Origin: Desulfobacterales bacterium
GTDB lineage: Bacteria > Desulfobacterota > Desulfobacteria > Desulfobacterales > UBA2245
Direction of reading: 5' to 3'
DNA: 64,000 nt
Assembly (NCBI GenBank): GCA_040771865.1
Contig: JAXGZF010000005.1
Coordinates: 124,001-188,000 of the forward strand
This document shows, in pieces, positions 1 through 64,000 of this stretch. The stretch's first letter is position 1, and each line of letters opens with the position of its first letter. The position numbers and the translations under genes were made by a program. The notes under the pieces are model-generated. The model did not search any database, was not told where the DNA came from, and saw nothing but the letters and a program-made list of their open reading frames with translations.

Positions 1-633
1 CTCGCCAAGGATGAAAATGATCCCAAGGCGTTTTCCGCCTTTATTATCGAAAAGGGCATGCCCGGCTTCAAGGCGACGCATGAAGAGAACAAGGTCGGCA
101 TGCGAGGATGCAATACCGGAGAGCTTTCCTTTGAAGATCTCCGTGTTTCAAAGGAACAGATTCTTTCCGTCGAAGGTAAGGGGCTTCGCGTGACTATGGC
201 GGCCATCGGCGATGTGGGCCGCGGCGGCATGGTGGGATGCGCCCTGGGTGTTCAGGCGGCCTGCCTGGAAGCTTCGGTGAAATTTGCCCGCGAACGCATC
301 CTGTACGGCAAGCCGATCAGTCAGCTGCCGACCATACAGAGCAAGCTGGCCGAGATGAAAGTGGATCTTGAGGCCGGACGGCTGCTGGCGTACCGGGCCA
401 GCGCTATCCAAGACAGGGGTCAGCCTTCCAGCAACGAGTTCGCCGTGGCAAAGTATTTTACTACAGAGGCTGCACAGAAGGCCGCCAAAATGGCCGTGGA
501 CATTCACGGAGGATACGGGTGCATGCAGGAGTATGCGGTGAGCCGGTACCTCAGGGATGCCTTTGTTCTGGGGCCCTCGGCCGGAACCTCGGACATCATG
601 AAGGTGATCATCGCTCGCTGGGTACTTTCCTGA
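1..633 (+). CDS. Acyl-CoA dehydrogenase, C-terminal part (5' end lies outside the window)
   Basis: Frame is open from base 1. Motifs KVGMRGCNTGELSFED, RILYGKPISQLPTIQSKLAEM and AVDIHGGYGCMQEY are typical of ACAD; etfB/etfA follow directly. Confidence 0.93.
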   Translation, partial: LAKDENDPKAFSAFIIEKGMPGFKATHEENKVGMRGCNTGELSFEDLRVSKEQILSVEGKGLRVTMAAIGDVGRGGMVGCALGVQAACLEASVKFARERILYGKPISQLPTIQSKLAEMKVDLEAGRLLAYRASAIQDRGQPSSNEFAVAKYFTTEAAQKAAKMAVDIHGGYGCMQEYAVSRYLRDAFVLGPSAGTSDIMKVIIARWVLS

Positions 634-712
634 TTCTATTTCAATACGTTTAAAACTCCTGCTGAATTCATCGCTGAGTTCACAGAGGCGAAAACACAGA
701 ATAGGATGCCTC

Positions 713-1513
713 ATGACGCTTCAGATTATTGTGTGCGTTAAAGCCGTACCCGATCCGGCGAAGGCCGATCGCATCAGAATCGATCCGGCAACGAGAATGC
801 TCAAGCGAGCTCAGGTTCCCCTGGCGTTCAACCCGCTGGACCGAAACGCCCTGGAGGCGGCGCTGCAGATCCGGGAGAAATCCGGCGCTCGAATCACCGT
901 CCTCAGCATGGGGCCTTCAGGGGCGGAAAACATTGTCAGAGAATGCCTGTCTCTCGGCGCCGATCATGGAATTCTGCTGTCCGACAGGGCTTTTGCCGGG
1001 GCGGACACTTATGCCACCTCGTTTACACTGGCAAAAGGAATCGAGAAGATCGAACAATATGACCTGATCCTCTGCGGCATGGCCAGCAGCGACGGGGCCA
1101 CGGAATGGGTTGGGCCCCAGATCGCCTCGTTTTTGGGAATACCGGTGGCAACCCAGGTTGAGGAATTTGCACAGGTCGATTCGCAAACCTTCAGGGTCCG
1201 ATCCGGAATTGAAAACGGATACCGTCTGATGGAGATAAAGCTCCCGGCGCTGTTGACCGTAACTCGAAAGCTGAACCGCCCGCGTGCCCTTTCGTTTTCA
1301 GGGATCATCAAGGCCAGAAAAAAGCAGATAGTCCAATGGGGTTTGCGGGATCTCGGGCTCGCCGAAGATCAGGTCGGCCAGGCGGCATCCCCGACCGTGG
1401 TGAGTGCGATGACCACCCGCACGGTTCGAAGACAGGTTGAATTCATCGAGGGTCCCATCGAGCAGAAGGCTGAAATTCTGGTGCAGCGGCTGGCCCACGC
1501 CGGCTTGATCTGA
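713..1513 (+). CDS. etfB: Electron transfer flavoprotein beta subunit
   Basis: IIVCVKAVPD, NPLDRNALEAAL, LSDRAFAGADT and DLILCG...DGATEWVGP motifs. Confidence 0.95.
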   Translation: MTLQIIVCVKAVPDPAKADRIRIDPATRMLKRAQVPLAFNPLDRNALEAALQIREKSGARITVLSMGPSGAENIVRECLSLGADHGILLSDRAFAGADTYATSFTLAKGIEKIEQYDLILCGMASSDGATEWVGPQIASFLGIPVATQVEEFAQVDSQTFRVRSGIENGYRLMEIKLPALLTVTRKLNRPRALSFSGIIKARKKQIVQWGLRDLGLAEDQVGQAASPTVVSAMTTRTVRRQVEFIEGPIEQKAEILVQRLAHAGLI

Positions 1514-1574
1514 GATCCGCTATCAGAAGAACTGGCTGGATTTTCGCTGGCGACTATATGGAGAGAATGGACCT

Positions 1575-2576
1575 ATGACAACAAAAGCTTTCGATGGCCC
1601 GGTGTGGGTGGTGGCGGAACGGGTCGACGGGCGGATTCAGAATGTCTCGCTGCAGCTTGTCGGAAAGGCAAGACAGCTTGCCGACGAACTGAATTCATGC
1701 GTTGAGGTTGTTCTTCTGGGGCACGGGATGAAGAATCGCATCGAGCCCCTGTTTGCCGCCGGAGCTGACAGGGTTTACCTGGGAGATGATCCGGTTCTGA
1801 ACTGGTATCAAGCTGACATTTACACGGAGATGATCGTTTCTCTTGCCCTGAAGATAAAGCCGGAGATTCTGCTCATCGGATCGACATGCACGGGCAGGGA
1901 GCTGGCGCCGCTGGTTGCGGCCCGGCTGGCGACGGGACTTACCGCCCACTGCATTGATCTGAAAATTAATGACCGGAACATTCTGGAGCAATGGGTTCCG
2001 GCCTACGGCGGGCTTATGTCGATCATATGCCCGGAAAGACGGCCTCAGATGGCCACAGCGGCAAGCGGCGTCTTTCCCTTGCCGGATATGGATGAAAGCC
2101 GTCGGGGTGAGTTGGTCCTGCTCGATGTGCCTGAGGCGGTTTTCGACCGGATTCGGAATCTGGAGGTCGTGCGCACGGAACCGGAAACCGTGGCGCTGGA
2201 ATCCGCTTCCATTGTGGTTGCCGGCGGCATCGGCGCAGGGGATGAAGCCGGGTGGCGCCAGATTTCGGATCTGGCCCGGATTCTGAATGCGGGCCTGGGA
2301 TGCACCCGGCCGGTGGTTGATGCGGGCTGGGCCGGTCATGAGACCATGATCGGCCAGAGCGGAAAGATGGTCAGCCCCGAGCTGTATCTGGGCATCGGCC
2401 TTTCCGGAGATCTTCAACATTTAATCGGCATTATGGGGGCCAGTGTAATGGCGGCTGTCAACAAGGATGCCAGGGCACCGGTTTTTGAACAGGTGGACTA
2501 CGGCATCGTGGCGGATTGCCGCGAATTTGTTCCCCTGCTGATTGAAAAAATCAAGACGTATCGTCAAAGCCGATAA
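1575..2576 (+). CDS. etfA: Electron transfer flavoprotein alpha subunit
   Basis: VWVVAE, GRELAPLVAARLATGLTAHC, IGQSGKMVSPELYLGIGLSG and AVNKDARAPVFEQVDYGIVAD FAD-binding motifs. Confidence 0.95.
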   Translation: MTTKAFDGPVWVVAERVDGRIQNVSLQLVGKARQLADELNSCVEVVLLGHGMKNRIEPLFAAGADRVYLGDDPVLNWYQADIYTEMIVSLALKIKPEILLIGSTCTGRELAPLVAARLATGLTAHCIDLKINDRNILEQWVPAYGGLMSIICPERRPQMATAASGVFPLPDMDESRRGELVLLDVPEAVFDRIRNLEVVRTEPETVALESASIVVAGGIGAGDEAGWRQISDLARILNAGLGCTRPVVDAGWAGHETMIGQSGKMVSPELYLGIGLSGDLQHLIGIMGASVMAAVNKDARAPVFEQVDYGIVADCREFVPLLIEKIKTYRQSR

Positions 2577-2614
2577 TCAGGTTTTGAATCGTTCGATCAG
2601 AATATGGCCCCGAA

Positions 2615-3787
2615 TCAGGCTGCTGGTGTCGAACGGCGCTGTCTTCGAATATCGAGAATTCCGACGGTTAATGGGATGATCAGCATCAGAACGCCCAGGG
2701 ACGCGACTCCCTGCCAGGCGGCGCGGACGTATACCAGGCCGCTCAGGGTGATTCCCGAATAGCCTCCCAGATAATAAAAAAGCACGTAAAGTGAGTTGGC
2801 CCGTCCGCGGCTGGCGGTCAACTTCCGGTTCAGTGCCCCTGCGGCCGAAGCGTGAATGGAGAAAAAGCCCGCGCAGATTCCGGCCAGACTTATAATAATT
2901 CCAATCATGGAAGGAATCAGGGTCAGGCCGATGGAAGCGGCGAAAACCACTGCGCCCATGGCCATTGTGGCGCCGTTTCCGATCCGGTTGCTGATGTTTC
3001 CGGCCAGAGGCCCCATCACAACGCCGATCAGATACGACAGATACATCATCGTAATCACGCCGGTGGAGGCGTTGAACGGGGGTTTGGAAAGATAAAACGG
3101 CAGAAAGTTGAATATCGAGGAAAAGACGAAAAAGGCGGAAAAAGCCGCCGCGTAAATCATCATCAGCTCGGTGCGGCGAAGCAGTCCGAGAAAACCGATT
3201 TCATCAGCCGATTTTCCGGTTCGCCTGTTTTCAGAGGGAAGCCAGAAGGTCGCGGCCAGGGTGGCGGCCAGCAGAAAGATCGAGGCGCTGAAAAACGCAT
3301 ACCGCCAGTGCAGGGGCGGATGAATCCAGCCTCCGAGCAGGCGGCCCCCCAGCCCGCCGGCCACGGTTGCCGATATGTACGAACCCATGATGACATTGAG
3401 CCGGTGAAGCGGCAGGGTCCGGGAGAGGTAGGCGGCCACGCAGGTGGTCAGACAGGGCAGAAACAGCCCCTGAATGAACCGGGCCGCAATGAGGGCCGGA
3501 AGATTTTCCGACAGGGCGCAATACAAGCTGGATGCCGTGACCACAAAGCCGCCGACGGCGATCAGGGGCTTAACCCGGTACCGGTCCGCAAGCCGGCCGA
3601 AGGGCAGGTTGGCCAGAGCGATTCCCAGCACCACCATGGAGATGGTGAGGGAGGCCTGCGTTTCGCTGACGCCGAATTCGCTCTGAAGCACCGGCAGGAC
3701 CGGCTGGGTGATGTAAATCGTGGTAAAGGCGGCGGCTACCAGCCAGAAAACCACCGCGGCAAGACCTATGGATTTGAATCGCTTCAT
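2615..3787 (-). CDS. MFS transporter (YnfM-like)
   Basis: About 12 hydrophobic segments, motif A GRLADRYRVKP, IYITQPVLP and ANSLYVLFYYLGG. Confidence 0.85.
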   Translation of the reverse strand: MKRFKSIGLAAVVFWLVAAAFTTIYITQPVLPVLQSEFGVSETQASLTISMVVLGIALANLPFGRLADRYRVKPLIAVGGFVVTASSLYCALSENLPALIAARFIQGLFLPCLTTCVAAYLSRTLPLHRLNVIMGSYISATVAGGLGGRLLGGWIHPPLHWRYAFFSASIFLLAATLAATFWLPSENRRTGKSADEIGFLGLLRRTELMMIYAAAFSAFFVFSSIFNFLPFYLSKPPFNASTGVITMMYLSYLIGVVMGPLAGNISNRIGNGATMAMGAVVFAASIGLTLIPSMIGIIISLAGICAGFFSIHASAAGALNRKLTASRGRANSLYVLFYYLGGYSGITLSGLVYVRAAWQGVASLGVLMLIIPLTVGILDIRRQRRSTPAA

Positions 3788-3907
3788 GAAAAAATAAATC
3801 GCATGGCTTTTGGAGAGCCCGCGGTTTTAGGAAATCCGGCACTGTAAAAATCAGGGCCGATCGGCAAAATCATGCGAAGAATGCATTCAGGGTTTTCAAG
3901 TTCAGGA

Positions 3908-4324
3908 TCATGCCGGATACTCGCCGGTACGCTCCACGGTGGAAGGATCGGGGATAAAGGTGCAGAATTCAATTTTCTGAATCCGGTCGTCCTTGATTTC
4001 GAAAAGCACCACCGCCACCGTATTGTCTTTCTCGCCCGCAGCCAGCCGGACACAAGGCTCTCCGCTTTTGGCATAAAAGGTATAGGCCCTAGTCAAGGCC
4101 AGTTCGGCAAAAAGCCTCATATCCTCGGATTGGCTGGATTCCTCGAAGGTTTCAGACAGGAAGGCGGAAATTTCATCTTTTCCCCTGAGCTCGTCCAGCA
4201 CATTCTGGGAAGAATAGGCGACGTCATCCGCCAAAAGGAACATCAAGGGGGTTTTGTCCATCGTGTTGATGGCTTTTGCGTAAGCCCTGGAGGCATCGGA
4301 AGCCGTGAGTTTCTCTTGCACCAT
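3908..4324 (-). CDS. Hypothetical protein, possible SnoaL/NTF2-like fold
   Basis: ATG at 4324 with a purine-rich SD. Pattern AYAKAINTMD...LLADDVAYSS...LRGKDEISAFL...FEIKDDRIQKIE resembles NTF2-like proteins. Confidence 0.55.
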   Translation of the reverse strand: MVQEKLTASDASRAYAKAINTMDKTPLMFLLADDVAYSSQNVLDELRGKDEISAFLSETFEESSQSEDMRLFAELALTRAYTFYAKSGEPCVRLAAGEKDNTVAVVLFEIKDDRIQKIEFCTFIPDPSTVERTGEYPA

Positions 4325-4536
4325 ACTCTTTCTGTCCCCCTGATTGCAACCCGTTGACGGTCGATTCATGGGATTGCAACCTTTTGAATTTCAAACAGAA
4401 TATTTTTAATCCATAAATCTGCTTTGACATTGAGCCTTTGTTTCATTATGAAAAAACATGAGTTTTGGCAAGAAAATTTCTTGAATATTGATTTTCCGGC
4501 TTTCTGAAAAAAAGCCGTTGCAACAGGGAGAATTTC

Positions 4537-5016
4537 ATGGATGATGAATTGACGTCCGAAGAACTCCGGCTGGTTGAACTGCTGCGGCAGGAGGTTTCCG
4601 CGGCGGCTGGTCGGAAACAATCATTCAAAACCCGTCAGCCGTTTCCGAAACCCGCGCCTCAGACGGCTCAACCGGAACCGACTGCCGGGATCATCGACGT
4701 TGCCGAACTCAGGCAAAGGGCGACGACTGAATTCAGTGAGTTTAAAACCCGGTTTTCGGGCCTGTCGGACGGTGATCCCGACGTGCTGTGCCAGGAACTG
4801 GAAAAGCTGGCGGACCAGGCCGGCGCGCTGAAATCCACGCTTGAAACCTACCTGCGGCATAAGAAGGTCGATGATGCCAGACAGGCGGTGGCCGATATGA
4901 TTTCCAGGGGAATTGTTTTCCGGGAAATCGTTATTGACGACATCCATTTCACGGTCAGCAAATCCGGAGAGATATCTCTGATTTCCGACCCTGACCGCAT
5001 CGGGCTGTCTTTCTGA
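4537..5016 (+). CDS. Hypothetical protein
   Basis: 159-aa ORF with SD GGGAG, helical composition and no conflict with neighbouring genes. Confidence 0.6.
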   Translation: MDDELTSEELRLVELLRQEVSAAAGRKQSFKTRQPFPKPAPQTAQPEPTAGIIDVAELRQRATTEFSEFKTRFSGLSDGDPDVLCQELEKLADQAGALKSTLETYLRHKKVDDARQAVADMISRGIVFREIVIDDIHFTVSKSGEISLISDPDRIGLSF

Positions 5017-5348
5017 TCCGGGCCGCAAGTTACATGACGGCGCTGATGTGCCTTATTGCATCCTGGATGAATTTTTGATATCTAAAAACTATCAGCATGC
5101 AACTTCTGCGGCCGCATTTCCATCTTATTCTCTGTTTCAACGGCGCAGGTGAAAAGGCAGCCGCATAATGGCGAAGGTGCGTATCCGACGATATGCACGC
5201 CTTGTGTCCGCAAGTCAACTCAGTGAGCCGGGCGATGAACGTCGCTGGTTCCGTCCCTCAATCCGATCAGTGGCAGCCATCGTTCTTTCAAATGCATTCA
5301 TCATTTTTTCACCAGAAGGACAACCGAGATCCTGAAAGGAGAGATTCC

Positions 5349-5711
5349 ATGACAAAGCAGTTTTCCTTTACCAAGTATGAAAACGAAATCATGGCTGATT
5401 TCAGAGAAAGGCTCAACAAGGCGGAATCTACCGAAGACGTGAAAAAATTTTTTGCCTATACCATCAAATCGTTAATGGAAAATATATTTGGGGACAAGCT
5501 GGATTTCCGGCTTGATGACGTCGTTCTGACCACCGGAGAGGAGCCTTATTACAGCCTGAACGAACGGCTCTTGGAGAATGGGGATTTTAAGGGGGCCTGG
5601 GGCGATTCAGACCTGCCCCGGGTGCTGGCCCGGCTGGCCGGTTCGGCCCTGAAACGGCACATACACCTTGAAAAAAATCCGGGAAAAACGGAATCCAAGA
5701 TTCGCATGTAA
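5349..5711 (+). CDS. Hypothetical protein (MTKQFSFTKYENE...)
   Basis: Strong SD AAGGAGAG before the ATG at 5349; 120-aa soluble protein. Confidence 0.7.
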   Translation: MTKQFSFTKYENEIMADFRERLNKAESTEDVKKFFAYTIKSLMENIFGDKLDFRLDDVVLTTGEEPYYSLNERLLENGDFKGAWGDSDLPRVLARLAGSALKRHIHLEKNPGKTESKIRM

Positions 5712-5792
5712 TTGGAACTTCCGGGATGGCGAAACAGGGATTTTTGAGTTTCACAACGATTTTTCCGGATGGAAATATGAGTTGGAGGCGGC

Positions 5793-6551
5793 ATGAAGTT
5801 TACCATTCTGGGCACGGGAACCTCCGCGCTCTGTCGCTCAAGGGCCTGTTGCGCGTATCATGTGATGAAAATCGGCGGTGGAGTGGGCATCGACATAGGG
5901 GCGGGCGTTCTGGCCAGGTACTGCGATGCGGGCATCGATTTCATGGAACTGGATGCCCTGGTACTCACCCATCCCGCCCATGTGGATCATGTCGGGGACC
6001 TGCCCATGCTGCTGTTCTCCATGAACTACACTCCCGGAAGGATTCGAACGCGGCCTTTGCCGATCTATGTGCCAAAAGGGGAGGGCGGATTTATAAACCG
6101 GGTCTTCGAGGCTTTTCCCAAGTCGCAACCCAAAAACTTTGAGGTTCCGGTGTTCGAGGTCGAGGAAAAGGCTTACAACCTGGGTGGCTTGGTTTTTAAT
6201 TTTGTTTCCATGACGCACGGAACGGTTCCGGCTGTCGGAGTCCGGATCGAGGATAACGGCAGGCAAGTTGCCGTTACCGGGGATACCGAGGCAGGTCCGT
6301 GGGTGGTGAGGCTGCTCAAACATGTCGATCTGGCCGTGATGCACTGTGCCTCCGCTGAAGGCTATGGCGGACCGGAAACCCATCTGAACGGAGTATCCGT
6401 GGGACGGATGGCGGCACGGGCCGAGGTCGGGCACCTGATCGTTACGCACCGGTATCCGCTGGGAACCGATGACGAGGTGCTGTCTCAAATCCGGCAATCC
6501 TACGCAGGACCGGTGTCCTTTGCCGTGGATCTGGATGCCCATATCCTTTAA
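5793..6551 (+). CDS. Metallo-beta-lactamase fold hydrolase, RNase Z-like
   Basis: SD GGAGG; MKFTILGTG, IDIGAG, LTHPAHVDH, HG, TGDT, THL and LIVTHRYP motifs. Confidence 0.8.
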   Translation: MKFTILGTGTSALCRSRACCAYHVMKIGGGVGIDIGAGVLARYCDAGIDFMELDALVLTHPAHVDHVGDLPMLLFSMNYTPGRIRTRPLPIYVPKGEGGFINRVFEAFPKSQPKNFEVPVFEVEEKAYNLGGLVFNFVSMTHGTVPAVGVRIEDNGRQVAVTGDTEAGPWVVRLLKHVDLAVMHCASAEGYGGPETHLNGVSVGRMAARAEVGHLIVTHRYPLGTDDEVLSQIRQSYAGPVSFAVDLDAHIL

Positions 6552-6728
6552 TCTTCGAGGCGATCTCCAGTCGAAGATTATTTCATGTCCTTTGGATTTT
6601 CACGGTTTTTCCAAAATCTCGCCGAAAATTTCGGATGCCCAAGCGATTCGTTGACGAAAGCAGAGAAATGTGATTGGAAGAACTGCATTTTGTTGTTCTG
6701 AAGATGCTTTCTAACGCAACGATTCGTA

Positions 6729-7745
6729 ATGAAAGATGGGCCGAAAATGATAAGCCGGGGAAAATTTCTGACAGGTCTTGTCCTGTCGGTTGTTCTGATT
6801 GTGCCTGTTGCTTCATGGATCCGTTTAAGCATTTCGGAAAAACCCATCTGGTCCGTCAGCATATACGCCGGAACCAGCCCCTTTGATTTTCATCCCCATC
6901 CGCTGGCTTCGCGGCATCCGGTGCTCAGCGCATCGGATATCACGGATGCGCCTTCGGATTTTGTGGCCGATCCGTTCATGGTTCGTTTTCAGAACCGCTG
7001 GTATATGTTTTTCGAGACGCTCACTACTGCTTCCGGCCAGGGAGACATCGCCTTGGCGTCAAGCGATGACGGCATTCGATGGCGCTACGAGCGGATTGTC
7101 CTCGACGAGCCGTTTCATCTTTCCTATCCCTATGTTTTTGAGTGGAACGGGGCCTGGTACCTGATTCCGGAAAGCCGCAACGCATCATCCGTCCGGCTTT
7201 ACAAATCGGAGGTCTTTCCCTTTGAGTGGGAATTTGCCGGCGAGCTGGTTTCCGGCGCTTACTCCGATCCGTCCATCGTATTCAAGGACGGCCGCTGGTG
7301 GCTGTTTGTACTCAAGGATCTGGACACCCTGCTGCTGTTTCAGGCCGAAAACCTGACCGGGCCCTGGTCGGAGCATCCCCGGAGCCCTCTCGTGTACCGG
7401 GATCGCAATTTCTCCAGACCCGGCGGCAGGGTGATTGTTCATCAGGACCGCATCATCCGCTATTCTCAGGACGGGGACCCTGTTTACGGAAACGCCATCC
7501 GGGCGTTTGTGGTGGACGAGATCACCCCGGAGACCTATCGCGAACACGAGGTGCTGACCGCAATCCTGCCGGTTGCGTCCGGAAGCGGATGGAACGCATC
7601 AGGAATGCACAATATCGATCCGCATCAGACCAATGAGGGCCAATGGATCGCCTGCGTGGACGGCAAGCGGAAGTCCGGAGCGTTTGAACCGGGAAAAGGG
7701 GCCCGACGGCTTCTGGACCGCATCAGACGTCTGGCCAACTTCTGA
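6729..7745 (+). CDS. Membrane-anchored beta-propeller protein similar to the N-terminal domain of GINT1 (GH43/GH32-like clan)
   Basis: N-terminal TM segment, then FVADPFMV, WYMFFE, GDIALASSDDG, LDEPFHLSYPYVFEWNGAWYLIPES, SRPGG and GMHNIDP. Confidence 0.7.
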   Translation: MKDGPKMISRGKFLTGLVLSVVLIVPVASWIRLSISEKPIWSVSIYAGTSPFDFHPHPLASRHPVLSASDITDAPSDFVADPFMVRFQNRWYMFFETLTTASGQGDIALASSDDGIRWRYERIVLDEPFHLSYPYVFEWNGAWYLIPESRNASSVRLYKSEVFPFEWEFAGELVSGAYSDPSIVFKDGRWWLFVLKDLDTLLLFQAENLTGPWSEHPRSPLVYRDRNFSRPGGRVIVHQDRIIRYSQDGDPVYGNAIRAFVVDEITPETYREHEVLTAILPVASGSGWNASGMHNIDPHQTNEGQWIACVDGKRKSGAFEPGKGARRLLDRIRRLANF

Positions 7746-7759
7746 CGAACTGCCATGGG

Positions 7760-9532
7760 TCATTCCGGTTGCTGAATCAGAAGCCTGCGCTGGGCTTGGT
7801 AAAGGGAGGGCATGCTCATACCGGAGCGGTTCAATCCCTCAACCGTTATCCAGGCATTATGTCGGTCATCGGTTTCTCCTCCCACCTGGACGATTTTATC
7901 CCCCTGCCGATGAATGCCGATATAGAAAGCCTGTGGAAAATGTTCGAACATGGTTTCCGGTGTGCCGGACGAGGTGCTCGGGAAGTCGTAGGTTCGGGCA
8001 AATTCGTCCTCCTGTGCACACTTGTAGCATTCCATAATCCCGGGCGCTCGAATGTTCCAGAAGACATTTCGCACCCCTGCGTGGGGAAGCACGCTCAGGT
8101 CTCCTCCGGGGCAGAGATAGAATCCCCGAAGATTCTCGAAAAGATTTTCATAAGGGAACATGCCGTGAAAGTCGATCGCGGCGTCCGTCCCGTCATAGGT
8201 ATTCCAGCCCTCGTAATGGGTTTCGCAGTCCGATATTACATTGCCCGAAGCCCACATCTTGAGCGTAACCGGATGAACCATTCTGGAGAAAAAATGCGTG
8301 CGTTGCACCAGAATGCCGTGACTCTGGGCGATGGTGACCCCGGCATGCCCGCTGAGGCCTTGAAATGAAATATCCTGAACCGTGAAATCCGCGCTGCGGC
8401 TGAAGATGATTCCCTGGGTGAGATCCTTGACGACAACGTCCCGGACCCATCCGTCGCAGGCATGGCTGAACCACAGTGCGCCCCAGAGATAATCCTGTTC
8501 CTTGGCGGTTCGAATGACGGAACCATCGGCGGCCAGATGGGGCTTGTGGTGCCGGTATTCTCCAGGCCAGCAGCTTTCAAAGCGCAGGTTCTCGATGCCG
8601 ACACCCTTTACGCCGTTGAAGGAAAAAATACGGGGATTGTAACGGATGAACTGGTCGAATCGAGCGGATTTTGCCAGGCGGATGGTGTTTTTGTCCAGTA
8701 TCCGGTCGATCTTAACGATCCATGAGATTCTGCCGGCGGCGCCGCCGAAGGTGTCGTTCTGGCCGGGGACCAGCCGAAAGGGAGAGGTCAATTGTGCCGC
8801 GATATCCACCCTGGTTGAATCCGGTCGGCTTTCATCGATCAGGGGATCACAGAATTCGATGATCACGGGTTGTCCGGCAACCAGGCGGGAAGTATCCGAA
8901 ACCGCAACCGTCTTCTGTCCGCGGCTGAGCGTTTGCGTATAGTGGGCCAGTTCATGTTTGGCTTCTGCGCCCATGACGGACAGAGCGGTCCGGTGGCGTG
9001 CCTCATTTGCAGCCGGAACCGTGCCCAGGCGGCGGACCGTGTCATCAGGCGCCGGCGCGGCCATGTGCAGAACCGTTCCGGCGGATCCGGAACCCTGGCC
9101 GCGAACAATCACATGGCTGTGTGTGATGCAAAGAAACGGGGCGTCAACGGCCGGGTGAATCTCGTAACGGCCGGAAGGCAGAAAAACCACGCCTCCGCCG
9201 GCCGCGCCGGCCGCATCGATCGCGGCCTGAATAGCCGCCGTGTCGTCTTTGCCGTCATCCGGAATCGCTCCAAATCCCGAAGCGGTGACGTCGAAAACCG
9301 GTCCCGCAACGTCCGGAATCGGCCGGTCTCCCATGGCGTATCCGGCCCGTGAAAAATCGGGCAGACGGTCGCCCGTCGGGCCATGTTGAACGTATTCTTT
9401 CCAGACATTTGGAACCCATTCGCCTGGATCGGCCTCGAATGCCAAAGCCCTTCCTGAACCCAGGAAGAAAGACAAGACGGCAAGGCCAGCCATCAACCGA
9501 CAAAGATTTTGCAGATTGAACCCGTTTTTCAA
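7760..9532 (-). CDS. Secreted right-handed beta-helix protein (Pectate_lyase_3 / GH28-related)
   Basis: TTG start with SD GGAGA; signal peptide ending ALA; LPDFSRAGY and FGAIPDDGKDDTAAIQAAIDAA...GGVVFLPSGRY motifs. Confidence 0.75.
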   Translation of the reverse strand: MKNGFNLQNLCRLMAGLAVLSFFLGSGRALAFEADPGEWVPNVWKEYVQHGPTGDRLPDFSRAGYAMGDRPIPDVAGPVFDVTASGFGAIPDDGKDDTAAIQAAIDAAGAAGGGVVFLPSGRYEIHPAVDAPFLCITHSHVIVRGQGSGSAGTVLHMAAPAPDDTVRRLGTVPAANEARHRTALSVMGAEAKHELAHYTQTLSRGQKTVAVSDTSRLVAGQPVIIEFCDPLIDESRPDSTRVDIAAQLTSPFRLVPGQNDTFGGAAGRISWIVKIDRILDKNTIRLAKSARFDQFIRYNPRIFSFNGVKGVGIENLRFESCWPGEYRHHKPHLAADGSVIRTAKEQDYLWGALWFSHACDGWVRDVVVKDLTQGIIFSRSADFTVQDISFQGLSGHAGVTIAQSHGILVQRTHFFSRMVHPVTLKMWASGNVISDCETHYEGWNTYDGTDAAIDFHGMFPYENLFENLRGFYLCPGGDLSVLPHAGVRNVFWNIRAPGIMECYKCAQEDEFARTYDFPSTSSGTPETMFEHFPQAFYIGIHRQGDKIVQVGGETDDRHNAWITVEGLNRSGMSMPSLYQAQRRLLIQQPE

Positions 9533-9947
9533 AGCGATGTCTCCTTGAGACCTCGGCCGGATTTTCGTGTTTTGAATTCAAAATACGCTTGAGCCGGTTC
9601 GAAGCGGCCACGATGCGGTCAGAAAGATCATATTCGGGGTGAATTGTCAATTCTTTGAAATGACGTACAATATGGCGTCGCTCGATGATTTTCCATTTGA
9701 CACGGATCGCAAACCCCTATAAATTCACAAAAAATCAGTCTTATACTTTTGGCAGAAAACCTGACGGTCTGCCGATGAATCGAAAGGAAGTTCGCGCCTT
9801 TCCTGATTCGACGATTCCGCATTCCAGCCGCGTATTGAGACGGCTTCGGAAAAGTTGAATTCCAGAATGTGTTTCAAGAACGCGATTCAAACAACGAGGT
9901 CCATTCTTCGGCGGTTCGAATGCCGGTCTTAATTCTTTCCATACGCT

Positions 9948-11387
9948 ATGCTGTTTAATTCTCTTGAATTTCCTTTTTTCTTTCTGACCGTTGTCGGCCT
10001 CTATTTTGCGATTCCGCACCGGTTTCGATGGATCATGCTGCTTGCGGCCAGCTACTATTTTTATATGTGCTGGAAAATCGAGTACATCGTGCTGATTATC
10101 GGTTCCACGCTGATCGACTATTTTGCGGGTCTGAAGATGTCCAGGGCTGCCGGAAAACAGGAAAAACGGAAATATCTGATGCTCAGCCTGGCATCCAACC
10201 TGGGCATTCTGTTCTGCTTCAAGTATTTCAACTTCGTCAGCGAATCCGTCGCAGCGGCGTTCAGCGCATGGAACATTTTTTACGAGGTCCCTCTGTTCGA
10301 CGTGCTCCTTCCGGTGGGAATTTCCTTTTATACCTTCCAGACGCTGAGCTACACCATCGATGTGTACAACGACCGCATTCCGGCTGAAAAACACCTGGGA
10401 ATATTTGCGCTGTATGTGGCGTTCTGGCCCCAGCTGGTGGCGGGACCTATCGAGCGGAGCCACCATCTCCTGCCTCAGTTCCGGCAGCGGCATGCGTTTG
10501 ATTACCTCCGGGTAACCGACGGTCTTCGGCTCATGCTCTGGGGAATGTTCAAGAAAGTGGTCATCGCCGACCAGCTCGCCGTCTATGTCAACCAGGTCTA
10601 CAATCACGTGGACGATTATCAGGGCCCTGCGCTCATGATCGCCACATTTTTCTTCGCCATTCAGATCTATTGCGATTTTTCAGGCTATTCGGACATGGCC
10701 GTGGGCTCTGCGCGGGTTATGGGCTATGACCTGATGGAGAATTTCAACCGGCCGTATTTTGCCAAATCCATACGCGAATTCTGGCAGCGGTGGCACATAT
10801 CCCTGTCCACCTGGTTCAGGGATTACCTGTACATTCCCCTGGGAGGAAACCGCGTTGTGAAGTGGCGCTGGTATTACAATCTGTTCATCACCTTTCTGGT
10901 GAGTGGGCTCTGGCACGGCGCCAACTGGACATTTGCGATCTGGGGCGCTTTGCACGGATTTTTTCTGATCGTTGAAATCGCAACTGGAAACTGCTGGCAA
11001 AAAGCGGCCAATTTTCTGTTTCCGGACGAGCAATCGTTCTGGAACAGGGCGTTCCGGGTATGCGTCACGATGATTCAGGTCTGTTTTGCCTGGATCTTCT
11101 TCCGGGCCAACACGGTCCAGGACGCGTTGACCGTGCTTCGAAAGATGTTTCTGTTCGAATCGGATATCTGGCTTCACGTGGTCGGAAAAGGATCATTATC
11201 ACTGAGCGCGGCACTGGTCCTGATTCTGCTGGCGGTCCACATGAAGGAGCGTAGAACGGCGATCAATGAGTATGTCGGACGCCTGTCTGCAGCGACGCGC
11301 TGGTCGGTGTATGCGGCCGCCTTCTGGGCCATCGTGATTTCAGGCGTTTTCGGCGTCCGGCAGGAGTTTATTTATTTTCAGTTTTAA
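9948..11387 (+). CDS. MBOAT family O-acyltransferase (AlgI/PatA-like)
   Basis: MLFNSLEF, LPVGISFYTFQTLSY, PQLVAGPIER, QIYCDFSGYSDMA, FWQRWHISLSTWFRDYLYIPLGG, SGLWHGANWTF and a C-terminal FIYFQF. Confidence 0.93.
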   Translation: MLFNSLEFPFFFLTVVGLYFAIPHRFRWIMLLAASYYFYMCWKIEYIVLIIGSTLIDYFAGLKMSRAAGKQEKRKYLMLSLASNLGILFCFKYFNFVSESVAAAFSAWNIFYEVPLFDVLLPVGISFYTFQTLSYTIDVYNDRIPAEKHLGIFALYVAFWPQLVAGPIERSHHLLPQFRQRHAFDYLRVTDGLRLMLWGMFKKVVIADQLAVYVNQVYNHVDDYQGPALMIATFFFAIQIYCDFSGYSDMAVGSARVMGYDLMENFNRPYFAKSIREFWQRWHISLSTWFRDYLYIPLGGNRVVKWRWYYNLFITFLVSGLWHGANWTFAIWGALHGFFLIVEIATGNCWQKAANFLFPDEQSFWNRAFRVCVTMIQVCFAWIFFRANTVQDALTVLRKMFLFESDIWLHVVGKGSLSLSAALVLILLAVHMKERRTAINEYVGRLSAATRWSVYAAAFWAIVISGVFGVRQEFIYFQF

Positions 11388-11389
11388 AC

Positions 11390-12391
11390 ATGCAGACGAG
11401 AAAATTTATCATAAAGCTGCTGGCATTCGGTCTTCTCAACCTCGGAATCATGGTGATTCTGCTGGCGGGTTTTTCCGGCCGGAACCGGGATATTCATCTG
11501 AACAACTGGGATACCGAGTCGAACCTGTTGATGATGGGCCGAAATACACATTACGATGTGGCGATTCTCGGCACATCGAGAGGCCGCGTGTTCTCCCGGG
11601 ATTCCAATCACCGGATGCTGGAAGAAATCCTGGGAAGAAAGGTCATCAATCTGTCTAAGGGCGGCGGCGGCGGACTGATGCCCGCCGAGTTGCATCTTTC
11701 GTATTTTTTCGATCAGGGAAACACCGTGGACCATGTGGTCTATCTGGTGGATCCGGATGTGTTTTTCTGCTCCATCAACAACGAGAACAACAATTTTTTC
11801 CTGTGCGACGAGCCGTTCGAGCTTTCCATGCTCTGGAAGCTCATCGTCCGCCGGTATCCTGCTGACCGCATATTTTCATACCTCCAGATGATCGCCAGAG
11901 ACGACTGGGAAAACTTCACCCGCTACAGCGCTCCGGGGTTGACCGAAGGTACGCTTGAAGCGATTGATCCGGAAAAGCTGGAAGAGGCCAGGGCCCATTA
12001 CCTCAGCCAGTATACGGATGAAAATTTTAAAAAATACAGCCGGATCGTGGACGCCATCAATGCTCTGGTCAAAAAGAACAACAGCCGGATTACCTATGTC
12101 ATGCTGCCGTTGCTGATCGATGATTTTCCGGGCGTCGAGCAGGTGGACCGGAAATTAATCGATGTCGCCCGCGAGGAGCGCGTGAATTACTGCAACCTCG
12201 TGGAGTCGATGCAGGACCGGAAATACTATTACGACCACATGCATTTCAACAAAGCCGGGATCGCCTATTTCGCCGGCGCCTACCTGGATCCGATCCTTCA
12301 GGGAAAAATCGTGAAATCCGACAACCGGACCGGCAACAGCATCGATCTGGTCACTTCACGGGCAAAGGCAGAGTCGCCGCAGCCGAATTAA
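11390..12391 (+). CDS. SGNH-fold periplasmic acyltransferase partner (AlgJ/PatB/DltD-like)
   Basis: Starts 2 nt after the MBOAT stop; N-terminal TM; block I AILGTSR, Gly-rich block II NLSKGGGG, block V DHMH (DxxH). Confidence 0.7.
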   Translation: MQTRKFIIKLLAFGLLNLGIMVILLAGFSGRNRDIHLNNWDTESNLLMMGRNTHYDVAILGTSRGRVFSRDSNHRMLEEILGRKVINLSKGGGGGLMPAELHLSYFFDQGNTVDHVVYLVDPDVFFCSINNENNNFFLCDEPFELSMLWKLIVRRYPADRIFSYLQMIARDDWENFTRYSAPGLTEGTLEAIDPEKLEEARAHYLSQYTDENFKKYSRIVDAINALVKKNNSRITYVMLPLLIDDFPGVEQVDRKLIDVAREERVNYCNLVESMQDRKYYYDHMHFNKAGIAYFAGAYLDPILQGKIVKSDNRTGNSIDLVTSRAKAESPQPN

Positions 12392-12484
12392 CCCTACCCG
12401 GGTAAAGTAAATTTCGGGAAAATCCGATATAAAATAGAAGCGGACAAAAAGTACAACCCGTCCGTGGATAAAAAATCTGAAATA

Positions 12485-12502
12485 ATTGGACCAAGGTACA
12501 AT
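12485..12502. promoter_or_regulatory. Candidate palindromic operator upstream of the adhesin gene
   Basis: ATTGGACC-AA-GGTACAAT is an inverted repeat matching at 7 of 8 positions with a 2-nt spacer, about 100 bp before the adhesin ATG, in an AT-rich intergenic region. Confidence 0.45.
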
Positions 12503-12602
12503 AGCCTTTGGTGGAAAAGTATATAAAATAGGGTTGTACGAACTGGAAATTTAATCAAACCGACATATCAAAACATTAATATAAGGATAAGGAGGCGCTG
12601 TT

Positions 12603-15600
12603 ATGGCAACATCAGGAAATCAGCTCATAATAGGCAAAGTGGTCATTCTTTACGGAACGGTCAAGGCCGTTGCACCGGATGGAACGGTTCGCGTGCTCGG
12701 TCCCAACAGTTTGATTTACGCTGGTGAACGGATCATCACGGAGAGCGACGGCAACGTATCGATCGTACTGGAGGGTCCTGCTGCGGGTCAGATTGATCTT
12801 GGGCGGATGAGCGATGTTCTTCTGACGGAGGATGTGTACGCCGGGGCCGAGCCGGACGAGGTGACGGATGTGGTTGCCCAGGCCGAGCAGATTGAGGAGG
12901 CCGTCGCGGGTGAGGAGGATATCGAACTGGAGGCCGCTGCCGCCGGTGGCGCCGCGGGTACGGGAACCCACGAGATCGCCAGTTTCGACCTAGTCGGCGA
13001 AGAGGTCACTCCCGGCAGCGGCGCGGAAACCACGGGATTTACCTATGGAACGGTGGATACCCTTGAGGGCGTCACCACTGATGAATTGAACGGCATTGTC
13101 GCTTTGAGGGCAACGGAGTCCATCAATGAGGACGGCACCCAGGCCATCACTTACACGGCAACGGTCGATAATGCTCCGGAAGGAAGCGATCTGGTCCTGA
13201 TACTGTCGCTGAGCAATGGAGATTCGGTTGCAATTACAATTCCGGCGGGCGAGACCACCGGCAGTGCGGATTATTCCTACAGCAATCCAGATCCGTATGT
13301 CGATCCGGAAATTATCACCGCCTCGATTGAAAATGCAACGGGCGGCGGCTACGACAATCTGGATGCTTCCGCCACAGCCACCACCGAGATTTCCGATACG
13401 ATCGACACGACGACGGTCAGCCTTTCCGCTGCGGATGCAAATGAGGATGCCGCGGGGGTGACCTTTACGGCGACGTTGAGCAATCCGGGCGAAACGGACG
13501 TCACGATCGTTCACCAACCTGGGCGACATTGTGATTCCGGCGGGCGAGACGACGGGCATACTGTTTGTCGATACGGCGGACCCGGATGTTTATATGGATC
13601 CGAGCAGCATCACGGCGACGGTGAGCGGCGTTGCCGGCGGCAACTTCGAGGCGGTGGACTTTTCCGAGGCAACCGCCACGGCCCAGATTTCCGATACGAT
13701 CGACACGACGACGGTCAGTCTTTCCGCTCGCGGATGCAAATGAGGATGCTGCGGGGGTGACCTTTACGGCGACGTTGAGCAATCCGGGCGAAACGGATGT
13801 GACGATTGTCACCAACCTGGGCGACATCGTGATTCCGGCGGGCGAGACGACGGGCACGCTGTTTGTCTCTACGGCGGACCCGGATGTTTATATGGATCCG
13901 AGCAGCATCACGGCGACGGTGAGCGACGTTACCGGCGGTAATTTCGAAGCGGTGGACTTTTCCGAGGCAACCGCCACGGCCCAGATTTCCGATACGATCG
14001 ACACGACGACGGTCAGTCTTTCCGTCGCGGATGCAAATGAGGATGCCGCGGGGGTGACCTTTACGGCGACGTTGAGCAATCCGGGCGAAACGGATGTGAC
14101 GATTGTCACCAACCTGGGCGACATTGTGATTCCGGCGGGCGAGACGACGGGCATACTGTTTGTCGATACGGCGGACCCGGATGTTTATATGGATCCGAGC
14201 AGCATCACGGCGACGGTGAGCGGCGTTGCCGGCGGCAACTTCGAGGCGGTGGACTTTTCCGAGGCAACCGCCACGGCCCAGATTTCCGATACGATCGACA
14301 CGACGACGGTCAGTCTTTCCGCTGCGGATGCAAATGAGGATGCCGCGGGGGACCTTTACGGCGACGTTGGCAATCCGGGCGAAACGGACGTCGATCGTTA
14401 CCAACCTGGGCGACAGTGATTCCGGCGGGCGAGACGACGGGCACGCTGTTTGTCTCTGGCGGACCCGGATGTTTATATGGATCCGAGCAGCATCACGGCG
14501 ACGGTGAGCGACGTTACCGGCGGTAATTTCGAAACGGTGGACTTTTCCGAGGCAACCGCACTTGTTCCGACACGATCGACACGACGACGGTCAGTCTTTC
14601 CGTCTGCGGATGCAAATGAGGATGCTGCGGGGGTGACCTTTACGGCGACGTTGAGCAATCCGGGCGAAACGGATGTGACGATTGTCACCAACCTGGGCGA
14701 CATCGTGATTCCGGCGGGCGAGACGACGGGCACGCTGTTTGTCTCTACGGCGGACCCGGATGTTTATATGGATCCGAGCAGCATCACGGCGACGGTGAGC
14801 GGCGTTGCCGGCGGCAACTTCGAGGCGGTGGACTTTTCCGAGGCAACCGCCACGGCCCAGATTTCCGATACGATCGACACGACCACAATGAGCCTGTCGG
14901 GACCGGAATATGTCACTGAAGGCGCATCGGCAACTTACACCGTTTCGGTGGATAACGCGCCTCAAACAGACATGACAGTAGATGTTACATACAGCTATAT
15001 TAGTGCAGAAACCAATGACATTGTCACTCATACGACCCAGGTCACCCTTGAGGCCGGCCAAACATCTGCGCAGTTCGCAGTTGATGCCGTAAACGATCTG
15101 ATATTCGAAGAAACCGAAACGTTTGAGGTATCTATCAGCGATCCACAGGGCGGCAACTTTGAAAATTTGGTGCTTGGGAATGCCAGTGTTGAGACAAATA
15201 TCGTAGATAGCGACGCGCCGCCTTTTTTTACAGTTAACGACGTGACGGTTCATGAAGGAGACGGTACGATCACCTTCACGGTGACCAAGGCTGGAGCGAC
15301 GGCTTTGGCGTCTTCAGTGGATTACACGGTCAATCCGAACACGGCGGTGACGCCGGGGGATTACACGGCGGGGACGAGCGCGCTGACGGGGACTCTGAAC
15401 TTTGCGGCCGGAGTGACGACGCAGACGATCACGCTGAACGTCACCGACGACGCGGTATACGAGCTGACGGAGAACTTCAACGTCAATCTGAGCAACGCGG
15501 TTAACGCGACGATCTCCGATGCGCAGGGCATCGGCACGATTCTGGACGACGACGCGAAGCCTGCTTTCTCGATCAACGACGTGACGGTTCATGAAGGAGA

Positions 15601-18600
15601 CGGTACGATCACCTTCACGGTGACCAAGGCTGGAGCGACGGCTTTGGCGTCTTCAGTGGATTACACGGTCAATCCGAACACGGCAGTGACGCCGGGGATT
15701 ACGCGGGGACGAGCGGCTGACGGGACTCTGAACTTTGCGGCCGGAGTGACAACGCAGACGATCACGCTGAACGTCACCGAACGACGCGGTATACGAGCTG
15801 ACGGAGAACTTCAACGTCAATCTGAGCAACGCGGTTAACGCGACGATCTCCGATGCGCAGGGCATCGGCACGATTCTGGACGACGACGCGAAGCCTGCTT
15901 TCTCGATCAACGACGTGACGGTTCATGAAGGAGACGGTACGATCACCTTCACGGTGACCAAGGCTGGAGCGACGGCTTTGGCGTCTTCAGTGGATTACAC
16001 GGTCCAATCCGAACACGGCAGTAACGCCGGGGATTACACGGCGGGGACGAGCGCGCTGACGGGGACTCTGAACTTTGCGGCCGGAGTGACAACGCAGACG
16101 ATCACGCTGAACGTCACCGACGACGCGGTATACGAGCTGACGGAGAACTTCAACGTCAATCTGAGCAACGCGGTTAACGCGACGATCTCCGATGCGCAGG
16201 GCATCGGCACGATTCTGGACGACGACGCGAAGCCTGCTTTCTCGATCAACGACGTGACGGTTCATGAAGGAGACGGTACGATCACCTTCACGGTGACCAA
16301 GGCTGGAGCGACGGCTTTGGCGTCTTCAGTGGATTACACGGTCAATCCGAACACGGCAGTGACGCCGGGGGATTACACGGCGGGGACGAGCGGGCTGACG
16401 GGGACTCTGAACTTTGCGGCCGGAGTGACAACGCAGACGATCACGCTGAACGTCACGGACGACGCGGTATACGAGCTGACGGAGAACTTCAACGTCAATC
16501 TGAGCAACGCGGTTAACGCGACGATCTCCGATGCGCAGGGCATCGGCACGATTCTGGACGACGACGCGAAGCCTGCTTTCTCGATCAACGACGTGACGGT
16601 TCATGAAGGAGACGGTACGATCACCTTCACGGTGACCAAGGCTGGAGCGACGGCTTTGGCGTCTTCAGTGGATTACACGGTCAATCCGAACACGGCAGTG
16701 ACGCCGGGGGATTACGGCGGGGACGAGCGCGCTGACGGGGACTCTGAACTTTGCGGCCGGAGTGACAACGCAGACGATCACGCTGAACGTCACGGACGAC
16801 GCGGTATACGAGCTGACGGAGAACTTCAACGTCAATCTGAGCAACGCGGTTAACGCGACGATCTCCGATGCGCAGGGCATCGGCACGATTCTGGACGACG
16901 ACGGACAGCCGTCGTTTTCGATCAACGACGTGACGGTTCATGAAGGAGACGGTACGATCACCTTCACGGTGACCAAGGCTGGAGCGACGGCTTTGGCGTC
17001 TTCAGTGGATTACACGGTCAATCCGAACACGGCAGTGACGCCGGGGGATTACACGGCGGGGACGAGCGCGCTGACGGGGACTCTGAACTTTGCGGCCGGA
17101 GTGACAACGCAGACGATCACGCTGAACGTCACCGACGACGCGGTATACGAGCTGACGGAGAACTTCAACGTCAATCTGAGCAACGCGGTTAACGCGACGA
17201 TCTCCGATGCGCAGGGCATCGGCACGATTCTGGACGACGACGCGAAGCCTGCTTTCTCGATCAACGACGTGACGGTTCATGAAGGAGACGGTACGATCAC
17301 CTTCACGGTGACCAAGGCTGGAGCGACGGCTTTGGCGTCTTCAGTGGATTACACGGTCAATCCGAACACGGCGGTAACGCCGGGGGATTACACGGCGGGG
17401 ACGAGCGCGCTGACGGGGACTCTGAACTTTGCGGCCAGGTGACAACGCAGACGATCACGCTGAACGTCACCGACGACGCGATGTATACGAGCTGACGGAG
17501 AACTTCAACGTCAATCTGAGCAACGCGGTTAACGCGACGATCTCCGATGCGCAGGGCATCGGCACGATTCTGGACGACGACGGACAGCCGTCGTTTTCGA
17601 TCAACGACGTGACGGTTCATGAAGGAGACGGTACGATCACCTTCACGGTGACCAAGGCTGGAGCGACGGCTTTGGCGTCTTCAGTGGATTACACGGTCAA
17701 TCCGAACACGGCGGTAACGCCGGGGGATTACACGGCGGGGACGAGCGGGCTGACGGGGACTCTGAACTTTGCGGCCGGAGTGACAACGCAGACGATCACG
17801 CTGAACGTCACCGACGACGCGGTATACGAGCTGACGGAGAACTTCAACGTCAATCTGAGCAACGCGGTTAACGCGACGATCTCCGATGCGCAGGGCATCG
17901 GCACGATTCTGGACGACGACGCGAAGCCTGCTTTCTCGATCAACGACGTGACGGTTCATGAAGGAGACGGTACGATCACCTTCACGGTGACCAAGGCTGG
18001 AGCGACGGCTTTGGCGTCTTCAGTGGATTACACGGTCAATCCGAACACGGCGGTAACGCCGGGGGATTACACGGCGGGGACGAGCGCGCTGACGGGGACT
18101 CTGAACTTTGCGGCCGGAGTGACAACGCAGACGATCACGCTGAACGTCACCGACGACGCGGTATACGAGCTGACGGAGAACTTCAACGTCAATCTGAGCA
18201 ACGCGGTTAACGCGACGATCTCCGATGCGCAGGGCATCGGCACGATTCTGGACGACGACGGACAGCCGTCGTTTTCGATCAACGACGTGACGGTTCATGA
18301 AGGAGACGGTACGATCACCTTCACGGTGACCAAGGCTGGAGCGACGGCTTTGGCGTCTTCAGTGGATTACACGGTCAATCCGAACACGGCGGTAACGCCG
18401 GGGATTAACGGCGGAGAGAGCGCGCTGACGGGGACTCTGAACTGCGGCCGGGTGACAACGCAGACGATCACGCTGAACGTCACCGACGACGCGGTATACG
18501 AGCTGACGGAGAACTTCAACGTCAATCTGAGCAACGCGGTTAACGCGACGATCTCCGATGCGCAGGGCATCGGCACGATTCTGGACGACGACGGACAGCC

Positions 18601-21600
18601 GTCGTTTTCGATCAACGACGTGACGGTTCATGAAGGAGACGGTACGATCACCTTCACGGTGACCAAGGCTGGAGCGACGGCTTTGGCGTCTTCAGTGGAT
18701 TACACGGTCAATCCGAACACGGCGGTAACGCCGGGGGATTACACGGCGGGGACGAGCGCGCTGACGGGGACTCTGAACTTTGCGGCCGGAGTGACAACGC
18801 AGACGATCACGCTGAACGTCACCGACGACGCGGTATACGAGCTGACGGAGAACTTCAACGTCAATCTGAGCAACGCGGTTAACGCGACGATCTCCGATGC
18901 ACAGGGCATCGGCACGATTCTGGACGACGACAGTCTGCCGATCGCCACACCGGACAACGATGTGACGGTCTATGAAAAGGCCCTTGATTTGGACCAAGAT
19001 GGCGCTGACCTGGCTGCAGGTACGGTGAAAGGCACCGATCCGGGCAGCACGGGCGAGACCGACGCCAGCAATACCTTGGTGGGGTCGGTGAGCGGCGGTG
19101 CAGGCGGCTACACCTATAGTCTGGTCGGAAGCCCCAATGGAACCTATGGCGTGATCCAGATTAACTCTGATGGTACTTATATCTATACCTTGACCAAGCC
19201 GGTAACAACAACTCCGGCGGCAAATGATGGGGTGACTACCGCAGTAAAGGAAAGTTTCACGTATCAGGTGACGGATTCCGCAGGCCAGACAGCGACAAGC
19301 ACCATTTCGGTGAATATTGTCGACGACGTGCCCACGGCGGGCTCCCACATCGCGACCGTTGAGGAAGGCTCCAGCATCGGGACCAATGTGATGATCATCC
19401 TTGATCTCTCGGGAAGCATGGATTATTCCCCTGGCGTCACCGGTTACGCGACCCGTCTTGCCGTTGCCAAGGAGTCGATTGAGAACCTGATCAGTGAATA
19501 CGATGACAGGGGCGATGTGATGGTACGGATCGTAACCTTCAGCAGCAGTGCCAGCGCTCAAGGTACCGAGTGGATGACGGCAACGAACGCCCTGAGTTAT
19601 ATTAACGCTCTTTCCGATTATGCCGGCAATGGCTCCACCAACTACGACGCCGCCCTGCTGAAAGCGATGGATGCCTTTGACGACTCCGGCGCGATCGCAG
19701 ACGGTCAGAACGTCTGCTACTTCCTCTCCGACGGGGACCCAACTGCCCCATCGGGAAGCATCGGCATCAATGCGGCGGAAGAGACGGCGTGGGAGAACTT
19801 CCTTAGCGCAAACGACATCACATCCTACGCCTTGGGCATGGGTACGGGCGTGACGGCTGCCAATCTCAATCCGATCGCCTACAACGGCACTACCTCTGCG
19901 GAGATGGATGCCATCGTCGTCACGGATTTGAGCCAGCTCAATGCCGTCCTGTTGGGAACCGTTATCGACCCAGGCAATGTCGCGGGCAATCTTATTACAG
20001 ATTCGGATGCCGCATCTTTCGGGGCCGACGGGGCAGGTGATTTGGCGATCGTCTCCATCGCCCACGACGCGGACGGCAATCCCGGCACCCCCGATACGGT
20101 GTATACTACGTCCTCCGGCGAGTACAACCCCGCCACGATGACCCTCACCATCACGACCCATGAGGGCGGCACCCTCGAAGTGAATTTCTCGACCGGGGCT
20201 TATAACTACACCGCCCCGACGGAACTGACGGCGGAAACGGACGAGGTTTTCACCTACACCATCCAGGATGGCGACGGCGATACGGCGAGCAATACCCTGA
20301 CGATTCACGTGGATTACGACATCCCGCCTCGTCTGATCGTCGGTTCGGCGGATGACGACACCGGCACGTCAGGCCCTTCGTATACTTATGGGACTGGCTC
20401 CGGCACCATTGAGGGAGACGGCGGCGACGACATCCTGATCGGTGATCCGGGCGGGACCACGACGTTGAGCGAAGGCGATACCGCCAACATCGCCTTCGTC
20501 CTCGATACTTCGGGGAGCATGGGCACAAACATATCTTTTGGCGGCGGATCAATCTCGCGCTTGGCGGCGATGAAGCAAGCGGTCATCGACTCCTTGAACG
20601 ATCTGTATAATTCCGGGGCGGAGAATATCCGTATTCATATCGTTCAGTTCAATAACAATGGAAGCACCGTCGGCACCTACGACCTGACAAGCGGCGGTGT
20701 GGACGATCCAATGGCGCTTGCCAGTGCCATTTCCGCTGTCAACGGTCTCACCTCCGGCAATGGAACCAACTACGAAGGCGGCCTGCAAGAGGTGATCGAC
20801 TGGATTACTCCGGGAGGCAGTGATCCACTTGCCTCGGCCGACGTCAACAAGGTTGTGTTCATCTCCGACGGCGAGCCGAACCGCGCACTCAACAATTCTG
20901 GAGGAGTTGTTTCAGGCTTGAGCGCTGCCGTGGCTATGCAGCACGTCCTCGGCACGTACGACACCTGGCCCAACGGCAACGATGACTCTGTCAGCGAGGT
21001 CGCAACGATCGAAGGCTCCGGCTTCACCATCGAAGCCATCGGCATCAACGTCGGCGACACGGCACTGGGCTATCTCAGCCAGGTCGAGGGGTCGGGCGGA
21101 TCTGCCACCAACATCACGACGGCTGAAGAGCTGAGTGCCGTCGTGGGCGAGCTCTCCGGCGGCCAGTCGACCCAGCCCGCCGCGGCCGGCGACGATACCA
21201 TTATCGGCGGCGACGGCGACGACATCATCTTCGGCGACGCGCCGAACACCGATGCGCTTGCGGATGATCCTAATGGTGATGGCGCTACTGGCGATGATCT
21301 TGGAACGCCGGACGGCGCCGGCTGGCAGGTGTTCGACGACCTCGGATGGAGCGAATCCGCTATGGTCGACTACATCAATGACAACCACGAGGCGCTTTCT
21401 GCCGAGAGCGGACGCACCGGCGGAAACGACACTATTTCCGGCGGCGCCGGCGACGACATCATCTACGGCCAGGAGGGCAACGACATCATAGACGGCGGTT
21501 CCGGCAACGACATTCTGGTGGGCGGTTCGGGCGATGACATTCTGACGGGCGGTTCGGGCGCCGATACATTCAATGTCGGCGACGGGCACGACCACATCAC

Positions 21601-21856
21601 GGACTACAACAAGCTTGTCGACGGTGACAAGGTGGATATCAGCCACATACTTGATGTCGAAACTCAAGATAATCAACTCGCTGTCGTCGATAATGGAGGC
21701 AAGGCCAAGCTGGTGATCTACGATGATGCGGCGCATACAAACGAAATCGGGAGCGTCACTTTTGATACCATCGACTTCGGTGACGGCACTGGACAGGCAA
21801 ATGACGTTGATATGCTCAAAAACCTGGTGGATTTCGATGACGGAACTAACCCATAA
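12603..21856 (+). CDS. Giant T1SS-secreted RTX adhesin (LapA/BpfA-like, ~3080 aa if the frameshifts are corrected)
   Basis: SD TAAGGAGG; retention module (IIGKVVILYGTVKAVAPDGTVRVL...LEAAAAG); Ig-like and Calx-beta repeats; two vWA domains (DLSGS, DTSGS); GGxGxDxLx RTX repeats; C-terminal T1SS signal. Split into several ORFs by indels that all lie inside the tandem repeats. Confidence 0.9.
13395..14866 (+). repeat. Five tandem ~297-bp (99-aa) Ig-like adhesin repeats
   Basis: Units begin at 13395, 13693, 13991, 14288 and 14569 (DTIDTTTVSLS...EATATAQIS), with more diverged units before and after. Confidence 0.92.
15236..18950 (+). repeat. Eleven tandem ~339-bp (113-aa) Calx-beta repeats
   Basis: Units begin at 15236, 15575, 15909, 16248, 16587, 16924, 17263, 17603, 17942, 18281 and 18614 (NDVTVHEGDGTITFTVT...GIGTILDDD) and are nearly identical at DNA level. 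Confidence 0.93.
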
Positions 21857-21910
21857 CTAATCAAACCGAGGGGGACGGGCTCGAAAATGTCCTCCCATTT
21901 TCAAACGAAA

Positions 21911-21949
21911 ACTGCCGCGGAGGGTTGATCAAAATCCCTTCGCGGCAGT
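21911..21949. terminator. Hairpin terminator between the convergent adhesin and LuxR genes
   Basis: ACTGCCGCGGAGGG-loop-CCCTTCGCGGCAGT; a T-run follows on the minus strand. Confidence 0.7.
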
Positions 21950-21973
21950 CCTTGTTATAGCAGTAATTTTTTT

Positions 21974-22594
21974 TTATCCCTTGTTGATCAGCAGAGCCAG
22001 GCCGAGGCGGTTGCCGGTTTTGGTCTTTTCATAGGCGGAGGTCAGGTGGGCTTTCACGGTCCGTTCGGTGATACCGAGATCGGCGGCGATTTCCAGGTTG
22101 GTCCGGCCAACGGCGACCTGTTCGGCGACGATGCGTTCCATTCGGGTCAGGTCGGCCAGTTTGCGGGTAACGGCCGGCGCTTCCTGCTTTGGCGCCCGGG
22201 CCGCTGCTGCATCGAGGATCAGGCGTTGAATGAGCTGCTGGCCGAGCCAGACGCCGCCGCCGCTGATAATGCGCACCGCCTCCGAGAGACGTGCAGGCGA
22301 GATGTAGGTGTTCCCGTATCCGGCGATTCCGGCTTTCAAAAAGGAGAGTCCCTCTTCCTCGTTCGGCTGGTCCGAAAGCAGAAAGAACCGGCCTGAGGGG
22401 ATCGCTTTGCGCAGCTGTACAAACGCGGGAATATCCGCCAGAGAGCGGTGCAGCAGGATCAGATCAAATTTTTTGGCCATGAACAGCCGTTTCACTTCGG
22501 CCAGCGTTGTCGCCCTCTCCACGGGGCGGGGGGAAAGCAGTTCGCTCCACCTTATGGTCACCGACGGGTTTGAACTGCTCAGCAGAATTGCCAT
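21974..22594 (-). CDS. LuxR/NarL-family transcription factor with a degenerate receiver domain
   Basis: C-terminal HTH LTRMERIVAEQVAVGRTNLEIAADLGITERTVKAHLTSAYEK; receiver-like N-terminus with FDLILLH; starts 4 nt after the lapC stop. Confidence 0.88.
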   Translation of the reverse strand: MAILLSSSNPSVTIRWSELLSPRPVERATTLAEVKRLFMAKKFDLILLHRSLADIPAFVQLRKAIPSGRFFLLSDQPNEEEGLSFLKAGIAGYGNTYISPARLSEAVRIISGGGVWLGQQLIQRLILDAAAARAPKQEAPAVTRKLADLTRMERIVAEQVAVGRTNLEIAADLGITERTVKAHLTSAYEKTKTGNRLGLALLINKG

Positions 22595-22598
22595 GCGA

Positions 22599-23984
22599 TC
22601 ACCTCTCTCTCAACGCCATGTGCTTGGCTCTCAGGACCGGTTTTAACAGGTACGTCAGAATCGTCTTCTTGCCGGTGAGAATTTCCGCTGTTGCAACCAT
22701 GCCAGGTATGATCGGCAGGGGGTTGTCCTTTGGACCGAGATAGTTCCGGTCTGTTCTCAACTCGACGAGATAATAGCTGTTTCCCTTGTCGTCCGTGAGG
22801 CTGTCCGCTCCGATACGCTCAAGCTTGGCGTCGAGGCCGCCGTAAATTGTGTAGTCGTAAGCGGTAATCTTGATCTTAGCCTCCTGTCCCGGCCTGAGAA
22901 AAGCGATGTCGGAGGGTTTGATTTTTGCCTCGATCAGAAGCGTCGCCTCGGTCGGAACGATCTCGACGAGGTTCATTCCGGGCTGGACGACCCCGCCTAC
23001 GGTGTTGATCAGCAGGCGGTTGACCGTGCCGTTGACTGGGGATTTTACGTGCGTCCGGTCGAGCCGGTCCTTGAGTGCGATGGAGGTGGCGGCGCCCTCA
23101 CCGAGCTGTGACGAGACCTCATTTAATTCCGCCTTTGCCTTGTTGAGAAAGTTCAACCTGAGCTCCTTGAGCGCCACCTGGCTTTCTCCGATCTTGGAAC
23201 GGACCCGGGGAATGGCCTGCCGCGTCGTTTCGATTTCGCCGAGCATCTCGCTGGCCCTGCGCTCCGTCTGAAGGACTTCCATCTCCGCAATGGCGCCTTT
23301 TTCCACAAGTGGTCGCAGCAGAGCGATTTCTTTCTGAAAAAGGTTATAGGTCTTGTTGAGTTCATCGAGCCGGACGTTGAGTTCCTTTAATTCATTGACG
23401 CGCTGATTGATCTGTTCCTGCTTGATTTCGATGCCGGAACGAAGCTCGTTCTGCCGGGACAGGTAGAGCTGCTGCTCGTGCAGGCCTATATCGGGTGCTT
23501 CCTGCATGACTTCCTCGGGAAGATGGAAGGGCGTGCCGCTCGTTTCGGCTTGCAGGCGCGCCGCCTTGGCCTTGTTGGCGAGATACTTGGCGCGGTTTTC
23601 CTGAAAGGACGACGCAAAACGGGTATCATCGATGCGCAGCAGCAGCTGGTCTTTTTGAACGGTGTCGCCCACCTTGACGAGGATCTCCGCGAGGATGCCG
23701 CCCTCCAGATTCTGAATGACCTGAATCTGTCCGGCGGGAATCACCTTGCCTGCTCCGCGTGTAACTTCCTCGATTTCCGAAACCGAGGCCCAGTAAAGAC
23801 CGGCGATGAACAGGACCAGGACCGTCCAGATGATTGCTCTGCCTCCCCGGGGGGACTGGGCAAGGATAGAGGTCCGGATATCCGTGGCGAAGTCGACGTC
23901 TTCGGCCTTTATGCGATAAAACAACTCCTTGGGATTCGATTCGATTTTCGACGGCGCCGGATTATTTTCGGTTGTTTCTGTCAC
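22599..23984 (-). CDS. lapC: HlyD-family T1SS periplasmic adaptor (LapC-like)
   Basis: EEVTRGAGKVIP...QVIQNLEGGIL, KSPVNGTV, TVGGVVQPG, ITAYDYTIYGGL and a C-terminal YLLKPVLRA...ALRER. Confidence 0.93.
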   Translation of the reverse strand: MTETTENNPAPSKIESNPKELFYRIKAEDVDFATDIRTSILAQSPRGGRAIIWTVLVLFIAGLYWASVSEIEEVTRGAGKVIPAGQIQVIQNLEGGILAEILVKVGDTVQKDQLLLRIDDTRFASSFQENRAKYLANKAKAARLQAETSGTPFHLPEEVMQEAPDIGLHEQQLYLSRQNELRSGIEIKQEQINQRVNELKELNVRLDELNKTYNLFQKEIALLRPLVEKGAIAEMEVLQTERRASEMLGEIETTRQAIPRVRSKIGESQVALKELRLNFLNKAKAELNEVSSQLGEGAATSIALKDRLDRTHVKSPVNGTVNRLLINTVGGVVQPGMNLVEIVPTEATLLIEAKIKPSDIAFLRPGQEAKIKITAYDYTIYGGLDAKLERIGADSLTDDKGNSYYLVELRTDRNYLGPKDNPLPIIPGMVATAEILTGKKTILTYLLKPVLRAKHMALRER

Positions 23985-23999
23985 AGAGTTTTCTCCTGC

Positions 24000-26173
24000 T
24001 TACATTTTGAGCTGGCCTCTCCTCATCGCCTCGAGGACGGAGGTCTTGGGTCCGTCCGCCACGATGGTTCCGTTGTCGATGACGACAAGGCGATCCACCA
24101 TCTCCAGCAAAGAGGCCCGGTGCGTGATCAGGATCAGGGTCTTGTCCCGGATCACTTCCGCCAGTTTCTTTCTGAGCCGGACCTCGGTCCGGTTGTCCAT
24201 GTTGCTTGTCGGTTCGTCCAGCACCAGTACGGGCGGATCGAGCAGCATTGCCCGTGCAATGACGATGCACTGCCGCTGCCCTCCGGAGAGCCCCCGGCCC
24301 AGTTCCCCGATCTCCATATCATACCCGAGAGAATGCTTTTTGACGAATTCATCGACGCCGGCCATATCCGACGCGCGCAGAATGGTCATGTCGTCCACGT
24401 CATGGGTGCCCATGGTGATATTGTTGCGGACGGTGCCCCGGAAAAGCTGAATGTCCTGGGGGACATACCCGATGAACCGGCGCAGCTCCGTAGGATCGAT
24501 CTGGCGGATGTCCGTTCCGTCCATCGTGACCATGCCGCTCTGGGGTTCGTAGAGGCCCAGCATGAGTTTGCCCAGCGTGGTCTTTCCCGAGCCGATGGGG
24601 CCGATGATGCCGACCTTTTCTCCGGCGCGGATCTCCAGCGTGATATTGTTGAGAACCTTGGCGGCCTGGCCGGGGTAGGAAAAGGTCAGGTTTTTGATTC
24701 CGATCGCGCCGTCGAAACGGGCCCGGTGCAGGAAAGTCTTGCCAGCGGGTCTCTCCACGGGAAGATCCATGATGTCGTTGAGTGTTTTGAGGGCTTCCTT
24801 GGCCCGCTGGTAGCGCGCTGCGAGACCCACCATCTGCCCCATGGGCGCCAGCACCTGCCGGGACAGAATGACCAGGGCGATCAGGCCGCCCTGGGTAAGT
24901 TTGCCATCGCTGATCATGTAAACGCCGCCGATAACCACGGCCACCACCACGGCGCTTTGCATGAAGAAGGAGAGGTCGGTGACCGAACCCGACAGGAAAC
25001 GCGACCGGGAGCTCCACTGCGCGATATAGCTGACCGCCTCCTCCCAGGCACGCTGAATCTGGCTTTCGGCGCCCAGCATCTTGATCGTTTCCAGGCCGGA
25101 GAGCCCCTCCACAAGGATGGCGTTTTTCTGGGAGGATGCTTTGAAGGTCCTTCCGACCGCCTTCTGCAGGGGAATCTGGATCAGGAGCGCGTAGATCAGA
25201 AGAAACGCGATTACGGCCAGAAAGAGGTAGACGATCGGGCCTCCGAAATACCAGACCACGAATAAACCCATCAGCATGAATGGCAGATCGATCACAGAGG
25301 TAATGGAAAAGGAGGTGACAAAATCCCGAATGCTTTCGAACTCCTGAAGATTTCGGGTAAAAGATCCGATGGACTGGGGCCGGACTTCCATTTTCAGATC
25401 CAGAACCTTCTGCAGCAGCATGGCGGAGATTCTGAGATTGGCCTTGTTTCCCGCCTCGTCGATAAAATAACTCCGCAATGCCCGCATCAGCACGGCAAAG
25501 AAATAGATCACCATGATTCCGATGGCCAGCACCCACAAAGTCTCCACCGCGTTATTGGGAATGACGCGATCATAGACGATCAGGACAAAGAACGGGCTCG
25601 CCAGGCCGAACACGTTGATCAGAAAGGAGGCCACCAGTACATCCCGGTATATGCGCCAGGATTTGAAAATTGTTCCCCAGAACCAGCCCTTACCTGAACC
25701 GAGGGCCAACTCGTCCAAAGATTTTTTTTCCAACCGGTATTTAGGACGAACGAAAATAGAATAACCGGCGTAGAGCCTCGCCAGTTCGAAATTTCGCATC
25801 AATCTTTCCAGCGCCTGTTTCCGGCAGCAGGATCTTAAACTGCTCACCTGTTGGGTGTTCTTGCCGACCAGCACGCATGCCTGACGGCCTGAGCGCAAAG
25901 TTCTGCCGGAAGTTGCAGGAGAGAAATCTTATCGAGGACCGTTTTACAACGCGGGATGACAGGTCAGGCCCGGTCCGCCGCCCTTGAAACAGCCCCACGG
26001 TAAGGCGATTCTTCATAAGCGGCAGTCCGAACCAGTCCCGTACGCAGCAGGCCGTCCGTGCAGCTTTGTCAGTTGACCAGACAATCCAGAAGCGGATCGT
26101 CAAAAGCATCCATATCCCTTTCGAGCTTCCAATCTGTCGCAGGGTCTTGTTCCCTTGTTTCAGGTATATTCAT
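24000..26173 (-). CDS. lapB: T1SS permease/ATPase (LapB/LssB-like); 5' part frameshifted
   Basis: ATG at 26173 reads MNIPET...DDPLLDCLV (C39-like domain start), with indels at about 25850-26075. The ABC membrane domain, Walker A GPIGSGKT, LSGGQRQ and LDEPT are intact in 24000-25898. Confidence 0.88.
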
Positions 26174-26318
26174 TTTTTACCATCCAGGGAAACCATCGTT
26201 CGCGGCGTATTGAATCCAAGTTTCTATCTTTCAATCATTCTATTTACTATATATTTTTTTAAAAACTAATGTTATTTTCTCAAAATAGATTTGCCTCGGT
26301 AAATCATCCGAGGACATC

Positions 26319-26643
26319 ATGTTGTACGTAGAGCGGGACAAAGAAGGCAATATCATCATGATTCACAGCTCTCCCAGATCGAGCGCCGATGAAGAAAAAC
26401 ATGGTATGGATGAAGAAATTCTGGATTTTCTGAATAAACCGTCAGCGCTGGTCTCGCAGTTGCTGCTGTCCCTGTCGGACATGGGGATTATCCGCCTGCT
26501 GGAAGACCGATTGACTCCCTGATTCAGAAAAACGTCATTTGTTATACGGAACTTCCGGAGCAGGCCTATGGGTAACCTGAAAAACGCAAGCGGTTGAGAG
26601 AAACGATCACCCTCAGACCTTGACGGTTGACGATATCCTGTGA
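26319..26643 (+). CDS. Small lap-locus-associated protein (family often mislabelled tryptophan synthase beta-like); frameshifted
   Basis: SD GAGG; MLYVERDKEGNI...SDMGIIRLLED, then a shifted frame gives IDSLIQKNVICYTELPEQA...RKRLRE...VDDIL* ending at 26643. Confidence 0.65.
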
Positions 26644-26649
26644 GTTCGT

Positions 26650-28605
26650 ACGCATAAGTTATTTGCAGCATCCTGATCGATTTCGCTGTCTGCGACATAT
26701 CCCTGGATCGCGTCGACGTTCAGTTCGCTGAGAATCTGCACCTGCTGCTCGGTTTCCACGCCTTCCGCGATCACCATGATGTCGATGCTGTGCGCGACGC
26801 CGCACAATGAGCCGATGAAGAAGCGGCTGTCGCTTCTTGTCCTTGAGTTCTCCGGTGTAGGCCTGGTCGATCTTGACATAGTCCGGACGCATGGATTTGA
26901 GATATCCTGTGCTGGAGAAGCTCTGCCCGTAGTGATCGAGGCTCATGGCGTGGCCGAGTCCAGCACGAAGGCGCTGAATTCCTTCACCATTTCCGCATTT
27001 GCAGCGCGCTGAATTCGGCGAATTCAAGATGATCCGCGCCGATTTCAGGCAAAGGCTTTCACCAGGTTTGAGCCACTGCTGGAACGTAAATCGCCTTTTC
27101 AGGCGGTGTTCGCCTGCCAAAGCTGAAGCCGCCAACTGGTTGCGGATTCATCCGCATCACCCTCGATAACGATGCGAAGCCCGGCGGTGACATCAGATTG
27201 AGTCGTTCGGCCAGGCATAAATACGCCCGCACGGAGTTTAAGCTGTCTTCCCGGATGATTCGAGAAAATCTCCAGATGGAGGATTCGATTTTGTCCTTTG
27301 TTTTTCCGGATTGCCGGGCGTCAAGGCTGACACGCCGTTCCATGAGGGCTTTTTCAGCATTTCCTTCCACTGCTGCTGCCCCCATCGGCATTTTGTCCGT
27401 TCCCTCGGTAATCGTACGGACGCTCCGTTGTTGGGTCCCGTCTGTCTGGGCAAGGCGGTTGTGGGCGAAATCCGGTCGAAAAGCAGATGCCGAGCGTTGC
27501 GCGGCGGTTTTCATGTTGCGCCCCCACATGGCCGGATATTGTCCGGAACGGCGAGCTGCTCCAAGGCAGCTGTTCTATTCGATGGGCGATATTGCGGGCG
27601 ATCTTCTCGGCATCCCAGGAAGGGGCGTCCGGGAGAAAAATGCCGAAGTCGCCCCCCGTGAGCCGTGAGAGAACGCAGCTCTCGCATTGCCTTGTGACTT
27701 CCTGAAGCTGCGCGCGGCCATCCTTTGCAGAAATGCGTCTCCGGCCTGAAAACCCCAGTCCTGATTGAGCCTGTCCAGATCGTTCAGCTTAACTGGCAGT
27801 AAAATTCCCTTTGTGACGCTGTCCTGGCGATCGAGCCGGGCAGTGACCTGGGTGTCGAAGTAGCGGCGGTTGCCCAGTCCCGTTACTGACTGGCGATAGG
27901 CGCGTTCCCGGTCTCTCCGCCAGAACGACCTTGCTCTTCGAACATCTCTTTGACCTTATTCGTCATGCGGTTCATGGCTTCGACCACTCGCCTTGAGCTC
28001 AATGGTCCACGGTGCGCGTTTTGAATTTCATATTCCTTTCTGCAAATGGCGTCTGCCTGCTGTTCGGCCAGCACCAGCGGTTTGAGCAGCATCAGCCCCA
28101 GGCTTCCTGCTACGAGTACAAAAATGCCGCAGGCCACAAACCAGATGGTCGTTCGGATCACATCCTCCCAGAGTGTCTTGTATGCATAACCCGGATGACT
28201 CTTCACATAAACGGACCCTGCCTGATTCCATCCAGACATGATGCCGGCGCTGGCATCGGGGGCTTCCAGCCTGATCCAGCGAATGAACCAGGGAGGCACG
28301 TTCTCGATGGAGACATCGAGATTGCGCTCGATCAGAACATCGCCCCTTACGTCCGACAGCTGAATGGAACCATAATACCCGCGATCAAATACGGCATTGA
28401 TCATGCTTTCAATGGTCGGCATGTCCTTTTCGATCATATACTGCGTGATGGACAGCGCAAGGGAGGTTGCCGTATCCTGTGCATGAGACTCGAGCTGATC
28501 TGCCAGGAACGTGCGGGTGCTCTCTACCTTGGCAAGCCAGGTTCCGGTAAAGAGGATGAAAAACAAGGCAAGGGTAAAAATGATCAGTTGGCGATAAAGC
28601 GTCAT
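26650..28605 (-). pseudogene. lapD: LapD-like c-di-GMP receptor (periplasmic-HAMP-GGDEF-EAL) with many frameshifts; 3' end approximate
   Basis: N-terminus MTLYRQL...QLESHAQDTATSLALS...NAVFDRGYY; fragments LGNRRYFD, degenerate SRLTGGDF, PDYVKIDQAY and AEGVETEQQ...VDAIQGY fall in different frames. Confidence 0.85.
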
Positions 28606-28620
28606 ATTTCTGCCCCCATT

Positions 28621-29364
28621 TTACAGTTTGCTCTCCGATAATTTTTTCTGCAGATTGCGCCAGGGCTTGAGCCGTTCGCTTTTTGCGGGGAGATGGCCCT
28701 GTGATCGCTGTTTGGCCGTCCAGAGGCCGCTGCCGTTGAAGCCCAGAACAGGCTGCAGGTCGGGCCGCTTCGATGCGGGAGCGATGCCGTCTATGAGATT
28801 GTCGAGAATCAGCGGTTCGGCTGTCGGTGTGCTGTAATAAGACAAAACCATGTGGGCGATTCCGTACTGAAGGGCCTTGACGTACATGATATTCAGTTTT
28901 TCTTCCTTTACACCGATCTCTTTGAGGGTGAAAAACTTGGCGATTGCAAAATCCTCGCAATCCCCTGCATTCCTGCAGAGAAACTCGAGAGGGGTAGCCC
29001 AGTAGTCCTTCGTTTTCCAGACTTCGATATCACTGGCGTACCGAACCCGGCTGTTGAAGAACTGGTTGACAATTTCAAGTTTTTCCAGGTCCGATTTGCT
29101 TCTGTCCGTCGTCCGAATGATGTCTTCCCATTCCAGCAGACGCGTTGCCGCTTCTTTGCCGTACCTAATCTCCGCCTGTTTCAGAAGTTCCCGATTGATC
29201 CGGAAGCTTTCATCCATTCCGGCGCTGGAAACAGCCGCCGCCATGAAAATGATCAAAATCAGCCGGGAAAACCTGCTTCTCACGGCTTGTCCGATAAAGG
29301 CGGTCAGAGTCGATCCGAACCGCGACCTGGGTCGATCCATCCTTCCGATTTTTCCGACCTCCAC
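28621..29364 (-). CDS. lapG: Transglutaminase-like periplasmic cysteine protease (LapG)
   Basis: DYWATPLEFL, catalytic GDCEDFAIAK, AHMVL and LILDNL; immediately upstream of lapD. The true start may be further downstream. Confidence 0.92.
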   Translation of the reverse strand: MEVGKIGRMDRPRSRFGSTLTAFIGQAVRSRFSRLILIIFMAAAVSSAGMDESFRINRELLKQAEIRYGKEAATRLLEWEDIIRTTDRSKSDLEKLEIVNQFFNSRVRYASDIEVWKTKDYWATPLEFLCRNAGDCEDFAIAKFFTLKEIGVKEEKLNIMYVKALQYGIAHMVLSYYSTPTAEPLILDNLIDGIAPASKRPDLQPVLGFNGSGLWTAKQRSQGHLPAKSERLKPWRNLQKKLSESKL

Positions 29365-29451
29365 AAAATCATGTTGATTCCGGAAAACTTGAAAACCACG
29401 GCATCGGTTTCCCGGTTCAGCCGCTCAATAAAACCAATCTCGCATATATAA

Positions 29452-29503
29452 ATAACCTTTGAAAATGGATCCGCGAGCTGCGGATCCAATATTCAAAGGT
29501 TAT
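29452..29503 (-). terminator. Long hairpin between lapE and lapG
   Basis: ATAACCTTTGAA..TGGATCCGC-GAGCT-GCGGATCCA...TTCAAAGGTTAT, a stem of about 21 bp. Confidence 0.6.
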
Positions 29504-29643
29504 AGAAAATAACATCGTTACGACTTTTGAGAAGAGAGATTTCCGTTTATGGTGCGACAGGTTCCGGATATTTGCTTGTTACGGACCGCCTCTCTGTCTC
29601 ATCCGACTTTGAAGACGCAACTTTCCGCAGTTCATCAGCCGGG

Positions 29644-30999
29644 TTATTCCTTTGCAGCTGCAACCTCGGCGCCTTCATCTGCCGTTGCTTCTTCGACAAT
29701 GCTTGCTTCAGGCCACTCCAGCCCCATCGAATGAACGAGCTTGCCCATTCCGCTCAGGATTCTGAATTCAGAGTAAGTCTGATCGTAGTTGGCTTTTGCG
29801 AAATCGGATTTTGCGTTAATCGCTTCCGCCTGGGTGTCCAAGAGATCAAACATGGTGCGCCTTCCAATGCTCCACTGCGTGGCAAAGGCATCAGCGGTTG
29901 CTTCGGAGGCCTTGACATAATCCTCGAGATGAGCAACGCGTTCCTTGGCCGCTTCGTTGGCTTCCCAGGAAAGGCGAATCGACTGGACGGTCTCACGTTC
30001 GGTATTTTTTAGAATCTCTTCCGCTTCCTTGATCAGGTACTTTGTTTCCTGAATTCGTCCGTAATCCCGTCCGCCATTGAAAAGATTGTAGCTGACAACG
30101 GCAGCCGCCGAAAAATAGTCCCGACGGTAGTCGTTGGGGTATACCTCATCTTCCCAGTTGTAATCCGCCGCAACGTCAAGCGTCGGAGAGAGCAGTCTCC
30201 TGGCAACTTCATACTGCAATTGTCTCGCCTCCAGATCAGCCTTGGCGGACTTGATAATGGGATAGTTGTTCAGCGCAAAGTGTTCCGCCTCATCCAGAGT
30301 CGCGGGAAGGGCTGCTTCCAAACGCTCTATTTCGGCAAGCTGCCCCGGATGCCGGCCGACGACCGCCTGGTAATCCGTTATTGCGTCGTTCAGGTTTGCC
30401 GCCGTCACGACGACGTTGGACTGCGCCAGCGCGAGACGACCCATTACCTGTTCGAGTTCCGCTCTGCTGTCCACGCCGGACTGCATTCTCAACTTGACCT
30501 GGTCGGCAATGCGTTCATGGTTGACGAGGTTTTGCTTGGCAAGTTCGTGGAGTTCGCTGCTCAGGAGCACATTGATGTAAACCCGGGTTGTCAGAAGGGC
30601 GATGTTTTCCGACGTGCCCTGCAGGAGAAAGGCCTGGGACTTTTCGCGCGCTTTCTGCCGGTCCACATCGGCTACATCCGCGCCGCCCCGGAATAAATTC
30701 TGGCGAGCGCCCAGCGTATGCTGCTTGGGCCAGGATTTATCGTTGGAAATCTCGGGTTTATCCTGTTTCATATAGCCCAATGAAAATGCGCCGCCAAGAG
30801 TTGGGTAATAGGCTCCTTTTGCCTGTACGACCTCCTGGGTCCTGGCCTGACGGTTATAGCCCAACTCCTTGATCTGCGGATGCGTTTTAAGTACTTGTTT
30901 AACCGCTCTCGGCAAATTGTCGGCTTGAACCTGGCCGCTTCCGAGGGTCATTATCCCCGCAAAGGCAATGACCGCGATTCTGAAAAACAATTTCATCAT
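29644..30999 (-). CDS. lapE: TolC-family outer membrane protein (LapE/AggA-like)
   Basis: SD GAGGAGG; signal peptide; AKGAYYPTL, QNLFRGG, SYNLFNGG and QWSIGRRTMFDLLDTQAE. Confidence 0.92.
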   Translation of the reverse strand: MMKLFFRIAVIAFAGIMTLGSGQVQADNLPRAVKQVLKTHPQIKELGYNRQARTQEVVQAKGAYYPTLGGAFSLGYMKQDKPEISNDKSWPKQHTLGARQNLFRGGADVADVDRQKAREKSQAFLLQGTSENIALLTTRVYINVLLSSELHELAKQNLVNHERIADQVKLRMQSGVDSRAELEQVMGRLALAQSNVVVTAANLNDAITDYQAVVGRHPGQLAEIERLEAALPATLDEAEHFALNNYPIIKSAKADLEARQLQYEVARRLLSPTLDVAADYNWEDEVYPNDYRRDYFSAAAVVSYNLFNGGRDYGRIQETKYLIKEAEEILKNTERETVQSIRLSWEANEAAKERVAHLEDYVKASEATADAFATQWSIGRRTMFDLLDTQAEAINAKSDFAKANYDQTYSEFRILSGMGKLVHSMGLEWPEASIVEEATADEGAEVAAAKE

Positions 31000-31622
31000 A
31001 CCCGCCTCCTCATCAGTTGGTTAATTGCCCGGTACTTATATAAAAACTGAGTAAACAAAACCCTGAAAGCTTAAGTACTATATAAAGAATATTATGCTTA
31101 TAAAAACACCGACGCCATATAACTTACAAGTTTAAATGCATTTTAGCAAACCATAAATTCATTAAAAATTCCATAAAAAAAATTCTACGCGTAAAATATT
31201 TTGTGTTAATTTATTGTATGCTTGTTCAGCGGGCCAATTTAAAAACGTTCCACGGCGGACCCTTAAAAGAAGGTCCGGGCGCGAATTGTGTCAAGAATGA
31301 AAGGGCGAATGTTCAAAAATCTATTGATAAACTTGGATAACCCTCAAAATGCCGATTTTTGGAAACATCCTGCCCTGTGTTTATTTAACACATTTTTAAA
31401 ATAATTCACTTGATTCAGGACTTTTGAGACCACTTTTATTCTGCAATTTTCGTACCGAAAAAACAAATTTCAAACCATCTGACGCTATAACCCTTTTCAA
31501 CCGCTTTTTTCGGGCAAAACAGGCATGTATTTCCAAGACAGTTGTCTTGTCCATCCCCCTGGTCCTTGCGAATGTGACAATTATTGCATATATTTTTCAA
31601 AAATTGTCATTAAGGAACTTTC

Positions 31623-31673
31623 ATGCGCATCTTTCTAATTGAAGACGATTCCAAGATCCCCTCCATTTTAAAA
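31623..31673 (+). pseudogene. Remnant of a response-regulator receiver N-terminus
   Basis: SD AAGGA then MRIFLIEDDSKIPSIL, the classic receiver beta1-acidic pocket start; similarity is lost afterwards. Confidence 0.45.
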
Positions 31674-31898
31674 TTCTGCGGCCTCTGCCGCCGGAGGCTC
31701 ACAAAATCTTTTCCGCACGAGTGTCAAAAACGATGGAATGTTTTGTTTCAGAAAGCAGGGCGGCGTGAGGGCAGGGGAGAAAACTTCCGGTTTTTCGATT
31801 CAGCCGTCTCCGGTTTTAGCGTCATCCGGGTTCGTGTCCGGCAACATAAAAGTTGTAAACAAGTTGTGCCAGCTTGCATTCAGGATAAAGACCAAGGA

Positions 31899-31932
31899 AA
31901 AAGGGCCACGGCGCGAAACGCCGTAACCCTTT
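31899..31932 (-). terminator. Hairpin terminator after tRNA-Leu
   Basis: Minus strand reads AAAGGGTTACGGCG-TTTCG-CGCCGTGGCCCTTTT. Confidence 0.65.
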
Positions 31933-31939
31933 ATTTTAT

Positions 31940-32027
31940 TGGTGCCTGGGACGGGAATCGAACCCGTACAGCACTATGTACCGAGGGATTTTAAGTCCCT
32001 TGCGTCTACCAGTTCCGCCACCCAGGC
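31940..32027 (-). tRNA. tRNA-Leu(TAA)
   Basis: GCCTGGG acceptor stem, AGGGA-CT-TAA-AA-TCCCT anticodon arm, long variable arm, GGTTCGATT T-loop and encoded CCA. Confidence 0.97.
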
Positions 32028-32135
32028 AGGTTGTCAGCCCGCAACTTATTGAAAAAGCAACAAAAAAATCCAACCGAAACAACCAATTGTCGCCCGAATC
32101 AGATGAAGCTCTTTTATCCGGTACAGAAGAAAATG

Positions 32136-32795
32136 TCAAGATTTGCCCAACCGCTTCCGAAGGGAAAACGCATGCATCACGCCATGGCACCGGCAGACCG
32201 TGCTCAGCAGAATCGGGCCGTCTGAAGCGATGGCCTTTTCCATGACGTTAAGAAGCGAAACAGAGCGAAAGCCCCCGACGCCGGGCGCAAGCTGGCGGCT
32301 TCGCAGCACAATGCACTGAAAGTTTCCGGAAGCAAGGGTTTGAAGCATATCAAACAGCGCTGTCCGGGGCTTTCCGGTAACCGTGCAGTGATTCCTTGGC
32401 TCCGGACAGTTGTCCGGGCAGATGAAATCCGCATGACTCATAAAAAGGCAATCGTCTCCCGACGGCATCGGATGCGGCATTTTTTGGAATATTTCCGGAG
32501 GAACCGCGGCCGGAATCAGTTCATGGCTGTTCAGAACCTTGATTTTTAGCCATTCATAAGCCACGTGTACGGGAACCATCGGCACGATCCAGTCCGGCCG
32601 GTCCGACCTCAGGTTGTCCGCCAACCAGGAAACCGCGTCCGCTTTTACCACCCGAATGCGATGCGCTTTCAGGGCTTCAAGGCTGGCCCGGTCCTGATCC
32701 ACCACCAGAATCCGGCAACCCGGATATCTGCCGGTCAGGTCTCGAACCGCCTTTTTACCGAAACGGCCTGCTCCCAGAATCCAGAATTCTTTCAT
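32136..32795 (-). CDS. NAD-binding (TrkA-N-like) protein with a Cys-rich C-terminal domain
   Basis: WILGAGRFG Rossmann motif and ILVVDQD; C-terminal CPDNCPEPRNHC and CRCHG. Confidence 0.7.
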   Translation of the reverse strand: MKEFWILGAGRFGKKAVRDLTGRYPGCRILVVDQDRASLEALKAHRIRVVKADAVSWLADNLRSDRPDWIVPMVPVHVAYEWLKIKVLNSHELIPAAVPPEIFQKMPHPMPSGDDCLFMSHADFICPDNCPEPRNHCTVTGKPRTALFDMLQTLASGNFQCIVLRSRQLAPGVGGFRSVSLLNVMEKAIASDGPILLSTVCRCHGVMHAFSLRKRLGKS

Positions 32796-32905
32796 CGGTG
32801 TTGATCCTTTGCGTTTTTCACACAAATGACGGAGAAAAGACCTGCGGCCGTGCTTAAACAGATCCAGTGCTTGTCAAAGCTTACGGCATCTGGTATGGGA
32901 ATTCA

Positions 32906-33517
32906 ATGCAAAATCAAACCGATGAACCCTCATTGATTCTGGCTTCCCGGTCTCCGAGGCGAAAATATCTGCTCAGAAAGGCCGGGTTGTCGTTTTCCGT
33001 CATTCCCAGCGCCGTGGATGAAAGCGGGATTCGCGCCGACCATCCGGATGAACTGGTCCGTCTTCTGGCTGAAGCCAAGGCGCTTGAAATCGCCGGGAAG
33101 TATCCGGAAAGCTGGGTGATCGGCGCCGACACCGTGGTCGTTATCGGAAAAAATATTCTGGGAAAACCGGCCTCAGAAGCGCAGGCCGCCGAAATGCTTC
33201 GGCAGCTCAGCGGCCGGACCCACCGGGTGCTGACCGGATATGCTATCTGTTGCCTGGCGAAAGACCGGATGCATTCCGAAATTGTGAGCACGGACGTGCT
33301 GTTCAAAACCCTGAGCGAAGAGGAAATCCAGTGGTACGTAAGTACGAAAGAGCCCTTTGACAAGGCGGGCGCCTACGCAATTCAGGGTCTGGGCACCTTT
33401 CTCGTCAAAAGCATCAATGGTTCCTATACCAACGTGGTCGGGCTTCCCGTATGCGAGGTGGTTGAATTCCTTATCCGTGAAAAGGCGGTAGCCCTGAGAG
33501 CCGGCAGAATAAAATAA
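32906..33517 (+). CDS. maf: Maf/YhdE nucleoside triphosphate pyrophosphatase
   Basis: LILASRSPRR, VIGADTVV, DKAGAYAIQG and GSYTNVVGLP. Confidence 0.93.
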   Translation: MQNQTDEPSLILASRSPRRKYLLRKAGLSFSVIPSAVDESGIRADHPDELVRLLAEAKALEIAGKYPESWVIGADTVVVIGKNILGKPASEAQAAEMLRQLSGRTHRVLTGYAICCLAKDRMHSEIVSTDVLFKTLSEEEIQWYVSTKEPFDKAGAYAIQGLGTFLVKSINGSYTNVVGLPVCEVVEFLIREKAVALRAGRIK

Positions 33518-34207
33518 ATGAGCATTGCAGACAATCTACATCAAGTCATTCAGCGAATCGATGCTTCGGCCTTGGCCTGCGGGCGGAATCCCGGGGAGAT
33601 CCGTCTGGTGACCGTGGGCAAAACCCATCCGGCGGTCCGGATTCAAGAGGCCGCCATGGCTGGTGCATTGATTTTCGGTGAAAACTACATTCAGGAGGCT
33701 CTTGAAAAATACGAAGCCCTTGCCAATTTGGGTTTGATCTGGCATTTTATCGGGCATCTTCAGACCAACAAGGCCCGTTTTGCCGTTAAAATGTTCGACC
33801 TGATCCATACAGTGGGATCCCTGAGGCTTGCAGCTGAACTGAACCGACAGGCGAAAAAAATCTCAAAAAATCAAGATATTCTCATTCAGGTCAACATTGC
33901 TAGAGAGGGTTCAAAATCCGGTGTGGATCCTGACGACGCTTTCGAACTGGTCCGGCAGATCAGTCAATTCAGCCATTTGTCCATAAGGGGTCTGATGGCC
34001 ATTCCTCCTTTCTTCGATGATCCTGAAAAAGTCCGGCCATATTTTTCGGCGCTTCGCGATCTTCGAGATTTCATCCGAAATCAGAATATTGCTCATGTCG
34101 ACATGCATGAGCTTTCCATGGGGATGACCGGAGATTTTGAGGTCGCTATTTCTGAAGGCGCCACGCTGGTCCGCATCGGGACGGCCATTTTCGGAGGACG
34201 AGCTTGA
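33518..34207 (+). CDS. yggS: PLP homeostasis protein YggS
   Basis: LVTVGKT, FGENYIQE, WHFIGHLQTNK, LSMGMTGDF and VRIGTAIFG. Confidence 0.95.
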   Translation: MSIADNLHQVIQRIDASALACGRNPGEIRLVTVGKTHPAVRIQEAAMAGALIFGENYIQEALEKYEALANLGLIWHFIGHLQTNKARFAVKMFDLIHTVGSLRLAAELNRQAKKISKNQDILIQVNIAREGSKSGVDPDDAFELVRQISQFSHLSIRGLMAIPPFFDDPEKVRPYFSALRDLRDFIRNQNIAHVDMHELSMGMTGDFEVAISEGATLVRIGTAIFGGRA

Positions 34208-34740
34208 AGCTGCTTCTGCATATCTGCTGCGCTCCCTGCGCCGTCTATCCTCTGGATTTTTTGCGGGAAAACGGCATCTCTGCAATGGGTTATTTTCATC
34301 GAAACAACATTCACCCCTTTACGGAATGCCTCAGGCGTGAGCAGACCCTGAAAAGCTACGCACAGGACATTGATCTTCGGATGATCTACCAGAAGGGCTA
34401 CGATATGGAGGGCTTTCTTCAAAACGTCGTATTCAGAGAATCGGACCGTTGTCGCTACTGCTATCATGACCGTCTGAAAACAACGGCGCTTCTGGCAAAA
34501 CGGGGAAAATTCGAAGCGTTTTCAACCACGCTGCTTTACAGCAAGTTTCAGCAGCACGACCTGATTCGGCAGATCGGCGAATCAGAGGCAAAGGCTGCGG
34601 GCGTGCCTTTTTACTATCATGATTTTCGCGAGGGATGGAAAACCGGAATCGAAAAATCCAGAGAACTCAACCTCTACCGTCAGCTCTACTGCGGATGCAT
34701 ATACAGCGAAAAACAGCGATTTTACAAGCCATTAATATAG
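34204..34740 (+). CDS. queH: Epoxyqueuosine reductase QueH
   Basis: TTG start overlaps the yggS stop; LLHICCAPC, NIHPFTE, RCRYCY and YRQLYCGCIYS. Confidence 0.9.
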   Translation: MKLLLHICCAPCAVYPLDFLRENGISAMGYFHRNNIHPFTECLRREQTLKSYAQDIDLRMIYQKGYDMEGFLQNVVFRESDRCRYCYHDRLKTTALLAKRGKFEAFSTTLLYSKFQQHDLIRQIGESEAKAAGVPFYYHDFREGWKTGIEKSRELNLYRQLYCGCIYSEKQRFYKPLI

Positions 34741-34760
34741 ACCCGGAATAAGAGCTGCCG

Positions 34761-36596
34761 ATGTTTGCCAACTTCATTTATCTGATACTGGCGCTTTTAA
34801 TATTTAACGCACGCCTCCCTTCCGAAGCTCCGTCCGAAGGCTTTTTAGGCGCGTTGTTTTGGACCGCTGTGCTTGCGCTGGCTTTTGTTGCTTTAACCCA
34901 TATCCAGTTTCGCCGCATCGAGCAAAGATGCGAACAAGAGCCCCTTCCCATGCTCGACAGCCGATTTTCAGCCGCCATGACCCGGTGCTCGATCATGGCT
35001 CTTGCCGTGTTCGCCTTGGATGTTTACGCTCTGAACCTGCGGGATTTCGCTTCTCAGCTTTCCTTGTTTGCCATGGCGCCCACCGTCGAAGGGGTCGTTT
35101 TCATGGGGCTTTTCATTGTCTATCTCTGCACGGTCTGGACCCTCGCCTACCCGGCTTACCGGAAAATTTACAGATCGGAAATGAGCCTTCAGGAGTACGT
35201 CGTATCCAACATCTCTTTTTCCGTGCCGATTCTGATTCCCTGGCTGATTTTATCCGGCGTCATGGATATGATTCAGTTGCTTCCCTTTGAAGGCCTTCGT
35301 CAGTTTCTGTCAACCACCGAGGGAGAAGTCTTATATTTTCTGATTTTCCTTATTTTTGTGGCCATTGTCGGCCCGGCTTTGATTCAAAGATTCTGGAAAT
35401 GTACCCCGCTGGAACCCGGCCCCGCCCGAACGCGAATTGAAATGCTTTGCAGGTACGCCGGCGTCCGGTATGCTCAGATTCTTCGGTGGCCGATTTTCGG
35501 TGGAAAGATGATCACCGCCGCAGTCATGGGTCTGATACGACAGTTCCGCTACATTCTGGTCACCGATGCGATGCTGTATTATCTGTTGCCGACGGAAGTC
35601 GATGCGGTCATCTCCCATGAAATCGGTCACGTCAAGCAAAAGCATCTGGTGTTTTACCTGGTGTTTTTTGCCGGTTATCTGCTGATATCCTACGCGCTGT
35701 TCGATCTGATCGTATTTACCGTGCTGTATCTGAGTCCGCTGACTCTGCTGATCGATTCAACCGGCGTTAACCAGACCACTGCGGCATCGACCATTTTCAG
35801 CCTGACGATCATCTTGATGTTTATCGTATATTTCCGGTTTATTTTCGGATTTTTTATGAGAAACTTCGAACGGCAGGCCGACTGCTATGTTTTCCGAATC
35901 ATGGACACGGGCCGCCCCCTGATCGAGGCTCTCAAAAAAATTGCCGTCACTTCCGGAGTGTCGCCGGATAAACCCAACTGGCACCACTTCAGCATTTCTC
36001 AGCGGATCCGTTATATGGAGCAGTGCGAAGCAGACCGGAGATGGGTGACGGATCACGACCGAAAGGTCAGGAAGGGAATCGTTGTATATCTGACCGCACT
36101 GGTCATTGCCGGCACAGTAGGTTATCATCTGAATTTCGGCCAGGCCGGTAAAGCGTTAAATGCCAAATTTTTTGAGTCGATACTGATGCGTGAGATTGAA
36201 AAATCTCCTCATGACGCCGCACTTCATGCCGCTCTTGGAAATCTTTACTTTGAAGTCAAAAACTATGCTGGAGCGATTTCGGCCTACGACCGTTCCTTGT
36301 CGCTGAACCCTGAAAACCCGGAAACGCTCAACAACCTGGCATGGCTTCTGGCTACATGCGAGGATGAAACCTACCGGAATCCGGATATAGCGCTGACGCT
36401 TTCTCAAAAAGCCGCCGCATTAAAACCGTCAGCCCATATTCTGGATACGCTGGCCGAAAGCTATTTTGTGAACGGAAGATTGGTCGAGGCGGTTGAGGCT
36501 GGGAAAGAGGCCCTGGCAATTGCTGCGGACAATCGAACTTACTATGAAAAGCAGATCAAGCGGTTTTCTGCGGCCGCGAAAGCCGCATCGCCCTGA
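34761..36596 (+). CDS. M48-family membrane zinc metalloprotease with C-terminal TPRs
   Basis: Multiple TM segments, HEIGH, FERQAD, WHHFSISQRI and TPR-like LNNLAWLL...LDTLAE. Confidence 0.85.
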   Translation: MFANFIYLILALLIFNARLPSEAPSEGFLGALFWTAVLALAFVALTHIQFRRIEQRCEQEPLPMLDSRFSAAMTRCSIMALAVFALDVYALNLRDFASQLSLFAMAPTVEGVVFMGLFIVYLCTVWTLAYPAYRKIYRSEMSLQEYVVSNISFSVPILIPWLILSGVMDMIQLLPFEGLRQFLSTTEGEVLYFLIFLIFVAIVGPALIQRFWKCTPLEPGPARTRIEMLCRYAGVRYAQILRWPIFGGKMITAAVMGLIRQFRYILVTDAMLYYLLPTEVDAVISHEIGHVKQKHLVFYLVFFAGYLLISYALFDLIVFTVLYLSPLTLLIDSTGVNQTTAASTIFSLTIILMFIVYFRFIFGFFMRNFERQADCYVFRIMDTGRPLIEALKKIAVTSGVSPDKPNWHHFSISQRIRYMEQCEADRRWVTDHDRKVRKGIVVYLTALVIAGTVGYHLNFGQAGKALNAKFFESILMREIEKSPHDAALHAALGNLYFEVKNYAGAISAYDRSLSLNPENPETLNNLAWLLATCEDETYRNPDIALTLSQKAAALKPSAHILDTLAESYFVNGRLVEAVEAGKEALAIAADNRTYYEKQIKRFSAAAKAASP

Positions 36597-36607
36597 TAAT
36601 GCCGGGG

Positions 36608-38923
36608 CTATTTGATGGTCACTTTCCGGACCTGAATCAGGTCGCAGTGCCCGGCAAAGATTTTCTCAATTCCATCCTGACGTAAGGTGGTCATGCCGTC
36701 GGCGATGGCCTGCTGCCGGATCTGTTCCATCGGCGCGCTTGTCTGAATGAGCTTCTTGGCGGCATCGGTTCCCATCAGGAGCTCGTGAAGTCCCATCCGG
36801 CCGCGATATCCGGAATGATTGCAGTCCTCACATCCTTTGGGACGATACAGCTTCAGATCATCGTCATACGGAACGCCGAAATGATTGTTAAAAATTTCCT
36901 GCCCGCCGTATTCGCGCACCAGTTCATCGTATTCCTCGCGCGAAGGATGATAGGCTTCTTTGCATTTTTTGCACAGGGTCAGGACCAACCGCTGGGCAAG
37001 GATGCACAGTACCGCATCGGCAAAATTAAACGGATCCATACCCATGTCCAGCAACCGGGTGATGCTTTCTGGAGCGCTGTTGGTATGCAGGGTGGAAAAA
37101 ACCAGGTGTCCGGTCAGGGATGCCTCGATGCCGATATGCGTAGTTTCCCGGTCCCGCATCTCGCCGACCATGATGACATCCGGGTCGGCCCGCAGAAAAG
37201 CGCGCATGGCGGCGGCAAAATCAAATCCGATTCTGGGTTGAACCTGAACCTGGCGCAACCCTTTTTGCGTGATCTCCACAGGATCTTCCGCCGTCCAGAT
37301 TTTGGTTTCAACCTTGTTGATATAGGCCAGAGCTGAATGCAGAGTCGTTGTTTTACCTGATCCGGTCGGACCGCAGACAAAGATAATCCCATACGGCTTG
37401 CTGATGGCGGAGAGAAAATTTTCGTAATTCTTCTTCGAAAAGCCCATCTTTTCAAGGGGAATTGGCTCTCCGGCTGCCAGAATACGCATGACCACATCTT
37501 CCAGGCCGCCCTGGGTGGGAATGGTGGCCACACGAAGCTCGATATCCTTCCCTCCGTACTTTTTGAATTTGATCTTTCCGTCCTGGGGTTTCCGCCGTTC
37601 AGCAATATCCAGACCCGCCATGATCTTGATTCGTGAAATAACGGCATTCTTGTAACTGAAAGGAATGGTCTGATAAATAGTGCAATTTCCGTCCACCCGG
37701 ATTCGGACCTGGGTATTTTCCTTTCCAGGAAAGGGCTCGATATGAATATCTGAAGCCCCGCGGGCTGCGGCGTCCAGAACGATCTTGTTGACAAGCTGCA
37801 CCACGGCGCTGTCCTGCTCATCGACCAGCCGCTCTTCATCTTCGACCTCGGCCGCTTCGTCCTGAAGCTGCTGAATAATATCGTCAATGGCGGCGAGCTC
37901 TTTTTCATCGTGGGTAAAAAGTTGAATAATATCAAGAATGTCTTTTTGCAACCCCACGCAGAATTTTAACTGCCTGCCGGGGAAAAGCGCCTTGATTTCA
38001 TCGATCTTCTGAAGATCATTCGGGTCGGCGATGGCAACGACCACCTTTCCGTCTTCTTCGTCGTACCGCAGGGGAACCCAGAAATTGTTGCGCATGAAGG
38101 AGGCCTTCAGGCCGACCAGCAGCTCTCCGGGAATTGTAATATTGGGATGATACTCGATGAACGGAACCTTGTAGTAGCTGCTCAGCGACTTTCCGATGTC
38201 CTGTTTGGTGATTTTATATTCTTTTATCAGGATGTCTTCGATCGAAGTCTTGTTCTGGCGGGCATCGGCTATCGCCTTGTTCAGTTCCTTCTGGGTGATA
38301 TTGTGGTTTTGAAGCAAATAGTCAAATTTGCTGGTTCGGTCTTTGGCCAGACGTTTCTGGTTGTAAAGGGCAAGCGCCAGAATCTTGGCCAGTTCAACTA
38401 CGGCCTGCTCGTCTTTCTCGGTAAAACAATTGCCTTCTTTCTGGTTGATCAGTTGAACCGTGCCGAGCAGAAATCGTTTGAAGGTTATTGGAACCGCCAG
38501 TACCTGTCGGGTCGAAAATCCTGTCACACTGTCCCACCGGCCGTCGAACTTTAATTCTGGATCAATCGCTGCCAGTTCTTCTTTATCGTTGACGTTTTTA
38601 ATATTGACAAGTTTGTTTTTCTGGGTCGCATACCCGGCGATGCTGTTCGAAGAAATGGGGAGGCGGATTTCCTCGATCTCGTTTCCGGATTTGAATCGGG
38701 ACACCATCTCCCGTTTGATGCCGTCGACCACATAAATCGTCAGCCGCTCGGCATTAAACAGCCCGGTAATTTCGTGTTTAAGGTCCACCAGAATCTCATC
38801 GAGATTGGAGGCCGCATAAATTTTATTGCCGATTTCCTGAAGCCGGACACGGTATTCCATCTCGGATTTGAGGCTGTGAACGTCTGCCGGATTTGCGTCG
38901 TTTGAAACGGAATTAATCAGCAT
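36608..38923 (-). CDS. GspE/PilB-family secretion ATPase with an N-terminal GAF domain
   Basis: GAF (SIAGY...FSTRQVLAVP...QLINQ...FTEKD), T2SSE_N-like region, ASDIHIEP, RKPQDG, GPTGSGKT, EDPVE, STLHTN and a tetracysteine motif. Confidence 0.9.
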   Translation of the reverse strand: MLINSVSNDANPADVHSLKSEMEYRVRLQEIGNKIYAASNLDEILVDLKHEITGLFNAERLTIYVVDGIKREMVSRFKSGNEIEEIRLPISSNSIAGYATQKNKLVNIKNVNDKEELAAIDPELKFDGRWDSVTGFSTRQVLAVPITFKRFLLGTVQLINQKEGNCFTEKDEQAVVELAKILALALYNQKRLAKDRTSKFDYLLQNHNITQKELNKAIADARQNKTSIEDILIKEYKITKQDIGKSLSSYYKVPFIEYHPNITIPGELLVGLKASFMRNNFWVPLRYDEEDGKVVVAIADPNDLQKIDEIKALFPGRQLKFCVGLQKDILDIIQLFTHDEKELAAIDDIIQQLQDEAAEVEDEERLVDEQDSAVVQLVNKIVLDAAARGASDIHIEPFPGKENTQVRIRVDGNCTIYQTIPFSYKNAVISRIKIMAGLDIAERRKPQDGKIKFKKYGGKDIELRVATIPTQGGLEDVVMRILAAGEPIPLEKMGFSKKNYENFLSAISKPYGIIFVCGPTGSGKTTTLHSALAYINKVETKIWTAEDPVEITQKGLRQVQVQPRIGFDFAAAMRAFLRADPDVIMVGEMRDRETTHIGIEASLTGHLVFSTLHTNSAPESITRLLDMGMDPFNFADAVLCILAQRLVLTLCKKCKEAYHPSREEYDELVREYGGQEIFNNHFGVPYDDDLKLYRPKGCEDCNHSGYRGRMGLHELLMGTDAAKKLIQTSAPMEQIRQQAIADGMTTLRQDGIEKIFAGHCDLIQVRKVTIK

Positions 38924-38934
38924 ATGCCTTACCG

Positions 38935-39195
38935 CTATTGTTCATTTGATTTTTGAGTTGCTTCGGTCTGGCCCGGTTTTTTCTGCAAGCTGCCGCAGAT
39001 TCTTTGCACGCCTCCGCCGATGAGGAGCGCACCGAGCAGATAAAAACTGAACTTGATGAACCCCAAAGCCGAAGACAGATTCTGTATGGACTCAAGACGA
39101 GGCATCACTTGGGGAATACGGAAGAAGACGCCGATTCCGGCCGTTACCAGAACTATTCCCCATATTCGCTTGAGCAGCGTTTTTTGCTCGGTCAT
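38935..39195 (-). CDS. Small two-TM membrane protein
   Basis: 86 aa with two hydrophobic helices, ending 11 nt before the ATPase start. Confidence 0.65.
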   Translation of the reverse strand: MTEQKTLLKRIWGIVLVTAGIGVFFRIPQVMPRLESIQNLSSALGFIKFSFYLLGALLIGGGVQRICGSLQKKPGQTEATQKSNEQ

Positions 39196-39331
39196 AATTT
39201 TTCCGAAATTTTATCTAATAATATAATCCGATTATCTCAAAAATGTCAAACTTTTAGCTGAAATTCTTCACAAAAAAACACGACACCCCTCAAAATTTTT
39301 TCAGGATAAGATAATATTTTCCAAAAGACTT

Positions 39332-39763
39332 TTACAGGGCGTAAAGTTCCTGCCCGTTGAGTACCTTCACGCCGTTATGAAGCAATAGTTTGACCGCATC
39401 ATCGATGTTGTCAAACCGGAATATCATCACGGCATTCTTCTGACTCTGCTGAACAAAGGCATACATATATTCGACATTAAGCCCGGAACGCCCCAGCAGT
39501 GCCAGTATTTTGTAAAGGCCTCCGGGGCGGTCTTCAACTTCCGCAGCCACCACATCGGTCTTTCCTACGGAAAACCCCCGGTCTTTGAGAACTTTCTCAG
39601 CCTTGGCCGTATCATTGACGATCAGCCGCAGGACTCCGAAATCGCTGGTGTCAGCCAGGGCAAGGGCCCGAATGTTCACATTGGCGTCAGCCAGAATGGA
39701 TGCCACTTCGGCCAGACGCCCGGATTTATTTTCAAGAAAAACCGAAATCTGCTGGACTTTCAT
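39332..39763 (-). CDS. Tandem ACT-domain protein
   Basis: [47 protein letters not shown] and NVEYMYAF. Confidence 0.9.
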
Positions 39764-39806
39764 GCGCAACCTCCCTTTGGTTATATTCACCGATGAAGCA
39801 GGTCTC

Positions 39807-41108
39807 CTATATTTTCCGATTATCAATTACGCGAACCGCCTTGCCTTCGCTCCTCTGAATGCTCTTGGGTTCAACGAGTTTCACTCTGGCCGACACGCCA
39901 AGATAATCCTTGATATGCTTCTGAATCATGCGCTCAATATTCTGAAGCTTTTTGACCTCATCGGAAAAAAGCTTTTCTCCGACCTCCACCTTGACCGTCA
40001 GAACATCCAGATTGTCCTCTCTGTCCACAACCAGCTGATAATGGGGTTCCACCTCATGGATTTCCATCAAAACGCTTTCGATCTGGGATGGAAATACGTT
40101 GACGCCCCGGATAATGAGCATGTCATCCGTACGGCCACTGACTTTGTTCATCCGCACCAGAGTCCTGCCGCAGATACAGGGTTCACAGTTCAGCGATGTG
40201 ATGTCCCGGGTCCGGTAGCGTATTACGGGAAAAGCCTCTTTGGTTATCGAGGTGAACACGAGTTCTCCGGTTTCTCCATAGGGGAGTGATTCTCCGGTAT
40301 TCGGATCTATGATTTCGGGTATGAAATGGTCCTCGAAAACATGCAGGCCTTTTTTGGCCTGATAACATTCAACGGACACACCCGGCCCGATTACCTCGCT
40401 CAGCCCGTAAATGTCGATGGCAGCCAGATACAGTTTGCGTTCGATTTCCTCGCGCATGTTTTCAGACCAGGGTTCGGCGCCGAAAATGCCGGCCTTGAAG
40501 TTTAGATCCGCAAAAGAAACCCCCATTTCTTCGGCCGCCTCGGCAAGGTGAAGGGCATAGGAGGGCGTACAGGTCAGTATGGTGGGCTTGAAGTCCTTCA
40601 TGATCAAGACTTGGCGTTTGGTATTTCCGCCGGAAACCGGAATCACCGATGCGCCGAGCTTCTCGGCTCCGTAATGAGCGCCCAGTCCTCCTGTGAAAAG
40701 CCCGTATCCGTATGCATTATGAATGATATCATCGCAGTTGGCGCCGCCGGCGGCCAGAGATCTGGCCATGAGTTCGGCCCATGTCTGGATGTCGCGCGCC
40801 GTATACCCGACCACGGTCGGTTTGCCCGTTGTACCCGAAGACGCATGGATGCGTACCACCATATCCATGGGAACGGCAAACATGCCGAAAGGGTAATTAT
40901 CCCGCAAGTCCTGCTTGGTAGTAAATGGAACGTTTTTCAGGTCTGCCAGCGATCGGATTTGACCGGGGGTGATTCCCGCTTCCTGAAAACGTTTTCTGTA
41001 AAAGGGAACCATCGCATAGGCTCGTTCCAAAGACGTTTGAAGCCGACGCAGTTGAAGTGATTCCAAGTCTTCTCTCGGCATGGTTTCATGCCTGATGTCG
41101 TAAATCAT
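39807..41108 (-). CDS. paaK: Phenylacetate-CoA ligase
   Basis: [51 protein letters not shown] and [20 protein letters not shown]. Confidence 0.93.
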
Positions 41109-41186
41109 GGCCTGCTCCTTTGCTAAATCCTTCGTGTTATCTGTGGGGTACCAGAAATCCGGTCCCATGCCAATAAAATTTTAATG

Positions 41187-41215
41187 AAAAAGGCCGCGGG
41201 TTAAAACCCACGGCC
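41187..41215 (-). terminator. Intrinsic terminator in the paaK leader
   Basis: Minus strand reads GGCCGTGGG-TTTTAA-CCCGCGGCC-TTTTT, about 80 nt upstream of the paaK ATG. Confidence 0.75.
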
Positions 41216-41289
41216 CAGAAAACAACAAAACCATGGGTTGAGATTTTTCCGTCCACCCATGGTTTTAGTTCCGAATTTTGATTTCCGCC

Positions 41290-41376
41290 TTACGGATTCA
41301 GCCCATGGATAGACCTTCGAAAAAAAGAAAGTCTTCCATAAAGCCCAAGAAAACTGAGGCGGAACAATAACTGCAA
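41290..41376 (-). CDS. Putative 28-aa leader peptide MQLLFRLSFLGLYGRLSFFRRSIHGLNP
   Basis: SD GGGGAGG 7 nt before a TTG start; 4 Phe, 1 Tyr and 7 Leu codons; stop lies just before the hairpins. Confidence 0.5.
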   Translation of the reverse strand: MQLLFRLSFLGLYGRLSFFRRSIHGLNP

Positions 41377-41484
41377 CGCGATGCCTCCCCAATTCGACGT
41401 CTCAAAAATTCTGTCTTTTCGGCGGTATTGTTTTGATTTCTATAAAAAATTGCACCACGTCCTGTCAAGAAAAAAATATGCTTC

Positions 41485-43182
41485 CTATCCTCGTGAATCC
41501 CCTCCGTGTTTCGCTGAATACGCCGTCGGATTAAGCTCGATTATATATTTTCGAACACCCTTGAAAATACCTTCACACAGATGATCCTGATACTTGGCAT
41601 TGGTGAGCCTTCGACATTCTTTAGGATTGCTGATAAACGAAGTCTCTACCAGGATCGAAGGCATCTGTGCGCCCAGCAAAACATAAAAAGGCGCCTGCTT
41701 TACCCCTTTATTGCGAATGTCCGGATAAACGCTTCGCATCCGGCTGATTACGGATTCATGAACGTGCCCCGCCATGCGGCTTGATTCATTGACTTTGGCA
41801 TTGAACATCAGATCATTGAGGATGGACTGAAGATCGCTGATATTTTTGGTTGAAGTGGCATTTTCGCGCGCCGCCACCAAGATTGCGTCATCATCGGTGG
41901 CAAGATTTAAAAAGTAGGTTTCAATGCCGTTGGCGTTGCTGCTCTTGGCTGCATTGGTATGAATTGAAATAAAGAGATCCGCATTTTTGGTGTTGGCGAT
42001 CGCGGTTCTTTCTTCCAGAGTCAGATATCGGTCGCTGTTCCGCGTCAGAATTACCTCGCAGCCAAGGTCTTTTTCAATTTTTTTGGCCAGACGGCGGGAA
42101 ATCTGCAGTGTAATATCCTTTTCGTGAACGCCCTTAACATGTCCTGGAGCCCCGAAGTCCTTCCCGCCGTGTCCCGGATCGATGACGATGCGCCTGACGC
42201 CAAGCGCCAGCTGCTTGGCCAAAGCGCCCGGAGAAAGTTTGCTTTTCGAATCGGGCGCGATCGGTTGGCCGGGGGATTTTGAAGCGGTTTGACGTTCTTC
42301 ACCCCAGACGTCAATAACAATTCTGAAAGGATTTTTCAGAGAGAATATCTTATAGTTTCGAAACGATTTGATATCCACAACCACCCGAACCGAATCCAGT
42401 GTATACTGTCCGATCCGGACATTGCTGAGCAGATCGTCGTTGATCGGAATGTTTGTTTGCATATCCTTGCGCAGACGGCTGTTGGCCATGTCCACATAAA
42501 GCCGTGGGGGCTTGCCGATCGAAGGATCTTTTTTAAGAATGTGATGCGTAAAGGTTGTCTCATTATCCGCATTGACGACGACCCGGGTGTAGCTTGGATT
42601 TGACCAGAAACGCAGTTCTTCCACAACAGCTGCACCCGTAAGCACAGAATCCTTTACATGATTTTCAGATTCCTGCACCAAGGCGGGCTTTTGAGTTGTT
42701 TCGTTTTTCACCGATTCCTTGATAGGAGTGACGGTAAGCCTATCCAGCTCTGCTTGGGCTTTTTCACAATATCGGCTTTTGGGGAAACGTTTTACGATAC
42801 GGCTGAAAATATCCGCCGCCTCTTTTTCATCCGCCTTCCGCCCTGAGTATCGGTTAAGTTCCAGGAAAAGCTTTCCGGACATATATAAGCCTGCTGCAGC
42901 CCATGGACCCGTTGGATCGCTGCGATACACCTGCTCAAACTGTTCAATGCAGATTTTCCAGTTTTGCCGGTACTGTCGTTTGGATGGATTTTCGACCATC
43001 TGACGATAACTGCGATCCGCTTTCATGTAAAGTTCTTTGGGATCCTGGGCGGGGCATCGATCAGGATTGAAAACCCCGGACAGTACAAAAGCCAGAACCA
43101 GACAGACAGTGAATTTTATTCCGGCCTTGAGAAAAGTCGCTTTTCTACACCAATGTTGTTTGTGATCGCAGATGAAAACCAT
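41485..43182 (-). CDS. amiC: N-acetylmuramoyl-L-alanine amidase (TPR-like, AMIN and Amidase_3 domains)
   Basis: RFWSNPSYTRVVV (AMIN), IVIDPGHGG, HEK, FISIHTNA and PSILVETSFISN. Confidence 0.9.
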   Translation of the reverse strand: MVFICDHKQHWCRKATFLKAGIKFTVCLVLAFVLSGVFNPDRCPAQDPKELYMKADRSYRQMVENPSKRQYRQNWKICIEQFEQVYRSDPTGPWAAAGLYMSGKLFLELNRYSGRKADEKEAADIFSRIVKRFPKSRYCEKAQAELDRLTVTPIKESVKNETTQKPALVQESENHVKDSVLTGAAVVEELRFWSNPSYTRVVVNADNETTFTHHILKKDPSIGKPPRLYVDMANSRLRKDMQTNIPINDDLLSNVRIGQYTLDSVRVVVDIKSFRNYKIFSLKNPFRIVIDVWGEERQTASKSPGQPIAPDSKSKLSPGALAKQLALGVRRIVIDPGHGGKDFGAPGHVKGVHEKDITLQISRRLAKKIEKDLGCEVILTRNSDRYLTLEERTAIANTKNADLFISIHTNAAKSSNANGIETYFLNLATDDDAILVAARENATSTKNISDLQSILNDLMFNAKVNESSRMAGHVHESVISRMRSVYPDIRNKGVKQAPFYVLLGAQMPSILVETSFISNPKECRRLTNAKYQDHLCEGIFKGVRKYIIELNPTAYSAKHGGDSRG

Positions 43183-43185
43183 GTG

Positions 43186-45813
43186 TTATACGGGTATGGT
43201 CTTTATTTTTTCCTGAAGTTCGTTCAGGCAGTTCAACGCGTCCAGAGGCGTCATTCTATATATGTCCAATCCTTGCAGCTTGGCCAGGATCTGATCTGAA
43301 TGATTCTGGAACAAATCAAGCTGAACGGGTTTTCGAAGTGCTTCAGCTTTGGTCGCAGTATCGGGGCATCTGCAAAGATGCGGTTTTTTCCCCTCTTCTA
43401 TATCGGCCAGGATCTGCTTGGCCCTTGAAATGACCGTATCGGGGATGCCGGCCAGGCGCGCTACCTGAATCCCGTAACTGCGGTTCGTGCCTCCTTCGAC
43501 CAGCTTGCGCAGAAAGATAATCTCTTCATTCCATTCCTTGACGGCTATGTTGTAATTTTTCATCCTTGACTTTGTCAAGGATAGATCCGTCAGTTCGTGA
43601 TAATGCGTGGCAAAAAGGGTTTTGACGCCCTTGAATTTCAGGTCATGCAGGTATTCCGCCACAGCCCACGCAATGCTCAACCCGTCAAATGTACTGGTTC
43701 CCCGTCCGATTTCATCCAGAATCACCAGGCTGTCTTTTGTGGCGTTGTGCAATATGCGGGCTGTTTCCTCCATTTCCACCATAAAGGTACTTTGCCCCTG
43801 GGAGAGATTGTCCAGGGCGCCGACACGGGTAAAAATCCGGTCGGTAACGCAGATCGATGCCTTTTCCGCAGCGACAAAGGATCCCATCTGAGCCATGACG
43901 ACCGTCAGGGCCGTCTGCCGCAGCACAGTTGATTTGCCGGCCATGTTGGGCCCGGTTATCACCAGAACCTGGTTGTCATGCATATCAAGGCGGATATCGT
44001 TGGGCACATAGCGTTCGCCGCGCATCATCTGTTCGATCACCGGATGCCGACCCTGTTCGATCTCAATGCAGCCGTCTGTGTTGATTTCCGGTCGACAATA
44101 GTGGTTTGTTTCAGCGATCTCCGCTAAAGCCGACAGACAATCGAGTCTGGCCACGAACCGGGCAATCTTTTGAATCCTTGGATTTTCAAGGATTGCCGCC
44201 TGGCGGATTTCATCAAAGATTTCGTACTCAAGCGCCGCTCGCCGTTCCTCGGCACCCAGAACATCGGCCTCGTAGGTCTTCAGCTCATCGTTTATATACC
44301 GCTCGGCATTGACCAGGGTCTGCTTGCGTACGTAATGGTCCGGCGCCTCATTAATTCTGCCTTTCGGAATTTCAATGTAATACCCGAACACCTTGTTGTA
44401 ACGGACTTTCAGGGAATTGATTCCCGTTGCCCTTTTTTCTCTGGCTTCAAATTCGATAAGCCAGCGCTTGCCGCCAGTGCTGATTTCAATCAGCTCGTCA
44501 AGCTGTGCGTTGAAACCCGGTTTGATGATTCGGCCTTCGTGAAGGACAGGTGGCGCATCATCAAGGATGGACTTTTCTATTTTTTCGACCAGCGTCGCCA
44601 GCGGGCCGGGATCTTCTTCTATGGAAAATAGCGGGCAACGAAAGGATTCAAGCTGAGTCAGGACTGGAAACACCATCTCAAGGGACTGCTTTATTGCCAG
44701 AAGATCCCTGGCGTTGCCGTGTCCCATCACGATTCTGCTTCCCAGGCGTTCAAGGTCATAAACTGATCGAAGCGTTTCCTGAATTGCTTTGCGAATTCTG
44801 GATTTCTCTATGGCCTCCTGCACTGCATCCTGCCGTGTTTTTATGGCCTCTGTGTCCAGAAGCGGATAACGCAGCCATTGACGCATCATCCGCCCACCCA
44901 TGGCGGTATGCGTTTTGTCGATTACCTCGATCAGGGCGCCCTGCCGGCTTCCATTCCGGATATTTTTTAACAGTTCAAGATTTCTGCACGACAGGTCATC
45001 GACCAGCAGGCAACTGTCCAGACTGTAGGTTTCAATACCGGCAAAATGCCCGACCGCCTGTTTTTGAGTCTCCTGAACATAATACAAAAGCGCTCCTGCC
45101 GCACACACTCCCTGCCGCATCTCTTCGCATCCGAATCCTTCAAGGGATCGGGTTTTGAATTGCGCGATCAGCCGTCCACGTGCCTCGGCATAATCAAAGG
45201 CTCTGTCTTCAATGAAAGTAACGACCCGGCCATCGAACTTCCTGATCAGAGGAACCCGCAAAGCATCGTTTCGGAAAGCTTCAGGCAGCAGCACCTCTCT
45301 GGGAGATATCCTCAGCGCCTCGTCGAGAATCGTATAGGAATTTTCGGACTCAACCATTCGAAAGGCGCCCGTCGAAATATCTAGGCAGGAAAGCCCGGTT
45401 TTCTCATGATCACTGTGCAATGCCAGAAGGTAGTTATTGGATCTGGCGTCAAGCAGTTCGTTTTCGATGATCATGCCCGGCGTGATGATCCTTGATACTT
45501 CTCTTTTGACAAGGCCTTTGGCCGTCGAAGGGTCTTCAACCTGATCGCAGATGGCCACCTTGAATCCCATTTCAATCAGCCGGGCGATATATCCCTGGAC
45601 GGCCCGAACCGGCACACCGCACATGGGTACCGGCGAATCGTCTTTTTTGTTTCGCGATGTTAAAGTGATTTCAAGTGCTCGTGATGCCAGTTCCGCATCC
45701 TGAAAAAACATTTCATAGAAATCTCCCATTCGATAAAACAGAAGGGCATCGGGGTGCTTTTCCTTTACCGAAAGGTACTGACGCATCATGGGGGTTGCGG
45801 TTGAAGAACGCAT
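43186..45813 (-). CDS. mutS: DNA mismatch repair protein MutS
   Basis: TPMMRQY, RMGDFYEMF, GPNMAGKST, STFMVEM, DEIGRGTST and SYGIQVARLAG. Confidence 0.97.
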   Translation of the reverse strand: MRSSTATPMMRQYLSVKEKHPDALLFYRMGDFYEMFFQDAELASRALEITLTSRNKKDDSPVPMCGVPVRAVQGYIARLIEMGFKVAICDQVEDPSTAKGLVKREVSRIITPGMIIENELLDARSNNYLLALHSDHEKTGLSCLDISTGAFRMVESENSYTILDEALRISPREVLLPEAFRNDALRVPLIRKFDGRVVTFIEDRAFDYAEARGRLIAQFKTRSLEGFGCEEMRQGVCAAGALLYYVQETQKQAVGHFAGIETYSLDSCLLVDDLSCRNLELLKNIRNGSRQGALIEVIDKTHTAMGGRMMRQWLRYPLLDTEAIKTRQDAVQEAIEKSRIRKAIQETLRSVYDLERLGSRIVMGHGNARDLLAIKQSLEMVFPVLTQLESFRCPLFSIEEDPGPLATLVEKIEKSILDDAPPVLHEGRIIKPGFNAQLDELIEISTGGKRWLIEFEAREKRATGINSLKVRYNKVFGYYIEIPKGRINEAPDHYVRKQTLVNAERYINDELKTYEADVLGAEERRAALEYEIFDEIRQAAILENPRIQKIARFVARLDCLSALAEIAETNHYCRPEINTDGCIEIEQGRHPVIEQMMRGERYVPNDIRLDMHDNQVLVITGPNMAGKSTVLRQTALTVVMAQMGSFVAAEKASICVTDRIFTRVGALDNLSQGQSTFMVEMEETARILHNATKDSLVILDEIGRGTSTFDGLSIAWAVAEYLHDLKFKGVKTLFATHYHELTDLSLTKSRMKNYNIAVKEWNEEIIFLRKLVEGGTNRSYGIQVARLAGIPDTVISRAKQILADIEEGKKPHLCRCPDTATKAEALRKPVQLDLFQNHSDQILAKLQGLDIYRMTPLDALNCLNELQEKIKTIPV

Positions 45814-45835
45814 CGGTTTAATGGCATCTGTTTTA

Positions 45836-45905
45836 AAACAGCCGGGTCATCCGGCTGTTTCAGAAAACGCGCATAGGCAAAAGGCGACTGCCTTTTGCCT
45901 ATGCG
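45836..45905 (-). terminator. Two perfect tandem hairpins upstream of mutS
   Basis: 16-bp stem CGCATAGGCAAAAGGC-GACT-GCCTTTTGCCTATGCG (45870-45905) and 10-bp stem AAACAGCCGG-GTCAT-CCGGCTGTTT (45836-45860). Confidence 0.6.
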
Positions 45906-45948
45906 GGACAAGGTGTTTGAAAATTGGGAACCCGTTTTGTAAAATGCT

Positions 45949-46314
45949 TCAACTGGCGTTTTGTGTGCCAGCGGTTGTGGCGCCGGCCGCAGGCGCGCGT
46001 CCTTTGTAAGAATCCAGTTCGCTTTGCAGGAAAGATATCTTCTGCATATTCGAATCCACCGCACAGTTGAGGTTGCGTATTTCCTTTCTTGCCTTGAAAC
46101 GAACGGCCAGGCTGGAAATATATGCGATCAGAAATCCCAAGACAAAGAATCCCAGCACCAGAACTGCATTGTAAACTCCCGGAAAGCTGTAGGAGACAAA
46201 CTTCAGATTAAGATTGAAAGTCGGTTGCGACAAAAAATATTCCTGATTCTGGTAAATAAACAGCGCGATGAATGCCAAGATAATCACCAACAGACCGATC
46301 TTCACTTTCTTCAT
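45949..46314 (-). CDS. LPS assembly protein A-family (DUF1049) membrane protein; unrelated to the adhesin LapA
   Basis: TM segment, FIYQN, second TM with FVLGFL, then a coiled-coil tail. Confidence 0.7.
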   Translation of the reverse strand: MKKVKIGLLVIILAFIALFIYQNQEYFLSQPTFNLNLKFVSYSFPGVYNAVLVLGFFVLGFLIAYISSLAVRFKARKEIRNLNCAVDSNMQKISFLQSELDSYKGRAPAAGATTAGTQNAS

Positions 46315-46325
46315 ATTATTTCTCC

Positions 46326-46817
46326 CTAAATTAAGCTTGTTAAATCAAGTTTATCGAAGAAGGGCTTTAATTTGTCACGAGTTGCCTGCACGTGTTCCGG
46401 TATGACGCGAACATCGCCCAGAACCGTCATAAAATTGGTATCGCCAAACCAGCGTGGAACAATATGACAATGCAGATGTTCCTCTATGCCGGCGCCGGCT
46501 ACCTTACCCAAATTCAATCCCACATTGAAACCGTCCGGATGAATCGTCTGCTTCAGAATACTTGCGGATTCTCTGATCAAGACCATCAAATCGGAAAGTT
46601 CATCCCGGCCAAGTTGATTAAGCCCGGATGCGTGCCGAACGGGAGCGACCAGTAGATGGCCGTTGATGTAAGGAAACTTGTTCATCAGGACCATGCTGGT
46701 TTTACCTTTAAAAAGGGTGAGCGGGTTGTCATGCAGGAAGGATTTGCAAAAAATACAGTCCTGCTCCTTTTCACCGAGTATATATTCAATTCGCCACGGC
46801 GCCCACAGGGTTTGCAT
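46326..46817 (-). CDS. HIT-family nucleotide hydrolase
   Basis: LWAPWR, CIFC, NKFPYINGH, GFNVGLNLGKVAGAG and HLHCHIVPRW. Confidence 0.92.
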   Translation of the reverse strand: MQTLWAPWRIEYILGEKEQDCIFCKSFLHDNPLTLFKGKTSMVLMNKFPYINGHLLVAPVRHASGLNQLGRDELSDLMVLIRESASILKQTIHPDGFNVGLNLGKVAGAGIEEHLHCHIVPRWFGDTNFMTVLGDVRVIPEHVQATRDKLKPFFDKLDLTSLI

Positions 46818-46897
46818 GCCGGATATTTCCACTATCAAAGGATTAGCATGAATACAGGATTTCAAATCCTTTCAGTTACCCTTTTTGCATCCAAAAC

Positions 46898-47635
46898 TCA
46901 ACCTTTTTTTCCTGTCAGCGGCACAACCTCGATCTTTCCCCAGAATCCGATATTTTTTCCCAGAACCACAACGATGCCTTCTATATCCTGTATAATTTTA
47001 CCCATCTCAATGACCTTTGAAATATCCTTTGAAGATCGGATCTGGTTACACAGCGCAGTTGCGGCGGCATCTGCCAGTGCGCAGTTGCTGGATATCACAC
47101 ATACCGCATCCGCTCTGCCGAAACTCAAGGAATGCCCTACCGTTGCGGATGAGGTGCATACTCCAAACGGTTCGTTCCGGCCTTGCAGGCGAATGCCCAT
47201 CTTCATGCTGAGGGGTGAATTCCCGGCAAAAATGCCGATTACAACCGGTTCATTCACCTTCAAGAAGATATCCCCGCCGTTTTCAACCACCACCTCGGGG
47301 CTGAAATTCAGCAGCCCCGTTCCAACACTTTCGGCTATGGCGCCGGCCACAGAGGCCATGGGGCCCACTCCGGCCATTTGGCCGGCCCATGCCATGGTCC
47401 GAACGATTTCCGGGGCAGGGCCACGCACCTGCCAAGGTTCAATGGCGTGCAAAAATTCGGGACAACCAGCGATATAAGATTCTAAAAAACCCCGGCAGTT
47501 AATCGCCAGTTCCCGTCCGATCTTTTCCAGATTCCGATGGGCCTGGATGAAAAGATCGGTCTCCTGCGCATGGACTTCAAAACTGATCCAGCGGCCGCTT
47601 CTTGCCGCAAACCGGTAAGTCCTGGGTTCATGCAT
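46898..47635 (-). CDS. UPF0280 family protein (ApbE superfamily)
   Basis: ETDL, GVGPMASVAGAIAE, VENGGDI, CTSSATVGHSLSFG and ADAAATALCN. Confidence 0.88.
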   Translation of the reverse strand: MHEPRTYRFAARSGRWISFEVHAQETDLFIQAHRNLEKIGRELAINCRGFLESYIAGCPEFLHAIEPWQVRGPAPEIVRTMAWAGQMAGVGPMASVAGAIAESVGTGLLNFSPEVVVENGGDIFLKVNEPVVIGIFAGNSPLSMKMGIRLQGRNEPFGVCTSSATVGHSLSFGRADAVCVISSNCALADAAATALCNQIRSSKDISKVIEMGKIIQDIEGIVVVLGKNIGFWGKIEVVPLTGKKG

Positions 47636-48821
47636 AGCGATCCCCGGAAGGAAGATCTCTGTTCGGAGTCGGTCTGAGTTCTTCAGGGCACTGTCTGATG
47701 AAATACCGATCCGTCATGCCCGAGATAAAATCCCGTACAATTTCTTCCTTGCAGTGCCGTTCCAGATATTCAGGCGCCATATCCTTCAGAAAACCCGAAA
47801 ATATGACGGAATCGTGATTTTCCCTCTCAACGTCTTTCAGGTATTTTTCAAACAACATTCCAAACAGCCGCTTGATGGAGTTCAGGTGTTGCTTGATGAA
47901 GGAATTTAAATAGATCCGTTCTAGATTAAAAGCCTTCAAATCCCTGAGCGCATCGGAAACCTCCGGGCTGAAGGCCACGCAATCTTTCTGAAAACTGTTC
48001 TGAATAATATCGGTGACCAGACGGAATACGATCGTGCCGTTGGTGTTTCCCAGCGTCCGGACCGTAGCTGCGGGCAGATCGTCCCGACGGATCAGGCCCA
48101 GACGGATGGCATCCTCCACGTCTCTTCCAATATAGCTGACCGTATCGGCCATCCGCACCACGCAGCCCTCAAGTGTCATGGGAACCAGTGTCAAGTCCGG
48201 GTTGCGCTTTTTCCGAACGATTTCCGCTTCCAGAATTTCGAAGGTCTTATCACGGTTGGGTATCAGGACATTGTCATGAACCTCTCCGTCATGACATAAA
48301 ATGCCGTCCAGAGTTTGAAGGCAGAGATTCCAGCCCCGTCCCTTGCGTTCGACATGTTCGAGAAACTGAACGCTTTGCACGCTGTGCAGAAATGCGCCGA
48401 TTCCATGGCGTCGGCAAAGTTCGGACAATATGCGCTCACCGTCATGTCCGAAGGGTGTGTGGCCGATGTCATGCCCGAGGGCGATCGCCTCGATGAGATC
48501 TTCGTTAAGCCCGAGAAACCGTCCGATGGTGCGGGCAATTTTGGATACCAGCTGAACATGCAATACCCGGTGAGTGATATGATCGTTTTGAATCAGGTAA
48601 AACACCTGAGTCTTATCAATATAGCGTGTGTAGGCCAAAGAATGCAGTATCCGGTCTACGTCCAGGGAAAAGTTCTGGCGATATCCCTGCTCGGTTCCGG
48701 GATCTTTCCACCTTCGAATACCCTGCCGGCTGAAGGCGGCACAGGACGACAATTCCCTTTCTTCCCGGCAGCTCAATTCCTGTTTCAATGCATTGAGGTT
48801 AACGTTTTCCAAATTTGTCAT
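47628..48821 (-). CDS. HD-domain dGTP triphosphohydrolase-like protein
   Basis: DRILHS...DKTQVF, HRVLH, GHDIGHTPFGHDGE, ADTVSY and RDFISGMTD. Likely start is MTNLE at 48821. Confidence 0.87.
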   Translation of the reverse strand: MTNLENVNLNALKQELSCREERELSSCAAFSRQGIRRWKDPGTEQGYRQNFSLDVDRILHSLAYTRYIDKTQVFYLIQNDHITHRVLHVQLVSKIARTIGRFLGLNEDLIEAIALGHDIGHTPFGHDGERILSELCRRHGIGAFLHSVQSVQFLEHVERKGRGWNLCLQTLDGILCHDGEVHDNVLIPNRDKTFEILEAEIVRKKRNPDLTLVPMTLEGCVVRMADTVSYIGRDVEDAIRLGLIRRDDLPAATVRTLGNTNGTIVFRLVTDIIQNSFQKDCVAFSPEVSDALRDLKAFNLERIYLNSFIKQHLNSIKRLFGMLFEKYLKDVERENHDSVIFSGFLKDMAPEYLERHCKEEIVRDFISGMTDRYFIRQCPEELRPTPNRDLPSGDRYA

Positions 48822-49317
48822 GGTTTTCAACGCCGAGGTTCTTGTCGATATGGAAAAGTTCCTGAATAACCTGCCTGCCCCGTTCCGCATGGGTTCCGGG
48901 CCAATAAATCCTGCCGCACCGGGGACAGACGGTGAATTCCTTCTGGGAGTGCCAGACGTAATCCGGAACCCGGCTGCGTACCGATTCCTTTGTTGCCGGA
49001 AGGATCGGAACATTGCATCTCAGGCAGCGTGAGAAGGGATTCAGACAGGAAAGCGGGATTCCCGTCGCATCGATGACCTGCCTGAGCTGCTTCAGATAGC
49101 TGTCCGATTCGATAAAAATAAACATTCCGCTCTTTCCCGCGCGCAAGACCCTTTGGCTGCGGGTTAAACGAATCCTTGGAAATTCGGCATTCTTTTCCTG
49201 CCGCCAGCCGCCGTCCCCCTGATAAGAGGCGTCAATGCCAAGCATTCGAAGCCATTTGGCAAGCTTCCCGAGAGGCTTTTCGACCTCGAATCGAATTGGG
49301 AAAGATCCATGCATCAC
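48799..49317 (-). CDS. Mut7-C RNase domain protein (DUF82)
   Basis: LGKLAKWLRMLGIDA, PFSRCLRCN and CPRCGRIYWPGTH. Confidence 0.88.
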   Translation of the reverse strand: MMHGSFPIRFEVEKPLGKLAKWLRMLGIDASYQGDGGWRQEKNAEFPRIRLTRSQRVLRAGKSGMFIFIESDSYLKQLRQVIDATGIPLSCLNPFSRCLRCNVPILPATKESVRSRVPDYVWHSQKEFTVCPRCGRIYWPGTHAERGRQVIQELFHIDKNLGVENHDKFGKR

Positions 49318-49325
49318 AGATCTCC

Positions 49326-50072
49326 TTAAAACGGGCTGTCCAGTTTGAATGTTTCAGGAGACACCCTCGCAAAGGTCCAGTATCTTTCTACGGTCAACAC
49401 CAGACCGGCTTCGGATCCGATGACTGAAAGCCGTTCCGGAACGCGGTACCCATCAATGTTCTGTATGGCTTCAAATTCGGCCTGGAAAAGAAGTTCACCA
49501 TTCCGGTCGAATCGTTCAATCCGCGATATTTTCGGCATCTCGTCGGAAAAAAAGATTTTTTCTACGATATGCCGATCTTTCTTCAGCACAAGAACGGGGC
49601 CTTGAGCGGAGTCTGTTAATAATTCGGCGAAACTGTATTCCGGAATCGGTGCGCGTCCAGCCAGCAGGCTGACCAGATCCTGCGGTTTCATGGCAATGGA
49701 AATCATGCGGCCAAGGTCGCTGTCGGTTGACCGCTGCTTGTAAAGACGTTTCTCGGTTTTGGAGAGCAGATAAAGCCATTTACCATCGCAGGCCATGGCT
49801 CTATCCGGATGTCCGGAAATTCCGAGAATTTCAACCCGGAATCTGTCTTCGTCCGATCCAACCCACACCACTCGCGCACTGGCGGATTGGGCACGATTCC
49901 AAAAATGAAATTTTCCGATACCCTTGAATGAGGTCATGCCTTTGTTGGTTTGGCGCAACGCCTCGATCAGGCATAAGGCTTCCTCGGACACGGGTGGAGC
50001 TGGCGGTTTTCCGACCATGGCGCAGCCCCACAAAAAAAATGTCATCAGAACGGCAATCAGTCTTTTTGTCAT
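49326..50072 (-). CDS. Lipoprotein, LolB/LolA-like fold
   Basis: Lipobox FLWGC; beta-rich sequence; located after a TPR gene, as lolB-like genes commonly are. Confidence 0.6.
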   Translation of the reverse strand: MTKRLIAVLMTFFLWGCAMVGKPPAPPVSEEALCLIEALRQTNKGMTSFKGIGKFHFWNRAQSASARVVWVGSDEDRFRVEILGISGHPDRAMACDGKWLYLLSKTEKRLYKQRSTDSDLGRMISIAMKPQDLVSLLAGRAPIPEYSFAELLTDSAQGPVLVLKKDRHIVEKIFFSDEMPKISRIERFDRNGELLFQAEFEAIQNIDGYRVPERLSVIGSEAGLVLTVERYWTFARVSPETFKLDSPF

Positions 50073-51859
50073 GGGTCGGAAAATCCCTGATTTATGAGTT
50101 CCTGAATTTTTTTCTGAAGATGTTCGACCTTGTCTTTTTCAGCATTCATCAAAGCGCGTCTGTAAAGCTCCAGAGCTTTCCTGGGCTCATCGATCTTAAG
50201 ATAGACGTCCCCCAGATGTTCCAGAATGACCGGATCATCCGGAATGCGCTCTGCGGCATCCTTGAGCGAATCCAGCGCCCTGGGGTACAACCCCTTCTGG
50301 TAGTAAACCCATCCAAGGCTGTCGATGATGTACCCGTCATCCGGTCTGAATTTTAAGGCCTCCAGAATCAGTCGTTCGGCCTCATCCAGATTTTGTCCAA
50401 GATCCGCATAAGTGTAGCCCAGATAGTTCAGTGCGCTGGCATTTTCAGGCTCTAGGCGGATTACCGTTTTCATGGTTTCGATGCAATCCGATTTCCGGCC
50501 CCATTTATCGTAGACGACCCCGAGGCGAAATAGAAGATCGCTGTTTTTTGGATCCAGTTTGAGTCCGCTTTTCAATGTAGTTTCAGCATTTTGAAAATCT
50601 TCGATCTCCTCATAGAAGGATCCCATATACAAATATAATTCGGGGTTGTCCGGACTGGCGGCAATCACCTTCTTGAATGTATCAATCGTATCCTGAAGCT
50701 TGCCCTGCTGCTGGAATATAAAGGCGATTTGAAAGGCGGCGTTTTGGTAAAAACTGGAATCCGGCTTGACCGCAAGAAAGTGTTCCAGAGCCGAATCCGT
50801 CTGCTCAAGTTCCTTGTATGCGACCGCCAGAAGGTAATGAAGTTCGGAACTTTGTGGAACACCCTTGAGCATGATTTGAAGAATTTCGATGGCAAGATCG
50901 TATTTTTTTGGCGTCAGATACAATTCAACCAACTTGCGTATGACTTCCGGATCCCACTGACTGCGCTGTCCCAGGGGGATCAGCAACTCATCGGCATCAT
51001 CGTACATGCCGCGCACAAGATACGCCGAACCAAGCTCCATGGAGGCACGAACGTGTTGCGGATTCTGCTTGAGAATGTCCTGATAGGTTTGGATCACAAG
51101 ATCCACTTTTCCTGTTTGCTCGTATATGCTGATCAATTCAAAACGCGGCTCTTCCAGGTCGGGTTCAAGCTCTAGGGATTTGAGAAACATCTTTTCCGCT
51201 GAATTCCACTGCTGCCTTTGCTGGTGAATTTTTCCGAGAAAGAAATAACCGGCATAAGACTGAGGCTGATTGCGGACCAGTCTCGAATAAACCTCAAATG
51301 CCGCGTCCATATTATCCTCAGTCAGATACAGTTCGCCGAGCAGCAAATAGATATCCTGACGATCCGGATCCAGAAAAAGGATTTTTTCGTATGCTCCTCT
51401 GGCTGCATCCAGGTCTTTTACGATCTGTTTTAACCGGCCATAGAGTACCAGTGCATCCACATTATCCGGCTGCTTTTTTAAAATTTCTTCGACCACCTTG
51501 AGCGCATTTTCGGAATCCTTCTGGTGAAGATAAATTGCGGCAAGCTCCTGCTGAAGATAAATCGACTCCGAATCCAGAGCGATGGCTTTCTGAAGATTTT
51601 GAAGGGCATCATCAATCTTTCCCTGCTTTTTCAACAGCTGGGATTCAATGTAGAAATAATAGGCATTAGGGGAAGATGTGATGCCGGGTTGTTCTGTTGC
51701 TGAAGGAGCGACCGGTGCCTTCACGCATCCCGCCACAGCCAGCAGAATAAAACACGCCACAGCCCTTATCATCCGATCCATTGGGCCTGAAGACATTGTG
51801 GAGCCGGCGCGGTGTGACAACCAAATACCAGGCAGAATTTTATATTGATACATATTCAT
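50069..51859 (-). CDS. TPR-repeat lipoprotein
   Basis: Lipobox VAGC (true start probably near 51770); many TPRs; ALNYLGYTYAD and IIDSLGWVYY. Confidence 0.88.
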   Translation of the reverse strand: MNMYQYKILPGIWLSHRAGSTMSSGPMDRMIRAVACFILLAVAGCVKAPVAPSATEQPGITSSPNAYYFYIESQLLKKQGKIDDALQNLQKAIALDSESIYLQQELAAIYLHQKDSENALKVVEEILKKQPDNVDALVLYGRLKQIVKDLDAARGAYEKILFLDPDRQDIYLLLGELYLTEDNMDAAFEVYSRLVRNQPQSYAGYFFLGKIHQQRQQWNSAEKMFLKSLELEPDLEEPRFELISIYEQTGKVDLVIQTYQDILKQNPQHVRASMELGSAYLVRGMYDDADELLIPLGQRSQWDPEVIRKLVELYLTPKKYDLAIEILQIMLKGVPQSSELHYLLAVAYKELEQTDSALEHFLAVKPDSSFYQNAAFQIAFIFQQQGKLQDTIDTFKKVIAASPDNPELYLYMGSFYEEIEDFQNAETTLKSGLKLDPKNSDLLFRLGVVYDKWGRKSDCIETMKTVIRLEPENASALNYLGYTYADLGQNLDEAERLILEALKFRPDDGYIIDSLGWVYYQKGLYPRALDSLKDAAERIPDDPVILEHLGDVYLKIDEPRKALELYRRALMNAEKDKVEHLQKKIQELINQGFSDP

Positions 51860-51896
51860 GTGTCGATCACTTTAAATGGGGAGGCTTTTCATAACC

Positions 51897-64000: not shown

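Follow-up and report, generated by a model that had tools for sequence, protein, structure and literature searches.

The leader described here occupies a 377-nt gap between two genes in a 64,000-nt stretch of Desulfobacterales DNA, which was analyzed at its full length and is called the window below. All of the genes and leader features that we discuss lie on the minus strand. In gene order around the leader, mutS (45813-43186) comes first and is followed by amiC, which encodes an AMIN/Amidase_3 amidase (43182-41485, stop codon at 41487-41485); then come the gap, holding every feature listed in a preliminary description of this DNA, and a paaK-like ligase gene (39807-41108) with its Shine-Dalgarno sequence at 41120-41115. 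This ligase gene, the one that the leader would regulate, encodes 433 amino acids with the Pfam domains AMP-binding and AMP-binding_C_2. Its product gives a full-length match (8-431) to the NCBIfam equivalog TIGR02155 at 628.5 bits, the cut-off being 646.3, and the nearest solved relative is a Burkholderia phenylacetate-CoA ligase (PDB 2y27, E 8.3e-153).

The second gene of the operon (39332-39763) encodes an ACT-pair protein (Pfam ACT_8, E 2.2e-28) of 143 amino acids counted from an ATG at 39763; its listed ORF begins further upstream, at 39826. An ACT_8 protein of 143-157 amino acids stands behind paaK in the loci that we scanned. Behind the ACT gene of the window, a promoter scan placed a strong candidate promoter at 39249-39220 (11 of 12 positions), past which lie a small ORF and then a gene for a GAF/T2SSE ATPase; because of this site, the arrangement suggests that the genes past the ACT protein form a separate transcription unit. 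Neither the 64-kb window nor 17 scanned loci contained iorAB, an aminotransferase gene, Phe genes or the catabolic pad/paa genes, and the enoyl-CoA hydratase and Liv-type transporter genes of the relatives are both absent from the window.

A promoter-like site for the leader lies at 41439-41468 and begins 16 nt past the amiC stop codon. Its -35-like element (41468-41463) and -10-like element (41444-41439) are separated by an 18-nt spacer, from which we infer a transcription start near 41432. A simple promoter scan passed over this site, since its rule requires the -10 hexamer to end in T, which this one does not. In 18 of the 22 leaders that we aligned, the box is seen again at equal spacing, with at most one mismatch over 10 positions, and lies 92-148 nt ahead of segment B, defined below. 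The attenuator feature reaches upstream to this site and is therefore longer than first drawn. The preceding gene differs from locus to locus, being amiC in the window and in its nearest relative, an enoyl-CoA hydratase gene in most loci and a TPR gene in Syntrophobacteraceae-type loci. Since paaK is preceded by three different genes in these loci and the element stays with it behind each of them, the element belongs to paaK and not to the gene upstream.

Within the leader, a Shine-Dalgarno-like purine run (41384-41390) stands 7 nt ahead of a TTG at 41376, which opens an ORF of 28 codons plus TAA (41290-41376). The run and the ORF had both been pointed out in the preliminary description and are both present, and a counterpart of the run can be seen by eye in several relatives. 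The translation also agrees with the residues listed there, with Phe at positions 5, 9, 18 and 19, Tyr at 13 and seven Leu after the start. Phe codons 18 and 19 stand in tandem at 41325-41320, directly ahead of segment B. In the nearest relative (L001, 96% PaaK identity), an ATG occupies the position of the window's TTG in the same frame, and the 28 codons are identical but for one. The leader region as a whole is T-rich, so that Phe codons are common in every frame.

The leader contains six segments, all of them built on one repeated near-palindromic core. Segment A (41327-41341) lies inside the ORF just before the two Phe codons and forms the 5′ arm of hairpin 1. Segment B (41303-41318) is the 3′ arm of the A:B hairpin, or pairs through 41314-41303 with segment C; this latter stretch is the further copy of the core that had been noticed just before the leader stop. 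Segment C (41251-41266), previously called segment 1, pairs through 41266-41255 with segment D or through 41262-41251 with B. Segment D (41227-41239), previously segment 2, pairs through 41238-41227 with C or through 41239-41229 with E. Segments E (41216-41205) and F (41201-41191), together with a T run at 41191-41187, make up an intrinsic terminator (41187-41216). The U-tailed terminator had thus been recognized correctly, as had the two alternative partners of segment D, namely C over 12 bp and the 5′ terminator arm (41215-41205) over 11 bp.

In the window, the predicted energies are -17.1 kcal/mol for C:D (12 bp), -18.6 kcal/mol for B:C (12 bp), -14.4 kcal/mol for D:E (11 bp, including G-U pairs) and -21.8 kcal/mol for E:F. 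The A:B hairpin appears in both the MFE and the centroid folds, with the Phe codons in its loop. Between 39000 and 44000 there are 10 terminator-like sites, against 5.8 ± 2.3 expected, and the one at 41216-41191 is at the top both in pairs (11) and in G-C pairs (8). Folding of the 341-nt leader gave a z of -4.24, and none of 100 shuffles was as stable.

The scheme first proposed for these segments, in which 1:2, 2:3 and 3:4 pairings alone make the switch, fails on the position of the leader stop. The stop lies 24 nt before segment 1, therefore the ribosome never masks that segment, and we reject a four-segment, trp-like reading. What joins the parts is segment B, the core copy that lies within the ORF: it pairs with segment 1 (our C), and this gives a six-segment layout like that of the his leader.

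To place the element among its relatives, we seeded a genome scan with the window's PaaK and obtained 80 loci at 74-96% identity, all from Desulfobacterales or Syntrophobacterales, the nearest being L001, a Desulfobacteraceae MAG (96%). With the window leader as query, blastn found L001 at 90% over 404 nt and fragments in five further loci, and reading the upstream regions revealed the same build in many others. Alignment A1 comprises 22 leaders over 282 columns, with a mean column identity of 52%, and A2 is its trimmed version. Three loci were left out of it: L037, in which the ORF stops before B and the terminator is poor, and L002 and L035, in which segments C-F are present without a Phe ORF. 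A covariance model (R1) built from A2 was then searched over the window and the 80 loci. It matched upstream of paaK in 25 of the 80 at E < 1e-5, i.e. in the 22 leaders that built it and in the three left out, which scored 40-54 bits. Carriers include Desulfosarcina widdelii PP31 (L032) and Desulfoferrobacter suflitae DRH4 (L045), both cultivable. Desulfosarcina-like loci gave five weak matches in the corresponding position (E 0.02-0.12), which are read as remnants of the element. The 64-kb window holds one true copy, its other matches being due to the palindromic hairpin read in antisense and to a tRNA region (E 0.12). Around 50 of the 80 loci are without the element, and L004, L007 and L043 have too little upstream sequence. 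Because the carriers are scattered on the PaaK tree, with at least nine changes of state, their distribution fits an old element that would have been lost many times.

The reading frame of the leader peptide is kept in the family. Taking as anchor the frame set by a codon inside segment B, we find in 18 of the 22 leaders a start codon (ATG in 13, GTG in 3 and TTG in 2) that opens an ORF of 25-34 codons; such an ORF is missing from L024, which lies at a contig end, and from L031, L048 and L067, which show another frame or an early stop. Phe accounts for 125 of the 532 residues of these anchor-frame peptides (23.5%). Across 21 sequences, L024 being left out, Phe takes up 139 of the 525 in-frame codons that lie within 25 codons ahead of B; the two remaining frames, with 525 codons each, contain 81 and 70, so that Phe codons are about 1.8 times commoner in frame. 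The leader stop falls exactly 10 nt past segment B in 13 of the 22. Two other frames were considered as the leader. The overlapping aromatic-rich frame mentioned in the preliminary description does exist, but it has no conserved start and the relatives keep the anchor frame instead; the remaining frame, in which an ATG opens a short internal ORF, is not kept in the relatives.

Base-pair changes among the 22 leaders of A1 back both alternative forms of the RNA. The terminated form (C:D with E:F) is paired in 90.0% of 492 cells, and 12 of its 23 pairs are changed on both sides; for the read-through form (B:C with D:E), 93.8% of 503 cells are paired and 7 of 23 pairs are changed on both sides. 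None of 500 shuffles reached the score of either form, a count that is not a probability in leaders related by descent, and the argument is carried by the compensatory changes and by slid controls, which gave 30-50% for the terminated form and 33-45% for the read-through form. Helix by helix, E:F is paired in 94.0% of cells across the family (8 of 11 pairs changed on both sides), C:D in 86.4% and D:E in 90.0%. B:C reaches 97.3%, with four pairs changed on both sides, and includes a clean switch at one position from U-A in 14 sequences to C-G in 8. When RNAalifold was run on A2 with no structure supplied, it returned B:C and E:F, with 12 of 24 pairs changed on both sides.

The A:B hairpin is the weakest of the five helices. 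It is paired in 75.5% of cells family-wide, against 38-64% in slid controls, shuffles do as well in the number of its pairs that change on both sides, and the window's A:B sits in a different register from that of the other leaders. Taken together, the predicted helices are more than chance, and on this point the compensatory changes in 22 leaders are more decisive than the z-score of the fold. With the frame, the Phe excess and the helices kept in relatives, and with covariation in the terminator and the antiterminator forms alike, the proposal of a ribosome-mediated aromatic attenuator ahead of paaK-ACT, with Phe as the amino acid, has held up.

We consider it likely, with good confidence, that this element is a ribosome-mediated leader-peptide attenuator, by which transcription of paaK-ACT is made to depend on how much charged tRNA-Phe is available. 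Transcription would start just past amiC and produce a 5′ leader made up of the 28-codon peptide and the six segments A-F. If the leader were not translated, A:B, C:D and E:F would form, and most transcripts would end at about 41187, ahead of paaK. With plentiful Phe, the ribosome would reach the stop codon, which is 10 nt past B, and cover the last five bases of B, its G+C-rich end, and again C:D and E:F would form. When charged tRNA-Phe is scarce, the ribosome would stall on the Phe codons just upstream of B, which are the tandem pair at 41325-41320 in the window and a triplet with an upstream run in most relatives. A ribosome with the first tandem Phe codon in its A site would cover segment A and only two bases of B, so that A would be melted and the freed B could capture C once it is made. 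With C taken by B, D would pair with E, F would be left partnerless, and RNA polymerase would read through into paaK-ACT and, in several relatives, on into a Liv-type ABC transporter.

The leader was folded with and without a ribosome mask. In a simulated transcript ending after segment C, a ribosome with Phe18 in its A site led to 10 of the 12 B:C pairs, and none of the 12 formed when the RNA carried no ribosome, when the ribosome sat on the stop codon or when it was stalled far upstream at Phe9. The full-length leader at equilibrium, on the other hand, always adopts C:D and E:F, ribosome masks included, the energies being -38.9 kcal/mol for C:D with E:F and -33.0 kcal/mol for B:C with D:E. 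As the equilibrium favors the terminator, read-through would have to rest on the kinetic order of folding, which is also how the classical attenuators switch. Stalling, this folding order and the response to Phe are all predicted here from the layout of the leader and from the his and trp models.

The copy in the window departs from the family norm in its codons. It is among the Phe-poorest leaders (4 of 28 codons) and has no in-frame excess of Phe (4, 5 and 4 Phe codons across the three frames). The leaders of the window and L001 hold 7-8 Leu and 4 Phe each, against 0-4 Leu and 6-10 Phe elsewhere, and by the geometry of masking, Leu codons 10, 12 and 16 are positions at which a ribosome, if stalled, would mask A and leave B free. 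The window copy may therefore have shifted towards Leu sensing or become a weakened sensor, and its specificity or efficiency may differ from that of the family. An explanation built on this would have the copy retuned or decaying, with Leu replacing Phe, so that it would answer Leu together with Phe, in the manner of the multivalent attenuation of the ilv and thr leaders, or would mostly terminate. We regard this as unlikely, if still the most serious competitor, given that the tandem Phe codons stand exactly at the conserved critical place before B, that two control codons suffice in the trp leader, and that all five helices and the stop-codon spacing are intact. Moreover, the window and L001 have diverged by about 10% here with frame and structure kept. 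We thus expect the window copy to work, with its tandem codons in place and all helices intact.

A second explanation holds that the switch is read not by the ribosome but by some other factor, be it a protein, a small ligand or uncharged tRNA, and that a T-rich leader contains the small ORF by accident. It could draw on L002 and L035, which keep C-F without a usable Phe ORF, on the frequency of Phe codons in all frames and on the fact that RNA pairing alone can explain the conservation of the peptide's C terminus. Several findings make it very improbable: a frame with a start codon and a Shine-Dalgarno-like run is present in 18 of the 22 leaders, Phe codons are enriched in that frame, the distance from stop to B is fixed in 13, and the 22-leader alignments show neither a pocket nor a loop that is unpaired and conserved outside the helices. 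No Rfam family, T-box included, matches the leader, and the second target described below, which likewise follows a Phe-rich ORF, acts in the biosynthesis of Phe. Least credible of all, to the point that we give it almost no weight, is the notion that the hairpins merely end the amiC transcript, with a paaK promoter downstream and the ORF and alternative pairings arising by chance. In its favor, the terminator lies 270-300 nt past the amiC stop. Against it, a conserved promoter-like box stands between amiC and the leader, the promoter scan listed no minus-strand site from the terminator to the paaK start (41190-41108), the element accompanies paaK behind three upstream genes and recurs before another gene, and covariation backs helices that exclude the terminator.

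That other gene offers the best available argument that the attenuator family senses Phe. In two Desulfamplus loci (L070 and L066), R1 found matches at 6018-6172, downstream of paaK-ACT, scoring 57.8 and 53.8 bits (E of 2e-10 and 2e-9). Each copy comes with a promoter-like box, a leader ORF rich in Phe and the full set of segments, and has a different core sequence. The gene behind them encodes 657 amino acids that join a DAHP synthase with a ferredoxin-like domain, a prephenate dehydratase and an ACT domain, a fusion that makes it a genuine gene of Phe biosynthesis. In addition, genes of a Liv-type transporter, for a Peripla_BP_6 binding protein and/or two BPD_transp_2 permeases, follow paaK-ACT in 6 of the 11 leader-bearing loci that were scanned for neighbors.

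These neighbors bear on the anabolic role that had been suggested for this paaK. PaaK would serve the acquisition of Phe, with scavenged phenylacetate activated for reductive carboxylation to phenylpyruvate, and this idea is strengthened because the regulation is shared with a Phe biosynthesis gene and because Liv-type transporter genes lie downstream in those loci. The formation of aromatic amino acids from aryl acids goes back to older work on rumen bacteria. An aryl-acid route through indolepyruvate oxidoreductase has been described in Methanococcus maripaludis (Porat et al., as cited in PMC4162585). Such a route would give a PaaK-type ligase an anabolic role, from phenylacetate through phenylacetyl-CoA and phenylpyruvate to Phe, and that role fits induction by Phe shortage; unlike what the route would call for, an oxidoreductase or aminotransferase gene is not linked to paaK in the window or the 17 loci. 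We tentatively propose, as an idea with a fair amount in its favor that we would still not bet on, that paaK-ACT(-liv) and the DAHP synthase/prephenate dehydratase gene form a Phe-supply regulon. In it, these clusters, which are widespread in anaerobes, would take up phenylacetate or another aryl acid of this kind and make Phe from it again by reductive carboxylation, and uncharged tRNA-Phe, not the substrate, would induce them. A bolder addition to this proposal is that the window's lineage may be in the midst of changing what its sensor detects, from Phe to Leu, through codon changes of one base each.

Over the whole window, Rfam at gathering scores returned two tRNAs only, and over 41050-41550 at E values up to 10 its three matches were all below threshold and due to chance, with leader, T-box and riboswitch families absent. 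To our knowledge, leader-peptide attenuators are found almost entirely before amino-acid biosynthesis and tRNA-synthetase genes, in gamma-proteobacteria and a few other groups. Our search of the main texts of openly accessible papers, which combined paaK or phenylacetate with leader peptide, attenuation, ACT, transporter or reductive carboxylation, returned nothing relevant. In the main text of the 2010 attenuator survey by Naville and Gautheret (PMC2965389), there is no paaK, phenylacetate, phenylalanine or Desulfo. The element is a well-conserved predicted Phe attenuator, absent from Rfam, that sulfate reducers and syntrophs have before the genes for a phenylacetate-CoA ligase and an ACT protein, to which those for an ABC transporter are often joined. 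Its regulatory logic gives a kind of functional evidence that is seldom at hand: Phe starvation is predicted to induce paaK, usually taken for a catabolic gene, alongside a gene of Phe biosynthesis, and the synthesis of amino acids from aryl acids by reductive carboxylation in anaerobes becomes directly testable for a widespread gene cluster. Its strong covariation over about 160 nt also makes the element a candidate new RNA family for use in annotation.

The closest mechanistic parallel is the his leader of Salmonella and E. coli (Rfam His_leader), a six-segment attenuator that terminates when its leader is untranslated. Both have a leader ORF whose control codons lie in the first of the six segments, both would terminate without translation, and both pair as A:B, C:D and E:F in the terminated form and as B:C and D:E in the read-through form. 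They differ in that the codons are Phe here and His there, in that there is no sequence relation (no Rfam match), in that the segments here derive from one repeated near-palindromic core, and in the target, which is a CoA ligase and not a biosynthetic operon. The Phe leader peptides of gamma-proteobacteria are about 15 codons long, against 25-34 codons in the paaK leader, which has six segments and paaK-ACT as its target. The peptides of pheL-pheA and pheM-pheST (Rfam Phe_leader; PMC3082878) share with it the principle that a short Phe-rich peptide governs an intrinsic terminator by way of Phe-tRNA, and they are not homologous to it, as there is no Rfam match at E up to 10. The same paper mentions in one sentence a possible pheL before pheA in Desulfobacterium autotrophicum, which represents the same idea of a Phe leader in the same bacterial order, there for pheA only; the text of PMC3082878 does not mention paaK, with 0 occurrences of "paa". 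This pheL probably corresponds to the Desulfamplus element before the DAHP synthase/prephenate dehydratase fusion. In sum, the comparison supports a predicted attenuator of a classical kind, which has the six segments of the his leader, responds to Phe as pheL-pheA does and has an unusual and informative target, paaK.

In the region around paaK, the best sigma-70-like match (11/12) lies at window positions 39220-39249 on the minus strand, past the ACT gene and ahead of both an 86-aa ORF and the GAF/T2SSE ATPase gene. The position of this putative promoter suggests that the ACT gene is the last of the attenuated operon. At the other end of the operon, a further 12-nt inverted repeat (41360-41371 with 41262-41273, 83% complementary) would link the start of the leader ORF to the stretch immediately 5′ of segment C, one of the predicted pairing segments of the attenuator. 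The terminator is separated from the paaK start by 83 nt in the window versus 200-420 nt in some of the loci around PaaK relatives, with long gaps at ~3800-4000 in L016, ~3580-4000 in L021, and ~3790-4000 in both L032 and L035. A conserved stretch common to L016 and L021 lies within this interval; it may represent either an insertion or an additional regulatory region.

Related Phe-leader attenuators were also found ahead of a different gene. In two Desulfamplus MAGs (L070, 6018-6171; L066, 6018-6172), the attenuator precedes a fusion gene for Phe biosynthesis (6255-8228 in L070), which encodes a 657-aa protein combining DAHP synthase, prephenate dehydratase, and ACT domains. The attenuator and fusion gene lie immediately 3′ of paaK-ACT, which has no leader of its own in these loci. 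Six leader-bearing loci carry Liv-type ABC transporter genes 3′ of paaK-ACT on the same strand, encoding a Peripla_BP_6 binding protein and/or two BPD_transp_2 permeases (L026, 5960-8368; L031, 5786-9193; L039, 5868-9255; L040, 6032-8138; L041, 6108-7274; L045, 7271-9243); no such genes occur in the window.

Degenerate copies of the attenuator retain segments C-F and the terminator and have lost the Phe ORF (L002, 3666-3819; L035, 3652-3783) or have one that stops early (L037, 3767-3928). Weak matches to the covariance model in L044, L050, L051, L057, and L061 are probably mere remnants. The degenerate and remnant copies come mainly from Desulfosarcina-like genomes.

Elsewhere in the window, a LapA-type adhesin locus (12603-31000) contains six successive same-strand ORFs (12603-21856) in which LapA, Calx-beta, VWA, and RTX repeats occur. 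The locus also encodes a LuxR-type regulator, export components (HlyD, ABC, and OEP), a LapG-like Peptidase_C93, and a LapD-like sensor that is apparently split (LapD_MoxY_N, 27883-28605; EAL piece, 26659-27135), and the adhesin and sensor may be broken or mis-assembled. Two tRNA genes were identified with Rfam (31943-32027, minus strand; 52973-53046, plus strand), and both are unconnected with the paaK attenuator, as is the gene pair at 53440-56467, where clpA adjoins the gene for Leu/Phe-tRNA protein transferase, the usual N-degron pair.
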